Below are positions 1 through 64,000 of a DNA stretch of 64,000 nt, in pieces; within the stretch, counting starts at the first letter, position 1, and each line of letters opens with the position of its first letter. The translations under genes were made by a program, and so were the position numbers. The stretch covers positions 186,001 to 250,000 of the IMG/VR virus record IMGVR_UViG_3300030329_006583, one strand, 5' to 3'. The notes beneath the pieces were generated by a model that was not told the DNA's origin, did no database searches, and was given only the letters and a program-made list of their open reading frames with translations.

Positions 1-92
1 TCCCTGCTATAGGAGCTGTCAAACTCAGTTCCATCATCAAAGGTGCCACGATAGTGCACCGTAACCTTAGTACCATTTTCAATGTTGCTCAT
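1..92 (-). CDS. FKBP-type peptidyl-prolyl cis-trans isomerase, N-terminal part (runs off the window)
   Basis: Manual translation MSNIENGTKVTVHYRGTFDDGTEFDSSYSR has the FKBP pattern V.VHY.G...DG..FDSS; AAGGA upstream. Confidence 0.85.
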   Translation of the reverse strand, partial: MSNIENGTKVTVHYRGTFDDGTEFDSSYSR

Positions 93-147
93 TATTATCC
101 TTTGTTTTAAACGATAGGGTGCCCACCGTGCCCGCACCCCCTAGGGG

Positions 148-633
148 CTATTGTACCGTAAAAGTCAGAGTACCTCTGCCAACTTTTACTTGGGCTTCCC
201 AGCCACTAAAGGCAGCTGAATATTTGTTTTCGTGTTCTAGAACATCACTGGCCAATGCATCCACTTGCGTGGTAAGCGTGGTAAAGCCGCGCTTGTGATC
301 GTACCTCTCCGTGGATTCATCAATCATTTCCAGATCATAAAAATTATCACGCAATTGTTCTTGCACATATGTTTCGAAATCCCCATCACGCGCGTAATCA
401 TTTAATAGATCGTGATCCCGTAATTGCCCCAGAGGATCCCCGACATACGGCATCTGGAGTGGCAGTTGGCGTGTAATTACGTGTGCCAATCGCTCCACCA
501 CGTCAGTTTCTTCCAAAGCGGTTTCTACATGAGTTTCATTAAAATGAAAAACATCTGTCCCTTGCTCGTACACAAAGGTAATACGTGTAGTTTCATCTAA
601 TTTTGCGTTACTAAGATTCTTCAACAAACTCAT
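148..633 (-). CDS. hypothetical protein
   Basis: 161-aa ORF with GGAG SD; no recognised motif. Confidence 0.7.
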   Translation of the reverse strand: MSLLKNLSNAKLDETTRITFVYEQGTDVFHFNETHVETALEETDVVERLAHVITRQLPLQMPYVGDPLGQLRDHDLLNDYARDGDFETYVQEQLRDNFYDLEMIDESTERYDHKRGFTTLTTQVDALASDVLEHENKYSAAFSGWEAQVKVGRGTLTFTVQ

Positions 634-664
634 TACCGGCTCCTTTGTCCCTGGTTAAAATAAA

Positions 665-704
665 TAAGGCACCTGTTACCCCGTGCCTCCCTGCGGGTAT
701 GTCA
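665..704 (-). repeat. 40-nt repeated 3'-UTR element, copy 1 (hairpin or pseudoknot followed by a U-rich tract)
   Basis: 35/40 identical to 27786-27825; begins 1 nt after the stop of 706-909; AGGCAC/GTGCCT inverted repeat. Confidence 0.75.
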
Positions 705-705
705 A

Positions 706-909
706 TTACTTCTTCTGTACGAAATCATACAACTTATCAGCGACGATTAGAACATCTTCTGTTGCATAGGGATTAATAGGATTTCTCTGTCCCTCAGGCT
801 TCAAATGCTCATTCTCGCACTGACGGCTTTGACGATCTTGTAAGATACCAATTGCCATACCTAACAGTTCACTACGGAGTTCATACCCGCTTTTCTTTGA
901 ATCACTCAT
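706..909 (-). CDS. small hypothetical phage protein
   Basis: 67 aa; AGGAG SD; YELR.ELL.MA...A.KLY.FV pattern like small phage proteins. Confidence 0.75.
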   Translation of the reverse strand: MSDSKKSGYELRSELLGMAIGILQDRQSRQCENEHLKPEGQRNPINPYATEDVLIVADKLYDFVQKK

Positions 910-1001
910 TTTACTCTCCTTGTGTGTGTGTGTTCAACTGTTCCTCGGAACAATTCAAGAATATATCAATTGCGTTACATTGTATAACACAGAAAATAAA
1001 A

Positions 1002-1027
1002 AAGCCCGGTCAAATTTGACCGGGCTT
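1002..1027 (-). terminator. Rho-independent terminator
   Basis: Perfect 12-bp inverted repeat AAGCCCGGTCAA/TTGACCGGGCTT, then a U-rich tract on the minus strand, downstream of 1057-1257. Confidence 0.85.
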
Positions 1028-1056
1028 GATATGAGTATTCAATACCCTTGAAAGAC

Positions 1057-1257
1057 CTAGAGATTCTCGTTAAGGAAGCTCTGCAGCGCTTGCGCTTCAC
1101 GGCAGGTCAGGGTCAGGCTGGACTGACCCACACTGTACTGGCCACCCTGGGGCTGGGTTGCAATGGTAACCACATTGCTACCGGCACGCTTGGCGGTGTC
1201 ATTGCGGTTGATGGTGTAGTTGAAACGCTTGGTTGACTTTGTCTTTGAATAATTCAT
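1057..1257 (-). CDS. hypothetical protein
   Basis: 66 aa, AAGGAG SD, followed by a terminator. Confidence 0.7.
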   Translation of the reverse strand: MNYSKTKSTKRFNYTINRNDTAKRAGSNVVTIATQPQGGQYSVGQSSLTLTCREAQALQSFLNENL

Positions 1258-1364
1258 ATGGAATTGTCTCCTTAAGGTTGTTGCGGGATAGTTAAATGCC
1301 CGTTAAGTTGAAACAATATTACCCTGAGTGACCGGGGTGTATAAAACGTACAAGATTAAATTAT

Positions 1365-3149
1365 TTAATCCTTGGAGATTGTCACGTAACCGCCGTAGAT
1401 TATCTGTGAGGTGGCGGTGTTTCCCACCTTGACCACCAACATGTTGGTGGTGGATGACGACACGTCAGTGATATCAATCTCAGCGCTGCAGTCGCCCGTT
1501 CCTTTTACCTGCTCAGCGGTACCGTCAATGAATGCTTCGTATACACCCACTGCCATGCTGGTGGCACTACTATAAACACGGACATGGGTGGCGGTATAAC
1601 CGGTAGGGATGGGCACATACGCATACACTTCAAGGGTGGCATGCATGACCTGGATCCCCAAGGTTGCATCATCTACGGCGAGGTTGAAATAGCCGTTGTC
1701 GTCATTAGGAACAAAATCACGGGCAATCAGCTTGATCCTCGTCTGTGATCCATGCCACCCGTTGTGGCTAGCCACAGTGACAGCTCCGCCGGCACCGGCA
1801 TCGGTGAGGGTGACGTTGTCTCCGGCGGTCAGCACCCGTTCACCAGAAAGAGTGCCGTCAGTAGCCAAGGTAACATACTGCGCGTCTGTGGGAGCGCCAG
1901 ATCCTCCCCCGGCTGTCAGGTCAGTCTCACTGACGTCATATGAACGCCAGTATATCTTACCATCGGACTTTGCGTACAGGTAACCTTGGCCGTCAGATGG
2001 TTGGGAAGGGGTGGAAGATTCTGCGGTGATGGCGATGCTTCCTGAGACATCCAGTTCAGCAATGGGGGAGGAGGTGCCGATACCGGTTTTTTCATTTCCT
2101 GCATCAACGAAAAACATGTGGGTGTTGCTATCTGACTCCACCCTAAAATCATTCGCCGCGGCACCATCTTCATTTAAAATTACCCCGTCACTATTGATTG
2201 TTATAGCCTCGCCATTTGTGCTATGGATCTTTGTCTTAAACGCTGACTCACCGTGGTTGATGTGAAAAACCTCATTACCGGCATTTAGATAAAGAGCCAA
2301 GGATTCATTGGGAGATCTCACTATAAAATCTACGTCGCCCCGGCCTTCATTGAAGCTAATCTTGTCTTGGGAATCGTCTTCAGTTATGTTGATAAAACTT
2401 ACATTGCCGGCCTTAACGGTTATGTCATCAGTTTGAAACCTAATGAAAGTGTCTGTGTCGCCGTTGTGGTAGATGTATTCATCAACGCCGATATCACCAG
2501 CTACATCTAACGCGTAATCCGGAGACGTAGTTCCAATTCCCACCTTGTTTGTACCGGCATCGGTGTGCAATATCACGTTTCCATCATCGGCCATTATTTG
2601 AACGTCGATATCGGCATTCGAGTTGTTTAACAGGATTTTAGGGCTATCATACTTGATTATTGAGTTGCCACCGGCAACGATGTTGACTGTGTCGTTTGAG
2701 GGAAAATCTAGGTATGTGTTCCCATCCCCCAGGTGTTGTAGTCTTTTGGAGATCGCAATATCCGACGTGTGAGACGAATTGTCGATTCCAACGACGAACG
2801 TTCCGGCACCCATGCTGTCAACGCCATCGGGCCCGAATCCAAAGCGCCCATCAGCTCGTGCCCTAAAGATTATGTCACCATCACCGTCTTCCATTTCTAG
2901 GACCCGGGTACCGGATCCGTTTCCGTCGGTTGTGAGTTTGAGCACGTGTCCAGCGCTAGACTCATCATTATCGATGGTGGCTACGTAGCCGCCTGAGACT
3001 GAACCGGTGACGTTCATCGTTCCGGTCACATATACCAAGCCTTGAAAATTGTGAAGATCATCGGCGGAATTGCCAAACCATGTTGAACCAGTCGATTGCA
3101 GCACGGCGGCCTGGCGTCCGTTGGTTGTATCACCTATATAAATGGGCAC
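1365..3149 (-). CDS. tail-fibre-like or virion structural protein
   Basis: 594 aa, G/D/T/S-rich beta repeats; KVGIGTTSPDYALDV and KTGIGTSSPIAELDV repeats typical of phage fibre proteins; GTG start with AGGAG. Confidence 0.65.
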   Translation of the reverse strand: MPIYIGDTTNGRQAAVLQSTGSTWFGNSADDLHNFQGLVYVTGTMNVTGSVSGGYVATIDNDESSAGHVLKLTTDGNGSGTRVLEMEDGDGDIIFRARADGRFGFGPDGVDSMGAGTFVVGIDNSSHTSDIAISKRLQHLGDGNTYLDFPSNDTVNIVAGGNSIIKYDSPKILLNNSNADIDVQIMADDGNVILHTDAGTNKVGIGTTSPDYALDVAGDIGVDEYIYHNGDTDTFIRFQTDDITVKAGNVSFINITEDDSQDKISFNEGRGDVDFIVRSPNESLALYLNAGNEVFHINHGESAFKTKIHSTNGEAITINSDGVILNEDGAAANDFRVESDSNTHMFFVDAGNEKTGIGTSSPIAELDVSGSIAITAESSTPSQPSDGQGYLYAKSDGKIYWRSYDVSETDLTAGGGSGAPTDAQYVTLATDGTLSGERVLTAGDNVTLTDAGAGGAVTVASHNGWHGSQTRIKLIARDFVPNDDNGYFNLAVDDATLGIQVMHATLEVYAYVPIPTGYTATHVRVYSSATSMAVGVYEAFIDGTAEQVKGTGDCSAEIDITDVSSSTTNMLVVKVGNTATSQIIYGGYVTISKD

Positions 3150-3230
3150 GTAACTCTCCTGTGAATGGCATGGCGGGTCTGACCATGATATAATAGGTAT
3201 GGCGATGGGGCAACAAAACCCCCACCAATC

Positions 3231-3386
3231 TCAGCGCCCTTTAAAGGCAGTGAGGTAAAGCACGCATGCTGCCGTGATCATGACGCAAGTGAGGGCGGCA
3301 TCGTCATGATTTTGGGCCATGAATGCTAACACACCACATGCGCCAATCAAACCGGCAATCAGGAGTTTTGCGATTACTCTAGCCAT
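3231..3386 (-). CDS. small membrane protein
   Basis: MARVIAKLLIAGLIGACGVLAF... with two hydrophobic segments; start re-assigned within ORF 3231-3599. Confidence 0.55.
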   Translation of the reverse strand: MARVIAKLLIAGLIGACGVLAFMAQNHDDAALTCVMITAACVLYLTAFKGR

Positions 3387-3619
3387 TCGGGGGGGATCGG
3401 GCGACACATGCAGACATCGGTTCGATCCGGACAAGTGAGAGTACGGAACTCGGCGGGAACGCAGTGTTCCAGGATGGTTCGGTTGGCCTCTAACAACTCG
3501 GGGGGTGGGGGAGGTTGGTGCCACTGGGACACGGTGCTGCGGGCTACTGTGTAACCCCCTATGGCGCCTAGCCCCAAGGCCAGACCGACGACAATCCAAT
3601 TTCTTAACGTATCATTCAT
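3374..3619 (-). CDS. membrane-anchored Cys/Pro-rich hypothetical protein
   Basis: MNDTLRNWIVVGLALGLGAIGG TM segment, poly-Pro and four Cys; start re-assigned. Confidence 0.55.
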   Translation of the reverse strand: MNDTLRNWIVVGLALGLGAIGGYTVARSTVSQWHQPPPPPELLEANRTILEHCVPAEFRTLTCPDRTDVCMCRPIPPEWLE

Positions 3620-3875
3620 ATCAAAAAAATAACGGGTTGTGTGGGATTCGTATACCGCTTTTTTCTCCGGAGGGTGGATTGGAGGAGGGGACAGCGGGCT
3701 GTCGCCCACGCCATACACCATGGAAGGTAAAGCCAACCCCCAAAATCTCACGTGAAAAAAGCCCCTTCGGGGCTAAAGCAACTTCATCGCCAAAAAAAGA
3801 AGAAGAATCAAGCCAACATTAAAAGCCAAAACCTTAACCATAAAATCAAAAGAATCAATGCGTGCCATTAACCAT

Positions 3876-4430
3876 TTAAGCCATTTCACTAATTACCTCC
3901 TCAATAATCCCAATGAATAGTTGAGGATCCTTCGCCAACGATTCCAACCTGTGATCATCCTGTACCAACCGACACTTTCCATAAGAATCCTGTGCGGCAT
4001 TCAAACTATTTGTCAAAGGAATAACATCATCATAATATCCGTGAACCCACATCAACGGCATGCCGGGTGCAACGGTAACTTTATTAATGCCAAACAGTAG
4101 TTTAGCGGCTGACGCCAAAAATATGCATGGGCCTGACCAATTTCCTTCTACAATCATACGAGCCAATATGGCGCCGCCCATTGAAGAACCAATTATAATA
4201 TCCGGTTTAAATTCTAGAATTGCCTCTCTCGCCTGAGATAGCGGGAGACGAGCAGCTTTCAATATTTCCCCCTTAACCACTGAAGACCAGCTGTCGTTTT
4301 CATTCTTCTTAAGAGCCCTAAGCTCCGTGGTGTCAAGCGCGGGAACATATGCATTATAATGATGCTTAAGAAACGTAGCCTTCGCACCATTAGGGTTACC
4401 TTCCAAACCGTGAAAAAATAGAATTCGCAA
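3876..4430 (-). CDS. alpha/beta hydrolase (YqiA-like esterase)
   Basis: FFHGLEG, nucleophile elbow GSSMGG, Asp (DDVIP) and His (DDHRL). Confidence 0.8.
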   Translation of the reverse strand: MRILFFHGLEGNPNGAKATFLKHHYNAYVPALDTTELRALKKNENDSWSSVVKGEILKAARLPLSQAREAILEFKPDIIIGSSMGGAILARMIVEGNWSGPCIFLASAAKLLFGINKVTVAPGMPLMWVHGYYDDVIPLTNSLNAAQDSYGKCRLVQDDHRLESLAKDPQLFIGIIEEVISEMA

Positions 4431-4464
4431 GTATCTTTACCTCCTGGATGGTATTCTAAAAATA

Positions 4465-4550
4465 TGGTACCGGAGACGGGACTCGAACCCGTAAGCCTTA
4501 AAGGCGACAGATTTTAAGTCTGTTGTGTATGCCAATTCCACCACTCCGGC
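4465..4550 (-). tRNA. tRNA-Leu(TAA)
   Basis: GCCGGAG acceptor, GGTTCGAGTCC T-arm, ACAGA-CTTAAAA-TCTGT anticodon arm, long variable arm, encoded CCA. Confidence 0.95.
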
Positions 4551-4585
4551 ATTTTAACGTTTCCTCTTTCCTCCTTACGTTACTA

Positions 4586-4614
4586 ATAATACCACAAAGA
4601 AAAGATATTTACAC
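4586..4614 (-). promoter_or_regulatory. recurring promoter motif
   Basis: GTGTAAA-N16-TATTAT upstream of tRNA-Leu. Confidence 0.6.
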
Positions 4615-4705
4615 GAGAATTAATTCTAAAAGGGGGAAAAGTTTATATTTATATTTGTGACAACCTCACAACCGTACTTTTAAAACACAGGACTAGTTTA
4701 AAGAT

Positions 4706-5113
4706 GTGATGACAACACTGACCATAATAACCTACATTTTTCTCCTTCATTGGTTGGCGGATTATATTTGTCAACCATATTGGATGAAGGTGCAAAAAGT
4801 TAAAAGCCTTCCTATTTTATGTCTTCACGTTATCATATATTCCGGCACCATGTTTTTAGGATTATTGCCACTAGCCCACATTGGAACTATAGCTACTTAC
4901 ATCGGAATTAATGCTGGGCTTCACTTAAGTGTAGATCTTATCACTAGCCGAATCATATCAAGCAATACAACGGAAATTAAATTTGTCAATAAAGATGAAA
5001 AAAAACCTTTTTATGAACGCATCAACATATATACGCCCATTGCATTCTTGGGGTTTGATCAATTGCTGCACCAAGCATGTCTCTTGTTGACCCTATCATA
5101 CCTAGGTTTTTAA
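4706..5113 (+). CDS. DUF3307-like membrane protein
   Basis: HWLADY..Q, HV.IY, H..VD and DQLLH motifs with several TM segments. Confidence 0.7.
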   Translation: MMTTLTIITYIFLLHWLADYICQPYWMKVQKVKSLPILCLHVIIYSGTMFLGLLPLAHIGTIATYIGINAGLHLSVDLITSRIISSNTTEIKFVNKDEKKPFYERINIYTPIAFLGFDQLLHQACLLLTLSYLGF

Positions 5114-5464
5114 TTATTTCCAAAAGATCTGCACCCACATAATTACCAATGAGAGCGCAATACATATCATGGTCTTGGTGGTAAGCATAGACTCATTTAA
5201 CAACCACCACGTCATAAAAGGAAAGATCAAATAGCTGGTACCAAACCCAATAAACCTTACACCCCACGCACTATCCTGTAACGCTGTATACCCAAAACGG
5301 GCAGCCCAATATCCACACATCGATATTGGCAACGCTAACGCCAATGTTATCATCAAAGAGCGATCTTGCCATGCTTTATTAATAAATTGCAAATTTGTTG
5401 CTAGCCATACAAACACATGCAAGACCACAAATAAACCGACTGAATATATGAGGTTAAGTGACAA
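5114..5464 (-). CDS. small 4-TM membrane protein
   Basis: Hydrophobic 116-aa ORF. Confidence 0.65.
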   Translation of the reverse strand: MSLNLIYSVGLFVVLHVFVWLATNLQFINKAWQDRSLMITLALALPISMCGYWAARFGYTALQDSAWGVRFIGFGTSYLIFPFMTWWLLNESMLTTKTMICIALSLVIMWVQIFWK

Positions 5465-5612
5465 ATTGATACCTAAAATATCATACTAGTAATAACGTAT
5501 AAACCAGAAACCATGGCGGCTGTAGCCATTACCAAGCCTAACACCTGGCCTAAAAAGAAAGCGGCAATGCAATTAAAAATTAATTTCAACAATCCTCCCT
5601 CCTGACTAGTGT

Positions 5613-5641
5613 ATTATACCATATGCAACTGGCTTTTGCAC
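5613..5641 (-). promoter_or_regulatory. recurring promoter motif
   Basis: GTGCAAA-N16-TATAAT with TGG just before the -10. Confidence 0.65.
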
Positions 5642-5642
5642 G

Positions 5643-6068
5643 CTAGCGACTAAAGATACCTCGTAACCCCTTGAGGGCACCCACTTTACCTTCTCCTCCC
5701 TCCCATTCATACCCACCTTGGTACCCCAATACAAGATACTGTTGTTGCTTGTCGGGGTCCATGGTTCTCATTGCAGCCTCTATGGAACGTGACATTAATC
5801 CCACTTTCCCTAAAGTATGTACTAGCGGTTGAATTTCAAGTGCTGTAATGGGCCAAGAATTATCTACCGCAAAATTTTCCAAAGCCTTCATCACATCCAC
5901 TATGGCCGTACGTTTCTCATCATCCATTGTGTCAGTTTCAAAAAGGCGGGGGCGCGGGGCGGGAGAATTCTCCCCTCTAGAGGTTGGGGGAATACGTTGA
6001 TCTCGGCGAGCAATCATTCGATTAGCTTCCTGTTGGGGGTTTTTCTTTTTCATCTTATCTGTTCCCAT
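5643..6068 (-). CDS. hypothetical protein
   Basis: 141-aa ORF in a minus-strand run. Confidence 0.6.
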   Translation of the reverse strand: MGTDKMKKKNPQQEANRMIARRDQRIPPTSRGENSPAPRPRLFETDTMDDEKRTAIVDVMKALENFAVDNSWPITALEIQPLVHTLGKVGLMSRSIEAAMRTMDPDKQQQYLVLGYQGGYEWEGGEGKVGALKGLRGIFSR

Positions 6069-6228
6069 TAAATACCGATCTTAATTATCCTTAATGATCT
6101 TTGGTTTACCTTCTTTCACCACAATATTGTAGCGATAATTCATGCTTCTAGAAATTTCCTCTAGAGTGCGAAAACAGCCCAAGCAATGATCTTCTTCATA
6201 ATCATATACGCAATAACCGGTACAAGGG

Positions 6229-6432
6229 CTATTTTTTTTGTTTTGTTCCTTTGTCATCTAATACATCGTATACGCTAGTACGCCCATACAATTGTTCCAC
6301 TTTTTGTTGGCGCATAAAATCAAGGTAGGCATGCATATCTTCCATAAGCTTTTTTTGCTCCCGAACATGTCTACGATGAATGTGCAAAAAGACAATGGAA
6401 ATAAACCCAGCTGCAAGAAAAACATATATCAT
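6229..6432 (-). CDS. small membrane-anchored protein
   Basis: MIYVFLAAGFISIVFL...; TAATG overlap with the upstream gene. Confidence 0.6.
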   Translation of the reverse strand: MIYVFLAAGFISIVFLHIHRRHVREQKKLMEDMHAYLDFMRQQKVEQLYGRTSVYDVLDDKGTKQKK

Positions 6433-6749
6433 TATATCTTCCATATGTGAATTGCATCCATATGTATTCCCAATACCCACCCATATACAATTGCCACTCC
6501 AAAAGCAGCCCACTGAACCCACCTACGGTGGCGGTTAACCCACAAACCCAAGGAAGCTATGTATACCACAAAAACTTTTATAAACCAAAATAACAAAGGT
6601 GAATATGATATCAAGAAGGCCATTAAGGGATTTGCTTCATAAGCAATGCCGTTAAAAACCCAATGTAGGGTCAGCGATGCATCCAACATATTTGTAACAA
6701 AAATAAAACACAAAACATATTTTAAAAATTGTTCGCCAACTTTCATCAC
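6432..6749 (-). CDS. DUF5658-like membrane protein
   Basis: LDASLT...G.AYEANPLM motif with TM segments. Confidence 0.65.
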   Translation of the reverse strand: MMKVGEQFLKYVLCFIFVTNMLDASLTLHWVFNGIAYEANPLMAFLISYSPLLFWFIKVFVVYIASLGLWVNRHRRWVQWAAFGVAIVYGWVLGIHMDAIHIWKI

Positions 6750-6776
6750 AACCCGATTGCTGAAATACCTTCCTAT

Positions 6777-6995
6777 CTATAGATATTCTGCAACACCGTT
6801 TTCTAACGTATCATAATGAAGCCTCCACCGAATACAGGGATCCATATCTGACGCCATCACATAGGTATCAACATCTGTTTCCACAATAATTCCGCGGATT
6901 GTGCCTTCACGACGGTGGTTATATTTTATTTTTTTCCCAATTAATTCTGGACGACGCTCTTTTCTGGATTTGGCATATACGCTTTTTTTTATCAT
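6777..6995 (-). CDS. hypothetical protein
   Basis: 72-aa ORF in the run. Confidence 0.6.
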   Translation of the reverse strand: MIKKSVYAKSRKERRPELIGKKIKYNHRREGTIRGIIVETDVDTYVMASDMDPCIRWRLHYDTLENGVAEYL

Positions 6996-6998
6996 GAA

Positions 6999-7238
6999 TT
7001 ACTTAAGCACCTGTTTATTATCCTGAACTACAAAATGTTTTTCCAACATTGCCAACCCATCTTCGGCTTCTGCCAACTTTTTATTCCAGGCTTTCATTTC
7101 TTGCAGCACATTCGAATGATCGGCCACACCTACCGGATTTGTGAGATAAAGTTTAAGAACAGCCAAAGCTTCTGCTTTTTCACCCTCATAATGAGCAACC
7201 AAGGCCTCGTAAAAATTAAAACCTACGTTTACTGACAT
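6999..7238 (-). CDS. hypothetical phage protein
   Basis: 79 aa; GGAG SD; NPVGVADH motif. Confidence 0.7.
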   Translation of the reverse strand: MSVNVGFNFYEALVAHYEGEKAEALAVLKLYLTNPVGVADHSNVLQEMKAWNKKLAEAEDGLAMLEKHFVVQDNKQVLK

Positions 7239-7280
7239 TTATACACTCCATATATGTGTTTATATAAAATATTATCTTGT

Positions 7281-7532
7281 TTATAACTGTATAACAATAA
7301 TGCGACTACCGTGTGAAAGCTCTTTATTAACATCAGTGTCCGTCAAGGTAGAGAAGTGCCCATCTTCAAACATTCGATACCTATAATATTGCAAATCATT
7401 ACGACACAGGGATTCACCTTCATAACACTCCTCCACCCCTATGCATAGAGCCAATGTGCCATTATTCCTTTGCAACCCATATCCATCCAACATTAAAGGC
7501 CCCTTATTTCTCATTACATCCTCCAAAAACAT
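7281..7532 (-). CDS. hypothetical protein
   Basis: 83-aa ORF downstream of a promoter motif. Confidence 0.55.
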   Translation of the reverse strand: MFLEDVMRNKGPLMLDGYGLQRNNGTLALCIGVEECYEGESLCRNDLQYYRYRMFEDGHFSTLTDTDVNKELSHGSRIIVIQL

Positions 7533-7543
7533 TGATATATTTT

Positions 7544-7572
7544 ATTATACTAACGCCACTCAAAATTTACAT
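7544..7572 (-). promoter_or_regulatory. recurring promoter motif
   Basis: ATGTAAA-N16-TATAAT. Confidence 0.6.
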
Positions 7573-7621
7573 TTAGTTTATATTTCCAAATACTAATCCC
7601 CTATTTATTGGCGAGGGAACA

Positions 7622-8431
7622 ATGACAAATTTAATACGAAAATATGTACGGCACCTTTTAAATGAAATTACCCAATTACCAAAAGAGTATTTTACCACCA
7701 TTGATAATGCTATAGCGGACTCCAAATTTTGGACGCTGCCTAATCACGAAGAAGATATTGATGAGCATGGTCTCCAAAACCAAACCCCCGCAGCGGCAAA
7801 ACTCCAGGAAGCCTTGAGTGCTGTGCTCACCAATATTGGATTAAATATGGATGTCATGATAGATAGTTACCCTGCACTGGAGGGAGCCTATCTTACCCCA
7901 AATCATCCTGCATATCCGGATAGATGGTTAATAGATGCCCGTTGGTATGTCTCTCAAACAACAGGTAAAAATACGTTAGATTTAATGATCATGACATTAG
8001 GTGAAGATTTTGATATTAATGATTTAAATCCCAAAGCATTGGTTCGCAATATTGCACAAACCATTCGCCATGAATTAGTGCATTATTCTCAAATGAAAAA
8101 ACAGAAAACCAACAAACAATTAAAAACAGATCGAGAAGCGTTTGAAGCAATGTTGGTAGATCCTAAACAAATTCCTGCCACCGATAATATTGTTGATTAT
8201 CTACGTTCCCATATTGAAATCGATGCACATGCTCATGATGCAGCTGAAGAGTTGTTAGCTGTTTATGGTGAAAAAGGGGCAGAGGATTTGTTGAGAGGTA
8301 AAATCAACCTAGGCGATCCCAAATTACCCAATGCCATTGAACATTATTATACGTACTTACCTAAAAATGATCCCACCTTAAAGCTATTTAGGAAAAAAAT
8401 GTATCAATACATCCAATCTTTCACTGCGTAG
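7622..8431 (+). CDS. HExxH metallopeptidase-like protein with a type-B leader
   Basis: N-terminal LIRKYVRHLLNE; IRHELVH plus downstream EIDA. Confidence 0.6.
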   Translation: MTNLIRKYVRHLLNEITQLPKEYFTTIDNAIADSKFWTLPNHEEDIDEHGLQNQTPAAAKLQEALSAVLTNIGLNMDVMIDSYPALEGAYLTPNHPAYPDRWLIDARWYVSQTTGKNTLDLMIMTLGEDFDINDLNPKALVRNIAQTIRHELVHYSQMKKQKTNKQLKTDREAFEAMLVDPKQIPATDNIVDYLRSHIEIDAHAHDAAEELLAVYGEKGAEDLLRGKINLGDPKLPNAIEHYYTYLPKNDPTLKLFRKKMYQYIQSFTA

Positions 8432-8648
8432 GTTGGGCCTCTAGTAACCTCTTTATTGATATAACACAATCCCTATAAAGAACATTAATGCTGTCTTCGC
8501 CCTGAAGCTTGTTTAAATGAGGTTTCCAGGCCATATCAATTTCATTTCCATTCACTACAATTGTTTCAATATCACCTTTTTTACGCAGCGCCAATTTATT
8601 TCCTTTAAATTGCTTGCGCAGTGCCGGCATAAAAGCCTTATATTTCAC
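8421..8648 (-). CDS. hypothetical protein
   Basis: 75-aa ORF overlapping the end of cysK. Confidence 0.55.
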   Translation of the reverse strand: MKYKAFMPALRKQFKGNKLALRKKGDIETIVVNGNEIDMAWKPHLNKLQGEDSINVLYRDCVISIKRLLEAQPTQ

Positions 8649-9549
8649 TGTTCATCTCCTTGGAAAAGATGTCCAGGTATCTTTCACCCCGATCGCAAAG
8701 AATAGTTACCACCACGCCACCCAACCTAGTTTTGTCAACCCACCTCTCCGCCGCCAAAACATTGGCGCCTGAACTAATTCCCACAAATAACCCATTCTCT
8801 TTGGCTAATCTTAAAGCCCGTTGTTTGGCATCTTGGGTAGATATTTTAATCTCTTCGTGCACAGCTGGGCGATATACTAAAAAATCGGCACCATCATTAA
8901 TCCCCTGTATGCCATGTTCCTTTGCATCCTCCTCGGGGGTAACCAACACCACTTTGGTTTCCATATCATTTGCATCTAGGTAATTTGAAATACCCATGAC
9001 AGTACCCCCGGTACCTGAACCTGCGATAAAGGCATCCCAATAATCAGGTATTTGCCTATCAATCTCTTGCGCTAAATAGGTTTGATGACACAAAATATTG
9101 TTTTCATTTTCAAATTGTCTAGGGGACCAATAATCATCATGTGCCAATAGCAAACCTTCCCGAATTAGAATCGCCGCTTCAAAATCACTAGCCCCCACTT
9201 CAATAATTTCCGCGCCGAAAGTACGCATCATCTGCTTGCGCTCGGCCGACATATTTTCTGGCATTATAATTTTTACCTTATAACCCAGTGCGGTGCCAAT
9301 AGCCGCCAAAGCAATACCTGTATTACCGGAACTGGCCTCTATCAATGTGGCATTATCAGGAATCTCATTATTCTCAAGTGCCTTTCTTAGCATAAAACTA
9401 ATAATTCTATCCTTAATAGAACCGGTAAGATTAAACGTCTCCAATTTTGCCCAGACTTTTTCATTAATCTTTACCAGTGGAGTATTACCTATCATTTTAT
9501 CAATTTCATCAAGCAACAATAGTTTTAAACGATTATCTTCTAACAACAT
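8638..9549 (-). CDS. cysK: PLP-dependent cysteine synthase (CysK/CysM family)
   Basis: IGNTPLV, N.TGSIKDR (PLP Lys), EASSGNTG, GSGTGGT, GISSGAN, DRGERY. Confidence 0.9.
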   Translation of the reverse strand: MLLEDNRLKLLLLDEIDKMIGNTPLVKINEKVWAKLETFNLTGSIKDRIISFMLRKALENNEIPDNATLIEASSGNTGIALAAIGTALGYKVKIIMPENMSAERKQMMRTFGAEIIEVGASDFEAAILIREGLLLAHDDYWSPRQFENENNILCHQTYLAQEIDRQIPDYWDAFIAGSGTGGTVMGISNYLDANDMETKVVLVTPEEDAKEHGIQGINDGADFLVYRPAVHEEIKISTQDAKQRALRLAKENGLFVGISSGANVLAAERWVDKTRLGGVVVTILCDRGERYLDIFSKEMNSEI

Positions 9550-9560
9550 ACAAAATTACC

Positions 9561-9809
9561 TTACAGGTAGCATATCCTACCGGTGTTGTCATACACCATT
9601 ACTTTTTCATAATATAGACGCTCACCTAAATGACATATCACTGCGGGTGGAAATAAAAGGTGGGATGAGCTTTCCTCATCATCCGCAAGTTTCATGTAAA
9701 AATTCCCAGTTTGATTATCACCCGACTTTTGAATTTCGGTCATTTCATTCATCACCGGAAATGGGAGGGTAACATCTACCGAGGTTTTGCTAGGTGAATC
9801 TATTATCAA
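9561..9809 (-). CDS. hypothetical protein
   Basis: 82-aa ORF with AAGGA upstream. Confidence 0.55.
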   Translation of the reverse strand: MIIDSPSKTSVDVTLPFPVMNEMTEIQKSGDNQTGNFYMKLADDEESSSHLLFPPAVICHLGERLYYEKVMVYDNTGRICYL

Positions 9810-10116
9810 ATACTTTCCTTAATGTTACTACGGGGAACATGCCGCAGTCCCCCGATTCACTTAAAACTTTAATTAAAGGCCTTTACCCATGTAACGACAT
9901 AAGGCCAAATGTTACCACTCACTTAAATTAATATACCCTTTAATTCCAAAATTTTTAATAAAAATTTTCACATCAATGAAGACACATATTTCATCACTGT
10001 ACTCATACCCGCCATGCACCATGTCACAAACAAAATATTCATTGCAAACACCCCGCATGCAGCAAACACAAGTAACAACAATACTTTAAAAAAAGTGGCA
10101 ATTAATTTTAATAACA

Positions 10117-10398
10117 TCATTCCTCTGTTAAAATGCCGTCCGGTATCAAAAGATCTTTTGGTACATTCGATCCATCACGCATTCTTACCCATAAATCTTC
10201 GTCATCCCATGATACAAAAATAACTTCCTCACGATACAACTGTATAATTTTCTCTACCATCAGGGTTTCTACGTCATCAGAAGGTAATCCCTTGATTTTT
10301 TGCCGTAGTTTATATTCCACCAGATCATATATTTTTGCATTTTCACCTAAGTCATTGTGTACCATATATGTCTCCCGAAGATCTGATATAAATATCAA
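10117..10398 (-). CDS. hypothetical protein
   Basis: 93-aa ORF coupled to the upstream gene. Confidence 0.55.
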   Translation of the reverse strand: MIFISDLRETYMVHNDLGENAKIYDLVEYKLRQKIKGLPSDDVETLMVEKIIQLYREEVIFVSWDDEDLWVRMRDGSNVPKDLLIPDGILTEE

Positions 10399-11000
10399 TC
10401 CCTCGAAGACCTGCGCTGTTTTCTAATCTTACGATGCCATCTTTTCAAAATCTTGTAATGTTTAACAGTTTCATAACACCGACCACCAGGTTTAGGATAA
10501 CGAACACCTGTTACCCATGCGGCTAACCATATTTTTTTACGTGACTTAAATTTGCATTGACGAGTGACTTTTGGAATACGGGTTATTATGTGTTCCATCC
10601 AACCGGCAACGGCAGAGCTAATGTCCAACCTGTTTGTACCATAAGCCTTTTCATATACAGGCCATTGTTGGAGAATCCCAATGGCACGAGGCCTTTTTTT
10701 GCCGCGTCTTAAACGATAATCACCTTTGGCTGAAGGATTATAACCTGACTCCATACAAGCGGCGGCTAATACCATCCCCCTGAGTGATGGAGGAACATCA
10801 TAGCCTTGTTCCAATTTTATAAGGAGATCAATGACTTCGGTGTCTACATATTGAGGCTTTCTAGAACGACAATCATTAATCGCCCAATAACGAATTTCCG
10901 AATATGTAATATCATTGTTAGAAGGTTTGGCGGTTATTGAAAGAGGGAAAAATACACCCAATATAACACAAACAAATAACCCGCGCAAATATAAATTCAA
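10395..11000 (-). CDS. lytic transglycosylase-like (SLT) protein with an N-terminal signal or anchor
   Basis: AACMESGYNPSAKG (catalytic ES) and A.GILQ motifs; hydrophobic N-terminus. Confidence 0.65.
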   Translation of the reverse strand: MNLYLRGLFVCVILGVFFPLSITAKPSNNDITYSEIRYWAINDCRSRKPQYVDTEVIDLLIKLEQGYDVPPSLRGMVLAAACMESGYNPSAKGDYRLRRGKKRPRAIGILQQWPVYEKAYGTNRLDISSAVAGWMEHIITRIPKVTRQCKFKSRKKIWLAAWVTGVRYPKPGGRCYETVKHYKILKRWHRKIRKQRRSSRD

Positions 11001-11126
11001 AACCCAAAGCCCTTGTGTAACTTTTATTTAAATCTAGGATTTTGTAGGCGACTCAACTGCATATGAGTAAAATGTTGGCATAAAACAAAATGTGACCTTT
11101 TACACGCCCAGTCCCAAATCAATCTC

Positions 11127-11324
11127 TTAATCATCAATCTTCATGAGATCACTGGTGGATTTTGATATAACCTCACCATTATCAAACCGAATCTCTGCAA
11201 TCAGGCTTTTGTTGGCAACGCCGCCAACCAACCATGTTGTGTTTGTCGCTTCTCGAATAGTTAAAATCGTACCTTTTAATCCCATATTCAGAATAGGGCA
11301 CACTCTATCACCAGGTCTAAACAT
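11127..11324 (-). CDS. small SH3/KOW-like protein
   Basis: F.PGDRV...G.I...I.F pattern. Confidence 0.5.
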   Translation of the reverse strand: MFRPGDRVCPILNMGLKGTILTIREATNTTWLVGGVANKSLIAEIRFDNGEVISKSTSDLMKIDD

Positions 11325-11335
11325 AAACCACCATT

Positions 11336-11644
11336 TTAACGCATGCTAGGATCTTTGGCTGTTTCCATAAGATCATCCATAAAACTTTTCTTGAGTTTTA
11401 ATAACCGTTCAAATTGTACCTTATTTCGTGATTCTGTATAAAGAGCAGTTGGTTTTTTAATTTCACCATCAATTACCTGTTCCCCAAAATCATAAAATTT
11501 GGAACGTTTTGGTTCAGTACCGTGCGCCAGCGATTCCAACGCACATATAAACATCAAGGTTAAACCCAACACAACACCCCAATAGATGATGCCAGTATTT
11601 ATTCGTAACATAATCCCCCCCCGTGTCGGCATTAAGTATAACAC
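11336..11644 (-). CDS. secreted CglF/GltF-like (gliding motility) protein
   Basis: Signal peptide, then YDFGEQVIDGEIKKP...KVQFERLLKLKKSF..., resembling the myxobacterial CglF pattern as recalled (not searched). Confidence 0.55.
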   Translation of the reverse strand: MLYLMPTRGGIMLRINTGIIYWGVVLGLTLMFICALESLAHGTEPKRSKFYDFGEQVIDGEIKKPTALYTESRNKVQFERLLKLKKSFMDDLMETAKDPSMR

Positions 11645-11703
11645 AATGTGAAATAGTTGTTAACCGACTATTCTAAATATAGTTACATTACGTATTTTTA
11701 TTA

Positions 11704-12360
11704 TTAAAGAGAGGGACTGCCTATTAGAATTTTAGTATGTGCAGACCCATCGCCAAAGCGCTTGGTATACCATCCCTTGGCTTTCTTAAAGATATCGGGT
11801 GCATTAGGATCAGGATGATCACCATGCCAATCAAAATCATCACCAGCCAAAAGGGTACGCACAGCCGATTCACTTTCAATGGCCGGGGCACCTCGTCGAA
11901 GAAGTGCATAAGCCGGCTTACCGGAAACCTCCCCCCACCAATTACCTACCCCACCTATTTCTCCGCCGGCGCGTAATTCGGCACCCTTTTCCTTATATGC
12001 TGCAGATGCAGCCTGTGACCCATCATTTGCAGCACCACCTAATTTATTACCAGCAATGTCTGGTTTACCAAATAAGGCAACATCAATCTCAGGATCCTCA
12101 TCCAGATCCTCCACCATCCAATATCGATAACGATCCAAGCTGTCGGGAGAAGTAATCTTTACATGTCCACCAATGGGTTCATAGGTAGCCTGAACGATGT
12201 CATATAATTCTTGTTTAACAAGCTCTCGTCGTTCATCCCCAGTTTGTAACATTACCCACACACCCTTAGGAAGAACACCTTCAGGTGAAACCTCGGTGCC
12301 CGTAGATGCTTGTTCCACTAGGACCTGGCGAATGAATTGTCTCAAAGTCTCTTGGGTCAC
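11704..12360 (-). CDS. hypothetical protein with a type-B-like leader
   Basis: ETLRQFIRQVLVE at the N-terminus. Confidence 0.7.
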   Translation of the reverse strand: MTQETLRQFIRQVLVEQASTGTEVSPEGVLPKGVWVMLQTGDERRELVKQELYDIVQATYEPIGGHVKITSPDSLDRYRYWMVEDLDEDPEIDVALFGKPDIAGNKLGGAANDGSQAASAAYKEKGAELRAGGEIGGVGNWWGEVSGKPAYALLRRGAPAIESESAVRTLLAGDDFDWHGDHPDPNAPDIFKKAKGWYTKRFGDGSAHTKILIGSPSL

Positions 12361-12361
12361 G

Positions 12362-12955
12362 TTAATCCTCTTCTACGATGCCTGCTTCTTGTGCAATTTT
12401 TAAAACATCAGCCAGTGCCAAAGCAGCGCTGGCAGGACAATGTGTATCGGTCATTTCCATTACTGGACGAATCATCTCATAAGCTTGTGATGGCTCTAGA
12501 ATAAGGGTGTCTCCGGCACGTTTATAAGAATCTGGGCATATGGCCATTTCGGCATTTTCTTCTTTTATCATCGCAAAATCTGAAAGGATTTCTGGGTTCT
12601 CACAATGCCAATTGACATGTGCAGCATAATCGTCTATTGTAACAATTCCATCCTGATCTAGATCAAAATGGTTATAAAGTTCTTCTGGTGAAAGATTGCC
12701 ATCACCATTCGCGTCGGGTGGCCCATGAGAAGCACCATACGTTTCCGTAATCTCCAGGGTTTCTGGTTCCGGGGTTACTTGTGCGGATCCACCCGCCTCC
12801 GAGTGATCAATGGGTTCCACCAGATCATCTCCACCAGCCCAAGCATTTTCAACAGGTTCAACTTCTGCCGGTGAATCAACATCCCAATATTGGTCGGTTA
12901 AATCTTCAAATTCTTCCTTAATGATTCTTCTAAGTTGTCTTTTTGTAATTTTCAT
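12362..12955 (-). CDS. type-A leader protein with an EF-hand pair
   Basis: MKITKRQLRRIIKEE; loops DANGDGNLSPEE and DLDQDGIVTIDD; start re-assigned. Confidence 0.75.
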   Translation of the reverse strand: MKITKRQLRRIIKEEFEDLTDQYWDVDSPAEVEPVENAWAGGDDLVEPIDHSEAGGSAQVTPEPETLEITETYGASHGPPDANGDGNLSPEELYNHFDLDQDGIVTIDDYAAHVNWHCENPEILSDFAMIKEENAEMAICPDSYKRAGDTLILEPSQAYEMIRPVMEMTDTHCPASAALALADVLKIAQEAGIVEED

Positions 12956-12971
12956 TGTATTTTTCTCCGAC

Positions 12972-13280
12972 TCATATCCCAGGTGACATGATATCATCCA
13001 TCCATGTATCGCGCTCCAAGCCCTGGCGTATACCTTCAATGTACACATACAAGGCGAGCGCCTTGTCATCATCGATGCCATCTTTATACGCAGCATACTT
13101 TTCGCGAACTAGTTTGTCTATGACGCCTAGGTTACGCTCGATTTCGCGCCTTTCGCCGCCATCGCTTTTGTCACCGGTAACCGCCCGGGTCTGTGCTTCC
13201 CAATCGGTACCGAGCTGTTCACTGACTCGGGCAACCTCTTCCTTGATGATTCTTCTTAATTGCCTCTTTGTGATTTTCAT
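12972..13280 (-). CDS. type-A leader protein
   Basis: MKITKRQLRRIIKEE. Confidence 0.8.
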   Translation of the reverse strand: MKITKRQLRRIIKEEVARVSEQLGTDWEAQTRAVTGDKSDGGERREIERNLGVIDKLVREKYAAYKDGIDDDKALALYVYIEGIRQGLERDTWMDDIMSPGI

Positions 13281-13289
13281 TGTTTCTTC

Positions 13290-13586
13290 CTATCGCATGG
13301 GGTCATGCATGTGTACTCGCGTAACAGCCTCACCGACACCACCTTCACTCATATCGATCAAACCAGCCGCGATGGCTTTTACTGTCTCACGCACTGTCGA
13401 GGCCTCTACATCTTTACCGCCCTTCTCCAGGAGCTGCGCCAAAAGTTGCAGATCTTTATGGGCATCGTAAAGGCTCTTGAAAGCATCTTCGTGCACTACC
13501 ACGATGCTACGTGCGTACGCTTCCTTGAGAAACCTCTGCTTCTCTTCCTTGATGATTCTTCTTAACTGTCGTTTTGAAATTTTCAT
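13290..13586 (-). CDS. type-A leader protein
   Basis: MKISKRQLRRIIKEE. Confidence 0.8.
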   Translation of the reverse strand: MKISKRQLRRIIKEEKQRFLKEAYARSIVVVHEDAFKSLYDAHKDLQLLAQLLEKGGKDVEASTVRETVKAIAAGLIDMSEGGVGEAVTRVHMHDPMR

Positions 13587-13587
13587 A

Positions 13588-13908
13588 TTATATCACCTTG
13601 GCCCATTGACCATCGTGAAGTTTATTCTCTACTTTGTCAAAACTGCCATGAATTGCCTGCATTATTTCTTCCACTAGCACATCATAGGCTGTGTCTATCT
13701 GTAGTATCCATTCCTCCCTTGTTGACGAGCCAGCAAACATGTCCGGCTGCTGATCAAACAAAGCTTCTTGGTCCTCAGCCCAAAGGCCGGCTATATTCTC
13801 AACTGCCTCTTTAACCTTTTCCTGATAGTATGGATCGAGCTCTTCACGGAGGAGTTTGGCCCTCTCTTCTTTGATAATTCTTTTCAGTTGTCTTTTAGTT
13901 ATTTTCAT
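13588..13908 (-). CDS. type-A leader protein
   Basis: MKITKRQLKRIIKEE. Confidence 0.8.
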   Translation of the reverse strand: MKITKRQLKRIIKEERAKLLREELDPYYQEKVKEAVENIAGLWAEDQEALFDQQPDMFAGSSTREEWILQIDTAYDVLVEEIMQAIHGSFDKVENKLHDGQWAKVI

Positions 13909-13910
13909 TG

Positions 13911-14378
13911 TTACCATTCCTTACACGACCAATACCGTGCTTTTGTTTTTGGTCCTGGGTTATCACAATTGTGCCGAGCATCAAAGCTCTTTTTGGCTTT
14001 TGGATTACTCTTCCTGATCCTGGAATTCGGATCTCCAAACCTGACGACTGTTACATCGTCCTCTTTGGGGCCGTCCTTCACATATACCTTTTTCTGCTTT
14101 TTACCGTATCCGGTTTGTCCTTTACGGATGGCAGTCGGGTTATTAAGCTTTACTTTTCTGCCTTGGTATTCTGCCTCCTTTAAAGGATCACCCTCTACGC
14201 CATCATCTTCTTGTGCAGCCTTCCACGATTTCTCATCGGGATAGTCCTCATCACCTGGCTTCGCCGGCTTTTCTCCGCGCTTTCTCTTGGCATGAATATT
14301 TGCCCAGAGACCCTTCTTTTTTTCTTCTAAAAAGACTTCTCGAATAATTCCCCTGAGTTGTCGCTTGGTGACTTTCAT
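13911..14378 (-). CDS. type-A leader protein with a basic conserved phage domain
   Basis: MKVTKRQLRGIIRE; KKGLWANIHAKRKR and KSFDARHNC...ARYWSCKEW segments. Confidence 0.8.
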   Translation of the reverse strand: MKVTKRQLRGIIREVFLEEKKKGLWANIHAKRKRGEKPAKPGDEDYPDEKSWKAAQEDDGVEGDPLKEAEYQGRKVKLNNPTAIRKGQTGYGKKQKKVYVKDGPKEDDVTVVRFGDPNSRIRKSNPKAKKSFDARHNCDNPGPKTKARYWSCKEW

Positions 14379-14677
14379 AGTTCCATTTCCTGCAAGACCT
14401 GCATGACCAGCTGCTTGAAAGATTTCATTGGACCAACCCTTTTCTCATCCTCGATGCGCCAGACGATGCGCCTAACATCATAAAGAGACGCTTGAATCGC
14501 GTCTTTAATTGCACCTTCAATTGACGCTATAGGGTAGTCCGTATTTCCGCTCTCGATATCCAATGCCAGGTGATCTAAATCATCGAGCACAGTTTCCATA
14601 TCGCTAACAGACTCGCGGACAAGCTTGGCCTTTTCTTCTTTGATGATTCTTCTTAATTGGCGTTTGGTGATTTTCAT
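14375..14677 (-). CDS. type-A leader protein
   Basis: MKITKRQLRRIIKEE; start re-assigned. Confidence 0.8.
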   Translation of the reverse strand: MKITKRQLRRIIKEEKAKLVRESVSDMETVLDDLDHLALDIESGNTDYPIASIEGAIKDAIQASLYDVRRIVWRIEDEKRVGPMKSFKQLVMQVLQEMEL

Positions 14678-15354
14678 GATTTTATCCCTGTGCACAGTAT
14701 TCCATCATTATCCCACTCTCCCACCGGCCATATTTTCCGCCACTGACCTTCGAGCTCTTGTACACGCCAATCACCACCGGTGTTGTCTATAACAATCTCA
14801 TCATCTATGACGTCGACCAGGATATCGGGCCCAAATATTGGAAGTGCCAAATCGTGCACCTCCTGAGCATCCTGTTCTTGCCATGGTTCAACGTGATGGT
14901 GTGCGATGGCTTCTCTAATAATTCTCTTTAGTTGTCGTTTTGTTATTTTCATTTGTTTTCCCTCAGTTCTTCGACGCATGCCTGAGCGTTTCACCAATTC
15001 TTCCCTGTGTTCCGGATCGGGTTGCATGGCCTTAATTTCTTTATCCCTTGCTGCACGTTCCTCTGCGGCTTTTTCGTATTCTTCCTCTGCTTCCATTGCT
15101 TCATGAGCAGCGTCATATTCTTTGTCGATTTCTTTGGCTATCTGATCAGCTGTCATAGTAGCAAACATATGTTGCATGGTGTCGCCGGATGGCCTCACAC
15201 CCCACCTGTATTTGTATGCATCAGAAAACATACCAAGCAAATCATCCTTCTTTTCGGAATCCTCATCGGTAAAGGGTGCAAGAGGAGAATCAACGCCTAA
15301 CGATCGCTGTGCTTCCCTAATGATTCTTTTTAGTTTCTGTTTTGTGATTTTCAT
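14674..15354 (-). CDS. protein with two type-A leaders (N-terminal and internal at 14952)
   Basis: MKITKQKLKRIIRE, then in-frame MKITKRQLKRIIRE preceded by GAGGG. Confidence 0.8.
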   Translation of the reverse strand: MKITKQKLKRIIREAQRSLGVDSPLAPFTDEDSEKKDDLLGMFSDAYKYRWGVRPSGDTMQHMFATMTADQIAKEIDKEYDAAHEAMEAEEEYEKAAEERAARDKEIKAMQPDPEHREELVKRSGMRRRTEGKQMKITKRQLKRIIREAIAHHHVEPWQEQDAQEVHDLALPIFGPDILVDVIDDEIVIDNTGGDWRVQELEGQWRKIWPVGEWDNDGILCTGIKS

Positions 15355-15713
15355 TACATGTCCTCCAGGATTGATTCCGCCGTATCCAATGGGGCTCGTA
15401 CTTTCTCGCCTGCCAAGCCAAGATCATAGGTGAGATCTTTCAATTTGTCTATCGCCATACGAAGAGCATTGGGATTCTGATCGTAGACTACATCTTCAAA
15501 GTCAACATCAGATTCCAGATCTTCAAATGCCTCCCACCCTTTGATCAGGGCATCCACTTGCTCCTGAACCGCAGTACCTAGACTGGCATACGCCTTGGCA
15601 AAAGCGATAAGGGGATCGGAAGGAGAGTCTCCACCAAACCCAAATTGTTCATTGAGGAGCTTGGCTTTCTCTTCCTTGATGATTCTTTTCAATTGTCGTT
15701 TTGTGATTTTCAT
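15354..15713 (-). CDS. type-A leader protein
   Basis: MKITKRQLKRIIKEE. Confidence 0.8.
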   Translation of the reverse strand: MKITKRQLKRIIKEEKAKLLNEQFGFGGDSPSDPLIAFAKAYASLGTAVQEQVDALIKGWEAFEDLESDVDFEDVVYDQNPNALRMAIDKLKDLTYDLGLAGEKVRAPLDTAESILEDM

Positions 15714-15728
15714 TGTTAATTCCTATAA

Positions 15729-16094
15729 TCAGCTCGTAACATATCTCACAGTAGGCGGTGTAGCCGGAACAGCCGTACTATTTTGGGCCGCGGCAGTTAC
15801 ACACCAATGACTGAAACCTGTACTAAACGCAATCCCCTCGGGAAATGCATAACTTCTTTTTACAGATGCAGGACAAAGGAACACCATAGAAGCAGCAGTT
15901 GTCCCGGCCGTAGCGCTAGTAGCGTCAGCTAGTTTAAAATAGACGGCCGTACTATATCCTGTGTTGTCAATCTCCACCATATACAGTGTACCTGCCGCGC
16001 CTGTTGTGTTTTCTACTGCGGTGGCCGCCGCCGCTGTATCCTGAACCAATTTATTAGCTAATGGATTGCTTTGATTAGTAACTGTAACTGCCAT
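15729..16094 (-). CDS. A/T-rich beta protein, probably a virion component (no leader)
   Basis: 121 aa, Ala/Thr-rich; GGAGG SD. Confidence 0.65.
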   Translation of the reverse strand: MAVTVTNQSNPLANKLVQDTAAAATAVENTTGAAGTLYMVEIDNTGYSTAVYFKLADATSATAGTTAASMVFLCPASVKRSYAFPEGIAFSTGFSHWCVTAAAQNSTAVPATPPTVRYVTS

Positions 16095-16147
16095 AACTTA
16101 ATACCCTCCGCCGATTGTAAATAGAAACATGCTTTTTGTAATTTTCA

Positions 16148-16465
16148 CTACCCTATGCTCCCACCCGGATTTCTGCCCACTAATTCGTCCACTGTCACAA
16201 AATAGGCCTCAAGTTGTTTAAAGAAACTATTTAATCTCTCAACTTGCATCCCAAGATCCACAGCCAGTTCATCCCCCGCTTGCACACCCGGCTCACTAGG
16301 ATCTTGAAGACCATATATGCCATTTGCAATTTCCTCAATAGAAGATGCAATACCATCTAGTTCTGCCATCATTGAACCTTCAGTGGAAGCCATAGACTGT
16401 TCTTTTATCAACTTTGTTTTTTCTTCTTTTATGATTCTTCTAAGCTGTCTTTTTGTGATTTTCAT
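16148..16465 (-). CDS. type-A leader protein
   Basis: MKITKRQLRRIIKEE; start re-assigned. Confidence 0.8.
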   Translation of the reverse strand: MKITKRQLRRIIKEEKTKLIKEQSMASTEGSMMAELDGIASSIEEIANGIYGLQDPSEPGVQAGDELAVDLGMQVERLNSFFKQLEAYFVTVDELVGRNPGGSIG

Positions 16466-16466
16466 T

Positions 16467-16679
16467 TTATAGCTCGCCATGTTTAAAGTCTTCCAGAGCC
16501 TCTAAGGCATCGGCACCAGTCATCCAATTTCCCACCAGATAATTAACCAGCTGTTCAGCTGAAACGCCCATCATTTCGAGTTCTTCTAAAATTGCAAAAG
16601 CAGCCTGGCGATTCTCGTTTAAGAGCTTCGACTTCTCTTCCTTAATGATTCTTTTCAATTGTCGTTTTGTAATTTTCAT
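16467..16679 (-). CDS. type-A leader protein
   Basis: MKITKRQLKRIIKEE. Confidence 0.8.
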   Translation of the reverse strand: MKITKRQLKRIIKEEKSKLLNENRQAAFAILEELEMMGVSAEQLVNYLVGNWMTGADALEALEDFKHGEL

Positions 16680-16703
16680 CTTAGTTTCCTTTATTAATAT
16701 TCA

Positions 16704-17048
16704 TTAATCAGCAGTGTGACGATAATAATCCACTTTTACCGACATCCCATCATCCGTCACTGTGTGAGTGTACACCCCTGAAAGTGCGGCATACGGATCC
16801 TTCTTTTGTTGTATTTCAAGATTATTGAAAACATCAACATCACCTTGAGGGATGGGCTGCCCGTCTTTGCGAACATATACCTGTGTACTCCTCACATCAC
16901 CACGATTACGACCATACGGATAACTTACCGAACCACTACCAACAGTCTCATAATGTTGATCCAATAAATCCCGATGTTGAGACCATATATTTTCCTGCAA
17001 AAGTGCTTCCTTAATTATACCTCGCAACTGAGGGATTGTGATTAACAT
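16704..17048 (-). CDS. type-A-like leader protein
   Basis: MLITIPQLRGIIKEALLQE; AGGAG SD. Confidence 0.7.
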   Translation of the reverse strand: MLITIPQLRGIIKEALLQENIWSQHRDLLDQHYETVGSGSVSYPYGRNRGDVRSTQVYVRKDGQPIPQGDVDVFNNLEIQQKKDPYAALSGVYTHTVTDDGMSVKVDYYRHTAD

Positions 17049-17050
17049 TA

Positions 17051-17554
17051 TCAGCTCCTGCGATCCCGAGTGCCCCATCTCCCATAGGAATCATCACGCC
17101 TATCACGATAACTCTGTTTTTTGCCTGACTCAGCACCGGTACGCATACCCAATGATTCATCCTCTTTATCATCATATCCCTGGTGGCCTTCTTCCATATC
17201 GTCCTCTGCCAGGTTTTCTTCAACCAATTGGCGAATTCGTTGGCGTAAAGCGGCCTGCTTATTTAATTTCGCTTTTTCTTCTTTTACTATTTGGCGCAGC
17301 TGCCTCCTACCCAAGGCTCGGCCTCGGCGGCGACGAGACTCATGTTTTTCTCTTTCATGTTCCAGCTCTTCTTCGTGAGCGCGCTCCATCTCTTCCCGAT
17401 CATCCTTAATGTCTTTCTCAAGATTATCAATATGATCCTTGTCATCATCAATGTTTTTACGAAGATTATCCAGCTCATCACTGATGCTATCCTCGGCAAG
17501 GCGCCGAACTTCTTCCTTTACGATTTTTCTCAATTGTCTCTTTGTGATTCTCAT
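17051..17554 (-). CDS. type-A leader protein, highly charged coiled coil
   Basis: MRITKRQLRKIVKEE plus internal RRQLRQIVKEE. Confidence 0.75.
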   Translation of the reverse strand: MRITKRQLRKIVKEEVRRLAEDSISDELDNLRKNIDDDKDHIDNLEKDIKDDREEMERAHEEELEHEREKHESRRRRGRALGRRQLRQIVKEEKAKLNKQAALRQRIRQLVEENLAEDDMEEGHQGYDDKEDESLGMRTGAESGKKQSYRDRRDDSYGRWGTRDRRS

Positions 17555-17844
17555 CCTCTCATTCTCCTTGCCATTCCCAGCTGTTGTCCCACATTTTGCG
17601 CATCAACAGTATCCCCTTGATCCAAATCCTGTTGGCGCTGTTGTGTTAATTTCTTAACTTGATCCGCCGAGGCTTGTTCCTCGTCGACATCATCTCCACT
17701 TAATGAAGTATCCATTCCCATGTCACCCACGGCAAGAAAACCTTCATCATCATCACTTTTCTCCTGGGGGGCTGTATAACCCACAACCTGTTCCCGCAGA
17801 ATCTCCCTTATTACATTTCGCAATCTGTACTCTGTAACTCTCAT
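17551..17844 (-). CDS. type-A-like leader protein
   Basis: MRVTEYRLRNVIREILREQ. Confidence 0.7.
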   Translation of the reverse strand: MRVTEYRLRNVIREILREQVVGYTAPQEKSDDDEGFLAVGDMGMDTSLSGDDVDEEQASADQVKKLTQQRQQDLDQGDTVDAQNVGQQLGMARRMRG

Positions 17845-18152
17845 GCAGTTGTCACCCTACCTATTAACATCATACTGTCACCCTCCGTATCGCCACCTAT
17901 AATTACGGAGCGTATCTTTTGGCACAATCCCTTTACCCATTCTTTCAAACCCAATCGTTTTGTGGGTACCGGAATTTGCATACATTGTTTGGTATAGGCT
18001 TTCATAATAAAACGGGCGGCCAAACGAGAACCATATTTTTTAGCAATTACATGAACAATTTGTTGGGTTTTTGGGTTTAACTCAACAAACATCTCACGTA
18101 ATTCTGACCTGGTTGGCAATTGCCTGTTTTTCATTTTATTCACCGTAATCAC
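17841..18152 (-). CDS. hypothetical basic protein
   Basis: 103-aa ORF inside the array, no clear leader. Confidence 0.5.
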   Translation of the reverse strand: MITVNKMKNRQLPTRSELREMFVELNPKTQQIVHVIAKKYGSRLAARFIMKAYTKQCMQIPVPTKRLGLKEWVKGLCQKIRSVIIGGDTEGDSMMLIGRVTTA

Positions 18153-18387
18153 TTATCAACTCGCTGGCATTTTGTTTGCGGGCCCTATCTGCTGCGGCTT
18201 GTAAAAAATCAGCCATAGTAATACCAGCTAACGCCGGTGCTTGTTCCACCGAGATGTCATCGCGTACTAGTCGAATGGCCTCATCTAAATACATGTGGAA
18301 AATATCGGTAACATGATCCCGAGCTGCCTCAGTGTTAAATTGTTCATGAATTATTTTTTGAAGTTGTTTACGAGTAATTTTCATCAT
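18136..18387 (-). CDS. type-A leader protein
   Basis: MMKITRKQLQKIIHEQ; GAGG SD. Confidence 0.75.
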   Translation of the reverse strand: MMKITRKQLQKIIHEQFNTEAARDHVTDIFHMYLDEAIRLVRDDISVEQAPALAGITMADFLQAAADRARKQNASELISDYGE

Positions 18388-18518
18388 TTTAACCTCAGTT
18401 TTTCACGCTACATGTGACCGGCTAAAACGATATTCAGGTATGCCAGTCTCATTTTATTTTAACGTGGGCGCAGACTCACTATCCCACCGGTTTAATACCA
18501 CCAATTTAAATATAACAA

Positions 18519-18542
18519 AAGGTGACATTAATGCCACCCTTT
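18519..18542 (-). terminator. Rho-independent terminator
   Basis: GGTGGCA-TTAA-TGTCACC followed by TTTTGTT on the minus strand. Confidence 0.6.
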
Positions 18543-18554
18543 ATTCAATAAAAA

Positions 18555-18662
18555 TTATTGCCCTGTAATCTTCTTAAGCTGGGCCATACACCATTTTAGG
18601 CCAACCCATGCAAAAGGGGCCACCACGGAACCCACAAGGGCACCCCACATAAACTCTGTCAT
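18555..18662 (-). CDS. 35-aa membrane peptide (not in the ORF track)
   Basis: MTEFMWGALVGSVVAPFAWVGLKWCMAQLKKITGQ; strong AGGAGG SD; followed by a terminator. Confidence 0.65.
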   Translation of the reverse strand: MTEFMWGALVGSVVAPFAWVGLKWCMAQLKKITGQ

Positions 18663-18728
18663 AATACACCTCCTACCTAATATTACAAATAATATTTAAA
18701 ACATAAATATCAAAATTACAATTCTTTA

Positions 18729-19559
18729 TTACGCCGGCTTACCAAACCCATCTTCACTTGCATTAACAATGTGGTGATTGAGTTCATAGGCATGATTTAA
18801 TATTTCATCCGCATATCTCTCTATGCGGTTCACCAAAGATACGGGAACACCGCGTTCAAATAATCCGGTTTTCCCCAATCTCTCTACCACCGCATCTGTT
18901 ACATCATTGACCCGACGTGAATGTAACATATCGGATTCTAAATTTTCCTTTAATAAACCCTTTATGACACTTCGCAATAAGGATTCATTTTGACTATCTT
19001 CTACAACCTCCAATATAGCCCTCCAGTGACTTGGGCTAATACCGGAAGGTATTCCACCACTTGCAGATTGTAAAGCCATGAGTGCATCCCCGTATTTCTT
19101 TATTTGCCGTGGACTGGGATTGCTGAGAAGGTTGTGCAACATATCTGCCAATTTTACCTTTAGCGATGCCGAATCTCCCAATAAGGACAATACATAATCC
19201 TGATACGGCACATTCTTTTCATGGGTCAATTGACGTACCACACGTAATGCCTCCCGCCCGGATTGCACATCCCCGAATGAAGCGGTGATCATTGAGCTCA
19301 GATCCTCTGAGGATTTTATATTCCCTAATTCAATTGCATCTTCGAGGGTATCATGTAAAAGAGCAATTGCGCATAGTGTTTGATCCTCTGGGTAGTATTT
19401 TTCTATTATCTTAGCAACGGCCATGGGATGCTCAATATAGGGTTCCCCACTGCGCCTAGTTTGTCCTAGGTGTGCTAGCTGTGCCGTTGCCATGGCATCA
19501 TCAACATCGGCGCTAGCCATACCACAAATTTCACTAATATATTGGCGCAATAGTTTCAT
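18729..19559 (-). CDS. HD-domain hydrolase of the RelA/SpoT hydrolase (Mesh1/SAH) type, with a type-B leader
   Basis: AH.GQ.R.SGEPYIEHP, ALLHDTLED, VKLADMLHNL; N-terminal MKLLRQYISE. Confidence 0.8.
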   Translation of the reverse strand: MKLLRQYISEICGMASADVDDAMATAQLAHLGQTRRSGEPYIEHPMAVAKIIEKYYPEDQTLCAIALLHDTLEDAIELGNIKSSEDLSSMITASFGDVQSGREALRVVRQLTHEKNVPYQDYVLSLLGDSASLKVKLADMLHNLLSNPSPRQIKKYGDALMALQSASGGIPSGISPSHWRAILEVVEDSQNESLLRSVIKGLLKENLESDMLHSRRVNDVTDAVVERLGKTGLFERGVPVSLVNRIERYADEILNHAYELNHHIVNASEDGFGKPA

Positions 19560-20581
19560 CCTTCAATCTCCGGTATACCTGTTATCCTGTGACCGGGTCG
19601 GACCCCATTCCTTTTAAACCAACCGCGGTTCATCTCCAATGCGCATCGGGCAGGGCCATTCGAATAAGTATGTTCCTCCGTGAAGGGTTCCATGTCCTCA
19701 ATGTTTAAAATATACCCATCATCATCCGTATACGCAATAGACAAGGGGAGAGGTGTGTTCCTCATCCAGAAAGATCTTTGATTAGAATCTGGAAAAACAA
19801 ACAGCATCCCGCTATCTTCCCCCATCCCGCGACGGAACATTAGGCCCTGTTGACGAGTGGCAGGGGTTGAAGCAATCTCAGTATCGACCTGTATGCCATT
19901 TACCATCACCCCCTCAGACAATGTTGTAGTTGTTTTGGTTGCGTACCTGACCTCACCCTCATAGATGAACTCATCAACCTGATTAAACCCCAACCCCTGC
20001 GCTTCTCCCAATATCTCAACTTCAGCCATGCACTCATTTCGAGCACCACCCACCAAATCAGCGCCATTCCACTTTGGTAATTCATCTTCTAAATCGGGAA
20101 CCCAAAAACCATAGTCTTCAAGCTCGTCAAACAGAAGCTCGCTAACACCAATCGCTTCTACGTCTTCTTCTTCCAGCTCCTGGATATCTCGGATGTCTTT
20201 ATCAATCATGTACTTAACAATCTCTACAATCGATGATCGATCAAAACACACACTTGAATCCATCACGTCTCGAAAGAAACCGTAGCCCTTATCGAAGAAA
20301 GTTGATTTTGATAGCAATTCATCGTATGTCTCTTCATCCCAATCCAACTTTTCAAAGTAAAAGTCTTTCAAGGCAGACTCTGATATCATACCGAGCGTGT
20401 CTTCACCGTTATAAAGAAATAGCACACGGGAATAATTCTCTGCTGCCTCACGAAGCATATCACCGATATCAAAAGGAGTGTTGCTTTCGTACTCAGGCTG
20501 GATATCTACTACGACAAGACTGCCTTTCGATCCCTGCTCTTGCTCTAGCAATACCCTTATGTATTCGCGGAGTAGTTTCAT
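19556..20581 (-). CDS. fusion of type-B leader, cysteine-hydrolase-like domain and DUF192 domain
   Basis: LVVVDIQPEY...VGGARNEC; C-terminal GLMFR...GMLFVF...FWMRNTPLPLSI. Confidence 0.7.
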   Translation of the reverse strand: MKLLREYIRVLLEQEQGSKGSLVVVDIQPEYESNTPFDIGDMLREAAENYSRVLFLYNGEDTLGMISESALKDFYFEKLDWDEETYDELLSKSTFFDKGYGFFRDVMDSSVCFDRSSIVEIVKYMIDKDIRDIQELEEEDVEAIGVSELLFDELEDYGFWVPDLEDELPKWNGADLVGGARNECMAEVEILGEAQGLGFNQVDEFIYEGEVRYATKTTTTLSEGVMVNGIQVDTEIASTPATRQQGLMFRRGMGEDSGMLFVFPDSNQRSFWMRNTPLPLSIAYTDDDGYILNIEDMEPFTEEHTYSNGPARCALEMNRGWFKRNGVRPGHRITGIPEIEG

Positions 20582-21021
20582 TTTTCTGGAACCCCCAATA
20601 GCTTTTCACATTCATCAGCCAAAATACTCAATTTTAGGGCGGTCAACCTGACATGTTCAATGAAACCCCTTTGGTGAAATGTTTTCCATGCCTGGTGATT
20701 ATCTGATTTCATGCGGTCAAAAATCTTATCGATACCAAGGGCATTACACAAAGAAAAGGAAAACTGAAATGCTGCCTCGCTGTAATCTTCATCCCTAAGT
20801 GCCAACAGACCTTTCTCTGCCGATCTTTTTACTTCACCATATAAAAGTGATACACATTCTGGATTATTTTTAATTTCGCAGGTAAGATTAGGCGAACATG
20901 CCCTGTACTCTAGTTCTCCAAAATACTCGATGGTTACCTGCGTATTGCCTTCCAGGTAATTAGTTTTGGGAGTGCAGGAACAAAAAAGTAGCAACAGCGT
21001 TATTAGTAAAGCCCTTATCAT
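20578..21021 (-). CDS. putative lipoprotein
   Basis: MIRALLITLLLLFCSC lipobox-like N-terminus. Confidence 0.55.
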   Translation of the reverse strand: MIRALLITLLLLFCSCTPKTNYLEGNTQVTIEYFGELEYRACSPNLTCEIKNNPECVSLLYGEVKRSAEKGLLALRDEDYSEAAFQFSFSLCNALGIDKIFDRMKSDNHQAWKTFHQRGFIEHVRLTALKLSILADECEKLLGVPEK

Positions 21022-21048
21022 CTATTAATCCTCCCTGCCAGTGGGTTT

Positions 21049-21402
21049 TCACCATGGCCCGTGTTGACCCGTCTTCAAACAGTTAACCACCGTTTCCTCG
21101 GCAGTATATTCCCGTCGGATTTCGGGCTGGAACATGTCATAATAAATATCACGTGGAATTCCTTCTGGCTTGGTATAACTTGACTGCCAGTCAAACACAG
21201 TGTCACCTTTCTCCACCCACGCATGATCCACAGTTTCCCCAGAGAACTTATCAGTGACCTGCCCATGCACCACCTTAAACTTGGAAAGATCGCTGAATTC
21301 TTCATCTGTGGTACCCTGGGCCATCTTTATTGCGTGTGGATAGCATTGGCCGATTGCTTTTTCCACTAGTAAGGCTCTTATGTACTCACGCAATAGATTC
21401 AC
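21049..21402 (-). CDS. type-B leader protein with Cys/His motifs
   Basis: MNLLREYIRALLVE; GQCY, VVHG and HAWVE suggest a papain/transglutaminase-like core. Confidence 0.65.
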   Translation of the reverse strand: MNLLREYIRALLVEKAIGQCYPHAIKMAQGTTDEEFSDLSKFKVVHGQVTDKFSGETVDHAWVEKGDTVFDWQSSYTKPEGIPRDIYYDMFQPEIRREYTAEETVVNCLKTGQHGPW

Positions 21403-22007
21403 TTTATCACCCCGGCCGAAGCAAAATCTACAATGTTAATCCCCAGCCCTTCGGTTTCTTCAGACACAACAGACATCAAGTTATCCGGAACCATTATCTC
21501 CTTAATTGACCAATTGTCAACCAAGGCTTCGTTAGCAGAACCAGGAATAAAATCTTTGGAATCAAGAACAAGAAAACCGGGTGACAACAACTCATCCATG
21601 TCATGATAGGTACCTTTGTTTACCCCAGAAGACTGTGCCCTATGTTCTCCTCCTACCCTAGCCGCCGTGGACCCATATCCCGTATTTAGATCCTCATTTG
21701 ATAATAGGGTTATCCTTCCATCGATAACCAACCCGACCATAGAAAGCTCATAGCTTTCTGGGTTTATCTGCCCTGGCAAATAAGCTCGAACACTCAATTC
21801 ATTTCTGGAACCTACGTTAATTGTTTGCATTAATTTTTGTGGCCTAACCCAATGAACTGTTACTAGCGAGTCAAGAAACTGTTGGTCAGCATTCTTTGCG
21901 TAATACTGCTTTATTTCCCGACCGGTTTTTAGAGCTAACAAATCACGCTCATCTGCTTCGGCAGTTTCGACCAACAATTCCCTTATATATTCACGTAGTA
22001 ATTTCAT
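21399..22007 (-). CDS. type-B leader protein
   Basis: MKLLREYIRELLVE. Confidence 0.75.
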   Translation of the reverse strand: MKLLREYIRELLVETAEADERDLLALKTGREIKQYYAKNADQQFLDSLVTVHWVRPQKLMQTINVGSRNELSVRAYLPGQINPESYELSMVGLVIDGRITLLSNEDLNTGYGSTAARVGGEHRAQSSGVNKGTYHDMDELLSPGFLVLDSKDFIPGSANEALVDNWSIKEIMVPDNLMSVVSEETEGLGINIVDFASAGVIK

Positions 22008-22291
22008 TTCTTGCCCCTGATCTTAACCCATGTGCCCCACATTAACGGAACAGCTAACCAATGCAAGCATAATAACCATGCTGCAGGAGCACCGGCATAA
22101 AAAGATGGATGAACTGTCTTTCCCAAGAATATGAAGAGAGCGGGAAACCCAACGTCTTCAATAATTTCCCACAACAAGAATATGACAACGAATGCCAGAC
22201 CGTTCTCTTTGAGAAAGCCTTTTAATTTCTCAATAGAAAAATGCTCAAATTTATGAACTAGGCGATCTTTTGTCCACTGAAATAACTTCAT
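22004..22291 (-). CDS. 2-TM membrane protein
   Basis: Hydrophobic segments; overlaps both neighbours. Confidence 0.6.
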   Translation of the reverse strand: MKLFQWTKDRLVHKFEHFSIEKLKGFLKENGLAFVVIFLLWEIIEDVGFPALFIFLGKTVHPSFYAGAPAAWLLCLHWLAVPLMWGTWVKIRGKK

Positions 22292-23139
22292 TAATAATAT
22301 TTTGCCCCCATAACATTAACATCAGGATACTGCTTTTCCATCTTTTCTTTCAGATGGCCTATCGCGGGGGTCATCATCTTCCCAAAGTCAATAATGCTAG
22401 CAGGCTTTGCATACATGCTGAAAAACTTGTCAACAAGCCGGGTCGCTACTTTTTGGCCACCTTTATCTCCCCGGGTTTTCATATAATCAATATACCAGTA
22501 ATCCGGCCCTCGTTGGTGATAATCTAAAAACCCGATGATGCAAACGTCGCTCACCCCTGGGATTATCTCATCTAGCACTGGTTTTTTAAGTTTTCTTCTG
22601 CCACCCTTTGTACGTTTTCGCCACCTTTCAATTTCTGCGAAATAGTGATCATGAGGCCTCGGGGGATCTGTGACAGAAGAATCACATAAGGCCAAACGTT
22701 TCACATTGCCAGAACTGTGATATTGGAGCGGAGAATCAACTTCACGGAACTCAATTCCCTCTGTCAAAATTCCCCTGACAACTTGACGTACAGACTCTTT
22801 CGCATGGGGTGTATCGTTAATCGTTTTAAGCTTGGCCATGTCAACACCAGAAATGCCGGTCAGATCAGCAATCAGATCATCTATGGTATAACCATCACCT
22901 CGCTCAAACCGAACCACCAGATCGGCCATCTGCTTTCCTTCAGGTGCAGGACGAAGCGAAGCATCCTGGCGCACCGTTATCACATCCGGCAGTCCCCGAA
23001 TCTTTGTGAGAATGTGTTCCATGGTAGGCTTATCAGGAGAATCAATGCTGACTCGCACTGTTACGGAGAGATCATCTAACACTGGTTCAGCAGCCGTTTG
23101 TTCCAATAAGCCCCTTATGTACTCGCGTAGTAGTTTCAT
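22291..23139 (-). CDS. type-B leader protein with a GNAT-like C-terminus
   Basis: MKLLREYIRGLLEQ; GFLDY...YIDYMKTR...GQKVATRLV. Confidence 0.65.
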   Translation of the reverse strand: MKLLREYIRGLLEQTAAEPVLDDLSVTVRVSIDSPDKPTMEHILTKIRGLPDVITVRQDASLRPAPEGKQMADLVVRFERGDGYTIDDLIADLTGISGVDMAKLKTINDTPHAKESVRQVVRGILTEGIEFREVDSPLQYHSSGNVKRLALCDSSVTDPPRPHDHYFAEIERWRKRTKGGRRKLKKPVLDEIIPGVSDVCIIGFLDYHQRGPDYWYIDYMKTRGDKGGQKVATRLVDKFFSMYAKPASIIDFGKMMTPAIGHLKEKMEKQYPDVNVMGAKYY

Positions 23140-24218
23140 TACCATTCCCCCGCTTGTTTGGCCCTGGTACGCATGTGTTCCGGAGTCAATGTGTTAGGAA
23201 ATGTCTTAACTACATCGACTGCACCCTTCGATAAAAAGATCGCCTGCTGTGGTTCATTTTTGTGAATCAAGCCGGTACTGCGATCATAAAAGGCGTCCAT
23301 ACCGATCCCTCTCAATATGGCGTTCCACTTTCCAATAGGGGCAGCTGCCTTATCACCGGCACCTGGACTCCCACCTGCTATCATCTTTGTCAATAGCCAT
23401 ATGAGATCAATAGGCCTCTTTCGGGCTTTCTTTTGTGCCTCTTCATATATGGCAGAATTTCTCATGATCGCCGTTATGGGATTAATTCCTTGGGCCACAG
23501 CCTCCTCTACCTTCTGCACCTCATCTTCAAATGAGGTACCTGATAAACCAAATCTCTCCACGGTTTCCTGTGTATACAATTGTTTCATCGCATCATATTG
23601 CTCTGAAAGTGTGAACTCAGGTGACGTCACCAAATTTGCTCCTGCGCTGGTTTTTAATATTGAAATGAAAGGTTGTTGTGTAGCAAAAGGCAATCGTTCA
23701 GAACCTTTAGGCGAAGTAAGTTGTTGAACTGTTTTGGGAAAGAGGGGGTAAGCATAAATTCCGGCGGGTGTGTTATAATCAGAGCCGGGGTTGACACCCA
23801 CCTTATTAATGGCTGTGAAAGTAATATAATATTCCGGCTTTTCCGATGAATTCCCATCGGCATATGATTGCAATTCATTTTCAAGGGTAGGAAGTTCCAC
23901 ACCTTCTTTATCGGCACGACGGGCCTCAGCCAATGTCATTTGTATATACTTGCGCAAGAGCTTCTCATTCATCTTTCCTGTCATCCTCTCCAACATGTCC
24001 ATGGCCTCTTCCCTGGTTACAAAGTAATCACCCTCAATGGTGTAGGGTTTCTCTGAGCCATCAGGTAGAATATAACCTGTACCCACATAAAACCCGTTGG
24101 AATTTTGCATCACCTGTAATTCTGTGGGACCAAATCCTGGCCGGTGCGGCTTGGGCGACCCTGCCTTTTGAAGTAAAGAATTTCTAAACCACTTAATTTG
24201 AAAACCCTTTGGCCACAT
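23139..24218 (-). CDS. hypothetical protein with a type-B leader at 23972 (possible true start)
   Basis: Internal MNEKLLRKYIQMTLAE; KVGVNP.S.YNTPAGIYAYP. Confidence 0.6.
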   Translation of the reverse strand: MWPKGFQIKWFRNSLLQKAGSPKPHRPGFGPTELQVMQNSNGFYVGTGYILPDGSEKPYTIEGDYFVTREEAMDMLERMTGKMNEKLLRKYIQMTLAEARRADKEGVELPTLENELQSYADGNSSEKPEYYITFTAINKVGVNPGSDYNTPAGIYAYPLFPKTVQQLTSPKGSERLPFATQQPFISILKTSAGANLVTSPEFTLSEQYDAMKQLYTQETVERFGLSGTSFEDEVQKVEEAVAQGINPITAIMRNSAIYEEAQKKARKRPIDLIWLLTKMIAGGSPGAGDKAAAPIGKWNAILRGIGMDAFYDRSTGLIHKNEPQQAIFLSKGAVDVVKTFPNTLTPEHMRTRAKQAGEW

Positions 24219-24231
24219 AACCTATCCTTCC

Positions 24232-24567
24232 TTACGCAGAAAAAGACGTTCCACACCCACATGTGGAAGTAGCATTGGGGTTACTAAATTCAAACCCGCT
24301 TCCGTTCAGCCCACCTGACCAATCCAGAACGGTGCCAATCAAAAATAAGTAGCTCTTTTTGTCTACATATAACTTAATTCCGCTCTCAGACGTGTATACC
24401 TTATCACCTTCTTGAATCTCAGTTTCCAATTCCAAGTTATAAGACAAACCTGCACAACCCCCACCTTGTACACCCACCCTTATTCCGTTAGCAGTAGAAT
24501 TTTCACGTTCCATGATCTTACGAATCTGTGTTTCTGCATCCGGTGTTATCTCAATGGTTGGTTTCAT
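24232..24567 (-). CDS. iscA: Fe-S cluster A-type carrier (IscA/HesB)
   Basis: GVQGGGCAGLSY and CGCGTSF motifs. Confidence 0.92.
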   Translation of the reverse strand: MKPTIEITPDAETQIRKIMERENSTANGIRVGVQGGGCAGLSYNLELETEIQEGDKVYTSESGIKLYVDKKSYLFLIGTVLDWSGGLNGSGFEFSNPNATSTCGCGTSFSA

Positions 24568-24940
24568 TCTTTTCTCTCCAATCTTTGATTGCAGCCTTGA
24601 TGGCATCCTCCGCCAACACGGAACAATGAATCTTGATGGGTGGCAAATTCAATTCCTCGACAATCTCCACGTTTCTTATCTTTTCGGCATTGTCAACTGT
24701 CATTCCCTTTACCCACTCGGTCGCCAGTGAACTAGCGGCAATCGCACTCCCACAACCAAAAGTCTTGAATTTGGCATCTTCAACAATGCCTTCATCATTT
24801 ACCTTGATTTGCAATTTCATAACATCACCACATTCAGGAGCACCGACCAAACCGGTGCCCACTGTAGTGTCTGTTTTATCCATTGATCCAACGTTCCTGG
24901 GATTTTTGTAATGTTCAAGCACTTTATCTGAGTATGCCAT
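24551..24940 (-). CDS. iscU: Fe-S cluster scaffold IscU
   Basis: YSDKVLEHYKNPRNVG, GAPECGDVM, KTFGCGSAIA, LPPIKIHCSVL. Confidence 0.95.
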   Translation of the reverse strand: MAYSDKVLEHYKNPRNVGSMDKTDTTVGTGLVGAPECGDVMKLQIKVNDEGIVEDAKFKTFGCGSAIAASSLATEWVKGMTVDNAEKIRNVEIVEELNLPPIKIHCSVLAEDAIKAAIKDWREKNETNH

Positions 24941-24942
24941 TT

Positions 24943-25302
24943 TTAGCTCTTGAGTTTTCTACCTGGTCTTGTTGCATGCTCATGTGTTTTTGATGCTGCC
25001 GCTTCAACCATTCTGGCGGGCACGTTCTTGAGCGTTTTCTTGCCGAACACAATATCATAATGGCCAATGGCACCGTTCCTGTCAAGACTATGCCACACAA
25101 TTTTACCCACCCTTTTAGCCGGGATCCCATATGCCTCCTGCAAAGCTGAAGACTTCAGCTTACCATGTGTCAGTCACGTGTGCCCGATCAATTCTTCCTC
25201 TTCGGGATCCAACTCCGCTTGTTCCATACCTGACCCGAATGGTGCAGCTTTCTTCAATTCTTCTTTAATAATTTGCCTAAGTTGTCTCTTCGTAATTTTC
25301 AT
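24943..25302 (-). CDS. candidate selenoprotein: type-A leader, in-frame TGA at codon 43 (25174-25176)
   Basis: Manual translation MKITKRQLRQIIKEE...LIGHT(TGA)LTHGKLKSSALQEAYG...KTHEH...; the frame stays open for 76 sense codons after the TGA; hairpin 3' of the TGA. Confidence 0.7.
25143..25161 (-). promoter_or_regulatory. candidate bacterial SECIS hairpin
   Basis: AAGCUGAA-GUC-UUCAGCUU: 8-bp stem, loop starts with GU, 20 nt after the UGA. Confidence 0.6.
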
Positions 25303-25643
25303 AACTTATATTTTCTCCATGCATATGCAGGGCGATATTTTAAATAATGTTCATCATATTGGTTGGTGTATGCCTCTCGTTCAAATCTTATGGATTTATA
25401 TGCATCAATAAAATTTTTATATTTCCATAGTGATATTATAAAATCAAAAAGATATATCAAATAAAAACCAACGATGGCAGTCTCAAATTGTTGACGAATA
25501 TGGATCATTTCATGTCGTAATATTGTTTTATTACCTTCCCCTCTCACAAAGATAAATGGAAAAAGTGCAATTGCTTCGACATTAAATGCCCAACTAAATA
25601 GGCGCGGAATGCGACTGTGTTTAAAAATAAATGGTATCACCAT
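25299..25643 (-). CDS. HExxH-containing hypothetical phage protein
   Basis: LRHEMIHIRQQ...FEREAY. Confidence 0.65.
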   Translation of the reverse strand: MVIPFIFKHSRIPRLFSWAFNVEAIALFPFIFVRGEGNKTILRHEMIHIRQQFETAIVGFYLIYLFDFIISLWKYKNFIDAYKSIRFEREAYTNQYDEHYLKYRPAYAWRKYKL

Positions 25644-25704
25644 TTTTCTCCCATACCAAATCTATAGATTTAATTATGGTTGTAATGGTAATCTATATCA
25701 GAAA

Positions 25705-26742
25705 TCACTTAGAATAATTAATGTGAGTAGAACTTTCAATTGCACCATTAGGTGTCTGGCGAATGAATTGGGCCCGGGCATGAAGATGTGAAATGGAATT
25801 AGCACCGGTATAAGAAAGACCTGAACGAATACCCACGGAAATTGTTTGTACAATATCGGCCAAAGGACCTTTCATTGGGATTATTGTGGCTACCCCTTCA
25901 ATAGAATTAGCGCGTCCCCGCCAATCATATTGTGCCTCGACAGACGCCATACCCCGATAGGCTTTATATGCAGTGCGCACCGAATGACCATCCACTACCT
26001 CAGATTTCTCAATAACAGCGCCCGGAGATTCAGGGGTACCGGCCAACATAGAGCCTAACATCACACAATCAGCTCCGGCAGCCAAGGCCTTCACAATATC
26101 GCCACTATTCCTAATACCTCCGTCAGCAATAAGCAGGACATTAGCATCAGCGCTAGCACAATCCATAACTGATTGCAAAGTTGGCATGCCGTGACCGGTT
26201 TGAATACGAGTGCTACATATCGATCCTCCGCCAATGCCAATCCTGACGCTATCTGCACCCCAATCGGCCAAATCCTCTACCGCTGTGCGGCTAGCCACAT
26301 TTCCTGCCATGATGTGCACCTTAGATCCTAAAACCTCCCTCAATTTAAGGAGGGCACGTTTCATGCGCACATGATGACCGTGAGCAACATCAACACAAAT
26401 CACCTTAGCACCATAGCTAACGAGAGCCCCAGCACGAGAAACATAATCTCCTGTTACCCCTACCGCAGCCCCACATATTGCCCCACTAGCCACAATTTTT
26501 TTCACCATATCAAATTGTGTTTGTGGGCTATTATATCGATGTACAATACCGAGTCCCCCCAACCTACTGATTTCGACTGCCGTATCCACACCTGTTACAG
26601 TGTCCATGGGGCTTGAAATAATAGGTAATTTCAAAACGCCAACCTTGGGAATTTCTACACTAAGATCCACCTCTGTCCGGCTCTCAATAGCTGAATACTG
26701 GGGGGCTAAAAGAACATCGTCAAAACAAACTGTTTCCCTCAT
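25705..26742 (-). CDS. IMP dehydrogenase / GMP reductase family protein (no CBS domains)
   Basis: [33 protein letters not shown] (catalytic Cys), ADGGI, YRGMAS. Confidence 0.9.
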
Positions 26743-26758
26743 TATATAACCTCATGTT

Positions 26759-26836
26759 TGGTGGGCCCTCTGGGATTCGAACCCAGAACTGACGGTTTAT
26801 GAGACCGGCGCTCTAACCTGATTGAGCTAAGGGCCC
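26759..26836 (-). tRNA. tRNA-Ile2(CAT), lysidine-type
   Basis: GGGCCCT acceptor, CTCATAA loop, A73 and CCA; resembles bacterial Ile2 rather than Met; adjacent to tilS. Confidence 0.88.
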
Positions 26837-26847
26837 GCATTACAAAT

Positions 26848-27477
26848 CTAAACAGCAACTGCCTCTTTTATAAAAAAAACAGAATTTTCTTCCATTATTT
26901 TTTTTGCCAATACCTTCCGCATACCCGGATTAACATGTAATGCGTGGGGCATCATATTGTGTCGAATAAAATTTCTCATGTATCGCGTATCATCATTGGA
27001 CACATCTTCCACATAAGGAACCCCTTTACGATCACACCAAGCATGCAACACACTCTTCGGGGTGGTCAAAAAAGGGCGAATAACATTTTGATTAGAATAA
27101 GGGGTGAGTGCCGGTTTGCCATGAAGGGATGAAAACAACCACCATTCACACACATCATCCAGGTGATGGGCTGTTACCACAGGGGTTTTCAACCCATGCA
27201 AAAATGCATATCTTTCATCCCGCCAATATTCTTCCCAGCTTTGCGATCCCACCTTCTTCATGGAAGTAGATCCTGTAATCAGCTTGAGGTTATGCGATTC
27301 ACAATAATCTTGTACAAAACTTTGGGCGTAGCCAGAATGGGGGGTATTATGATTAAAATAGGCCACTTCAATTTCACGGCCGCCGCGGCGGAGAAAATCC
27401 AGTGCCGCCATCGAATCCACCCCGCCTGAACAGGCCATTACGATCTTTTTAGGTACCTGGTTTAACAGCCTAATCAT
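26848..27477 (-). CDS. tilS: tRNA(Ile)-lysidine synthetase, catalytic domain only
   Basis: ACSGGVDSM PP-loop, AHHLDD..E, IRPFL, D.SN...Y.RNFIR; 209 aa. Confidence 0.88.
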   Translation of the reverse strand: MIRLLNQVPKKIVMACSGGVDSMAALDFLRRGGREIEVAYFNHNTPHSGYAQSFVQDYCESHNLKLITGSTSMKKVGSQSWEEYWRDERYAFLHGLKTPVVTAHHLDDVCEWWLFSSLHGKPALTPYSNQNVIRPFLTTPKSVLHAWCDRKGVPYVEDVSNDDTRYMRNFIRHNMMPHALHVNPGMRKVLAKKIMEENSVFFIKEAVAV

Positions 27478-27501
27478 GACAAATCAATTATATTCACATT
27501 T

Positions 27502-27780
27502 TTGATTGAGTACAACGATTTAATAAAAATACTTATATGCATGGACCCAACGTTAATTATACTCACCTTCGGAAGCATTGTGGGATGTTTTTCCCTAGGG
27601 TTTAGTTTGGGAACCTACCTCGAAAGAAAACGCATAATTTCTCAGTATGAATGGGATTTAAATATTATGGAACGCCTAAGCAGAATTGAGGATACAGTAT
27701 CCGAATTTGAAGAATACGAAGAAAACGAATTAGATGGAATCAAATTAATTCGCATTCAATTTAATCGAACCGAAGATTAA
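27502..27780 (+). CDS. membrane-anchored hypothetical protein
   Basis: TM segment followed by a charged tail. Confidence 0.5.
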   Translation: MIEYNDLIKILICMDPTLIILTFGSIVGCFSLGFSLGTYLERKRIISQYEWDLNIMERLSRIEDTVSEFEEYEENELDGIKLIRIQFNRTED

Positions 27781-27785
27781 AAAAT

Positions 27786-27825
27786 TAAGGCACCTCTAAC
27801 CCCGTGCCTTCCTGCGGTTATATCA
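27786..27825 (-). repeat. 40-nt repeated 3'-UTR element, copy 2
   Basis: 35/40 identical to 665-704; begins 1 nt after the stop of 27827-28189. Confidence 0.75.
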
Positions 27826-27826
27826 C

Positions 27827-28189
27827 CTATTCAGAATCAACAGCGGGTGTAGTCTCACTGTTCTTGTTCTCAATAGCCTTAATAGTACTGTCATCACCAG
27901 TAACGTCACTAGTACCAGGTGTGCCTTCTTTGATGGTATTAACCTGAGGCGTGGTGGTGCCCGTTGTAGGTGTAGTCTCACCAGTAACCTGGGGTGTTGT
28001 AGTGGTGGGGGGTGTCGTTGGTGTAGTCGTTGTTGTCTCCGTTACCGTATCCGTGGTGGTTGTAGCCGCCGCAGAAGGTTCAGGGGCTTTGTTCACCAAA
28101 CCGTCAAAAGCACCAAAAAAATACAAAGCAACCAAAGACGCCCCAATTAAAATAAGCGTCAATTTATTTTCTTTAATAAAGTTTTTCAT
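27827..28189 (-). CDS. membrane-anchored Thr/Pro-rich protein
   Basis: N-terminal TM, then TTTTPT repeats. Confidence 0.7.
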   Translation of the reverse strand: MKNFIKENKLTLILIGASLVALYFFGAFDGLVNKAPEPSAAATTTTDTVTETTTTTPTTPPTTTTPQVTGETTPTTGTTTPQVNTIKEGTPGTSDVTGDDSTIKAIENKNSETTPAVDSE

Positions 28190-28549
28190 TTATTCTTCCT
28201 CCTCTTCTTCATCAGATTCATCTCCATCCTCAGAAGCTTCATTTTCGTCAATATCGCCGGATTCCTGATCGTCACCTGCTGCATCAACTGCCTCTTCTTC
28301 CTCGGTTGATTCCTCGGAATCAACTTCCTCTTCAGCAGATTCCTCCGCAACGTCTCCTTCCGTTTCCATCACATCTCCGGAATCATCCGCCACGTCACCG
28401 GTGGCATCTTCATCCTCAACTTGTGGGGTGATAGATTCCTCAACAGAAACAGTCTCCTCATCACACTCACAACCAATAGTCGTGAATACAAGACCAAGCG
28501 CAAATACGCTAATTAACATGCACATTAGTGCGAATAAACGATTCATCAA
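28190..28549 (-). CDS. acidic putative lipoprotein
   Basis: Signal peptide ending TTIGC, then an Asp/Glu-rich tail; GGAGG SD. Confidence 0.7.
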   Translation of the reverse strand: MMNRLFALMCMLISVFALGLVFTTIGCECDEETVSVEESITPQVEDEDATGDVADDSGDVMETEGDVAEESAEEEVDSEESTEEEEAVDAAGDDQESGDIDENEASEDGDESDEEEEEE

Positions 28550-28606
28550 AAACCTCCTTACAGATTCTATTGTATTTTTGAATCTAGAGATTATATATCA
28601 CATCCC

Positions 28607-29221
28607 TTATTTGTTTAAATCCAATTCCATACCTTCGGAAGCCAATTGGTGTGAATGAAACGTAAGGATTGTTTCTTCCCGGGTTTTAAATTCCTCTATG
28701 CGATTAATCGCCTCTTTTGCGCGGGTTTTTTCAGCTTTTATCTTATTACGTAATTCTTCTACAAATTGTGAATTATAAGAGTGCAACAAGATTATATCAC
28801 CATATGCACAAAATTTAACTTGAAGGGATGATTTATGATAAGAGGCATTGAGTGATGGGAAAAGAAAGAGTTCACCTAACTGTTTGGCTTCTGGTGTGCT
28901 GTTAGCATATACATAACCCAACCTTAAATACCCCCAACTAACCGTTATTTCATATATCCCCTCCCCTCCGTTCCGTACCAAATTGGTAACCGGTTCCTCC
29001 AACCGCCCCCACAAGCGCGTTAAGCGCCGGGTCAGTGTGGCTTTACGTCGGCCAAGAGAATACCGGGATTTCCCATCAAAAAAACGATGCAAAAGATAAG
29101 ATTGAACCTGAATCTCTGAATGGAGATTTAAACCAAAGAGGGTTTTGGCATCATACTCATGACGCGGCGCCTTCCGAAGAAGATCATCAACTATTCGATC
29201 TCGCTCTTTATCCCTCAGCAT
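28607..29221 (-). CDS. hypothetical protein
   Basis: 204-aa ORF. Confidence 0.6.
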   Translation of the reverse strand: MLRDKERDRIVDDLLRKAPRHEYDAKTLFGLNLHSEIQVQSYLLHRFFDGKSRYSLGRRKATLTRRLTRLWGRLEEPVTNLVRNGGEGIYEITVSWGYLRLGYVYANSTPEAKQLGELFLFPSLNASYHKSSLQVKFCAYGDIILLHSYNSQFVEELRNKIKAEKTRAKEAINRIEEFKTREETILTFHSHQLASEGMELDLNK

Positions 29222-29232
29222 TCATTTGCACG

Positions 29233-30072
29233 CTACCTTCTCTTGCGAATGTCCTTAACATTCACCTCTTCCACATCTCCATTTACCAACAGATCTTGCA
29301 CCACTGCGCCGTTCTTTTCATTCACACGTGGTTCCGAAACCACAATGGCAGCTGGACGATTACCTGCCCAAATATTCCTGTAACGCATAGAACCGACTGG
29401 ATGTTTTCCGTCTGTAAGTTCTCGCAAAGGCCCCTTGGCACCCTCCAAGACCTTGTTGCAAGACCATTCATCAATTCGCGGCTCATCAGGCAACGGATAA
29501 TCAGATGGGTTTGGTGCACCCGCTTCAGCCATCACCAATTGATGTGCCTCATTACGAACACTCCATTCCAGCCATGTCGATACAGTTCGTAGAGCCTTTG
29601 CCGTTCCCCCACGGTGAGCAAAATAATAGGCCCCCTTGTGAGAAAGAATAGAAGCTGCGGCTTGAAGAAGCGGGATATCCGACGGGCGGAACTTACCATT
29701 CTGCCTGATATGTTCCGCCTCCTTCAGCATCGCATCGAGAAAGTCCTTTTGTTTCCCTGAAAGTTCATTGCCACGAACAACATTCCCTGCAAAATCTTGG
29801 AGAACTGAAACTCGATGTTGCATACCATCCAGGGCAGCTGCATCTTGAATTTCCTTAAGGAGTTTAGGATCACCTTGCGGTTGAGGGGCCCCGTCTTCGA
29901 TGAGGTTATCCAGCCAGTTGCGCTGTTTCTTGCTAAGGCCTTTGCCTCTTTCAAGGCGAGAAATCATATCACGGACAAAGCGCATACGATAATCATTAGC
30001 CAATCCAACACTAGAACATGCCTCTAAAAGCTGAACTGATTGTGAAAGCCTAAGTTCTCTAGATTTCCTCAT
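29233..30072 (-). CDS. hypothetical protein
   Basis: 279 aa; AGGAGG SD; repeated LS.KQ..(W/F)LD motif. Confidence 0.7.
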   Translation of the reverse strand: MRKSRELRLSQSVQLLEACSSVGLANDYRMRFVRDMISRLERGKGLSKKQRNWLDNLIEDGAPQPQGDPKLLKEIQDAAALDGMQHRVSVLQDFAGNVVRGNELSGKQKDFLDAMLKEAEHIRQNGKFRPSDIPLLQAAASILSHKGAYYFAHRGGTAKALRTVSTWLEWSVRNEAHQLVMAEAGAPNPSDYPLPDEPRIDEWSCNKVLEGAKGPLRELTDGKHPVGSMRYRNIWAGNRPAAIVVSEPRVNEKNGAVVQDLLVNGDVEEVNVKDIRKRR

Positions 30073-30104
30073 AGAATCGCCTCCTTTTCCTTCCTGACAA
30101 TTCT

Positions 30105-30133
30105 ATTATAACTATATCTCGAACTTTTTGCAC
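30105..30133 (-). promoter_or_regulatory. recurring promoter motif
   Basis: GTGCAAA-N16-TATAAT. Confidence 0.65.
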
Positions 30134-30145
30134 GCCATCAAGCGT

Positions 30146-30373
30146 TTATTTTGTTTTTTGTTTGAGCTTTTTTTTATTCTTTTTTGATGGTTTTGGGTTA
30201 GTCGGGGGTTTGCGAACCTTGATATTGAAATCACCGTCGGCGGTTTTTTTCACCTTCACTTCCCACGTTGGGTTTTGCTCTATTAATGAATTACGAGCAG
30301 CATCAGCCTTGGCATAATTTGTGAATGTTTTTACAACGTCCCATGGTTTTCCATGAATCATATTTTCACTCAT
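30146..30373 (-). CDS. small basic protein
   Basis: 75 aa, Lys-rich tail; GGAGG SD. Confidence 0.65.
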   Translation of the reverse strand: MSENMIHGKPWDVVKTFTNYAKADAARNSLIEQNPTWEVKVKKTADGDFNIKVRKPPTNPKPSKKNKKKLKQKTK

Positions 30374-30375
30374 TA

Positions 30376-30546
30376 CTATCTCCTCCCTTGACCACGTCGT
30401 TTTTTACGATAAGTCCCCGAAGGACGTGATCCACCAGGGCCACCACCCTTGTGACCATGTTTACTAAATTTTCCGTTACCAATACGGGTTTTTTTAGGAC
30501 CATTACTATTAAGCTTGTTTTTATTGGATGATACTTTTCTTGCCAC
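30376..30546 (-). CDS. 56-aa very basic Gly/Lys/Arg-rich protein (not in the ORF track)
   Basis: GTG start after GAGGA; MARKVSSNKNKLNSNGPKKTRIGNGKFSKHGHKGGGPGGSRPSGTYRKKRRGQGRR. Confidence 0.65.
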   Translation of the reverse strand: MARKVSSNKNKLNSNGPKKTRIGNGKFSKHGHKGGGPGGSRPSGTYRKKRRGQGRR

Positions 30547-30547
30547 C

Positions 30548-30790
30548 TTATTCCTCCATGGTGGGTGTTAGTAAGGGTGATTCACTTACCAGGTTTCTCA
30601 AAAATTTGTTCTCATTCATCAATTCTTCATTACGTTGATAAAGACTCTTTATTCGTATTTTGTATTCTATTTCATCTCGCACAATTTCTGTCAATTCACG
30701 TGTACGTTCATCCATCAACGTTTTTAATCTTTCATTTTCACGAATTAATGCCTCAAGTTTTTCTTCCATCTTTTCAAAGGGCGCTGACAT
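30548..30790 (-). CDS. coiled-coil protein
   Basis: Heptad pattern; GGAGG SD. Confidence 0.6.
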   Translation of the reverse strand: MSAPFEKMEEKLEALIRENERLKTLMDERTRELTEIVRDEIEYKIRIKSLYQRNEELMNENKFLRNLVSESPLLTPTMEE

Positions 30791-30804
30791 ATAAACCTCC
30801 TACA

Positions 30805-31839
30805 TTATACACTTTGTTGATACAACCGTAAAGCCTCAATTTGACGTTCATTTAAATTTTGAGGAATAACAATTTCCACCTTTGTTAAGTGATCGCCTCG
30901 CCTTCCTTTGTGATCCTCTATCCCTTTACCTTTCATTCTCAAAATGGAATTAGGTTGAGTGCCGGCCGGAACATTAATATCCGTCAGGCCATGTACTGTC
31001 TTCACCTTAGTCATTCCCCCTAGGGTTGCAGTAACCATATCTACATGTAATACATTAAGCACATTAAGACCATCCCTACCATAATACGGTGATTGTTGAA
31101 TTCTGACGTATACGTTCAAATCACCAGGTGGCATTACGGATTGGGTGCTTTCGCCTTTTCCTTTAATTTGAACCACATCACCATCATCAATCCCCTTCGG
31201 AATTTGAATCTCAATGCCTTCCTTATTTACAACCTTCCCTTTACCGGTACAACTTTGGCACTTTTCTTTTATTGTTTTCCCATGCCCGCCACAAGATGGA
31301 CATGTGGTAGTAACACTAAAAAACCCTTGCTGCCCAATCACCTGCCCTCGGCCTCCGCATGTAATGCATGTTTGCGGCAATGTACCAGGTTTACAGCCGG
31401 AACCAGAACAAGTAACACAATTAACATAACGTTCAAGTTCTAGAGTGCGTACACAACCTTTAACCGCCTCATCAAAAGACAACGGAATTTCTACGTCAAT
31501 ATTGCGATTGCGCTGGACGCGATGAGTTTGTCTTCCAAAGAAATCACCGAAAATACTACCAAATTGATCAAAGATATCCCCAAATCCCGCAGAGGTGGCC
31601 CCAAATCCATCAAAATTAAACGCATCATGTCCACCAGCGTCATATTGTGCACGTTTCTCCGGATCACTTAATACCGCATATGCTTCACTAATTTCCTTAA
31701 ACTTTTCTTCTGCCTTAATATTATCTGGGTTTTTATCTGGATGATATGTAACGGCAAGTTTACGATAAGCTTTTTTGATTTCTGCCCCGGTGGCATTTTC
31801 ACTTACCCCTAACAAGGTGTAATAATCTTTTTTTGACAT
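30805..31839 (-). CDS. dnaJ: chaperone DnaJ
   Basis: J domain with HPD, G/F region, four CxxCxGxG repeats, C-terminal domain. Confidence 0.95.
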
Positions 31840-31842
31840 GGA

Positions 31843-33312
31843 TTATTCCGATCTTCTCTTAAACTCTTTCATTAATTTTTCCGCCTGCTCCTCATATTCT
31901 GCGAGATTTGCCCAAGATTTATCAGGGGAAAGCATACTTTCATCAATTCCATTAAATTTTACCGGAATTTTCAAACCTGTATAAGGATGAAGTTGATAAT
32001 CTGCTTTTTTTAATGTTCCATCATGAATACCGGCTATTATCTTTCGAGTTACATCGATGGGCATACGATGGCCTATCCCATACCCGCCACCGGTCCACCC
32101 TGTATTAACAAGCCAACAATCTACTTTATGCTTCTCAATTTTTCCCTTTAATAAGTGTGCATATTCCTGAGGAAACCGGGGCATAAATGGTGCGCCGTAA
32201 CAATAGGAAAAAGTTGCCTCCGGTTCTTTCACCCCTGCCTCGGTGCCAGCCACCTTGGCCGTATACCCCAGAAGAAAGTGTTGTACAGCTTCCTCGGGAG
32301 TAAGCTTGGAAACCGGGGGTAGAATCCCAAAGGCATCACATGTTAACATTACAACATTGGCTGGATGTCCAGCGGCACCAGTTTTACTGGAATTACTAAT
32401 ATATTCAATTGGGTAAGATGCACGTGTGTTCTCTGTGAGTGTTGCATCATTAAAATCTGGGGTTCTATCATCATGAAGGATAACGTTCTCTAGAATGGCA
32501 CCGTGCCTTTGGCAGGCATTCCAGATTTGTGGTTCAGCTTTCGCGTCAAGCCGAATCACCTTGGCATAACAACCGCCTTCAAAATTATAAAGACCTGTGT
32601 CCGACCAAGAGTGTTCATCATCCCCAATCAATACCCGATCTTCCTCCGACGAAAGTGTTGTCTTACCTGTCCCAGACAGTCCAAAAAATATTGCCGGAGC
32701 CCCTCCATCCTCTGCGGTGTTCACAGAACAATGCATGGGCAGAATTCCTTTTGCCGGCAGAAGAAAATTCAGAACAGTGAATACGCTTTTCTTAATTTCC
32801 CCGGCATAATAAGTACCGCTAATCAATATTTCTTGTTCTTGAAATGAAATGAGAACCATAGGATCTGAGGTAAAGGTCGGTGCGGCATAAATCGTCCATT
32901 CATCTTCTTGCCCTGTTAACATGTGTTCAATCAATTCGGGCCTAACAAACATATTCCTTGCAAATATACTGTGCCACAATAATGTTGTATTGACTTTAAG
33001 CCTCAAAGTGTTTGCAGGATCACGATTGGCGTAAAGCGTTTGTGTATATATTCCGGTTTCCCCCGCTTTTGCAAGGTGCTCTTTCATCCTATCACGGGTA
33101 TACAGAAATTCGTGATGGGTAATACTTTGATTGGCATCCCAATTAATTTTTCCTTGCGTAATGGAATCACACACAATAGATTTTGCCTTAGGTGAACGAC
33201 CCGTGCAATCGCCGGTAGCGGTGACCAAGGCACCACCCCCAGATTCATTAGCTTCCCCCAATTGGAGGGACATCCGTGTTAATTCTTTTAATGAAAATTC
33301 ATCTAATAACAT
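31843..33312 (-). CDS. pckA: phosphoenolpyruvate carboxykinase (ATP)
   Basis: TGRSPK, YAGEIKK, PMHCS, FFGLSGTGKTTLS, IGDDEH, NFEGGCYAK, ENTRASYP. Confidence 0.95.
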   Translation of the reverse strand: MLLDEFSLKELTRMSLQLGEANESGGGALVTATGDCTGRSPKAKSIVCDSITQGKINWDANQSITHHEFLYTRDRMKEHLAKAGETGIYTQTLYANRDPANTLRLKVNTTLLWHSIFARNMFVRPELIEHMLTGQEDEWTIYAAPTFTSDPMVLISFQEQEILISGTYYAGEIKKSVFTVLNFLLPAKGILPMHCSVNTAEDGGAPAIFFGLSGTGKTTLSSEEDRVLIGDDEHSWSDTGLYNFEGGCYAKVIRLDAKAEPQIWNACQRHGAILENVILHDDRTPDFNDATLTENTRASYPIEYISNSSKTGAAGHPANVVMLTCDAFGILPPVSKLTPEEAVQHFLLGYTAKVAGTEAGVKEPEATFSYCYGAPFMPRFPQEYAHLLKGKIEKHKVDCWLVNTGWTGGGYGIGHRMPIDVTRKIIAGIHDGTLKKADYQLHPYTGLKIPVKFNGIDESMLSPDKSWANLAEYEEQAEKLMKEFKRRSE

Positions 33313-33323
33313 TTATACTTCCT

Positions 33324-34247
33324 TTAAGCGGCGGCAATTAAGTGTTTAAAATCTTCAAGGTATTTAAACAACGCCTGTTCTTTGGCTTTACATTCTAACA
33401 CCACATCCAAATCTAACCCCAAATCTTGAAAAGGTTCATAATAATATGTAGAATGTGTACATGCAGGAACTTTGGGATCCTCGTATTTTTTCTTGGAATT
33501 AGAATGATGACATGTAGGTGTCACATCCCCCCAAGTTGAAGCCGCCATATGAAGAGCCTCAGAATAAGACTGATCTTGTGGACCTAATTGAAAGTGGTGT
33601 GAATCAAATACAATAGGAATGCCGACTCGGCGGTATACGCCATCATATAATTGTTTAGTAGAAAACATGTTTCGTTTGTCATCATTCTCAACGGTTAACC
33701 TCCTTTGAGTTGTGGGTTGTAGCAATTCAAAATTTTTGCAAAAGCGAGCCAAAGCAGAGGCACGATCTCCATAGGCACCACCAACATGAATGTTAATCTT
33801 GGAATTATGATCAGCAGGCATGCCTAACATGTCCATAATAATAGCATGATTGTCTAATTCCCTAAGGGCATTATCTACCACGTGTTTTTTAGGGCTGGCG
33901 AGGACACAAAATTGACCGGGGTGAAAAGACAATCGCTGACCACTATGATGAGCCATGCGGCCGGTGGATGCCAACACTTTACGGATCTCCGATATATCCG
34001 GTAAATCATCGAAGCGATATTCTGACATCCACGGAAAGAGGCACGAACTAATGCGAAATACGCCTACGTTGTGTTCATTATTCCATTCCACAATTCGCTG
34101 AAGTGATTTTACATTGCTTAATGCAATTTCACTAGCGTAAGGCAAACCCTTGGCCAACCATGTCCTTTTAATCATTCCGCGGTTGGCGCTAATCTTTTCT
34201 TTTTTTTGTAGGGTCATATTAATACAGGCATATCCGAATCGGGTCAT
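33324..34247 (-). CDS. uvsE: UV DNA damage endonuclease
   Basis: FGYACIN, FRISS, RLSFHPGQF, INIHVGG, LTVENDD, FDSHH, VLECKAKE. Confidence 0.92.
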   Translation of the reverse strand: MTRFGYACINMTLQKKEKISANRGMIKRTWLAKGLPYASEIALSNVKSLQRIVEWNNEHNVGVFRISSCLFPWMSEYRFDDLPDISEIRKVLASTGRMAHHSGQRLSFHPGQFCVLASPKKHVVDNALRELDNHAIIMDMLGMPADHNSKINIHVGGAYGDRASALARFCKNFELLQPTTQRRLTVENDDKRNMFSTKQLYDGVYRRVGIPIVFDSHHFQLGPQDQSYSEALHMAASTWGDVTPTCHHSNSKKKYEDPKVPACTHSTYYYEPFQDLGLDLDVVLECKAKEQALFKYLEDFKHLIAAA

Positions 34248-34271
34248 ACATCACTCCTAAAGTTTTGTATA

Positions 34272-34301
34272 ATTCTATAATAGAAATGCCAAAATTTACA
34301 C
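34272..34301 (-). promoter_or_regulatory. recurring promoter motif
   Basis: GTGTAAA-N17-TAGAAT upstream of uvsE. Confidence 0.55.
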
Positions 34302-34320
34302 GCAAATTATGAAATTAATT

Positions 34321-34797
34321 TTAACCCAGGCCCTGGAATCCATTGGAACCTGTGAGCATCTGCCGTATGGGATTTGACGGAACGGTTGTTAAACCCGCTA
34401 TAACGTGAATCGTCGCCGCACCACCATAACCTCCGTCACGGAAAAAAACCCCGCTGGCCTTTACCTCATACGGGCCGGCATAGGTACCTCCCTCAAACAC
34501 CTTTATGTAATTACGATTAGAACCGGTGAGATTGTAGCCTGGGTTGGGGGTTGTGACCCCGGCGGTGGCACTTGAACCATGTGTACCATTTGCGGTAAAA
34601 CCCATCAAAATAGGCGCAGTTCCACCAACTCCATGCTGTGCCACGTAGATCCATCGCGATACAAAAGGGAAGTGAAAATGGATGAAAGGATTAGAACCAT
34701 CGAGCTCACCAGTAAGCGAGGAACTCACGTATGGAATCCCGGATAACTGGTACTCTTGCACGTTGTTGTGATCATTTGCAGGCCAATTTAAACTCAT
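34321..34797 (-). CDS. putative virion protein, paralog 2
   Basis: MSLNW...YQ.SGIP.V.SS; clear similarity to 34802-35242. Confidence 0.65.
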   Translation of the reverse strand: MSLNWPANDHNNVQEYQLSGIPYVSSSLTGELDGSNPFIHFHFPFVSRWIYVAQHGVGGTAPILMGFTANGTHGSSATAGVTTPNPGYNLTGSNRNYIKVFEGGTYAGPYEVKASGVFFRDGGYGGAATIHVIAGLTTVPSNPIRQMLTGSNGFQGLG

Positions 34798-34801
34798 TTA
34801 A

Positions 34802-35242
34802 TCACCCAATTCCCTGGAAACCGTTTGAGCCCGTAAGCAATCGCCTCAAAGGATCGGCTGGAACATTTGTTAAGCCCGCTATTACCTGAACGGTGCTGGC
34901 GCCGCCTTCACCTTGGAAATAAAGATCTGTGCAACGTACCTCTATGGGTCCCAAGGATTTCCCGGCATCGACCACCGCGTAATTCATGTTTGAACCCGTG
35001 GGACTGTAAGCGCCTAGGTTTGCAGCCAGAATACCGTTTGCGGTAAACGACATTTTAAACCCATTACCTTGTTCAGTACATACCACTTGAATCCAGCGTG
35101 TAACAAATGGGAATCTTATATGAACCAAATCACCGGCACCGGCAGTCACCTCATTATCTAGCGATGAGGTAACAAACGGAATTCCTGACTGTTGATATGC
35201 TGGCACATAATTATGATTGTTTCCAGCCCAATTTAAACTCAT
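34802..35242 (-). CDS. putative virion protein, paralog 1
   Basis: Shares N-terminus and C-terminal LTGSNGFQG with 34321-34797. Confidence 0.65.
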   Translation of the reverse strand: MSLNWAGNNHNYVPAYQQSGIPFVTSSLDNEVTAGAGDLVHIRFPFVTRWIQVVCTEQGNGFKMSFTANGILAANLGAYSPTGSNMNYAVVDAGKSLGPIEVRCTDLYFQGEGGASTVQVIAGLTNVPADPLRRLLTGSNGFQGIG

Positions 35243-35292
35243 CTTTATCTCTCCATGGAAGCATTATCAGGTTATAATTAGTACCCTACTTA

Positions 35293-35457
35293 TTATTTTA
35301 TCATTCCTAACTTTCGTAAATAGTCTCTTATTTTATTACGATACTTTTCTTCCATTCCGGGTTGGTCTAACATGAGATTATTTTCATCAGCCTGTTCATA
35401 AGGGGAACTTAATTCATGACGTACCGATTCCCTGACAAAACGGCGTAAATGTTTCAT
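35293..35457 (-). CDS. small protein with a type-B-like leader
   Basis: MKHLRRFVRES; start re-assigned. Confidence 0.55.
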   Translation of the reverse strand: MKHLRRFVRESVRHELSSPYEQADENNLMLDQPGMEEKYRNKIRDYLRKLGMIK

Positions 35458-35473
35458 TTTTAATCGTATTTTT

Positions 35474-37615
35474 TTATTCGGCACAGGCATTCTCATCCAA
35501 AATTTCTAGAAGATTTTCATACATGGTGGCCGCAGATTGTGTTAATTCATACCACTTACCACCAAACTGTGTTAAAGGTTCCCACCCTGTCAATTCACCA
35601 TTCCACTTTTGGGCATTTTTTAATGTTTCCGGAGTGAAGGTATAAATTTTAAGATCAACTGTACCCTGAATGGTTTGCAGTATCTCTGATTGAGTTAACC
35701 CATATCCCATGTTAACACCGCCCAAATCCTTGTACAAATAACTTTGTCCCTCTTCGTCTGTAAAAACAATAACTACCCTTTTTGCATCATCTCGCCAATT
35801 AATGATAAATTGATCAAGCGGAGGCTGAGAATCCACGGTTTGCATGGTGCTGTTCCATGTCAAAGACGATAAAGGCCACGGTAATGAAGCAGCGGAACAC
35901 AAATTATGAATTGCTAAGTAAACAGCATCATACAACATTTCCACACCACCGTTCAAAGAATTGGGATCAAGCACCGACAATTGTGCCATAAATTGTGAAA
36001 ATTCTGTAAGTGGACTGATCAACTGAAGATATTCAATTGGGCTCCACGCGCCTTGTTGCGGTGGCACCGTTGGCCCAACCACTAACCCCCATTTAATTAC
36101 TTCTTCATCGCTATAATTTGTAGCAAACATGTTTAGTGCGGTCATGACAGCTTCAATCTCAATATTCATTGAACCAGACCAATCGATAATAAAAAGAATA
36201 TCGGTATCCTCCATTTCCTTTCCATCATCTATAATGCCGTCACAATTATCATCAGTGCCATTACATGCATCCTGATCTGCCGGCACAACCTCATCTAAAC
36301 AGAGGTTTGGTACAAAAAGTTCCTCCCCCGCCTCAGTCGTATAATTATTGCCCCACTCACCTTGATGACATATGAGATGACCCGGTTCACATATTCCCAC
36401 AAACAATGTCTCAGGAGGACCGGTATAACAGGCTTCTATAAGATCTTCATCAACCAATTGATTGCAATTATCGTCGTGATTATTGCACATTTCATCTTCA
36501 ACAAACCCCTTAAACGGATCACAATTTGGGGCCGGGGGTTTTTCCCAATAACATTGGGCGTAACACTGGGTCTGTATTATTTCCACACAATCTTCATCTA
36601 CACATTCACATGTTTTATACCCACCCCCGCATTCTAAGGGTGATTCAAAACACGGAAAAAGAACGCCAACAAGATCAATCGTACATAAACAATCCAAGCC
36701 TTCATCAATCAATCCATCACAATTATCATCAAACCCATTGCAAATTTCTTCAAAAGGTTGTTTGGCGGAACACCCAATCCAGTTACCATTGACACAAAAT
36801 TCCAGACCATCCCCACATACAGTGGAACAAGGTTGTATGAGATCTTCATCAATCAGCCCATCGCAGTCATCATCAAATCCATTACAAACATCTTCTGGCA
36901 CCGGACCACATTGACCACATACGTTAAGTTGATCTTCATCCACTAAACCGTCGCAGTCGTTGTCTTTGTAATCACAAATTTCCTCTTCCGGATCAGGCCC
37001 TATGCAGATTTCCATGCCATCAACACAAATCAAGTCACCTAACCCACACGGAGTTTCACAAGGAACAATTAAAATATCTTCATCAATTTCCCCATCACAA
37101 TCATTGTCTAGGTTGTCACATATTTCATCAAAACATGGATTACAATCTGAATATTTCCAAACCCCTTTTTCACACCACTTCTGCTGGCTCCCTTGTTGAT
37201 CATCCACCAAACACTCAATAATTTCCACAGTATCATTTGAAGGATCACATTCTAATTTTTCCTCGCAAGGACCTAACTCAATAATTTGAGGAGGATCCTT
37301 ACAAATATCTGTAACCAATTTAAATTGCCATACTGCGTCTAAAGGTGGGCAGAAATACCATTCCTCCTGATAACAATCTTGCATATATTGAAACTCTAAA
37401 TTAGGTATAGTTGCAGAATTAGCCAAGGGGGGTAAATCCTTTATCTTTTCAGCAATTTCTTCAAATGTATATACAGGAGTTTCATCACCAGTATCATTCA
37501 CAAATTCACCATAACCGGGGGATTTATCTGAGCAGGCGACAAAAAATAAAAGAATCAGCAATAAGCATAATGTGCTAACAAGAAAGGTTATAATTGAATT
37601 GAAGATATGTTCCAT
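35474..37615 (-). CDS. lipoprotein with Cys-rich E.C(D/N)..D(N/D)(D/N)CDG.(I/V)DE repeats and a C-terminal vWA domain
   Basis: LFFVAC lipobox; about 6 repeats; DILFIIDWSGSM MIDAS motif. Confidence 0.8.
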   Translation of the reverse strand: MEHIFNSIITFLVSTLCLLLILLFFVACSDKSPGYGEFVNDTGDETPVYTFEEIAEKIKDLPPLANSATIPNLEFQYMQDCYQEEWYFCPPLDAVWQFKLVTDICKDPPQIIELGPCEEKLECDPSNDTVEIIECLVDDQQGSQQKWCEKGVWKYSDCNPCFDEICDNLDNDCDGEIDEDILIVPCETPCGLGDLICVDGMEICIGPDPEEEICDYKDNDCDGLVDEDQLNVCGQCGPVPEDVCNGFDDDCDGLIDEDLIQPCSTVCGDGLEFCVNGNWIGCSAKQPFEEICNGFDDNCDGLIDEGLDCLCTIDLVGVLFPCFESPLECGGGYKTCECVDEDCVEIIQTQCYAQCYWEKPPAPNCDPFKGFVEDEMCNNHDDNCNQLVDEDLIEACYTGPPETLFVGICEPGHLICHQGEWGNNYTTEAGEELFVPNLCLDEVVPADQDACNGTDDNCDGIIDDGKEMEDTDILFIIDWSGSMNIEIEAVMTALNMFATNYSDEEVIKWGLVVGPTVPPQQGAWSPIEYLQLISPLTEFSQFMAQLSVLDPNSLNGGVEMLYDAVYLAIHNLCSAASLPWPLSSLTWNSTMQTVDSQPPLDQFIINWRDDAKRVVIVFTDEEGQSYLYKDLGGVNMGYGLTQSEILQTIQGTVDLKIYTFTPETLKNAQKWNGELTGWEPLTQFGGKWYELTQSAATMYENLLEILDENACAE

Positions 37616-37699
37616 TTCCCCACATTAGATTGCTATGTTCATAAACATAACTATAGCAGTTGCTGGGGTACTTTTCAAATTTAATTTAGAACATTAAGA

Positions 37700-37945
37700 T
37701 TAATCGGTAATTATTTCTAGCTTGGAGCACTTGGCGGGACCAAAAAAACAACACTTTCCACAATTCACACAATAATTGCCTATCTCTTCCATGGTGTTAA
37801 TTTGTAATTGTTCCTCCATGGTGCGAAGGCGTTCTTTTTTAGTGTCAATAAAAATACAATCTACAAAAAGTTGATTGGCGCCATTCCACGGATATTGGCG
37901 GCATGTCTCCGGTCTTTCTTTGTAAATAGAACAAATAAATTTCAT
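37700..37945 (-). CDS. CxxCxxCC (YkgJ-like) metal-binding protein, circularly permuted
   Basis: CSIYKERPETCRQYP precedes CVNCGKCC...C..L. Confidence 0.65.
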   Translation of the reverse strand: MKFICSIYKERPETCRQYPWNGANQLFVDCIFIDTKKERLRTMEEQLQINTMEEIGNYCVNCGKCCFFGPAKCSKLEIITD

Positions 37946-38322
37946 TAGCAAAGTTTGGCTAGCTCTTCACGAATCAATTTCCTCAATTCTTTAGTGTTGA
38001 GCTTTTTATTCTCCATCAAACCAGGTGAACCTGGGCGAACTCCCATGGGATCCCACTCACCTTCTCGTTGATAAAGGTACTGATCCGTAATTCTATTTCT
38101 CTCGTTTTTCATCCAATACGCGATCTTATTGGCTTGATCATAATCCAAATCATGCTCAATTACCAGATCCCCAAATGTCATTGTGTTTAAAATCTCGTAT
38201 TCTTCCTTAGTTAAAGGTGCAGATGATAGTGACTTTTGGATTGCTGCAGCCAGCAATTCTTCGTCTGTCGCCTCTGTTAATATACGCTTGCTCATATTAC
38301 GCTCCTGATAGTGACGTACCAA
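37945..38322 (-). CDS. hypothetical protein with a C-terminal leader-like helix
   Basis: KELRKLIREE at the C-terminus. Confidence 0.55.
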   Translation of the reverse strand: MVRHYQERNMSKRILTEATDEELLAAAIQKSLSSAPLTKEEYEILNTMTFGDLVIEHDLDYDQANKIAYWMKNERNRITDQYLYQREGEWDPMGVRPGSPGLMENKKLNTKELRKLIREELAKLC

Positions 38323-38386
38323 TAAATATACATATGCCCCGCAATATTATATACCACGGGGCAACTCAACGTTAATTAAGCATTTA

Positions 38387-38689
38387 TTAATTGGTCAAAT
38401 CCAACATATCATAAACCAATTTAGCCCGATGTAGGTAATGAGAGTACCTCAGATCATCTTTTGATAAACCAACCCCGCACTGGCGACTCAGGTTTTCGAA
38501 AACCTCCGGGGAACTTGAGTGATAGCGCAATGCCTTTCTCCATAATTTTCGAAATTTACGACGAACTCGATTCAGGTCTTCCGGAGGTAAACTCTCAAAT
38601 CCGGCGTCCAGAACATCACGGGGCCAGCCGTAAGGAACGATTCCTTTCTCAATCATTTTTATCAAAATTAGAGTTTCATTGGTTCGCAA
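38387..38689 (-). CDS. hypothetical protein
   Basis: 100-aa ORF; GGAGGG SD. Confidence 0.6.
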   Translation of the reverse strand: MRTNETLILIKMIEKGIVPYGWPRDVLDAGFESLPPEDLNRVRRKFRKLWRKALRYHSSSPEVFENLSRQCGVGLSKDDLRYSHYLHRAKLVYDMLDLTN

Positions 38690-38710
38690 TTTTCCCTCCC
38701 TGGAGTGTAT

Positions 38711-38740
38711 ATTATATTATTCCTGTGATGGCTTTTGCAC
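38711..38740 (-). promoter_or_regulatory. recurring promoter motif
   Basis: GTGCAAA-N17-TATAAT. Confidence 0.6.
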
Positions 38741-38765
38741 GTATGATTATTGATAAAGCAAACAT

Positions 38766-38843
<78 letters not shown>

Positions 38844-38848
38844 GGACA

Positions 38849-39151
38849 TTATTGGGAAAATTTTAAAACACGATAACAAGTATCTAATTGATTTTTTAAC
38901 TGGCGAGAATGATCCACAACATGTTCACGATTAACTGCGCGGACATCATAGAAAATCCCTTTAGTAGGGGTAATATAATTCGGCAACAAATCCTCTACCG
39001 CCTCCTTGCTCTCTGCCAACAAATACCGAATATGACTATGGTAACGACGGTTGTGAGGGTAAACAGCTGAATCTAATTTATAGATCTCATAAATGCCAAC
39101 ACCCTCATTTGTATCCGGATTCATGAACGAAAAAGATAACTGTTGAGCCAT
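38849..39151 (-). CDS. hypothetical protein
   Basis: 100 aa; AGGAGG SD. Confidence 0.6.
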   Translation of the reverse strand: MAQQLSFSFMNPDTNEGVGIYEIYKLDSAVYPHNRRYHSHIRYLLAESKEAVEDLLPNYITPTKGIFYDVRAVNREHVVDHSRQLKNQLDTCYRVLKFSQ

Positions 39152-39202
39152 GACGCCCTCCTTTACTTTAATTTATCCACCAAAATCATTAATTGTATAA
39201 CC

Positions 39203-39961
39203 TCATTCTTCATCACCTAAATATTCCGCTAGAGTTTGATCAACTATATCCTGCGTAACACCTGCAATTTTTAAGGACAAAGCATGGGTCTTCAGTGCAC
39301 TAGCCATTAATTCACGATCACCTTTGGCGCGCCCCCATATCCATAACGTTGTGTGTTGTGCATTCATAATCTCCAACCGCAACTCCTCGGTGTTTTGTCT
39401 AATATAATCTATTACGCCTTGCGTCTCTGAAGCTTCAAACCTATTTAATTCAATGTCTAAATCTACCGCCATATCCAAAAGGGCGGCTGTATTTTTTTCT
39501 TTATAAAAAGATTTAGCGTCCACAAACCTTTGGGTTACCTCCTCTTCACTCAATGGGTGTTGCATTGAGCCGCTGGTGTATAACAGTTTATCCGGATGGG
39601 TTTTTACAGCGATATCGCGATAGAGTTGTTTCATCCATTTAGGGAATTCTTCCATAGAATCTGCAAGTTCTTTCTCTTCACTTTCGCTGGATTCTGTTTC
39701 TGCTTCATGGGTAGTGGGAGGACAATGTGGTTTTTCTTGTGATTCAGGTATACCTTCGTGCTCTTCGGGCGGAGATGATGATGTCGCCTCTTTACAACGG
39801 CGCAAAAGAATCTCTAGGGCACCTCGGATGTCATCATTATACATCTTTAAAAGATTGTATGAATCCTCCTTTTCATCCCTATAATATCTCCACGCCCTCA
39901 AAGAGCGGCGTAAATCTATCTGTAATTCCAACTCTTCATTACGTGACATGCATGGCTCCAC
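39203..39961 (-). CDS. J-domain-containing protein
   Basis: LYRDIAVKTHPDK...F..AK..Y; directly downstream of dnaK. Confidence 0.7.
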   Translation of the reverse strand: MEPCMSRNEELELQIDLRRSLRAWRYYRDEKEDSYNLLKMYNDDIRGALEILLRRCKEATSSSPPEEHEGIPESQEKPHCPPTTHEAETESSESEEKELADSMEEFPKWMKQLYRDIAVKTHPDKLLYTSGSMQHPLSEEEVTQRFVDAKSFYKEKNTAALLDMAVDLDIELNRFEASETQGVIDYIRQNTEELRLEIMNAQHTTLWIWGRAKGDRELMASALKTHALSLKIAGVTQDIVDQTLAEYLGDEE

Positions 39962-40029
39962 CTTATGGTATATCTAAATAGGTGGTAAAGCCGAGAGTAG
40001 ATCGGCCGGCCCGAAGGCCGGCCGAATAA

Positions 40030-41910
40030 TTAAACATCAGTAATTTCTGGCTCAGGGGAACCCGGGTTTGGATCCGTGGGATTAACGTCTTCCGGACTGA
40101 CGGGGGCTGATGCCGCCATTTTTTCATAAGCAATTTTTGCCACATTCTGAACACATGCATTTAACGCATTATAAGCATCATCAACCTCTTGGCGTGTTTC
40201 AGATGTTAAAGCGCTTTTGGCACTTTCAGCGGCAGTTACCAACGCCTCAATATCAGCTTCATCCAAACTTTCCGCCATGTTTTCCTTCATTTTAAAAGCC
40301 TGGTGAACTAGGGAATCTAATTTATTTCTAGATTCAATCATCTCACGTTTTTTCTGATCTTCAGCTTCGTATTTGGTGGCCTCCTTGATTTTTTCTTCAA
40401 TCTCCTCGGGGTTTAGGCCCGTAGAATCTGTAATAACAATACTTTGATCCTTACCGGTGGCCTTGTCGCTGGCAGACACTGTCAAAATACCATTAGCATC
40501 AATATCAAAGGTTACTTCAATTTGTGGTACACCTCTCGGTGCAGGTGGAATTCCATCCAATGTAAATTTGCCCAGTGTACGATTATCACCCGCCATCTGC
40601 CTTTCACCCTGAAGTACATGTACCTCGACTGTTGATTGACCATCTGCTGCGGTAGAAAATATTTCCTGCTTTTTAGCCGGAATTGTAGTATTACGCTCAA
40701 TGAGCCGAGTACACACACCGCCCATCGTTTCAATCCCCAAAGATAAAGGGGTAACATCCAACAACAGGATGTCTTTTACATCCCCACTCAGCACGCCTCC
40801 CTGAACCGCGGCGCCCAAAGCAACTACCTCATCCGGATTAACACCTTGTGACGGAGACTTTCCAAAAAATTCCTCCACCTTTTTAACCACCAAGGGAATC
40901 CGTGTAGAACCACCAACCAACAAAATCTGATCAATATCTGTTGATTTCTTACCGGCGTCCTTAAGTGCCTGCTTACAAGATTTAAAAGTCTTATCAATCA
41001 CGCCCTCAATCAATTGTTCGAATTTAGAACGCGTCAAATTCATCACCAAGTGTTTGGGCCCATTAGCGTCAGCAGTCAAAAATGGCAAATTAATATCAGC
41101 TGTCATAGCCGAGCTTAATTCCACCTTTGCCTTTTCGGCAGTTTCACGAATACGTTGCAAAGCCATTTTATCCTCTGCAACATCTACCCCTGTTTCCTTC
41201 TTAAATTCCGCAATCATATAATCAATGAGAGCCTCATCAACGTTATCACCGCCTAGGTATGTATCCCCTGAAGTTGACAGTACTTCCACGACATCTCCGG
41301 AAACATCCAAAACTGACACATCAAAAGTACCACCACCAAAATCATAAACCACTACCACTTGTTCTGTATTGGTGCCGAGACCATAAGCCAAAGCAGCGGC
41401 AGTGGGTTCATTAATAATTCTCTTGACATCTAGGCCCGCAATCGTACCTGCATCCTTGGTCGCCTGTCGTTGGGAATCATTAAAATAGGCAGGAACTGTA
41501 ATTACGGCTTCTGTAATTTTCTCCCCCAGGTAATTCTCAGCAGATCGCTTTAATTTTTGTAGCACTTTGGCTGAAATTTCTGGTGGTGTGAACGCCTTGT
41601 CTCCCACGGTGATGTTAACGCCACCCTTCTTACCTGCACTAACATTATACGCAACCTTGCCGGCAACGTCTGATACTTCATTGAATTTAGATCCAATGAA
41701 TCTTTTCGCAGAATAAATCGTCTGTTCCGGTTTGACAACAGCTTGTCGGCGTGCGGTGACACCAACCAAAATATCGTCATCATTAAAAGATACCACAGAA
41801 GGTGTTGTGCGAGAACCTTCCTCGTTCACCATCACAACAGGTTGTTCTCCTTCCATAACCGCCACGCAGCTGTTAGTAGTCCCCAAATCAATACCAATAA
41901 TTTTACCCAT
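40030..41910 (-). CDS. dnaK: Hsp70 chaperone DnaK
   Basis: [48 protein letters not shown]. Confidence 0.97.
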
Positions 41911-42006
41911 GATCTCTTCCTCCATTCATTTCCACGGTAAAGTTTTTTCTTACAATGTCAATATAGTCATCGATGTGTCGTTGAACACCCTTGCAATGCA
42001 TTTTTT

Positions 42007-42639
42007 TCATTTTTTTCTTTTTTTTCTTTTTTTCTTACGTTTACCCGGGCCATGTGTTAGGCGGGTATCCATTGGTTCTCGTTCAATTTTTGGCCTTGCG
42101 ATCTTACGCAATGGCGGCCTTAATGTCCTATAAATTTTTTTCTTTAATTCTTGTCTGGCACGTTTTCCCAACCTATCAATGAACACATAACCATCTAGAT
42201 GATCACACTCATGTTGTAAGGCACCGCTAAAAGGCCAACCCACCAACATTTCGTGTGAAGTGCCTCCCATGTCGCAATACCTTAATTTTACATGACTCTT
42301 ACGACGGACTGTGCCACTATACCTTGGTACTGATAGGCAGCTTTCTCGCCACATCATATCATCACCGTTCAGTTCCAATTCCGGATTAATCAACACAAAA
42401 ATATTTTCATCTCTTTCATAAGGTGATGGGTTGGCAAAAGAAAACGAAGAACAATTAAGAATTATTACGCGTTCTAGAACACCAATCTGTGGTGCTGCTA
42501 ACCCAGCACCATTAACTACGTTAAGGGTATCATACATGTCACCCACTAATTTCACCAAGGTTTCATCAAAACAAACCACCGGTTTGCTTTTCTCCTTAAG
42601 CCCGGGATGAGGCCATTGTAGTATTTTACGATATGCCAT
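42007..42639 (-). CDS. def: peptide deformylase
   Basis: GAGLAAPQIG, ESCLSV, QHECDHLDG; basic C-terminal tail. Confidence 0.92.
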   Translation of the reverse strand: MAYRKILQWPHPGLKEKSKPVVCFDETLVKLVGDMYDTLNVVNGAGLAAPQIGVLERVIILNCSSFSFANPSPYERDENIFVLINPELELNGDDMMWRESCLSVPRYSGTVRRKSHVKLRYCDMGGTSHEMLVGWPFSGALQHECDHLDGYVFIDRLGKRARQELKKKIYRTLRPPLRKIARPKIEREPMDTRLTHGPGKRKKKRKKRKK

Positions 42640-42648
42640 GAATGATTA

Positions 42649-42879
42649 TTAAGAAATTGTGATTTTAGCAGAAACTGCTTCAAACATTTGATCCAACTGG
42701 TATTCTGAATCACCTAATTTGGATCTGATTTTAGCAATTTGAACAGCGGCCTTAAATGCCTTAATATCCAACCTCTCCTTATATTCATCAAATAAATTCT
42801 TCTTATCATCTTGAAGGGTTTTCATTTCATTCTCAAGAACAACGAGCCTCTCTATTAATTCTTTTACATTGTTATCCAT
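42649..42879 (-). CDS. DUF2312/GapR-like DNA-binding protein
   Basis: IERL..LE.E.K.L..DKK..F.EYK...DIKA.K pattern. Confidence 0.6.
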   Translation of the reverse strand: MDNNVKELIERLVVLENEMKTLQDDKKNLFDEYKERLDIKAFKAAVQIAKIRSKLGDSEYQLDQMFEAVSAKITIS

Positions 42880-43117
42880 CGTTTGTATTCCCTGTTTTTG
42901 CAAATTGATCCTGCCATGCGAGTAAAAGATTGTCCTTTACCAAGACCGACCAACACTCCAATTCACGCACCTGGTCCACCCCTTGCCGTTCCACCAACAC
43001 CCCACGTAATTCATCACCAACATTTACATATGGTGAATCATTAATAGAACTGGTTTTGACTTTCAGATATTTACCTGGAATTAGCTTTACTAAATTCCCT
43101 GCCACTGCATCATGATT
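42872..43117 (-). CDS. hypothetical protein
   Basis: MKNQNHDAV... start re-assigned within 42872-43270. Confidence 0.5.
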   Translation of the reverse strand, partial: NHDAVAGNLVKLIPGKYLKVKTSSINDSPYVNVGDELRGVLVERQGVDQVRELECWSVLVKDNLLLAWQDQFAKTGNTNDG

Positions 43118-43427
43118 TTGATTTTTCATTTTTCTTTGCAGCACTCTTTTTACGAGAAGATTTCTTTTTAGTTGCAACAGATTTCTTGGGCTTGGAACTG
43201 TCGCCCTTTGATTCCTGAACCCCTGTGGAATTTGGAGCAACATTTTTTTTATCATCCGGAGACATGCCAAGCTTATTCAAGGCATCATTAAACTCATCTT
43301 CTGAAGGTGGGTTAACACCCTTTATTTTCAAAAATTTTACAAAATTTTCAAATTCAAACATAGAATTTTTTAAAATAACCCGAGATAATGGCATTCCTAT
43401 TCTACGCAACCATGATTGTAGATCCAT
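43110..43427 (-). CDS. hypothetical protein with a Lys/Ser-rich tail
   Basis: MDLQSWLRR... with GGAGGA SD. Confidence 0.55.
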   Translation of the reverse strand: MDLQSWLRRIGMPLSRVILKNSMFEFENFVKFLKIKGVNPPSEDEFNDALNKLGMSPDDKKNVAPNSTGVQESKGDSSKPKKSVATKKKSSRKKSAAKKNEKSKS

Positions 43428-43728
43428 CACTATCCTCCTTATGTGGTCCCGCATTCATATCATTAAACATTTCAATCATACTTTCTTGAAACCTGGGATC
43501 ACGTGCTGTTTTGTCTATTTGATTAATATCGGTGACGCCATATAATTCACATAATGGACTTGCCAGTTTTTTCATAGCTCGCAGAAAAACATTTCTTGCA
43601 GTTGCATGATTCATTTTATGACCGCGCTCTGTCATGATTTCTGCGATTGTACGGTAATCATTACCATCATACTCAGAAGAAACTGTGGCATAACCACCTT
43701 CACTCTTAAATCCTTTAGGCATGCTCAT
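43402..43728 (-). CDS. sigma region-4-like HTH protein
   Basis: YRTIAEIMTERGHKMNHATARNVFLRAMKKL; ATGA overlap with the sigma stop. Confidence 0.55.
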   Translation of the reverse strand: MSMPKGFKSEGGYATVSSEYDGNDYRTIAEIMTERGHKMNHATARNVFLRAMKKLASPLCELYGVTDINQIDKTARDPRFQESMIEMFNDMNAGPHKEDSDGSTIMVA

Positions 43729-44507
43729 TGAATCATCTCCTTGGTTTGTTGATTTAATTTTAGAAAATCCTTTTCATTCACCACAAAATCCGAACGAGAC
43801 TCAGGGGTTGAAATACCAAACCTTAAACGAATCACCTGTTCTTCCCTGTGACTCAAGCTTTTTAAGGCCTCCTTGAGCAATCGTGATACCTTTTCTCCGT
43901 CCAGCAAAGACTCAACGTTAGGCGTATCCAAATCTGGAATCACCTCCCGCAAAGTCCTGCTACCGGAATCACCGCTGTTTTTATAATTGATCGGTCGATC
44001 AAGGGAAACGGGGGATGTTGCACATGTAGAAATATTTTTAAGCATTTTCAATGTAACGCCAACCAAATCGGCAACTTCTTCTTGGGATGGTTGTACACCG
44101 AATTCCTTATAATATTCTTCCTGCGCTTGCTTTATTTTCCACAACAGATTACGCGTATATGAAGGTAGTTTTACAGAAGTCGATTGTGAAGTGACATGAC
44201 GCCGAACAGCCTGCTTTATCCACCAACAGGCATATGTTGAAAACTTAAAACCCCTTCGCCAATCGTAACGATCAACCGCTTTCATCAATCCAATGTTAGA
44301 CTCCTGAATTAAATCTTCTAAATCACAACCTTTGTCTTGATATTTTTTAGCAATACTGATGGCCAATCGAATATTAGCCCTCACCATATGATCACGCGCC
44401 CGAGTATCCCCTTTTTCAATGCGCTGAGATAATTCAATTTCTTGTTCACGGGTCAATAGGGATGTTTTTGACACATCTTTGAAAAAACTTTCCAAACTAT
44501 TTTGCAT
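43725..44507 (-). CDS. sigma70-family (RpoD/RpoS-like) sigma factor lacking region 4.2
   Basis: LLTREQEIEL (1.2), NIRLAISIAKKY, DLIQE.NIGL, FSTYACWWIKQA (2.3/2.4), PVSLD (3); ends soon after VIRLRFGI. Confidence 0.88.
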   Translation of the reverse strand: MQNSLESFFKDVSKTSLLTREQEIELSQRIEKGDTRARDHMVRANIRLAISIAKKYQDKGCDLEDLIQESNIGLMKAVDRYDWRRGFKFSTYACWWIKQAVRRHVTSQSTSVKLPSYTRNLLWKIKQAQEEYYKEFGVQPSQEEVADLVGVTLKMLKNISTCATSPVSLDRPINYKNSGDSGSRTLREVIPDLDTPNVESLLDGEKVSRLLKEALKSLSHREEQVIRLRFGISTPESRSDFVVNEKDFLKLNQQTKEMIQ

Positions 44508-44546
44508 TTACTATCCTTTGATTAGTTGATTGATGTACCAAAAACG

Positions 44547-44744
44547 TTATCTTGCTCGCGACTGCCTCAATTGCCATTCACGTTGAAGATAACAATAATC
44601 CATCTCCAGAGCCTTATTTTCATTATTTTTCCGCCCACCTTCAACAATCTGAGTTTTATAACTCATCATAAGCTGTTTTACCTCTGAATCGCTCAAGGCA
44701 TTAATTACATCACGAGAAAGACAACGATTATATGACTTAGACAT
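44547..44744 (-). CDS. hypothetical protein
   Basis: 65 aa; AGGAG SD. Confidence 0.6.
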   Translation of the reverse strand: MSKSYNRCLSRDVINALSDSEVKQLMMSYKTQIVEGGRKNNENKALEMDYCYLQREWQLRQSRAR

Positions 44745-44813
44745 TTAAACTCTCCTATTAAAGTATGATAATTGCCTTACAAAAATTATACACCCACTCA
44801 AAAAAGTACAAAA

Positions 44814-46424
44814 TTATGTTAAAATTTCTTCATCATCCACAATGGCACAACCCACAGAAAGTAACATCCTCGCAACTGATGATGCATTTTCCAAGGCTGT
44901 TCTCACAACCTTTACGGGATCAATGATTCCTGTTTCAAACATATTTACCCACTCCCCGGTGGCCGCATTATATCCACTATTATAACTTGTTTTTATTGCC
45001 TTTTGCACGACAATTTCTGAACTTCCTCCAGAATTATCTACAATTTGTTTAAGCGGGGCGCAACATGCTTTGGAAACAATGTCAATGCCTACTTTAAAAT
45101 CCTCTGATTCCTTAACAGATTTGCGATTTTTTTTCAAACTGGATGATGCACGAACTAACGCCATACCACCCCCTGATACCACGCCTTCTTCGGAGGCAGC
45201 CTGGGTGGCGTGTAACGCATCTTCTACGCGATCTTTTCTCTCCAGCAATTCTACCTCGGTAGGTGCACCCACACGAAGAACAGCAACCCCACCTGCCAAG
45301 CGTTGAATTCTTCTCGCCAAAGCCTCTCTTTCACCCGGGTCAAGGGTCATATCCTCTAAAATAGATTTTACCTCACACAATGCCTGTTTCCGAGATTCTT
45401 CACTGCCCCCTACGCCCACAAACACAGTGCGATGTTTATAACACAAAACCTTCTTACATTTTCCTAAATCATTTAATTCGATTTTCTGTAATGACTCAGG
45501 ATCAGCTGTCACCACTGGCTCACAATCCAACATTACCCCCATATCACGTATAGCAGCAACTCGAGATTCACCAAATTCCGGAGCTCGAATAGCACATACA
45601 TTCAAAGTACCTTTCATTCGATTTAAAACCAGGCCTTGCAATGCCTCCCCATCCACATCATCTGCCACAATGAGTAGAGAACGCTGTTGGCGACTTACTT
45701 TTTCTAATATAGGCAGAATCTCCTGTAAGGATGTAAGTTTCTTATTGATAAGCAAAACGGCGGGATTTTCCAAAACTGCTGCCATTTTATCCTGATCAGT
45801 CACAAAATAAGGGGAAAGAAAACCGCGATCTAATTCTAAACCCTCCACCACATCCAAGCTAGTTTGAAACCCCTTGGCTTCCTCCACAGTAATAATACCA
45901 TCTTTCCCAACCTGTTTCATGGCCGAAGCGATTAATTCACCAATGGAATCCTCTCCATTTGCTGAGATTGTACCTACCTGCGCAATTTCTTCCATGCTGG
46001 TAATGGGATTTGCCATTTCATGCAATTCACTAATAACATACTTTACCCCATATTCCATTCCCTTTTGAAGCTCTGCCGAAGAATAACCTGCAGCTAGCAT
46101 CTTTAAACCTTCGGAAAACATAGTCTGGGCAAGGACGGTAGCAGTTGTGGTACCATCCCCGGCAACATCCGCAGTGCGAGAAGAAGCTTCCTTCACCATC
46201 TGCACCCCTAAATTCCTAAACTTATCACGCAAATTAATGGATTTAGCAACTGTTACCCCATCCTTGGTCAAATGCGGCATCATTCCGGGGCGTTCAATAA
46301 TAACATTCTGCCCTTTTGGCCCCATGGTAACCTTAACAGCATTGGCCAAAATATTGACCCCGTCAACCAATTCTGACCGGGCTGTTTCATCAAATTTTAA
46401 AGTTTTAAATTCTGTATCGTGCAT
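44814..46424 (-). CDS. groL: chaperonin GroEL
   Basis: VKVTMGPKGQNV, TKDGVTVA, AGDGTTTA, KLAGG-like RLAGGVAV, GIIDP.KV; no GGM tail. Confidence 0.95.
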   Translation of the reverse strand: MHDTEFKTLKFDETARSELVDGVNILANAVKVTMGPKGQNVIIERPGMMPHLTKDGVTVAKSINLRDKFRNLGVQMVKEASSRTADVAGDGTTTATVLAQTMFSEGLKMLAAGYSSAELQKGMEYGVKYVISELHEMANPITSMEEIAQVGTISANGEDSIGELIASAMKQVGKDGIITVEEAKGFQTSLDVVEGLELDRGFLSPYFVTDQDKMAAVLENPAVLLINKKLTSLQEILPILEKVSRQQRSLLIVADDVDGEALQGLVLNRMKGTLNVCAIRAPEFGESRVAAIRDMGVMLDCEPVVTADPESLQKIELNDLGKCKKVLCYKHRTVFVGVGGSEESRKQALCEVKSILEDMTLDPGEREALARRIQRLAGGVAVLRVGAPTEVELLERKDRVEDALHATQAASEEGVVSGGGMALVRASSSLKKNRKSVKESEDFKVGIDIVSKACCAPLKQIVDNSGGSSEIVVQKAIKTSYNSGYNAATGEWVNMFETGIIDPVKVVRTALENASSVARMLLSVGCAIVDDEEILT

Positions 46425-46609
46425 TATCCCTTCAACACCCTTTTATTTCCTTCGCTTAATAACCCACGAGTATCTAAAACCCTGCGTTCTTTTGTCACAA
46501 CATTTTCAGCTACCACAAGATCACCCGATCTCAAAGCCACTTCATCCTGTTGCAACACACCCGCATTTCTCAATTTTATTAACTCATCACTAGTTAAAAC
46601 ATTTTCCAT
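46424..46609 (-). CDS. small hypothetical protein
   Basis: 61 aa; GGAG SD; coupled to groL. Confidence 0.6.
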   Translation of the reverse strand: MENVLTSDELIKLRNAGVLQQDEVALRSGDLVVAENVVTKERRVLDTRGLLSEGNKRVLKG

Positions 46610-46610
46610 A

Positions 46611-47423
46611 TTAAACTCCCGCAGACTGTTCTAATCTTAGAAATGTCTGGTAAAATTTTACCCAAGATTTATCATTTGTAATTGAATCAAATCCAAAATC
46701 CTCAAATTTGCCCTTAAGAGATTCCCACTGCACCATAGGGGTTGAAACCTCAAATCCCCCCAACTCCTCACGCAAATCTGCAAAACCAATCAACGCCTGA
46801 TTTCTCTCAAATATAAGGCGATTTTCGCCTTTTGCAAGTAGTTCCTGTAACTTTTCAGGCTCTTTCATCAATGCTTGGGCACGTTTATCACCAATCCCCT
46901 TAATCCCCTTGATGTTATCGGCCCCGTCACCACGCAATGATTTCCATGTTACATAATCATACCCAGGATGATCTAATACCTTTTTTCGCACAGGATTGTA
47001 AATCTTGACATTGGCGTGAGTATTATATAGTTGTAGAAAATCTGTATCGCTAGAAACGACTATACAATTATCATTAGCATGTGTATATCTCACCAAATGA
47101 CCCAAAACATCATCACATTCATAATCGGGATGGCGTATTGTGGTAATTGGAAAATATTCTTCCATAAGGTTGATAATTGTTTTTTTCTGGCGTTGAAATG
47201 AATCGTCGTAAGTCCTGTCACGAGTGCCTTTATAATCGGGTGCCATTTCATATCTGTGTTTGGGATATCCTTCCAACACAAAATATGCTTTATCGGGATT
47301 AAATTTTTCAATCAAAGGCCGAAGGGAACGAAAAAAACCAAAGACAGTAGCATTATCCCCTTTCATAAACCCATAACGAGCACGATGAATGAGATTATAC
47401 CCATCCAAAAACAAGACTTGCAT
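46611..47423 (-). CDS. 5'-3' exonuclease / flap endonuclease (Pol I N-terminal or T4 RNase H type)
   Basis: DGYNLIHRA, ECDDVLG, SSDTDFLQL, GDGADNIKGIKGIG. Confidence 0.9.
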   Translation of the reverse strand: MQVLFLDGYNLIHRARYGFMKGDNATVFGFFRSLRPLIEKFNPDKAYFVLEGYPKHRYEMAPDYKGTRDRTYDDSFQRQKKTIINLMEEYFPITTIRHPDYECDDVLGHLVRYTHANDNCIVVSSDTDFLQLYNTHANVKIYNPVRKKVLDHPGYDYVTWKSLRGDGADNIKGIKGIGDKRAQALMKEPEKLQELLAKGENRLIFERNQALIGFADLREELGGFEVSTPMVQWESLKGKFEDFGFDSITNDKSWVKFYQTFLRLEQSAGV

Positions 47424-47431
47424 TGACTCTC

Positions 47432-47890
47432 CTAATTCGTCACTTTTTTTTTATTTATAAAAACATTTTCACCAACTGAAACACCGTCCCCAATTTTAAC
47501 ATTTGCAACAGTGCCATCATCCAATACAACTTTCACGGCTGTATCGTCACCTGATATTAACGGAGTTAGCTCTTCTGGGGTAGGGATGGGGTGTTCTGTT
47601 GGAAAATGTGTATGAGCCAACTCCACCGCTTGTTGGGTCATTTCGGTAATGGCGATATCGGCATTTTGGCGCAATTGTGCCTGAACTTCGTCAATAGTGG
47701 AATATATTTCGGAACCCAATCTACCCAAATCTATAGATTCATCCCTTCCTGGAACATTTACCAGATATTGAATAGACTCACCATCAACAGATCTGCGAAC
47801 AATTTGCTCTACTATTTTAACCGGTATGACGCGTTGTTTTTTAGTAAAAATAACGTAAACGACTTGCCCAACTTGATACATAAATCTCAC
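47432..47890 (-). CDS. hypothetical protein
   Basis: 152-aa ORF. Confidence 0.6.
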   Translation of the reverse strand: MRFMYQVGQVVYVIFTKKQRVIPVKIVEQIVRRSVDGESIQYLVNVPGRDESIDLGRLGSEIYSTIDEVQAQLRQNADIAITEMTQQAVELAHTHFPTEHPIPTPEELTPLISGDDTAVKVVLDDGTVANVKIGDGVSVGENVFINKKKVTN

Positions 47891-47937
47891 CTTCCTGGAT
47901 AATATTATCTAGAAAGACGAACATTTATAAAATAATA

Positions 47938-48270
47938 TTACATAAACCCGGGACCGGCAAAGCCTAATGTAGGTTGCCATTTTTTAGATGGGGTTTGGGT
48001 TGCCTGTGGCTGAGAGGGCCTCTGGAATCCAGGACCGGCAAAACCCATCGTGGTCGACAGATTGCCGTTAGCGAAACCGGTGTTAATTTGCTGCGCCTTT
48101 TGTTCGCGCAAATAAGCCGCTATTTCCTCCCGGATGATGCGCCGGATCTTCTCCTCAGCCAACAGGTCTTGAGTGGACTCAGTTACAACTTGCGGGGTGG
48201 ATTCCACCATGACGTCATTCTGAGATTTAATTCCTGACAAGACTTGCATACGTTCAACATTATATTTCAT
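47938..48270 (-). CDS. hypothetical protein with an internal leader-like helix and a duplicated LGFAGPGF motif
   Basis: ERMQVLSGI; KIRRIIREE; (M/L)GFAGPGF twice. Confidence 0.65.
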   Translation of the reverse strand: MKYNVERMQVLSGIKSQNDVMVESTPQVVTESTQDLLAEEKIRRIIREEIAAYLREQKAQQINTGFANGNLSTTMGFAGPGFQRPSQPQATQTPSKKWQPTLGFAGPGFM

Positions 48271-48306
48271 GTCGTTTCTCCTTACAAACCATATATATCA
48301 CGTTCT

Positions 48307-48960
48307 TTAAGAAATTGATTCCAATTCAAAACTATATTTTGTTGGAGAATGCACCCAATATTGGATACGTTCCCTGAGCTTTTGTTTTTGTTTCTCTGTT
48401 TTGGCATGTTGCAACTTAATCCTTAGCTTATTCAGGTTAATATCATTGATATTAATTGCCTCCCCCACCAAAACACTGCATTTCTGCATACCCCTGTGCT
48501 TAGCCATGGCTACTTTCCCCCGGGAACCATTGGATACCTCCCGAAAATCCTCGGTTGTGAGATCCTTAAAATGAAGCACGGCAAACTTCATGAAATCTAT
48601 GTCAGCAATAATATAAAGATAATCCAGCGAACCTTTTTGATGAAGGGTTTGATAATCAGATTGAAAACTAATTGCCCCACCTTTATGACGACTAGTTAAC
48701 TTACATTCCAATTCTTTATCAATAGAAGGGATTACAATATCAGGTTGTCCGGTTCTCCCATCCTCATGTGCATCCGGATAGTGTTCCTTAAGAGCCTGGG
48801 CAAAGAATGCCTCCTGAGCCTGTGACATTACAATATTACGCCTGCCAAGATTATCCAAAAGATCCATGTTGTGACGTTCATATAACGACACCGCCTCTTG
48901 GTGAAAATTTTTCATTTTAGTCAAAGCTGATAGTGCCATTTCCCGTGTAACATAACCCAT
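48307..48960 (-). CDS. PD-(D/E)xK restriction-endonuclease-like protein
   Basis: GQPDIV...ELECKLT. Confidence 0.6.
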   Translation of the reverse strand: MGYVTREMALSALTKMKNFHQEAVSLYERHNMDLLDNLGRRNIVMSQAQEAFFAQALKEHYPDAHEDGRTGQPDIVIPSIDKELECKLTSRHKGGAISFQSDYQTLHQKGSLDYLYIIADIDFMKFAVLHFKDLTTEDFREVSNGSRGKVAMAKHRGMQKCSVLVGEAININDINLNKLRIKLQHAKTEKQKQKLRERIQYWVHSPTKYSFELESIS

Positions 48961-48985
48961 CTAGACCTCCGTTGTAGACCTAAAA

Positions 48986-49013
48986 ATTATACCACATATG
49001 GGGCATAATTACA
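48986..49013 (-). promoter_or_regulatory. recurring promoter motif
   Basis: GTGTAAT-N15-TATAAT with TGG before the -10. Confidence 0.55.
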
Positions 49014-49026
49014 CGGGAATAACGAA

Positions 49027-49383
49027 TTATTTTTGAGGATTATAACCTAGCTTTTCTCGAACAGATTGGGTAATTTCTTTACCTTTTGCAGCTGCTTCAG
49101 CAAAGGGACCTAGGCCTAGAACCCACCGAACATTATCGTATTCTATCGGTGTCAGCCCCTTTTTTAAGGCATCCATATCACAATATTGATGCAAGGTAAT
49201 TTCGGTGACAGGAAGATCTTCGCCTTGGGGGCCGGGTTCAATCTCACCTGTTTCCCTAGATTCAAAAACATATAAAACCTTTGGCATTTTCTCAGTATCA
49301 GGTACATTAATAAAAGGGATCTTTGAAGTCAATCCCTCTTCCGACTCTTCATATAATATTTCCGGAACCCATTGTTCACTCAT
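49027..49383 (-). CDS. hypothetical protein
   Basis: 118 aa; GGAGGA SD. Confidence 0.65.
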   Translation of the reverse strand: MSEQWVPEILYEESEEGLTSKIPFINVPDTEKMPKVLYVFESRETGEIEPGPQGEDLPVTEITLHQYCDMDALKKGLTPIEYDNVRWVLGLGPFAEAAAKGKEITQSVREKLGYNPQK

Positions 49384-49444
49384 AGATTAAATCCTCCTTA
49401 CAACCTATTATTTTAAAATTATCTTTTAATGTAAAAATTTTAAT

Positions 49445-49636
49445 TTAGTCGTGAAAATCTTCCGTATAAATGAAGGCAACCTTATTAATGACATAATGAA
49501 TATCTCCCCGTGGGCCCCACTTAAAAAATGGTATCATTCCACGTAACATCACACATATTCCGCTACCCATTAAAAACAGTCCCACCTTACAATGCAGTTT
49601 TAACTTTTTATAATATTCATTCATGGGGATGCTCAT
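49445..49636 (-). CDS. small hypothetical protein
   Basis: 63 aa; overlaps the upstream stop. Confidence 0.45.
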   Translation of the reverse strand: MSIPMNEYYKKLKLHCKVGLFLMGSGICVMLRGMIPFFKWGPRGDIHYVINKVAFIYTEDFHD

Positions 49637-50856
49637 TTTTTCTTGAGATCATATGAATTTCTGAAATCATTTAAAACATCTAACAATGTTTTGCCTTGTG
49701 CTGTTTTGGCCAATGATCCCTCGTCAATCCCAAATTCTGCCTGTAAAGCCGCTAATTCTTCCTGTAACGATGATTGTAAATTCATCAGGGAATCCTGAAG
49801 TTGTTGACGCGTAGTATCTGTCGATTGTTGAAAGATTTTTTCAGCAGCGGATTTAAGTAATTCATCCTCATTAACATCGGGTAATGCCTCGTCGGGATTA
49901 AGTTTTTTACCTTCTTCTTGTGCTAGCGCCCTAATTAATTCATCTCGTTGTTCCGGATTACTTAAAAATTCCTTAGCGGATTTTTCCAGTGAAGAACGTA
50001 ATGTATTTGGGTTTGCGCCCCCCAGATCCATGCCTGCCTTGGAAGCCTTTTGGAGCCCTTCTATATATTCATCCAGAGTTTTGCTATTCATCATTTCACC
50101 TATAAGTTGCCTTGAAGGCATATAAATTTCATCTAAATTTTCCAATGCATCCCTAAAACCCTCAAGGAGCTGATCAGAAGCATCCTTGAATTCGTCCAGG
50201 ATACCCATTTCTTCCATCACATCGATGATGTCAGATTGCGATATTGCACCCCCTTGTTCCAGCAAGAGATCGTTGGTTGGATAATAAGATTCTGCCACCC
50301 CAAAAAAGAACACTTTTTTTAGTGCATTAAATGCAGTTCCTATTAAACCGGTTGGATCCTTTATTTTATCTCCGCTCTCCGCGGATTCTTTTTCAGAAGG
50401 TTTACCAAATCCAGCCTCACCAAAAAAATCTCTCACAGCATCTTTGGAATCCCAGCCTTGTTGAAGTGCCGACGCCGCCAAATACCCACCTGGATTCAAT
50501 AAAAACGCTGCTAATTTAAGATCCTCTGTATCAGCGCCTAATTTTTGGCGCAAATCAGCATGTTCCTGTTTAAGGGTTTTCACCCTTTCCTTGTAATTGG
50601 TTCTTAATTCCTTTAATTTTTTAGGATCAATAGTAACCAAAACATCAAATAAAAATTTAGTGGAAGTTAGTACATCCTTAAACCCCAGCTTAGCTGCCTT
50701 GAATACATCGCTAAAAGGTTCAACAAAAATTTTACTAAATTCGCTGGTTGACATTGCAGCAAATTCATCTTCCCTCAACAGAACCTTGGCATCTGTTTCG
50801 TGTAAGATATTGCGAATATATTTTCTTACCAACTTTTCCTGGGTAATTGCTTTCAT
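49633..50856 (-). CDS. helical protein with a type-B leader
   Basis: KLVRKYIRNILHE; 407 aa. Confidence 0.7.
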   Translation of the reverse strand: MKAITQEKLVRKYIRNILHETDAKVLLREDEFAAMSTSEFSKIFVEPFSDVFKAAKLGFKDVLTSTKFLFDVLVTIDPKKLKELRTNYKERVKTLKQEHADLRQKLGADTEDLKLAAFLLNPGGYLAASALQQGWDSKDAVRDFFGEAGFGKPSEKESAESGDKIKDPTGLIGTAFNALKKVFFFGVAESYYPTNDLLLEQGGAISQSDIIDVMEEMGILDEFKDASDQLLEGFRDALENLDEIYMPSRQLIGEMMNSKTLDEYIEGLQKASKAGMDLGGANPNTLRSSLEKSAKEFLSNPEQRDELIRALAQEEGKKLNPDEALPDVNEDELLKSAAEKIFQQSTDTTRQQLQDSLMNLQSSLQEELAALQAEFGIDEGSLAKTAQGKTLLDVLNDFRNSYDLKKK

Positions 50857-51089
50857 TCAGGTAACCTCAATTTTTTCTTGGCTTCATTTTCATAATATTG
50901 TATCACCTCTCTTTCAAACGCATTCAACACCTGCTTTTTTGTATAGGGATCGCGCGTTGAAAACAAGGTCCTCAATTTAGGTGACAATGATTTTAATAAA
51001 TATTTCTTTACCATCATCCAATCATCAAAAAATAGTCGATGGGATATCATTATATCCAATTCTTTGATAACTTGTGATGGAATATCCAT
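50853..51089 (-). CDS. hypothetical protein
   Basis: 78 aa; AAGGA SD. Confidence 0.6.
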   Translation of the reverse strand: MDIPSQVIKELDIMISHRLFFDDWMMVKKYLLKSLSPKLRTLFSTRDPYTKKQVLNAFEREVIQYYENEAKKKLRLPE

Positions 51090-51191
51090 AATAAATCCTT
51101 TCTCTAATAATATCTATGTTATAAGAAATTGAAAAACGTTTTTCAACGTTCATTTAAATAAGACGTAAATACACTTCTTAAAGGGGGAAAC

Positions 51192-51617
51192 ATGAGTGTA
51201 GGAGCAGTAGGAGCAGTATCCAGTGGAGGCGGTGCAGCCGCAGCAGGGGCAGGACGCGTGTCTCATGGTGGTGGGGTTAGTAAAGCCGGGGCCAGTGCCG
51301 GGGTAACACCAGCAGGAAATTCTGGTGGCAATAAATCCATATCAATGGGTGATGGAAACATGGTTGGGAATTCCCAAACACAAAACATTACCACACATAA
51401 TCATTTCAACATGGGTTCTCAAGACTTTTGTGCCCTGCACAATATGTCCAATGGCAGTCAGGCCGGCGGTGTACAGGCCATGCAAGGTGGAGAGCAAATG
51501 TCAATGGAAGACATGATGAAGCTTATGATGATGATGATCATGATGAAGCTTATGGAAAAAATGATGGAAGCATTGGGCGGTGGCCAAGGCGGTGGAGCTG
51601 CAATGGCGGGTGGTTAG
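51192..51617 (+). CDS. Gly/Met-rich low-complexity protein
   Basis: GGGGGA SD; MMKLMMMMIMMKLMEKMM; isolated plus-strand gene. Confidence 0.65.
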   Translation: MSVGAVGAVSSGGGAAAAGAGRVSHGGGVSKAGASAGVTPAGNSGGNKSISMGDGNMVGNSQTQNITTHNHFNMGSQDFCALHNMSNGSQAGGVQAMQGGEQMSMEDMMKLMMMMIMMKLMEKMMEALGGGQGGGAAMAGG

Positions 51618-51619
51618 AA

Positions 51620-52225
51620 TTAACCCATTATGATTTGCCGTACATAAGTTCTTAACATATTTTCTTGCATTCCGGGGCAAAGGATGTCACGCACATTCTT
51701 CACATCAACTCCGGCCGGCATTCCTTTCTGAAACGTATCTAGATCACAGATCTCTAAGGCATGGCGCATGGCAGTCCCCGAAATATCTGGGGTTCCCACC
51801 CCACGGGTGACGCTATCCGGATCGTCTTCTGCGACAAATATCACCTTGCCACTCTCATATAAATCTGGAAAATACCTTAGGCGATTAGAGGTAGGGTAGT
51901 TCAAGGCAGTGTCTTCCGGATCCGAATAGACCCTATAGACATCATCACCCAGGGCCTCGTTTGCCCTCTCTAGGGCACTGTAGACCTTTCGAACAGGGGA
52001 ACCACCATACTCTATGGAAACATTACTCGGCATGATTGGCTCTAGCTCTTCTTTCCACACCTGTTCCATAGCGGAGCCTAGGATAGGAAGCTGGCCTTTG
52101 CGCTTACGATCTGAAATGGAAACGTATAGGATCACCTGATCATTTTCTTCTGCGGCCTTAACAACCAGCGCATGGTGACCGGCGTGATAGGGTTTCGCAG
52201 ATACAGGAACCAATCCAATTTTCAT
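51620..52225 (-). CDS. HxGH nucleotidyltransferase (cytidyltransferase/NMNAT-like)
   Basis: KPYHAGHH and ISGTAMR motifs; C-terminal MLRTYVRQII. Confidence 0.75.
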   Translation of the reverse strand: MKIGLVPVSAKPYHAGHHALVVKAAEENDQVILYVSISDRKRKGQLPILGSAMEQVWKEELEPIMPSNVSIEYGGSPVRKVYSALERANEALGDDVYRVYSDPEDTALNYPTSNRLRYFPDLYESGKVIFVAEDDPDSVTRGVGTPDISGTAMRHALEICDLDTFQKGMPAGVDVKNVRDILCPGMQENMLRTYVRQIIMG

Positions 52226-52242
52226 TTAATTTTTCCTTTCAA

Positions 52243-52596
52243 TTAAAATGTATTCAATACCACATGCGCAAACAGGGTCTCAGTTTGAGGATCCCAATAA
52301 AATTGCTTAGGCCCACCGGGCATGCCGGGAGTCAATGATGAAAAGAAATGATCGGCTTGCTCTTGCGGCGGGAGACCTTTCTTAGACGACCACACCTCAT
52401 GCTGATCCGGCTTATAACTTGCCCGCGGGATATTCTGGGTCATTGCCCTAACCTCTTCCACTGTCCCAATCTTAACATCCATCTCTCTTCCGGATGGAGT
52501 TACAATCACAGTGGGGGCGCCCATGAGTTCTGCACTCTGCTCTCGCAAGAGTACTTCACCAATAATTTTCCTGAGTCGATTCTTTGTAATTTTCAC
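52243..52596 (-). CDS. type-A leader protein
   Basis: MKITKNRLRKIIGEVLLRE. Confidence 0.7.
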   Translation of the reverse strand: MKITKNRLRKIIGEVLLREQSAELMGAPTVIVTPSGREMDVKIGTVEEVRAMTQNIPRASYKPDQHEVWSSKKGLPPQEQADHFFSSLTPGMPGGPKQFYWDPQTETLFAHVVLNTF

Positions 52597-52599
52597 TTA

Positions 52600-53754
52600 T
52601 TACACCTTGATTCTATCAATAATTTGGGGGGAGCTCATAGCGAGATCCTTGTATAATTTTTTCATGACAGCCTTGGAGATGTCTCCAATCTCTTGTTTGG
52701 TCGCCTTGTCCTTTAAGATCTTCTTCACTTCATCCTGGATTGTCTTCACAAAGTTGGTACCCACCACCTTGTCAATCTCTTTTTTTGCTTGCTTACGGGC
52801 GATTTTCTCGATCTCTTTCTTATCGGTTTTGGTGAGCTCTTCAAATAATAAGGATTCACGTACTAATGCACCTATAATATCCTTAATCTCACTTATTTCA
52901 GGTGACGAAGTTGAAGATAAAAATTGATACAAGCAAGCAAATGGATTGATCTTCCCAGCGCCCTCCATGGATTCCCCGGCCAAGGCTGAAAAAGAAGAAT
53001 TAGGGGGATTAAAAGTTGTTATTTTTAATTCAGGTTGAATTTCATAAAACTGACTACGAGTCGAGACCCTGATCTTAAAATTTCCCGAACCAGCCACCAT
53101 GGGAATGCTGGAATTTAAACCACAGAATTCCAAGGCACCTTTAAGGCCCAAAGGATCTTGATCGCCAATTGTATAAAAATCATCCCCGGCCTGAAGATAG
53201 TGGGCAGCGGCCGCCTTACCGATAAGATAATGCTGGGTTATAAGATTACCTACATCCACATTTTCTTCGTTAACAAAATAACGGCTCCCTCTTTCGTTAA
53301 CGAAATTTCTCATCACCTCTAGAGGAACCGCCGCCGGATCCTTTAAGCCACCTTTGGTTGTGGGAATCTTGATAATGGTGTCCGGAGATACACCCATATA
53401 TACCTTGAGGTCATCAATAAATTGTGATGCAGTAGATGAATTATTCGCTAAATCCACAGCGGCATCTGCCACGGGTGATGTAGCATTAGAAGCCCAGGTC
53501 GAACCGTCATAATAAATTCGAGGATTGGCTAAGTTGTCTTTGTGGCCCATTTTAACTTCTACGTAAGTGGATCCCACTCCAGGAACCTCTACCAAAACAT
53601 CCGGATATCTTACATCTCCGCCAGCTGCAGAAGCCTTAAATATTTCACGACCTGCATTATTAATTGCGCCGGCGACCTCGGCCTCAAAAGCATCAGAGGC
53701 TTTAGATTCCATTAATAGCACTTGAACCCATTTACGCAATAAACGATCATTCAT
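52600..53754 (-). CDS. PD-(D/E)xK nuclease-like protein with a type-B leader
   Basis: RLLRKWVQVLLME; FEAEVA...YPDV...YVEVK. Confidence 0.55.
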   Translation of the reverse strand: MNDRLLRKWVQVLLMESKASDAFEAEVAGAINNAGREIFKASAAGGDVRYPDVLVEVPGVGSTYVEVKMGHKDNLANPRIYYDGSTWASNATSPVADAAVDLANNSSTASQFIDDLKVYMGVSPDTIIKIPTTKGGLKDPAAVPLEVMRNFVNERGSRYFVNEENVDVGNLITQHYLIGKAAAAHYLQAGDDFYTIGDQDPLGLKGALEFCGLNSSIPMVAGSGNFKIRVSTRSQFYEIQPELKITTFNPPNSSFSALAGESMEGAGKINPFACLYQFLSSTSSPEISEIKDIIGALVRESLLFEELTKTDKKEIEKIARKQAKKEIDKVVGTNFVKTIQDEVKKILKDKATKQEIGDISKAVMKKLYKDLAMSSPQIIDRIKV

Positions 53755-55040
53755 CCCATTCCACCCACAAATTCCCTTACATAATTACGGAGGAGCGACT
53801 CATTTTGACTCTTGGGAATGCGCATTGCAGCACCGATGATCTGGTTGAGGGGTGCAAAGGCCCCTGTGAGCTTGTAAAGTGCCTTGCTTCCAGGAGGATG
53901 TTCGAACACGATCCCCTCCATGCTGGAAGTGATGTTCTCGGATGATCCCAATTTGCCCAACTGTTTCTCCAACATCTTGCGTCTATCATCAGCCTTGGCA
54001 TCCCGCGCAGATGCAATCGCTTTCTTGGCGGATTCCAGCTCATCCTTAAGCCGATTCAATTCCTCGTCATGGCCACCGGTTAACGCCGAAGCCAATCCTG
54101 CCAACACCTCAACAGACATATCATGAATAATTATCTCCACCGGAGACAAAATGGTACCCAAGGCTTTCATCGCATTGGCCTGAGTACCGAGGGCACTAAT
54201 GCTTTTCTGCACGTCCTTCGGAAGATCTTTCTTGATATCAGCGATGGGAGGTAGGTCTTTGGATTCCATCCCTTGCCCAATCCCCATGATTCTCTTGATC
54301 AGCGTCTCTTGTTTGTGAACCGGAATTGGCAGGTCTCCGACCAAACCCGTTCGTAGTTTTTCCTCAGCATAATCGCCCAGCGTCATGTTATCTGTAACGC
54401 CTAACCCATCAAGTCGACTCGCAAGAGTATCATATAGCTCGGTACCGCTTAGGTCCTGCAGTTCTATCACCTGCGGACCAATCATCTTCCAGGTCTCATC
54501 ATCCAGATCTACCTGGGAATCATCAATGGCCTGCACAAGCTTACCGAACTCACCACCGTTCAATTGGACGTCAGCCAGTTTACCAGCTTCATCAAACTCC
54601 TGAAGGTTGTGCATGACGATGTAGTCACCACCGTAATTGATGACATTGGGCTTACCCGTATAGATAATCTCAGCGTTGATGAAACGTTGACCGCCGGACT
54701 CAAAGATCTCTTCCAGCTCCATGGGACTCAGTCGACCCAATCCCCGTTCAATAGCTGCAAACCCATTCATAAAAGCGCCTTTTGCGGGATGACCTTCCCA
54801 TTTGGCAGTGAACTCAGCGGGGTTCATCCCACCCTTGAGTAGATCACCCTTATTCCGAGCTGTTCGAATATTGCCTGTTTTGGGATCAATCTTAAACGCA
54901 AAGAAGATGTTTTGGCCATCAACCTTTTCAACCACCGGCATATCACCCCTAATCACCTTTTGGAGCACACCTTTCAATTCCCCAAAGGTAATATCCAGGT
55001 TTTCTTGTAAATGATTTAGATGACCTGCTAGCGCTCCCAT
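53751..55040 (-). CDS. ATP-dependent ligase / covalent nucleotidyltransferase-like protein
   Basis: VEKVDGQN (motif I), NAEII (III), EGIVF (IV), LYKLTG (V). Confidence 0.55.
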   Translation of the reverse strand: MGALAGHLNHLQENLDITFGELKGVLQKVIRGDMPVVEKVDGQNIFFAFKIDPKTGNIRTARNKGDLLKGGMNPAEFTAKWEGHPAKGAFMNGFAAIERGLGRLSPMELEEIFESGGQRFINAEIIYTGKPNVINYGGDYIVMHNLQEFDEAGKLADVQLNGGEFGKLVQAIDDSQVDLDDETWKMIGPQVIELQDLSGTELYDTLASRLDGLGVTDNMTLGDYAEEKLRTGLVGDLPIPVHKQETLIKRIMGIGQGMESKDLPPIADIKKDLPKDVQKSISALGTQANAMKALGTILSPVEIIIHDMSVEVLAGLASALTGGHDEELNRLKDELESAKKAIASARDAKADDRRKMLEKQLGKLGSSENITSSMEGIVFEHPPGSKALYKLTGAFAPLNQIIGAAMRIPKSQNESLLRNYVREFVGGMG

Positions 55041-55063
55041 GTAACCTCCTATATTACATAGAT

Positions 55064-55092
55064 ATTATACCATATCTCATGTAATTTTGCAT
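55064..55092 (-). promoter_or_regulatory. recurring promoter motif
   Basis: ATGCAAA-N16-TATAAT with TGG before the -10. Confidence 0.6.
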
Positions 55093-55373
55093 TAAGGTTG
55101 TTCTATTTTTCTAGAAGCACGTAATTGGCGCCGAAGGATTTTTAAAAGGCCATTATAATGTTCACGGGCGTCGGTCCTACCGGGGCAACAATCACGGTGG
55201 TGTTTGGCGTCTTCAATCCGGTGTTCCAAATCCAAGGTACATGCCTTAGTGCCAAAAGACACCATTTTGCCCGACATTGTAAGGTGTTTATCGGGGACCG
55301 CTAGTTTGGTAGGGGATTCCTGAAGAATTTGACGAATCATATGTCGCAATCTGATATTATCCATTATTTCCAT
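55092..55373 (-). CDS. type-B-like leader protein
   Basis: IRLRHMIRQILQE. Confidence 0.6.
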   Translation of the reverse strand: MEIMDNIRLRHMIRQILQESPTKLAVPDKHLTMSGKMVSFGTKACTLDLEHRIEDAKHHRDCCPGRTDAREHYNGLLKILRRQLRASRKIEQP

Positions 55374-56008
55374 AACTCCCGAATTTTCATACGAACCCCG
55401 GATTTATCTGCTGCTTCGCCCACCACGATGGGCATATCTTCGTCCCCTTCTTCTTCCTTTGTTTTTACAGTGGTTACCTTAATTTCCTCTGTCTCTTCTT
55501 CCCTTGAAGGTTTCTCGGTTGGTTTCATTTCAATGCCGGCCTTCCCGGGATCAAGGGCTAGTGTCCCAGGTTCACCATCTACCATCATATCTGCCAACCC
55601 GGCCAGGAAAACATATAGCGATTGTTTCTCGGCTGTCGTCAATTGCTCGATGTAGGTAGTAAGAGCCTTTTTCACCTTGGCATCCTTAACTGATTTACCT
55701 GAGCGCATTAGATTTAACATTTTAAAAATATCGCCGGTTTGAGGATCTGCAATTTTTTCCTGGCCCGGTTTTGCGACGTCTGTAGTGGTGATTGTCTCCT
55801 CAGAGGTTTCTTCCTCCGTTTCTTCTTCAGCTTCATCGACATTTTTTTTCTGCGAATTATCATCTTGCTCGGCTGTTTGCTGTGCCAATTGTTTTTGACG
55901 AAGGCGTTCCAATGTGCCGGTATCTTCCATTGCTGCGTCCACAGCCTCACGTACAATATTACCCAAAAAATGTTCTAGATCTTTCACATTATTAAATACC
56001 CTAGACAT
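55364..56008 (-). CDS. acidic hypothetical protein
   Basis: MSRVFNNVKDLEHFLGNIVRE...; start re-assigned. Confidence 0.65.
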   Translation of the reverse strand: MSRVFNNVKDLEHFLGNIVREAVDAAMEDTGTLERLRQKQLAQQTAEQDDNSQKKNVDEAEEETEEETSEETITTTDVAKPGQEKIADPQTGDIFKMLNLMRSGKSVKDAKVKKALTTYIEQLTTAEKQSLYVFLAGLADMMVDGEPGTLALDPGKAGIEMKPTEKPSREEETEEIKVTTVKTKEEEGDEDMPIVVGEAADKSGVRMKIRELWK

Positions 56009-56205
56009 TATTTGCCCCCTCGCAACCACTTAATCCTATTCTGCCACCGCTCTGCATAAAGGCGGCGGTACTTTCTTTGCGGGGATTCTGTTGGTTCATT
56101 GGGTTGACGTGTATTTTTATGACGTGATTCATTCTCTTTTTGAAGAATAGAATCCATAAATTTATCAAACTGAGATTTTTTACTCACTTGCTTCTCCTAT
56201 TAATA

Positions 56206-56652
56206 TTACTTATCAATTTCGTGAGGAATTATCACCGAAACTTCAGCACAATGATTTTCATCATCAAACGATATTGTATAACCTATATCTGTATCCACCT
56301 GGCGAGAATCAACAACATCATCATAAATGGTTTTGCAAACATACCCAGTTAACTTACCCGCTGATATCATTTTAATTGCCTGATCATCAGAGGCAACAAT
56401 TGTAATAATTTGTTCTTTTGAATCCTTAATTAAGCCTTTAAGTGCACCAGCAATGACAACATCCCCAAACGTAAAATGACAGGTAAAATTAGAAACACCC
56501 CATACGTCGGGATCTTCCGCTAAATCAAAATCCACCATTCCTTCAAGGGAATCGCTGATTATTAAATTATCAGGATTTGATAATACCCTATCAAATTCTT
56601 GATCAATATTCTGTGTAGTGTCCTTCGAATTCAAAATTTTGCTCCGTAACAA
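56206..56652 (-). CDS. hypothetical protein
   Basis: 148-aa ORF. Confidence 0.55.
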   Translation of the reverse strand: MLRSKILNSKDTTQNIDQEFDRVLSNPDNLIISDSLEGMVDFDLAEDPDVWGVSNFTCHFTFGDVVIAGALKGLIKDSKEQIITIVASDDQAIKMISAGKLTGYVCKTIYDDVVDSRQVDTDIGYTISFDDENHCAEVSVIIPHEIDK

Positions 56653-57028
56653 TATTTTTCTTTATAGCATCAGCAGTTTGTGCATATTCCTTATCCAGCT
56701 CAGTAATGTCATCCACCTCGTGTGTATAAACTTCAATAATTACATCGGGATAATTAATGGTTATTTTTGCATGATGATTAAACTCTTCCTGGAAATCTAG
56801 GATATCACCAACAAATAAAGCCAATTCGCGCTGTGAATCGAAAACATATGTTTTCATTAAACGCCTGGGTGATTCTACTACACGCCAAGTAGCCTTATGT
56901 GGAATAACAGGCGATTTGTGATCCATATTTTTTAACTGGGGTAAAAGATCCACTAAACATGAATCATCGGAACCTTTTTCTTCCACGTCAAAATATTCAC
57001 ACATTAATTTTCGCAAATTGGATTCCAT
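56603..57028 (-). CDS. pterin-4-alpha-carbinolamine dehydratase-like protein
   Basis: W......L.KTY.F...FV..I......NHH..I.I....V....YTH......LD...A. Confidence 0.75.
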   Translation of the reverse strand: MESNLRKLMCEYFDVEEKGSDDSCLVDLLPQLKNMDHKSPVIPHKATWRVVESPRRLMKTYVFDSQRELALFVGDILDFQEEFNHHAKITINYPDVIIEVYTHEVDDITELDKEYAQTADAIKKNIVTEQNFEFEGHYTEY

Positions 57029-58264
57029 TTATTCTTTCCCAAATTCATCCTGATGGGTTGCGGTTGCCTGTAATGCTTGTGCCAACACCTTCTTTCTTTT
57101 ACTAGCCCCTGCTTTATTCCAGGCATCGTAAGCAGTTGAAATTAAATCACCTTCAACCTTTGCTAAATTTGAAAGTTTAGAAAAAGCCTGCAAAGCATTT
57201 TTTACAGCTTTTTCAGTTTGATTAACATCCATTTTTTCTGAAGCTGCATCTTTCATAATCTTATTTTTTAATTTTTCCGGATTTTTTGGTGTATCCCCAA
57301 AAACCTGGTGGAGTAGGGTTTGTTTGCTTCTTTTGGGCAGGCCCAATTTTTCAATTTCACTCTCCACACGTTTGCGTGTCGTTCTCAAAATATTTTGATA
57401 TGCGGGTAATAAAAATCCTCCCACCAAAAAAAACCTAAATGAATCCAAAGCCTCAACCTCACCAGGCGCAGCCAAGAGGTCTGCCATATCATTTTTATCA
57501 ATATACCCCTCGCCTTCTAGCATTTCAACAAACTCACTAATCGCAGTCTGCTTAATTGCATCCAACTCTGACTCATCAACATTTTCCATGGTAAAATTCA
57601 ATCGACCAAGGATTCTCTCCAGGCTTTGTCTAACTCCACTAGCGGCGCTATAACCAAATTTGGTAGCAAGATCCTCTAGGCCCATCCCCTCTATTTGTTC
57701 CACCTGATCCAGTGTTAAGGATTCTTCTTCCTCCTCTTCCGGATCGAAGGTTTGATACCCTTTGCGAAATTCTTCGTATTCATTTTCATCAAAATCAATA
57801 TCCATTTGTTCCAGAAGAATTTTAAGGCTTTTTCTTAATTTCTCAATCTTGTGACTTTCATTGGTTTCCAATTCAACTACCTCTGCGTCGGTGACATCAT
57901 CTGCAATTTCGGGATTTTCATGTTTTTCCACCGCGGAATCCAGTAAATCCTGCAAACGATTATAAAAATATTCAACCTGATCATTAGGAACACGCTGCCC
58001 GAGAGCGTCTGCAGCCAAACCTAATTCAACCGGATTTGCCGGTATATATGTATCATCATCTACAGGTGGGAGATTAGCCGATAATTGTACCGCCATTTGT
58101 TCAGAAGGCAACACCGGGGTTTCGGGCGGTGAAGGTATATCAGCGGGCTCAAATTGTGTACCGGCACGTGAATTATCCACGTCGGTATAAGTGTTATACA
58201 CGTCTTCAAATAAAACCCTTTTGAGATAATTCTCCAAAACGGCCTTCGTAATCTTAATACTCAT
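57029..58264 (-). CDS. acidic protein with a type-A-like leader
   Basis: MSIKITKAVLENYLKRVLFE; GGAG SD. Confidence 0.7.
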   Translation of the reverse strand: MSIKITKAVLENYLKRVLFEDVYNTYTDVDNSRAGTQFEPADIPSPPETPVLPSEQMAVQLSANLPPVDDDTYIPANPVELGLAADALGQRVPNDQVEYFYNRLQDLLDSAVEKHENPEIADDVTDAEVVELETNESHKIEKLRKSLKILLEQMDIDFDENEYEEFRKGYQTFDPEEEEEESLTLDQVEQIEGMGLEDLATKFGYSAASGVRQSLERILGRLNFTMENVDESELDAIKQTAISEFVEMLEGEGYIDKNDMADLLAAPGEVEALDSFRFFLVGGFLLPAYQNILRTTRKRVESEIEKLGLPKRSKQTLLHQVFGDTPKNPEKLKNKIMKDAASEKMDVNQTEKAVKNALQAFSKLSNLAKVEGDLISTAYDAWNKAGASKRKKVLAQALQATATHQDEFGKE

Positions 58265-58272
58265 CTCAACTC

Positions 58273-58755
58273 CTAATCTGCAACCTGCCCCAAGGCATAA
58301 CCCGTGGCTATGGTCACTACTATCCCACCAATCAACCCAACAGAAAACCAAAATTCACCAGATTCATACCATGGTGTAGGTTGAAATTTACTCTCCAAAA
58401 AACCAATTTGATCTTCCTTGATTTCCAGGATTTGATCATGTTTAAACTTTAGGGCATCCAGCTCCGCAATTTTTAGATCTAATTGCAATTTATGCTGAAT
58501 AGATAATACCTCTAAAGCCTTATCCTTTTCAATCTTGCACTGTTTGTCTTTGTTTTCTAATTCAACCGCAAGATTGGCGGCTGCCTCAGTACTGAAAAGT
58601 GTACCTGCAAATGGGGCTTTTGCACCCTTTTGAATTGTAATTATTTTTTCACCCGGGGAATCTGCAAAAGCGGAAATGGGATAAATACATACAAAACCAA
58701 TGAAAAAAAGGTTAGTGAAAAATGCTATCCATTTTATCATGATTATCTTTAACAT
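58273..58755 (-). CDS. secreted coiled-coil protein with a C-terminal TM (spanin-like?)
   Basis: Signal peptide, APFAGTL, coiled coil, C-terminal TM. Confidence 0.5.
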   Translation of the reverse strand: MLKIIMIKWIAFFTNLFFIGFVCIYPISAFADSPGEKIITIQKGAKAPFAGTLFSTEAAANLAVELENKDKQCKIEKDKALEVLSIQHKLQLDLKIAELDALKFKHDQILEIKEDQIGFLESKFQPTPWYESGEFWFSVGLIGGIVVTIATGYALGQVAD

Positions 58756-59843
58756 TAGTCATTTAACCCTGCCAGCCTGTGCCACCTTTCCAAAACAAGA
58801 TCGTCGCGATTTTCCCGACTTTCCTTTTGGGGATTGCCCAAAGCGTTTCCAATAGACGTCAGCATCGGGATTAACTCGTCGGCATTGCCGTCCACAATAT
58901 GAACATTGTCATGTGTTAATCCACCGCCGGTCCCAATATAGGCGCCTGACCATCGATGGTGACCGTCTAAAATTTCCCCAGCAGAGGTCACGAATGCACC
59001 ACCCATATCACTCAAATCAGTATTACCCGTCCCCTGCAGAAATGCAAATAGCAATGACTTGCCAGCAAGAATATTACTTTGGGTAGGAATCATGGCAGAA
59101 TTTGCAAGGGAACCTCCCACTTTAACATCAATATTATCGTCCCCTTGATCACCGTCATATTTTCCTTTTGTCAAAAACGCAAGAGCCTTCCCTACCGGAT
59201 CTGCACCGCCGCCGGGCATTGCATTCATTCCATGCCGAGGATATTTATCTTCTCTTACTAATCCCTCTTCTTTCGGCTCGGGTTGTTTTCCTGCTTCAAA
59301 TTCCTTCTTTTTTTCATCAGAAAGGGTATCCAACCAAGCATCCAAACCTTCTTTGTCGGCGGCATAACTTGCCTCAATATCCACGTTGAATTTACCCCCG
59401 GGCGTCAATGCATCCTTCACCGCAGCGGCATCCTCACCCTCCAGGGCTGGCATATCTTTTTTTGCAGGCGCAGTGTTGGGCAGGGCAGCACCAACTTTTT
59501 CTATCCTATTTGTCAATGATTCCTTGCCTACTGACTCTGCCCATTTCTTAATGGCATCAGCGCCGCCGGCTTTTGCAATCGCGCCATTAGCCCAACCTGT
59601 TGCATTCATCATCGCTTGAATCAACGGGGCATTCTCGTCTCCCGACACCAATTGTTCATATGCATCTGCACCACCAAGATCGGCAATATTTGTCTTCGTG
59701 GTAACATCAATAAATGCGGCGTCGTCGGTGGTATCCCCTTGTTCAAACAACAAGGTCGCCAGGTTTGGTGAATTGGTAGTTTTTAAATCTTTGGTTTCTT
59801 GCAAAATTAAATATCGTAATTGAGCCGGTGTTAACTTTTTCAT
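58755..59843 (-). CDS. ParB/Srx-like domain protein with a leader
   Basis: MKKLTPAQLRYLILQE; IPTQSNI...ILDGHHRW; C-terminal ERWHRLAGL. Confidence 0.65.
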   Translation of the reverse strand: MKKLTPAQLRYLILQETKDLKTTNSPNLATLLFEQGDTTDDAAFIDVTTKTNIADLGGADAYEQLVSGDENAPLIQAMMNATGWANGAIAKAGGADAIKKWAESVGKESLTNRIEKVGAALPNTAPAKKDMPALEGEDAAAVKDALTPGGKFNVDIEASYAADKEGLDAWLDTLSDEKKKEFEAGKQPEPKEEGLVREDKYPRHGMNAMPGGGADPVGKALAFLTKGKYDGDQGDDNIDVKVGGSLANSAMIPTQSNILAGKSLLFAFLQGTGNTDLSDMGGAFVTSAGEILDGHHRWSGAYIGTGGGLTHDNVHIVDGNADELIPMLTSIGNALGNPQKESRENRDDLVLERWHRLAGLND

Positions 59844-59872
59844 TCTTTTCTTCTGCTCCACTTTGGGGAAAT

Positions 59873-60283
59873 TTATCCCTCTCCTGTATATATATCAAAT
59901 CCGGTCAGTTCCGACAATTTGTTTGTTATCTCATCTGGGTTGTCTAAATTTTTTTCTATTATTTTTTTGACTTCCTGCTTTTTCTTTTCGGACAATTGTT
60001 TTTCCAAATCATCGTATTTCTTTTCTATCGCTGCGATCGCTTCCTGGTATTTTCTCTCTGCTTCTTCTTTCTTTTGTATCTCCATACGGTGGGCTTCCTC
60101 TATTATCCCTATCTCTTTTTCATAATCTTTTTTAATTCTATCTGTGATTTCGGAATAGTTAAAGTCGCGTCGAGCCACCAACCAAATCATTACAGGTATG
60201 GCTATCCCTAGAAATAATTTCCAGTTTCTTTTACACCACGCCCAACATTTTTTACCTAATGAACTCAACGCTACCCAGGTCAT
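59873..60283 (-). CDS. TM-anchored coiled-coil protein (i-spanin-like?)
   Basis: N-terminal TM, then a long coiled coil; AAGG SD. Confidence 0.55.
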   Translation of the reverse strand: MTWVALSSLGKKCWAWCKRNWKLFLGIAIPVMIWLVARRDFNYSEITDRIKKDYEKEIGIIEEAHRMEIQKKEEAERKYQEAIAAIEKKYDDLEKQLSEKKKQEVKKIIEKNLDNPDEITNKLSELTGFDIYTGEG

Positions 60284-60285
60284 CC

Positions 60286-60471
60286 TTATGCTCCATGTTT
60301 CCAGGCCATCACAGCATCGATGACACTTTGGCCACCAATATATACCACTGCAATCATACCCCATGTCTCAGAATCTAGATTGGAATAAGCCATCAAACCG
60401 GTGGCTGTCAGGAAGACCAAAAGCTTCCTGGAGATTAATTTTGCTAGCACCTTATCTAAAGCTGCCCTCAT
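60286..60471 (-). CDS. holin-like small membrane protein
   Basis: KLISRKLLV...two TM...YIGGQS.ID pattern. Confidence 0.55.
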   Translation of the reverse strand: MRAALDKVLAKLISRKLLVFLTATGLMAYSNLDSETWGMIAVVYIGGQSVIDAVMAWKHGA

Positions 60472-60496
60472 ATCATTACTCCTTTAGTGAAAGCGA

Positions 60497-60742
60497 TTAC
60501 GCCTTACCGGCTAACCCTCGGCTAAAAATGCCGTGAAGAACACCCAAAGCAACCAGGCCGACAAGGCCCTCGCTACCGAGCGACTTTGTCAGCGCCACGA
60601 TGCCACCGACCACGTCTACTGGGAAAAATGGAACCGCAGCCCCAAAAAGAATTTGCAAAACCACCGCGAGGGCCAAAAGGCACACGCTAAGTTCCGTAAA
60701 TGCTTTAACGCCATTTGTTACTTTTTCTAATGCACTCATCAC
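60497..60742 (-). CDS. small 2-TM membrane protein
   Basis: Hydrophobic; AGGAG SD. Confidence 0.65.
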   Translation of the reverse strand: MMSALEKVTNGVKAFTELSVCLLALAVVLQILFGAAVPFFPVDVVGGIVALTKSLGSEGLVGLVALGVLHGIFSRGLAGKA

Positions 60743-60819
60743 TTTTCTCCTATGTTAACCTCCCATAATGGGAAGCGCAACTTACGTTGCAAGCGATGTT
60801 TATAATTATTAGGCACAGA

Positions 60820-61074
60820 TTAGTTTGGCAAGTTCTCATCCGGATCATCGTCACCCCTTATAAAATAGTCGTAAGGATCCGGTTCGGTAAGGCTTTTTAA
60901 CACCTTATAAATTTCTGACATGTCTGTGGTAAGCTCTGCGTTAGTAATTGCAAGATATCCCAAAACTGTATTTACTTCCTCTAATTTCTTTTCCAACAGC
61001 TCTACGCGCCTACCTATTTTGGTATAATCATGACTAACTGATTGCGATAAATGTGTAATTGCCTTTTCCTTCAT
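60820..61074 (-). CDS. hypothetical coiled-coil protein
   Basis: 84-aa ORF. Confidence 0.55.
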   Translation of the reverse strand: MKEKAITHLSQSVSHDYTKIGRRVELLEKKLEEVNTVLGYLAITNAELTTDMSEIYKVLKSLTEPDPYDYFIRGDDDPDENLPN

Positions 61075-61116
61075 ATTTCAAATATAACCAATAAAATATT
61101 ATTTTTTAAGTTTTAA

Positions 61117-61398
61117 TTATTCACCTGTTATCGGATTGGAATCCTCAATTACGCGAAATATAGATTCAGCGTCCGTCTGGGAAAATTTACGACCTGCTTT
61201 GGTTCTCTTGCGAAGCTGCATTTCTTCCAATGTTTTTTGCATGTGAGAATCACCCTCCACTATTTGTCGTGCCAATTCCTCAAATATCTCTTGCATCGAT
61301 AGACCATGCCGAAAAGCAGTTATCTTGATTTCTGTATGTGTTTCTTTGGTTAGATTTATGTGAAGTGATTTTTTGGTCTCGAAATCACGATATGACAT
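61117..61398 (-). CDS. ribbon-helix-helix-like DNA-binding protein
   Basis: KSLHINLTKETHTEIKITAFRHGLSMQEIFEEL. Confidence 0.55.
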   Translation of the reverse strand: MSYRDFETKKSLHINLTKETHTEIKITAFRHGLSMQEIFEELARQIVEGDSHMQKTLEEMQLRKRTKAGRKFSQTDAESIFRVIEDSNPITGE

Positions 61399-61406
61399 TT
61401 AGTGTC

Positions 61407-62015
61407 CTATATCCCGCCTTCAGCTGCGATTGGGCTAGCCCCTACACCCATCGGATCCACTAAATCCTGAGGGATGTCTAGACTAATATCGTACCTGAGA
61501 TCTAAAATATCCAACATCGCGGCTGCCTGCTCGGGCCCGTATTTGTCGGTGATATAATCTTCTGCTTTTTTTACAATTAACGCCTTCATATCCAGAAGTG
61601 AATCATAATTCTTGGCTAACCTTGCTACGTCACCTGCAAATGTTTCCATATCAATTACCGGAATTTCCTCCTGTTCGTAAAGCACACGAACTATTGAGTA
61701 TTTGTTGGCCTCATTTTGTGCCTGACCTTTGGCGGCATTGATAGCATCTGTCTCAAAATCCACAAAAAGGGCATTAAGTTCATCATCAACTGATTTACCC
61801 AAAGGTTCCACTTCATCCACCCCTGGTTCTATTTGGGCCTCTTCCGCCTCAGCTTCAACTTCCGCTTCTGGGCCTTCTTCATCACCAGGTGTTTCTTCCG
61901 CATCTTCCTCAGTGGCTTCTTCAGTATCAGCCATATCGGCTTCTTCTTCTTGTTCCACAAGGAGCCTGAACTCTTCGTTTATTAGCTTTTTTAAATACTT
62001 TTTTGTCAATTTCAT
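61407..62015 (-). CDS. acidic protein with a type-A leader
   Basis: MKLTKKYLKKLINEE. Confidence 0.7.
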   Translation of the reverse strand: MKLTKKYLKKLINEEFRLLVEQEEEADMADTEEATEEDAEETPGDEEGPEAEVEAEAEEAQIEPGVDEVEPLGKSVDDELNALFVDFETDAINAAKGQAQNEANKYSIVRVLYEQEEIPVIDMETFAGDVARLAKNYDSLLDMKALIVKKAEDYITDKYGPEQAAAMLDILDLRYDISLDIPQDLVDPMGVGASPIAAEGGI

Positions 62016-62710
62016 TTGATTGCCTTCCCGATTTTTTCAGCCTTTTTAACCCTTTTCTCAATTACATCCCAATCTAATTCTTTCATCATAGCAAAAACAT
62101 ACGTCTTTCTGTCATTCAAATAATCACGATAATAAGAATTTTCCGAACAATCTAAAACAACAATTGGAAACGATGCAAAAGGAACATTAATATTATGCAG
62201 ATCTACACACACATTAATATAACGTTGAAGAAAGGTATTATAGACAGTGACTGCCCACCCATTTCTAGATGACATAGCGCATGCAATAAAATCCTTTTGC
62301 CACGCATCAAAAGAACCAAAATCCCTCTCCAACCTTATAAAAGTAAGAGAATCCATTACTAATTGACTTTTGAGATCACTAATATTTTCAAAAAACAAAG
62401 CATTCAAAAATGAAGCATTAAGATTGTAGGTTTCATCAATCTTCAAAGAACGAAATTCTGAATTATTGGCATTTGCATCTTCACGATTAACAACATCCAA
62501 TTCAATACTAATACGATTAAGGGTATCTATGTATCCTTCAAGCAATTCAAAATGAGCACGTTTATTTTTTTCACTTAAAAATTCTGTAGCTAAATTATAT
62601 CGTTTGGCTTGGGTAACATATGCCTCCTTAATGGTGGCGTGTCCTTCTTTTTCTTCCAACCCCAACGTTTCCCTGATCGTTCTTTTTATTTCATCATCAG
62701 ATATGCTCAT
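62012..62710 (-). CDS. Fe/Mn superoxide dismutase-fold protein with degenerate metal ligands
   Basis: HFELLEGY, LNALFFENI, DFGSFDAWQKDF, GWAV, VLDCSENSYY. Confidence 0.75.
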   Translation of the reverse strand: MSISDDEIKRTIRETLGLEEKEGHATIKEAYVTQAKRYNLATEFLSEKNKRAHFELLEGYIDTLNRISIELDVVNREDANANNSEFRSLKIDETYNLNASFLNALFFENISDLKSQLVMDSLTFIRLERDFGSFDAWQKDFIACAMSSRNGWAVTVYNTFLQRYINVCVDLHNINVPFASFPIVVLDCSENSYYRDYLNDRKTYVFAMMKELDWDVIEKRVKKAEKIGKAIK

Positions 62711-62711
62711 T

Positions 62712-63137
62712 TTATTTAACCTCATATTCTTTTTCAAATTCTTCTTGATCCACCACAAACACCTCTTCATCAGGATCATCGGGTATTAATTCTGTTTGTA
62801 TTTTATCTAAATTAATTAATTCATCTTCACCTAATATTGCCGCAATTTTTTTATCACTGATCAAAGTATCCTCTTGATCGGGTGGGGGATCAAAACGGGG
62901 TTCATCAGGCAATCTTAAAACAATGTCAATTTTACCGGTCTCCGGATCTTCCAAAACATCATCCACAGTGTATTCATATTGAGAATCTTTATGCCTCACC
63001 TTTAAATCACGCGTTATAAGAATATTACCGTCGTCATCTATCACGTCAGATTCCCAAAGGGCTTCGTTTAAACGATCCTCGTAATAATTACGCAATAAAT
63101 CAATTATAACATTTTCTGATAAAATTTTATTTTTCAT
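62712..63137 (-). CDS. acidic hypothetical protein
   Basis: 141-aa ORF in the run. Confidence 0.6.
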   Translation of the reverse strand: MKNKILSENVIIDLLRNYYEDRLNEALWESDVIDDDGNILITRDLKVRHKDSQYEYTVDDVLEDPETGKIDIVLRLPDEPRFDPPPDQEDTLISDKKIAAILGEDELINLDKIQTELIPDDPDEEVFVVDQEEFEKEYEVK

Positions 63138-63939
63138 CCTTTAGTCCCGCCATTTTTAACCAACGACTATGCATGGTGTTATTATTGGAAATTAATGATT
63201 CTCTTAACACCCCTTTAATCTCTGTGTAAGTATAAAATACCCCTTCAGAAAATACTGGTTTTCCAATAATCTGATTTAGTGCCCCGCCTAGGGCGCGCGT
63301 TTGGCTCTTCTTTTTAGATTTAGCCTGATCCATTGCACCTTTGATATCTTTAAGGTTTTGACGAGTTAATGATATGCCGTCTCCCCCTGGGGGCGCTTCG
63401 GTAGCACCAGGTGAAGTTTCTGTGGCAATGTCTTTCATTTCATTGTCCAAACCGGCATCAGTAACAATGGCATCAATTGCTTGTACTGGATCGTCGTCGC
63501 CAGGCTGCGCGGCGTCATCTAAATCTGTGGCTGCACTTTTCAAAAATGAATCTAATTCATCAGGTGTTAAAGTAAGCATTTCCTCCACAAACTGTTGCTG
63601 TTGTAATCCAAAACCAATATCACGGGTGGAGCCCAATCCCAGGCTACCTAACATGTTGGAAAAACCTTGTCCCAACCCACCGAAGACCCCTTTCGGTGCT
63701 TTCAGTTGTGCAATAATAGCCTTTTCAAAATCAGTCCTACTAGGGATTCCTGCAATATCTGCCGAGTATAGATCCAATAAGCCACCCAATGTTTTGTCAC
63801 GATCTTCTTCATTGGTTGCAATTTTGGCACCAAGATCCCCTAATGCGCCTTGCACAGTTTGAAAGGCATTCGCAATCGAACCCTGTAAAATCTGCACATT
63901 TGCAAATAACTTCGAAAGTTGCTTCATGGGATCACCCAA
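63127..63939 (-). CDS. hypothetical protein with a C-terminal RW..(L/M)AG motif
   Basis: 270 aa; ends HSRWLKMAGLKDEK; upstream boundary uncertain at the window edge. Confidence 0.6.
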   Translation of the reverse strand: MGDPMKQLSKLFANVQILQGSIANAFQTVQGALGDLGAKIATNEEDRDKTLGGLLDLYSADIAGIPSRTDFEKAIIAQLKAPKGVFGGLGQGFSNMLGSLGLGSTRDIGFGLQQQQFVEEMLTLTPDELDSFLKSAATDLDDAAQPGDDDPVQAIDAIVTDAGLDNEMKDIATETSPGATEAPPGGDGISLTRQNLKDIKGAMDQAKSKKKSQTRALGGALNQIIGKPVFSEGVFYTYTEIKGVLRESLISNNNTMHSRWLKMAGLKDEK

Positions 63940-64000
63940 CAGGTTGGAAAGACTTATCCCCGTCTTTAATCGGTTTGCCGCAACTTCTTTTTTGGCGTTA

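Follow-up and report, generated by a model that had tools for sequence, protein, structure and literature searches.

The capsid-targeting sequences (CTS) of about four phage T4 proteins (IPI, IPII, IPIII and the Alt propeptide) are short N-terminal helices of 10–19 residues that start with MK, end in L/I-x-E and are removed by gp21. They are carried by variable small proteins as well as by an enzyme, are portable to unrelated cargo, and have been used to load foreign proteins into phage heads; gp21, gp22, gp24 and gp67 also possess short starting helices ending in L/I-x-E. N-terminal amphipathic helices of about 18 residues likewise direct unrelated enzymes into the protein shell of bacterial microcompartments (BMCs), although these encapsulation peptides are uncleaved, bind BMC shell proteins and show no Glu-site logic.

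CTS-like sequences in related phages have been mentioned in a review. L/I-X-E is the cleavage motif of T4 gp21, whose homologues are Glu-specific and whose N-terminus may itself be a targeting propeptide (PMC9026906). In the giant phages phiKZ, 201phi2-1 and SPN3US, the processed head, inner-body and ejection proteins include dozens of head proteins and paralogue families; a diverged gp21 homologue cleaves them behind a Glu residue, and they are ejected into the host. Their S/A/G-X-E sites follow propeptides of variable length that share no common leader (PMC9026906). Polyvalent proteins, in turn, combine between 2 and 15 domains with disparate activities within a single polypeptide (Iyer et al. 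2017, PMC5512222), are predicted to be delivered with the DNA, contain an in-built peptidase and have variably shuffled and fused domains (PMC5512222).

Here we analyse a stretch of 64,000 nucleotides (the window) from an uncultured, marine, T4-like phage of 267 kb that bears a 14-residue helical tag on dozens of unrelated proteins. We propose, with a probability of roughly 60%, that these leaders constitute a greatly expanded capsid-targeting propeptide system of the T4 style, in which the tag most likely sends its carriers into the phage head. As in the T4 CTS, the leader is a short helix at the extreme N-terminus with an MK start and an L/I-x-E end; it occurs on variable small proteins and on enzymes, is found on unrelated cargo, and occurs in a lineage whose head module is T4-like and in which relatives encode a gp21-family protease. 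Unlike the T4 CTS, it exists in two sharply distinct consensus classes, is carried by dozens of proteins in each genome (about 30 in the 64 kb of sequence), includes among its cargo many enzyme-like proteins of 100–700 aa, is retained at fusion junctions with a Glu site on each side, and in one class resembles the N-terminus of the protease itself in one marine group. The paralogue families and dozens of carriers recall phiKZ and its kin, from which the present lineage differs by its single near-invariant 14-mer in front of the site and by a sigma-70-type factor plus a T4-like gp23/gp20/gp18 set.

According to this proposal, the leader helix would dock the attached protein onto the scaffolding core of the assembling prohead, and a Glu-specific prohead protease of the gp21 family would cut behind the terminal [LI]-x-E; the cut would free the cargo within the head, where it could then be ejected along with the DNA. 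Core binding, cleavage, presence in the virion, ejection and action of the cargo in the host are steps that we infer.

Leader genes and their two classes

Six adjacent minus-strand genes, with starts at 19559, 20581, 21402, 22007, 23139 and 23972, bear leaders of the class that we call type B (consensus M-[KN]-L-L-R-E-Y-I-R-x-L-L-x-E, 14 residues), and two leaderless genes lie among them:

18729..19559, minus strand: type B gene with the shortened leader MKLLRQYISE (I-S-E site at residue 10); B14 score 16.5 bits
19556..20581, minus strand: type B gene, leader MKLLREYIRVLLEQ; 30.9 bits
20578..21021, minus strand: leaderless gene with a hydrophobic, lipoprotein-like N-terminus; no family
21049..21402, minus strand: type B gene with GTG start, leader (M)NLLREYIRALLVE; 34.4 bits
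21399..22007, minus strand: type B gene, leader MKLLREYIRELLVE; 32.6 bits
22004..22291, minus strand: leaderless gene for a small hydrophobic protein
22291..23139, minus strand: type B gene, leader MKLLREYIRGLLEQ; 32.5 bits
23139..24218, minus strand: ORF with the type B variant MNEKLLRKYIQMTLAE at 23972

The start at 23972 is in frame inside the ORF reaching 24218; either translation truly begins there (277 aa), or the leader is internal and follows an N-terminal extension of 82 aa. Further leader genes are found elsewhere in the window, most of them with the type A motif (MKITKRQLRRIIKE):

7622..8431, plus strand: type B variant MTNLIRKYVRHLLNE, the sole variant on this strand; 12.7 bits
11704..12360, minus strand: type B variant with GTG start, (M)TQETLRQFIRQVLVE
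12362..18387, minus strand: array of about 15 type A genes
35293..35457, minus strand: small ORF, variant leader MKHLRRFVRESVRHE
49633..50856, minus strand: 407-aa protein, leader MKAITQEKLVRKYIRNILHE offset by 7 residues
52600..53754, minus strand: 384-aa protein, variant leader MNDRLLRKWVQVLLME
55092..55373, minus strand: 93-aa protein, variant leader M(EIM)DNIRLRHMIRQILQE (starts 55364/55373)

The type A array has one leaderless gene embedded in it (15729-16094), and two of its ORFs, 14674-15354 and 17051-17554, contain a second in-frame leader (at 14952 and 17314, respectively). In all, leaders of either class occur on about 30 of the approximately 125 ORFs of the window. This proportion, about a quarter, counts against capsid targeting, since it would represent a large load for a single head.

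The motif is tightly bound to gene starts. A loose 13-residue regular expression matched 25 times in the window, whereas 40 triplet shuffles gave 0.375 matches on average and at most 2, and all 25 window matches have a start codon within 1–7 codons; across 55 loci, 179 of 203 matches directly follow the start codon, with the motif beginning at residue 1-2. Searching a profile of 60 type B N-termini against 1.84 billion cluster representatives, we retrieved 134 representatives at E<=1e-3, nearly all matched from residue 1. At its end the motif is nearly invariant: position 12 is L or I in all 77 type B leaders and I in 36 of 39 type A leaders (V in the other three), and position 14 is E in 73/77 and 38/39, respectively; about 95% of the leaders end in the [LI]-x-E motif cleaved by T4 gp21. 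The leader of T4 IPII and IPIII (MKTYQEFIAE, NC_000866) has 5 of its 10 residues in common with type B. The first-pass annotation, prepared from the letters of the window, had reported the type B motif at the six starts above, variants at 7622, 12360, 35457, 50856, 53754 and 55364, and a terminal Glu; the motif lies directly behind the start codon in all six genes, all six variants exist, and the Glu is part of an L/I-x-E site resembling that of the T4 CTS.

That type B differs from type A in sequence, as also claimed there, is borne out by a bimodal distribution, with 66 pure B leaders, 27 pure A leaders and few intermediates. Type B proteins are indeed the larger ones (median of 204 aa, versus 117 aa for type A), and their identifiable cargo is enzyme- or effector-like. 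Type A had been assigned to small acidic proteins, of which the small size holds; acidity does not tell the classes apart, the remainder of the proteins having a median pI of 5.0 for type A and 5.1 for type B. Neither does the proposed split by cargo class apply strictly: GNAT-like cargo follows B leaders in most cases and A-like leaders in P0031 and P0007, so cargo class is not strictly tied to leader class. Type A was found in 113 loci and type B in about 30, all from one clade; type A is the widespread and probably the older class. The two sorting classes, virion residence, injection and role in host takeover put forward in the same annotation are what these patterns may reflect.

An apparently portable peptide on unrelated cargo

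The leader behaves as a portable peptide, and not as a DNA element. Among leaders, 47–52% of the identical residue pairs use different codons, and identity is 0.50–0.52 at third codon positions versus 0.78–0.85 at positions 1 and 2, while the 30 nt upstream are only 0.28–0.31 identical, that is, unrelated. The IP loci of T-even phages are hyperplastic and share CTS-coding DNA, which lends some plausibility to conservation at the DNA or RNA level, as a cassette at gene 5' ends that acts in translation initiation or recombination. Such a cassette is nevertheless contradicted by the synonymous differences in about half of the identical residues and by a third-position identity of ~0.5; it also fits poorly with the unrelated upstream DNA, with the retention of the motif at internal junctions that have no start codon, and with its absence from housekeeping genes, and we regard it as very improbable.

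The cargo in the type B array belongs to unrelated folds. The product of 18729..19559 contains a SpoT/Rel-type HD (p)ppGpp-hydrolase-like domain (HD_4, 6.5e-08; PDB SpoT/Rel hydrolase domains, 3e-12; phrog_990), and that of 19556..20581 has an N-terminal domain (about residues 18-225) followed by DUF192 (233-334, 1.7e-31). The gene 21049..21402 specifies a small Cys-His protein (AIGQCYPHA ... DHAWVE), YunG-like and with a transglutaminase fold, whose homologue in mycobacteriophage Barnyard (gp61, 9e-5) has no leader. The 188-aa cargo of 21399..22007 matched no family in domain and family searches. Finally, the product of 22291..23139 begins with the leader and a ferredoxin/ACT-like domain (24-94), after which a degenerate internal leader (VRQVVRGILTE, about 116-127) precedes a GNAT-like domain (129-282), the latter called from weak fold matches, source names and Pfam matches on some homologues. 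The HD hydrolase and GNAT-like calls of the first-pass annotation therefore agree with ours, the second one for the C-terminal domain; of its hydrolase-DUF192 call, the C-terminal DUF192 stands and the N-terminal domain received no assignment from any tool. Its overall reading holds for an apparently portable module, selected as a peptide and distinct from type A, and fails for acidity as a mark of type A and for a strict cargo split.

A Pfam census of 95 leader-bearing representatives retrieved ART-PolyVal, Ploopntkinase3, Zeta_toxin/AAA_33, HD_4, RNase_T and U-box domains; with the GNAT-like and transglutaminase-fold cargo, this amounts to a repertoire of conflict effectors that overlaps with that of polyvalent proteins (ART-PolyVal, P-loop nucleotide kinase 3, GNAT and peptidase-fold domains; PMC5512222). 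Cargo homologues elsewhere lack the leader, and it is absent from all ten window proteins identified by Pfam as housekeeping or metabolic. The natural distribution of the leader over unrelated folds and more than 100 cargo clusters is thus in agreement with portability.

We also considered a self-association or structural element, for instance a short coiled coil, needed by each protein and spread by domain shuffling with no sorting role. Hydrophobic residues at positions 3, 4, 7, 8, 11 and 12 form the typical pattern of a packing helix, and the helix is kept at fusion junctions, where it abuts the GNAT-like domain. In an AF2 model of the 22291..23139 product, however, the pLDDT was about 60 for the leader helix (2-13), below 50 for the linker (14-22) and about 64 for the internal leader, versus over 90 in the GNAT core, so that the leader is not predicted to lie within the folded domain. 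This lower model confidence, the same 14 residues on more than 100 unrelated cargo clusters, the cargo homologues of other phages that work without a leader, and the fact that oligomerisation needs neither an invariant Glu nor strict N-terminal placement make self-association improbable.

Head genes, gp21 and alternative destinations

In about 30 loci, type A arrays adjoin T4-like genes for TerL, portal, gp21, MCP, sheath and tube, and in relatives type A leader genes lie inside the T4-like head and tail modules. Many type A contigs also encode a gp21-family protease, and a related 255-kb contig (IMGVR_UViG_3300007770_001284) combines type A genes with a type B array and also encodes a gp21 homologue of the PF03420 type and orthologues of window genes. 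Flavobacterium phage vB_FspM_immuto is a cultured relative. The resemblance to T4 noted in the first-pass annotation is thus stronger than could be known from the window, given the T4-like lineage and the protease in relatives. In an abundant marine T4-like group, gp21 itself starts with MKLLREY; over 100 of the best 120 members of its L176 family (PF03420) start MKLLREYYELCEGG...DLLTE. The likeness to type B is a 7-residue identity noticed post hoc, in a different T4-like group, and a profile match of type B to gp21 N-termini was not significant (E 0.11); a conserved head-core protein matched the type A profile weakly (E 0.08-4). The window and about 40 kb of its flanks yielded neither gp21 nor the head module of the source genome, the type B arrays of the clade are not adjacent to structural genes, and the T4 late promoter TATAAATA showed no enrichment. 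Also, a type A protein lies immediately upstream of TerL in L195, L209 and L162, where a small terminase is expected; a small terminase in this position would not be packaged, which counts against capsid targeting.

The leader could instead dock its carriers onto a hub other than the capsid, such as the phage chaperones or a multi-enzyme body in the infected cell, with no need for cleavage or packaging. It has the shape of an amphipathic docking helix, resembles BMC encapsulation peptides and is predicted to be separate from the cargo fold; besides, the window encodes Hsp70, DnaJ, Cpn60 and peptide deformylase, and type B arrays lie away from structural genes. A hub would leave unexplained the near-invariant terminal Glu in L/I-x-E, the second Glu site ahead of internal leaders, the type A genes within head and tail modules and the MKLLREY with which gp21 begins. 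We identified no shell or hub gene, and there are no BMC shell proteins among the Pfam matches of selected window ORFs. We consider this destination unlikely, if somewhat less so than self-association.

Leaders at fusion junctions

Most leader genes contain a single cargo module, two in the array have two (19556-20581 and 22291-23139), and metagenomic leader fusions have 2-4. They are mostly separate genes with a leader each and hence not multi-domain polypeptides of the polyvalent kind, although modules are similarly shuffled and fused. Pfam matches of window proteins and of the 95 representatives contained no MuF, portal fusion or metallopeptidase (MPTase) markers, to which polyvalent proteins are linked. 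Natural fusions keep the leader at the domain junction and gain a second hydrophobic-x-E site in front. We compiled 30 internal copies, each immediately preceding a recognisable cargo module: three are preceded by Met, and 21 of the other 27 have Glu where the initiator Met would stand (background of 0.06). This Glu is followed by S/N/G/T/A, and about 18 of these 21 copies, as counted from their contexts, have a hydrophobic residue at P3. Simple continuation of the amphipathic helix could also account for the hydrophobic P3 and the polar flanks.

Glu-flanked junctions fit polyprotein processing in general, and the Met-basic-hydrophobic start is loosely similar to N-terminal ClpX recognition motifs. 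The leader might therefore be a tag by which a host or phage protease (e.g. through ClpXP-type N-terminal recognition) removes or activates proteins at a set stage, with no packaging. The only protease candidates are nevertheless the gp21 homologues of relatives, specificity for Glu is a property of prohead proteases (PMC9026906), and the head-module context points to assembly; we find such a tag as improbable as self-association. Under capsid targeting, modules would be separated by the head protease at the Glu sites flanking the leader and not, as in polyvalent proteins, by an in-built peptidase.

A more elaborate version of capsid targeting is a two-letter sorting code of the prohead, in which type B would be a copy of the propeptide at the N-terminus of the gp21 protease, and type A a copy of the corresponding propeptide of a conserved core protein; 'Glu site - leader - Glu site - cargo' modules would be joined or split freely, as a natural combinatorial polyprotein system. 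With leaders copied from gp21 and from a core protein, the two classes would load onto different core partners. This version is tentative and rather doubtful; if true, one could read from sequence which effectors hundreds of uncultured marine T4-like phages inject.

Should the leaders prove to be capsid-targeting propeptides, packaged and probably injected proteins could be identified by a simple rule, an N-terminal 14-mer with L/I-x-E at its end. The rule would apply to a large, abundant group of uncultured T4-like phages from marine sources and would cover 134 or more type B cargo clusters (50% identity) as well as the far more widespread type A. The identifiable cargo (the alarmone-hydrolase-like HD domain, GNAT-like and ART domains, P-loop kinases, nucleases, U-box and a papain-fold peptidase) would comprise candidate early factors for counter-defence or takeover, almost all without known function. 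Glu-flanked leaders kept at junctions would illustrate how modular effector genes can merge and divide with delivery preserved, and so short a portable tag could serve to load foreign proteins into phage heads.

The window also contains a pair of genes related to those of head modules:

34321..35242, minus strand: two leaderless paralogues (MSLNW...)

Both are homologous to a head-module gene of related jumbo contigs, the one that comes immediately after the gene for the gp21 protease (E 6e-22 to L309).

Two leader classes in the window

The source contig, IMGVR_UViG_3300030329_006583, is viral and 267 kb long, with positions 186001-250000 forming the window, and an independent assembly of the same genome exists from Tara Oceans data. 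In ENA the genome corresponds to ERZ909129 k127_238470 and ERZ2772574 NODE_6. Nearly all window genes lie on the minus strand. The type B leader, M-[KN]-L-L-R-E-Y-I-R-x-L-L-x-E, stands at the start of six of eight consecutive genes (18729-24218), and this array neighbours another of about 15 genes that begin with the type A start MKITKRQLRRIIKE (12362-18387). A loose regular expression covering both types matched the window 25 times, against a mean of 0.375 in triplet shuffles, and each of these 25 matches has a start codon within seven codons. When weaker variants are counted, about 30 of the approximately 125 ORFs of the window bear a leader. The pattern is therefore real and far from chance, and all the starts named in the first-pass annotation were recovered, among them those with GTG at 21402 and 12360, as were the leader variants that it had placed at 7622, 35457, 50856, 53754 and 55364/55373.

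That annotation had also separated the two consensus sequences while considering them alike in helical periodicity and terminal Glu. Both claims held: sorting by sequence gave 66 pure type B and 27 pure type A leaders with few intermediates, and the two classes align position by position, with a common hydrophobic pattern and a terminal L/I-x-E.

Conservation is at the level of the peptide. Among the window copies, codons differ in 47% (type A) and 52% (type B) of identical residue pairs, identity at the third codon position is 0.50-0.52 versus 0.78-0.85 at the first and second, and the 30 bases upstream of the leaders are just 0.28-0.31 identical. These differences indicate selection on the peptide, and on the codon analysis we reject a DNA-level element. 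Scans for T4 late promoters and for sigma-70 promoters and terminators returned nothing informative. Ten window proteins with a clear housekeeping or metabolic Pfam identity have no leader; the leader is thus no general property of gene starts in this genome.

Window proteins with housekeeping or metabolic Pfam identity and without a leader
24232-24940, IscA and IscU
25705-26742, GMP reductase/IMPDH-family enzyme
30805-31839, DnaJ
31843-33312, PEPCK
33324-34247, UvdE
40030-41925, Hsp70
42007-42639, peptide deformylase
43725-44507, sigma-70-type factor
44814-46424, Cpn60

A candidate cleavage site and internal leaders

At residue 12 of the leader, all 77 type B sequences have L or I, and 36 of the 39 of type A have I (V in the other three); residue 14 is Glu in 73 of 77 and 38 of 39, respectively. 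Positions 12-14 thus match L/I-X-E, the motif after which the T4 prohead protease gp21 cuts (PMC9026906). Likewise, the T4 proteins IPII/IPIII (MKTYQEFIAE), gp22, gp24 and gp67 all begin with a short helix ending in L/I-x-E. As the best explanation, we consider it somewhat probable (roughly 60%), judging from sequence comparisons, that the leaders are capsid-targeting propeptides of the T4 kind, in a system that uncultured marine T4-like jumbo phages have greatly expanded and that has two classes.

Leaders also occur within proteins. In more than 100 metagenomic homologues of the GNAT-like cargo, the leader directly precedes G-[IV]-E-F-R-E, with which the domain begins; the leader is at residue 1 in single-domain homologues of 170 aa, and internal, at the domain junction, in multidomain ones. 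A non-redundant set of internal type B leaders had 30 members, and Met precedes three of them. Among the other 27, Glu replaces the initiator Met in 21 (background 0.06), the residue after it is S, N, G, T or A, and a hydrophobic residue lies two positions before it in about 18 of the 21, as counted from the listed contexts. A hydrophobic-x-E site therefore stands on either side of internal leaders. Four window ORFs have a further leader copy, and the two-leader ORFs look like neighbouring leader-plus-cargo genes joined without a stop, or like polyprotein-like units.

Window ORFs with an additional leader copy
14674-15354, two in-frame type A leaders, the second at 14952
17051-17554, two in-frame type A leaders, the second at 17314
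22291-23139, degenerate internal leader at about residues 116-127
23139-24218, in-frame leader copy at 23972, either internal or marking the true start

In the AlphaFold model of 22291-23139, pLDDT is about 60-64 in both leader helices and below 50 at residues 14-22, compared with more than 90 in the GNAT-like core; the model thus does not make the helix part of the domain.

Proteins behind the leaders

The cargo folds in the window are unrelated to one another, and this rules out common descent of the leader carriers as whole proteins. They comprise a SpoT/Rel-type HD hydrolase domain, a DUF192 domain after an N-terminal domain without a family match, a YunG-like Cys-His protein of the transglutaminase fold, and a two-domain protein with ferredoxin-like and GNAT-like parts (22291-23139), whose model had only weak GNAT and ACT-like matches in Foldseek comparisons with the PDB. 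The HD hydrolase, DUF192 and GNAT-like assignments had all been made from the sequence at first reading. Most cargo has no PHROGs or Pfam family, and Pfam recognised few families among 95 leader-bearing representatives: Zeta_toxin/AAA_33/P-loop kinase 3, U-box/zf-Nse, RNase_T, HD_4, RNase_H_2, ADH_N, a helicase core and ART-PolyVal. In an alignment of metagenomic leader-bearing proteins, the U-box/zf-Nse (E3-ligase-like) domain is found on one type B protein and ART-PolyVal on another; both are unusual phage cargo.

Type B had been proposed to mark larger, enzyme-like proteins, forming an injected kit for host takeover, and type A small acidic ones. The size difference stood, with median lengths of 204 aa (B) and 117 aa (A), but acidity did not differ, and the same GNAT-like cargo occurs with either class. 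Polyvalent proteins, which are thought to enter the host with phage DNA, have a domain repertoire that overlaps with that of the leader-bearing cargo (PMC5512222). The cargo, as far as its domains suggest, would fit an injected enzyme kit, although it does not prove one.

The N-terminal domain of 19556-20581 has distant homologues near sheath or portal genes in other T4-like jumbo contigs (L006-L031). These homologues begin with MK...helix...E leaders specific to their lineage, such as MKLRKLIKTTIREYLNE or MKLSKIIKEE, which suggests that leaders co-evolve with each lineage.

T4-like lineage and distribution of the leaders

Exact DNA patterns for MKLLREYIR/MNLLREYIR retrieved about 35 IMG/VR contigs, mostly of 45-290 kb. 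A profile built from 60 type B N-termini matched 134 cluster representatives among 1.84 billion (E<=1e-3), nearly always over residues 1 to about 28 and with a very tight consensus, M[KNR]LLREYIRELLTE. For type A, the MKITKRQL pattern was found in at least 120 stretches and MKITKRQLRRII in 83, and regex-positive loci numbered 113 for type A versus 30 for type B among those fetched. Type A is the more widely distributed class, and type B arose within a single clade. Neither the window DNA nor the type A and type B proteins had close relatives in cultured phages by similarity search, and full-text literature searches found no mention of the motif strings and no published account of leaders like these from marine T4-like phages. 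Two contigs that carry a giant-virus MAG label, L203 and L254 (IMGVR_UViG_GVMAG-S-1030632-100), also contain the exact 12-residue type A DNA pattern; the probable explanation is a binning artefact or the presence of a phage contig in that bin.

Using T4 genes from NC_000866 as queries, we found type A arrays inside T4-like structural modules of the fetched loci: directly after the sheath and tube genes (L151, L158, L166, L179, L218, L240), after the major capsid protein gene (L152/L257), or near TerL, portal and gp21 (L176 and others). Type B arrays have no structural genes next to them. In jumbo relatives, the order of the head module is TerL, portal, a protein of 280 aa, gp21, a protein of the 'MSLNW' type, a small core-like protein, a scaffold-like protein of 580 aa and MCP. 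The gene after gp21 in three of them (L309, L259, L260) is homologous to two tandem paralogues in the window, both with an MSLNW start (34321-34797 and 34802-35242), which lie away from any recognised head gene. In two of these relatives, the tube gene is preceded by a tandem pair of diverged sheath (gp18-like) genes, each coding for about 1000 aa (L309 15304-21564; L259 16286-21957). The window's genome also encodes three large proteins with repeated MopE-type metal-binding motifs and a lipoprotein-like N-terminus (35474-37615 in the window, 713 aa; L338 5230-7635, 801 aa; L338 12547-14238, 563 aa).

We did not find head or protease genes in the approximately 40 kb of flanks covered by exact-protein look-ups (about 30 kb left and 8 kb right). 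Searches of IMG/VR with a sheath alignment and with MCP gave other T4-like contigs among the matches listed, not this genome's head module; a gp21 query in a large protein set gave at least 8000 matches, and the module was not located among those listed; type A pattern scans returned only already known regions of this contig. A jumbo head module that includes a gp21 homologue stands in a single genome, IMGVR_UViG_3300007770_001284 (254,743 bp), together with type A genes, an array of type B (MNLLREYIRALLTE... and others) and orthologues of window genes 148-633, 17551-17844 and 12362-13096. This places the window's phage in a T4-like jumbo group whose genomes code for a protease of the gp21 family.

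In L176 (466-1071), the gp21 homologue is a PF03420 member, and more than 100 of its best 120 relatives (P0253-P0372) start with MKLLREYYELCEGG...DLLTE. Proteases of this type, from a very abundant marine T4-like group (at least 8000 proteins), start with MKLLREYYELCEGGVCQDLLTE, whose first seven residues are those of the type B leader. Jumbo gp21 proteins start with ...LKLLTEW..., ...LRLLQEW... or ...LKLLTEF..., and that of T4 with MNEPQLLIE; according to a review (PMC9026906), the N-terminus of gp21 agrees with the protease's own cleavage logo and may serve as a targeting propeptide. By profile score, the likeness of type B to gp21 N-termini is not significant (E 0.11), and the seven-residue identity comes from another T4-like group; we have downgraded this link to suggestive, as well as that between type A and the core protein, where the likeness is weak.

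In three loci (L195 4071-4517, L209 1969-2415, L162 5022-5468), the start of the TerL gene is overlapped by a protein of 148 aa that has a type A leader (MKITKRQLHKIILEE) and no family match. The small terminase is usually encoded at this position, and the protein is a possible counter-example to capsid targeting. For the capsid-targeting reading, the cultured Flavobacterium phage vB_FspM_immuto (L386, NC_055915.1) might offer an experimental model: it has a T4-like head module, and type A-like N-termini are present in gp080 (MKKSQLRQIIKEA; L386 3188-3946), upstream of TerL, and in gp072 (MKKSQIVKAVQEVLEE; 13355-13576), between portal and protease.

What the first reader, a model, noticed from the sequence alone, without database searches (positions are those of the whole stretch)
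25143..25176. SECIS-like hairpin at the expected distance 3' of the UGA
On the coding strand: UGA-CUGACACAUGGU-AAGCUGAA-GUC-UUCAGCUU. This is a perfect 8-bp stem whose loop begins with GU, 20 nt after the UGA. The bacterial SECIS model is a stem-loop directly 3' of UGA with G (often GU) at the start of the apical loop, about 16-37 nt away; the E. coli fdhF loop is GGUC. A perfect inverted repeat inside coding sequence right after the only internal stop is unlikely to be accidental and independently supports Sec recoding.
Basis: partly seen in the sequence, partly recalled or inferred. Interest (0 to 1): 0.8.

Follow-up and report, generated by a model that had tools for sequence, protein, structure and literature searches.

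The report
Phage selenoprotein gene with SECIS hairpin
The hairpin after the in-frame UGA is real, and comparison with over 80 related marine phage contigs marks it as a bacterial-type selenocysteine insertion signal in what appears to be an undescribed, virus-only selenoprotein family.

Summary
On the minus strand, TGA lies at 25176-25174. A 12-nt spacer follows, then a perfect 8-bp stem (25161-25154 with 25150-25143) and a GUC loop. It sits in a 119-codon gene (25302-24943) of a 267-kb marine jumbo phage.

In one sequence the hairpin is weak evidence. The comparative evidence is strong:
- Every relative in IMG/VR and metagenomes has TGA at this codon. There are three subfamilies: GHT-U-LTH, HK-U-MKEG and QHQ-U-FHH.
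- Each has a 5-8 bp hairpin with its loop fixed 18-20 nt after the UGA.
- The stems carry compensatory changes that alter amino acids.
- A sister group, including T4-like cyanophage "cytidyltransferase" proteins, has Cys (TGT) at this codon and no positionally conserved hairpin.
- TGA ends 24 of 87 ORFs in the window, so the genetic code is standard.
- The "W" that public databases show at this position is a table-4 gene-calling artefact.

The element meets all four constraints of the published bSECIS consensus. The host, its Sec machinery and actual selenium incorporation are not shown. The protein's function is unknown; it has an H-x-U/C motif before a Tudor/SH3-like barrel. I found no report of a phage-encoded bSECIS selenoprotein.

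The parts
24943..25302 (-). Candidate selenoprotein gene: 119 codons plus a TAA stop. The ATG at 25302-25300 overlaps the TGA stop of the upstream gene (ATGA). The product has an N-terminal MKITKRQLRQIIKEEL helix, an acidic linker, the motif GHT-U-LTH, and a Tudor/SH3-like beta-barrel (WHSL...YD...HEH).
   Evidence: Translation. Homologues are conserved in the same frame on both sides of the TGA. AF2 model and fold searches.
25174..25176 (-). In-frame UGA, codon 43, proposed to encode selenocysteine.
   Evidence: TGA at the aligned codon in all 65 loci and all 28 loci. Cys (TGT) at the same profile column in 18 representative proteins and in the cyanophage homologue. The 'W' in ENA proteins is a table-4 artefact.
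25162..25173 (-). 12-nt spacer (CUGACACAUGGU) between the UGA and the base of the stem.
   Evidence: The UGA-to-loop distance is constant at 20 nt in all 25 subfamily A sequences.
25143..25161 (-). bSECIS-like hairpin: 5' arm 25161-25154 (AAGCUGAA), apical loop 25153-25151 (GUC), 3' arm 25150-25143 (UUCAGCUU). It encodes K-L-K-S-S-A-L.
   Evidence: Covariation: 96.5% of cells paired against 36-59% in slid controls, and 4 of 8 pairs changed on both sides. Synonymous-recoding test p = 0.0055.
25299..25643 (-). Upstream gene for a 114-aa small membrane protein with an HExxH motif, translationally coupled by the ATGA overlap. It is context, not part of the recoding signal.
   Evidence: A homologue lies within 3 kb of the family gene in 13 loci of subfamilies A and B. 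It has no Pfam match.
24232..24940 (-). Downstream genes iscU (24551-24940) and iscA (24232-24606). IscU starts 2 nt after the stop of the candidate selenoprotein gene. They are context only.
   Evidence: Pfam NifU_N at 5e-53 and Fe-S_biosyn at 1.2e-18.

Best explanation
The hairpin is a bacterial-type selenocysteine insertion sequence (bSECIS) lying inside the coding sequence of a small phage gene.

Proposed mechanism: when the ribosome reaches UGA at codon 43, the stem-loop 12 nt downstream recruits the host's SelB-GTP-Sec-tRNA(Sec) complex. The loop presents G/GU at its 5' side. Selenocysteine is inserted and translation continues into the Tudor/SH3-like C-terminal domain, giving a 119-aa selenoprotein with an H-x-U-x-x-H motif. 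Without Sec decoding, a 42-aa fragment would result.

Shown here: the UGA, the frame and the hairpin are all conserved; the stem covaries; Cys homologues lack the hairpin; the genome uses the standard code.

Inferred, not shown: SelB binding, a Sec-competent host, and selenium in the protein. The protein's role is unknown. I favour a redox or metal-binding site in which Sec/Cys is flanked by invariant His, but with low confidence.
For: 1. The UGA is universal and the frame continues. All 65 loci with the WHSL..YD domain and all 28 loci of a third subfamily carry TGA at the same codon. Protein conservation holds on both sides in one frame. In subfamily C the UGA is codon 12 after a start with a Shine-Dalgarno sequence, and no start codon follows it.

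2. The hairpin sits at a fixed place. The loop starts 20 nt after the UGA in 25 of 25 subfamily A sequences, 18 nt in 24 of 26 B sequences, and 19-20 nt in 14 of 14 C sequences. Stems are 5-8 bp. Loops are GUC/GGG/GGA, AGUU and GUC/GGUC(N). The three subfamilies build the stem from unrelated sequences that encode different peptides.

3. Covariation. In A, 96.5% of cells are paired (slid controls 36-59%) and 4 of 8 pairs change on both sides. In B, 95.1% are paired (controls 15-56%) and 3 of 7 pairs change on both sides. Several compensations change amino acids, for example KLSSAL to RLSSDL or KLSSTL.

4. Sec/Cys pair. Of the proteins from the profile search of 1.84 billion representatives that span this column, 18 (including the cyanophage protein P0027, added) have a genuine Cys there, in an H-x-C-A-x-H motif. 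In Cys-form DNA the best hairpin is scattered at +17 to +34, with a median dG of -0.9 against -6.4 to -7.0 in Sec forms.

5. Standard code. TGA ends 24 of 87 ORFs in the window, including IscU, GMP reductase, sigma-70 and SOD. It ends 49/160, 57/179 and 11/59 long ORFs in the flanks of subfamilies A, B and C.

6. The element meets the published bSECIS constraints (PMC13188914, read): a 3-nt loop, an 8-bp stem, G then U at the start of the loop, 20-nt spacing, and MFE of about -10 kcal/mol.

7. It is not an assembly error: the sequence is identical in two runs at about 32x, though these may be the source of this DNA.
Against: - No Sec machinery was seen. There is no tRNA-Sec or suppressor tRNA in the window or in 60 related loci. 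None of the 30 window proteins scanned against Pfam, including all of 255 aa or more, matched a selA, selB or selD family.
- The host is unknown. The family is absent from 185,579 bacterial and archaeal genomes and from cultured phages.
- Hairpin-only energies are modest. Only 16 of 65 reach -7.5 kcal/mol when the isolated stem-loop is evaluated, and some subfamily B stems are only 5-6 bp.
- There is no bulged U as in the E. coli fdhF SECIS.
- No Rfam SECIS model matches, although bacterial SECIS elements are poorly represented in Rfam.
- In subfamily B the codon after the UGA is usually ATG, which on its own would allow a stop-restart reading.
- There is no RNA or protein evidence.
Confidence: 0.8

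Rival explanations
1. SelB-independent programmed read-through. The hairpin slows or remodels the ribosome so that a near-cognate tRNA (Trp, Cys or Arg) or a phage suppressor tRNA(UCA) encoded elsewhere in the genome decodes the UGA. This would give a fixed ratio of the 42-aa and 119-aa products.
For: The UGA is followed by C in the window (UGA-C, a weak termination context by general knowledge). The host and its Sec machinery are unknown. No Sec genes were found in the window. UGA read-through is used by other phages, such as the Qbeta A1 protein (general knowledge).
Against: The base after the UGA varies among relatives (C, A, G, U). The homologues that lack the UGA have Cys specifically, not Trp. 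The hairpin has the G-first apical loop and the spacing of the bSECIS model in all three subfamilies. No suppressor tRNA was found in the window or in 60 loci. I know of no hairpin-stimulated stop read-through mechanism in bacteria other than SECIS.
Confidence: 0.1
2. The UGA is a true stop and there are two cistrons: a short N-terminal peptide gene, then a downstream domain gene expressed by termination-reinitiation. The hairpin would regulate the coupling or mRNA stability.
For: In subfamily B, 21 of 26 sequences have ATG directly after the TGA. Gene callers split the gene in this way (P0003, P0008; many hits begin at profile position 14).
Against: In the window and all of subfamilies A and C, the next codon is CTG, CTA, CTT, GCG or TTT, and no nearby in-frame start with an SD exists. 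B also has CTG, GTG and ATA variants. The frame is kept in all 93 loci. The invariant His two codons before the UGA belongs to the same H-x-C/U motif that is contiguous in the Cys forms.
Confidence: 0.05
3. The element is an artefact or decay: a nonsense mutation or pseudogene, a sequencing error, a chance palindrome, or an alternative genetic code (TGA = Trp, table 4).
For: Public protein databases show W at this position. The single-sequence fold z-score is about 0. About 9% of open in-frame TGAs in the window have some bSECIS-like hairpin by loose criteria.
Against: The W entries translate only 'with_TGA=W', so they are gene-caller artefacts. The TGA is conserved in more than 80 independent contigs down to about 35% protein identity. 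TGA is an ordinary stop in the window and in related loci. The stretch is identical in two assemblies.
Confidence: 0.02

Closest known systems
Bacterial SECIS elements (bSECIS consensus of Zhang and Gladyshev 2005, as summarised in PMC13188914; prototype E. coli fdhF/fdnG)
   Same: A stem-loop lies inside the ORF directly 3' of an in-frame UGA. The apical loop is small, with G followed by U or G in its first two positions. The spacing is 18-20 nt, within the 16-37 nt range. The upper stem is 5-8 bp. Cys-containing homologues exist. The spacer of about 11-12 nt matches my recollection of the E. coli minimal SECIS position.
   Different: The stem is perfect, with no bulged U (a SelB determinant in E. 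coli, from my own knowledge). The loop is 3 nt (GUC) rather than GGUC in the window, although subfamily C does have GGUC(N). The element is carried by phage genomes rather than cellular ones. SelB binding has not been tested.
Viral selenoproteins of eukaryotic viruses (molluscum contagiosum virus and fowlpox virus glutathione peroxidases; PMC8310308)
   Same: A virus-encoded gene whose UGA must be recoded to Sec by the host machinery. In fowlpox the SECIS also lies in the coding region.
   Different: Those are captured cellular GPx genes with eukaryotic-type SECIS elements. This is a bacterial-type SECIS in a family found only in phages, with no cellular homologue detected.
Cys-form relatives: T4-like cyanophage proteins annotated 'cytidyltransferase' (PHROG 764; e.g. 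S-RIM8 YP_007518263) and PHROGs 22379 and 11470
   Same: The same domain, with the H-x-C-A-x-H motif aligned to H-x-U-L-x-H, followed by the (W/M/S)H(S/T)(L/M)...G...YD...H-x-H barrel.
   Different: They have Cys (TGT) instead of UGA and no conserved downstream hairpin. The domain is often embedded in much longer proteins. The 'cytidyltransferase' name has no Pfam support.
Stop-codon-recoded phages (TGA=Trp or TAG=Gln with suppressor tRNAs)
   Same: An in-frame stop codon in a phage gene has to be read through.
   Different: In those phages many genes carry recoded stops. Here a single codon in one gene family is affected, and TGA is otherwise a normal stop. No suppressor tRNA was seen.

Membership tests
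Bacterial SECIS (bSECIS consensus model, PMC13188914 Fig. 2A) | Apical loop of 3-9 nt on an upper stem of 4-16 bp | tested here: met
   The window has a 3-nt loop (GUC) on a perfect 8-bp stem. Relatives have stems of 5-8 bp and loops of 3-5 nt.
Bacterial SECIS (bSECIS consensus model, PMC13188914 Fig. 2A) | At least one G in the first two loop positions, usually followed by G or U | tested here: met
   The window loop is GUC. Subfamily A has GUC, GGG, GGA or GAC; B has AGUU or AGUC; C has GUC, GGA or GGUC(N).
Bacterial SECIS (bSECIS consensus model, PMC13188914 Fig. 2A) | [quoted passage not shown] | tested here: met
   The distance is 20 nt in the window and in all 25 subfamily A sequences, 18 nt in 24 of 26 B sequences, and 19-20 nt in C.
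Bacterial SECIS (bSECIS consensus model, PMC13188914 Fig. 2A) | MFE of -7.5 kcal/mol or lower | tested here: met
   The 42-47 nt after the UGA in the window fold at -9.8 to -10.2 kcal/mol. Across the family the result is mixed: the isolated stem-loop reaches -7.5 in only 16 of 65 sequences.
Bacterial SECIS, E. coli fdhF type | Bulged U in the upper stem plus a GGUC loop, the SelB contact points in E. coli (from my own knowledge) | tested here: not met
   The stem is perfect with no bulge and the loop is GUC. It is therefore not an E. coli-type SECIS, which does not bear on other SelB specificities.
Selenoprotein gene (comparative criteria) | In-frame UGA conserved among homologues, with protein conservation on both sides in the same frame | tested here: met
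   93 loci, all with TGA, with H(-2) invariant upstream and WHSL/G/YD invariant downstream.
Selenoprotein gene (comparative criteria) | Homologues with Cys at the aligned position | tested here: met
   18 proteins have Cys at this profile column: 17 representatives from the profile search plus the cyanophage protein P0027. The codon is confirmed as TGT in 14 distinct loci. On the tree the Cys forms make one group, with 92/93 support.
Selenoprotein gene (comparative criteria) | The structure covaries and is lost in the Cys forms | tested here: met
Selenoprotein gene (functional criteria) | The organism or host has tRNA-Sec, SelA, SelB and SelD | not testable with these tools
   The host is unknown. 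There is no tRNA-Sec in the window or in 60 loci, and none of the scanned window proteins matched a Sec-machinery family. The remaining 200 kb or so of the contig was not available.
Selenoprotein gene (functional criteria) | Selenium is incorporated at the UGA, in a SelB- and SECIS-dependent way | not testable with these tools
   This needs 75Se labelling, mass spectrometry or reporter assays.
Alternative genetic code 4 (TGA = Trp) | TGA is not used as a stop, and many genes are interrupted by TGA under table 11 | tested here: not met
   TGA ends 24 of 87 ORFs in the window, including domain-complete IscU, GMP reductase and sigma-70. The flanks of relatives behave the same way.

The most novel reading that the evidence does not exclude
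A large selenoprotein family that occurs only in viruses. Several lineages of uncultured marine phages, jumbo phages included, encode a Sec-containing H-x-U Tudor/SH3-like protein whose synthesis depends on hijacking the host's SelB/tRNA-Sec system through a phage-borne bSECIS. To my knowledge, and by the literature searches run here, this would be the first phage-encoded selenoprotein family. It would tie phage fitness to selenium supply and to Sec-competent hosts, and it would give a host-range marker. A more radical variant is that the hosts lack Sec machinery and the UGA-plus-hairpin is a new SelB-independent recoding signal; the evidence does not exclude this (about 0.1).
Probability: 0.75. 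Interest if true: 0.8.

Novelty: new member of a known kind. Interest (0 to 1): 0.75.

Why it matters
Known viral selenoproteins are two captured poxvirus glutathione peroxidases (PMC8310308). Recent reviews of the prokaryotic selenoproteome do not mention phages (PMC13188914). This family was not found in the GOS selenoproteome supplements.

If confirmed, the finding would matter in four ways:
- Phages would be seen to exploit the host's 21st-amino-acid machinery, which makes expression of the phage gene depend on selenium.
- A conserved UGA plus SECIS would be a sequence marker that restricts candidate hosts to Sec-decoding lineages.
- It exposes a systematic annotation error. The family is stored in public databases either truncated at the UGA or with Trp at that position.
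- It offers a compact natural set of SECIS variants, in three stem families with a fixed geometry, for studying SelB specificity.

Tried and rejected
- **Trp at the UGA.** The first protein alignment showed W at codon 43, suggesting a TGG-to-TGA nonsense mutation or code 4. I rejected this once the contigs proved to translate only with TGA = W and TGA proved to be a normal stop.
- **Rfam.** There was no SECIS hit at a permissive threshold, only a chance palindrome match to a snoRNA model. This is uninformative because bacterial SECIS elements are poorly modelled.
- **Host identification.** Every route failed. Two scans of 185,579 genomes found no family member. tBLASTn of subfamilies B and C against 50,697 phage genomes found nothing. 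DnaK, a tail-fibre-like protein, RecA/UvsX and a head-completion protein have only distant matches (27-57% identity), including Microcystis, Flavobacterium and Roseobacter phages.
- **Function.** There was no match in Pfam at its thresholds. PHROGs gave only unknown-function families or a dubious 'cytidyltransferase' family. Fold searches gave only generic SH3/Tudor-like barrels with no significant PDB hit.
- **Other selenoprotein candidates in the window.** None had support.
- **Alternative-frame ORF.** The 68-aa ORF (24924-25130) with a strong SD is rejected as a by-product of conserved Tyr-Gly codons.
- **Steps not taken.** I did not run complex prediction with E. coli SelB, because the hosts' SelB is unknown and shuffled-RNA controls would only test 'hairpin versus no hairpin'. 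I did not look for Sec machinery in the rest of the 267-kb contig, because no tool gives access to it.

Full report
**1. What is in the window**

Nearly all genes in the 64-kb window lie on the minus strand. The finding sits in a 119-codon frame, 25302-24943. Its ATG overlaps the TGA stop of the upstream gene (ATGA), and its TAA lies 2 nt before the iscU start. The frame has one internal stop, TGA at 25176-25174 (codon 43).

After a 12-nt spacer comes AAGCUGAA-GUC-UUCAGCUU (25161-25143). This is a perfect 8-bp stem with a 3-nt loop that starts 20 nt after the UGA.

The window belongs to IMG/VR contig IMGVR_UViG_3300030329_006583, which is 267,118 bp. It is a marine jumbo phage with three tRNAs (Leu-UAA, Met, Arg-UCU) and many host-like genes: DnaK, DnaJ, GroEL, PEPCK, UvdE, sigma-70, Fe/Mn SOD, a PLP enzyme, IscU, IscA, GMP reductase and a PP-loop ATPase.

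**2. Is the hairpin more than chance?**

Taken alone, barely.
- The 91-nt region folds no better than dinucleotide shuffles (z = -0.04).
- A loose bSECIS-like hairpin follows 6 of the 65 open in-frame TGAs in the window.
- Given the peptide it encodes, though, only 0.55% of synonymous recodings give a stem of 8 bp or more at that place.

The decisive evidence is comparative.

**3. A false lead**

The first homology search gave proteins with Trp at codon 43, GHTWLTHGKL. That pointed to a nonsense mutation or to code 4. The contigs that encode them translate to those proteins only 'with_TGA=W'. The W is therefore an artefact of table-4 gene calls on short contigs.

Code 4 is excluded. TGA terminates 24 of 87 ORFs in the window, including IscU, GMP reductase, sigma-70 and SOD at their normal lengths. 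It terminates 49/160, 57/179 and 11/59 long ORFs in the flanks of relatives.

**4. The family**

Scans of IMG/VR and metagenome assemblies gave 65 loci carrying the domain and 28 loci of a further subfamily. Every one has TGA at the aligned codon. There are three subfamilies:
- A: (I/V)GHT-U-LTH(V/G/A)K(R/L)K(D/G/S)SAL. The window belongs to this one.
- B: H(K/Q/T)-U-(M/L/V/I)KEG(K/R)LSSAL.
- C: MDKYNKSVQH(Q/N/T)-U-FHHATWG(S/D)(P/S)K.

The reading frame is continuous across the UGA in all of them. The invariant residues are His at -2, the UGA, then G, WHSL, G and YD. In C the UGA is codon 12 after a start that often has an SD, and no start codon follows it. The gene therefore cannot be made without decoding the UGA.

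**5. The hairpin across the family**

| Group | Sequences | Stem | Loop start after the codon | Loops |
|---|---|---|---|---|
| A | 25 distinct | 7-8 bp | 20 nt in 25/25 | GUC, GGG, GGA, GAC |
| B | 26 distinct | 5-7 bp | 18 nt in 24/26 | AGUU, AGUC |
| C | 14 distinct | 5-8 bp | 19-20 nt in 14/14 | GUC, GGA, GGUC(N) |
| Cys forms | 14 distinct | no consistent stem | scattered, 17-34 nt | no consistent loop |

(All.)

The stems are built from different sequences: AAGCUGAA/UUCAGCUU, AAGCGGAA/UUCUGCUU, CGGAGGAA/UUCCUCC, AAGCUG/CAGCUU, GUCUG/CAGAC and ACUUGGGG/CCCCAAGU. Several compensations change the encoded amino acids.

Pair counts confirm the structure. In A, 96.5% of cells are paired, against 36-59% when the 3' partner is slid, and 4 of 8 pairs change on both sides. 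In B, 95.1% are paired, against 15-56%, and 3 of 7 pairs change on both sides. No shuffle out of 500 reached the observed covariation score in either subfamily.

**6. Cys homologues**

A profile of the domain, searched against 1.84 billion representative proteins, found 217 relatives. Among those that span the UGA column, 24 show the artefactual W. Eighteen proteins have a genuine Cys in an H-x-C-A-x-H motif: 17 from this search plus the cyanophage protein P0027, which I added.

T4-like cyanophage proteins annotated 'cytidyltransferase' (PHROG 764) belong to this Cys group. In 14 distinct Cys-form DNA segments the codon is TGT. Their best bSECIS-like hairpin falls anywhere from +17 to +34, with no consistent loop and a median dG of -0.9, against -6.4 to -7.0 kcal/mol in the Sec forms.

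On a maximum-likelihood tree the Cys forms make one group (92/93 support). One Sec-to-Cys or Cys-to-Sec change is enough to explain the distribution, but the direction cannot be told without a root.

**7. Comparison with the known model**

The published bSECIS consensus (PMC13188914, Fig. 2A) has four requirements:
- a 3-9 nt loop on a 4-16 bp stem;
- G in the first two loop positions, mostly G followed by G or U;
- 16-37 nt between the UGA and the loop;
- MFE of -7.5 kcal/mol or lower.

The window's element meets all four. It lacks the bulged U of the E. coli fdhF element, so it is not an E. coli-type SECIS. SECIS elements differ between bacteria.

Across the family the isolated stem-loop energy is often weaker than -7.5. 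Rfam finds nothing.

**8. What is not shown**

- There is no tRNA-Sec or suppressor tRNA in the window or in 60 related loci.
- None of the 30 window proteins scanned matched a Sec-biosynthesis or SelB family.
- The host is unknown. The family is absent from 185,579 bacterial and archaeal genomes and from 50,697 deposited phage genomes, apart from the Cys forms in cyanophages. It lies in virus-only clusters of the ESM Atlas.
- Neighbouring genes are only 27-34% identical to those of Microcystis, Flavobacterium or Roseobacter phages.
- By the literature, Pelagibacter lacks selC while Actinomarina has the full machinery (bioRxiv 10.64898/2026.04.03.716425). The Sec trait is common in marine communities (PMC5029168). 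Sec-competent marine hosts therefore exist, but none is linked to these phages.
- The sequence with the TGA is identical in contigs of two marine metagenome runs at about 32x (these may be the source of this DNA). No RNA evidence was found.

**9. The protein**

AlphaFold2 with the family alignment gives a small beta-barrel for residues 31-119, with pLDDT 71.7. Its resemblance to SH3, Tudor and Agenet folds is only generic. The profile also weakly hits tandem-Tudor proteins.

The Sec/Cys lies at the N-terminal edge of the barrel, flanked by invariant or near-invariant His. A conserved H-x-H follows the barrel. A redox or metal site is plausible but untested.

In the window the gene sits between a small HExxH membrane protein and iscU-iscA. 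The HExxH gene recurs near the family gene in 13 loci. The isc genes do not recur.

**10. Verdict**

The rivals are:
- hairpin-assisted read-through without SelB (about 0.1);
- a stop-restart arrangement of two genes (about 0.05);
- an artefact, a pseudogene or code 4 (about 0.02).

Literature searches found no description of a phage-encoded bSECIS selenoprotein. The family's motifs are absent from the GOS selenoproteome supplements. A review of viral recoding lists only two poxvirus GPx genes (PMC8310308).

I therefore rate it a new member of a known kind, a canonical mechanism in an unexpected carrier, with interest 0.75.

Noticed in passing
Public protein records P0002, P0004-P0007, P0012-P0017 and P0003, P0008 (relatives of window 24943-25302): Public databases store this family in two wrong forms. 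Either the protein has Trp at the UGA (table-4 gene calls on short contigs), or it is truncated to the part after the UGA, starting at an ATG or TTG. This is a systematic annotation error that hides the Sec codon.
   Followed up: yes
window 24924-25130 (-): A 68-aa ORF in another frame is preceded by AGGAGG-N5-ATG and predicts a hydrophobic helix. It lies wholly inside the conserved C-terminal domain. Its ATG comes from the conserved Tyr-Gly codons (TAT GGN), and the SD from Gln-Glu codons. It is probably spurious.
   Followed up: partly
window 25299-25643 (-); also L013, L014, L064 (directly upstream) and L015, L017, L021, L023, L049, L050, L058, L059 (opposite strand): A small (about 114 aa) hydrophobic protein with an HExxH motif (RHEMIHI) and no Pfam match lies within 3 kb of the candidate selenoprotein gene in 13 loci of two subfamilies. 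In the window it is coupled to that gene by an ATGA overlap.
   Followed up: partly
L010, L011, L013, L014, L016, L022 and other related loci, next to the family gene: Runs of small neighbouring genes share the N-terminal leader MKITKxQLKxIIxEEL, also present in the window's protein. Some share a C-terminal motif RARHNCxNPGPKxKARYWSC. The shared leader recalls capsid-targeting or propeptide sequences of T4 internal proteins. That comparison is speculation from memory and was not tested.
   Followed up: no
window 1-64000: The phage stretch carries an unusual set of host-like genes: DnaK (40030-41925), DnaJ (30805-31839), GroEL (44814-46424), ATP-dependent PEPCK (31843-33312), UvdE (33324-34247), sigma-70 (43725-44507), Fe/Mn SOD (62012-62779), a PLP-dependent enzyme (8638-9549), IscU and IscA (24232-24940), GMP reductase (25705-26742), and a MopE-like metal-binding repeat protein (35474-37615).
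   Followed up: partly
L084 (Synechococcus phage S-RIM8, NC_020486.1 144155-145873) and PHROG 764: The 'cytidyltransferase' annotation of the cyanophage Cys-form proteins has no Pfam support. The only recognisable module is the H-x-C Tudor/SH3-like domain near the N-terminus, followed by long low-complexity, Lys/Ala/Ser-rich sequence. The name looks like a propagated misannotation.
   Followed up: partly
L128 and L130 (IMG/VR contigs with Cys forms): Some contigs carry two tandem paralogues with the motif KHDCATHVKHxEFGEGxC(I/M)PGQHT. This is a Cys-rich variant of the H-x-C-A-T-H motif that continues into a different downstream sequence.
   Followed up: no
L018-L020, L027, L035, L041, L046, L051, L060 (subfamily B loci): tRNA-Leu(UAA) and tRNA-Arg(UCU), and sometimes tRNA-Ile(UAU), lie 0.3-3 kb downstream of the family gene in many subfamily B contigs. 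The window carries the Leu and Arg anticodons elsewhere (4465-4550, 38766-38843).
   Followed up: no
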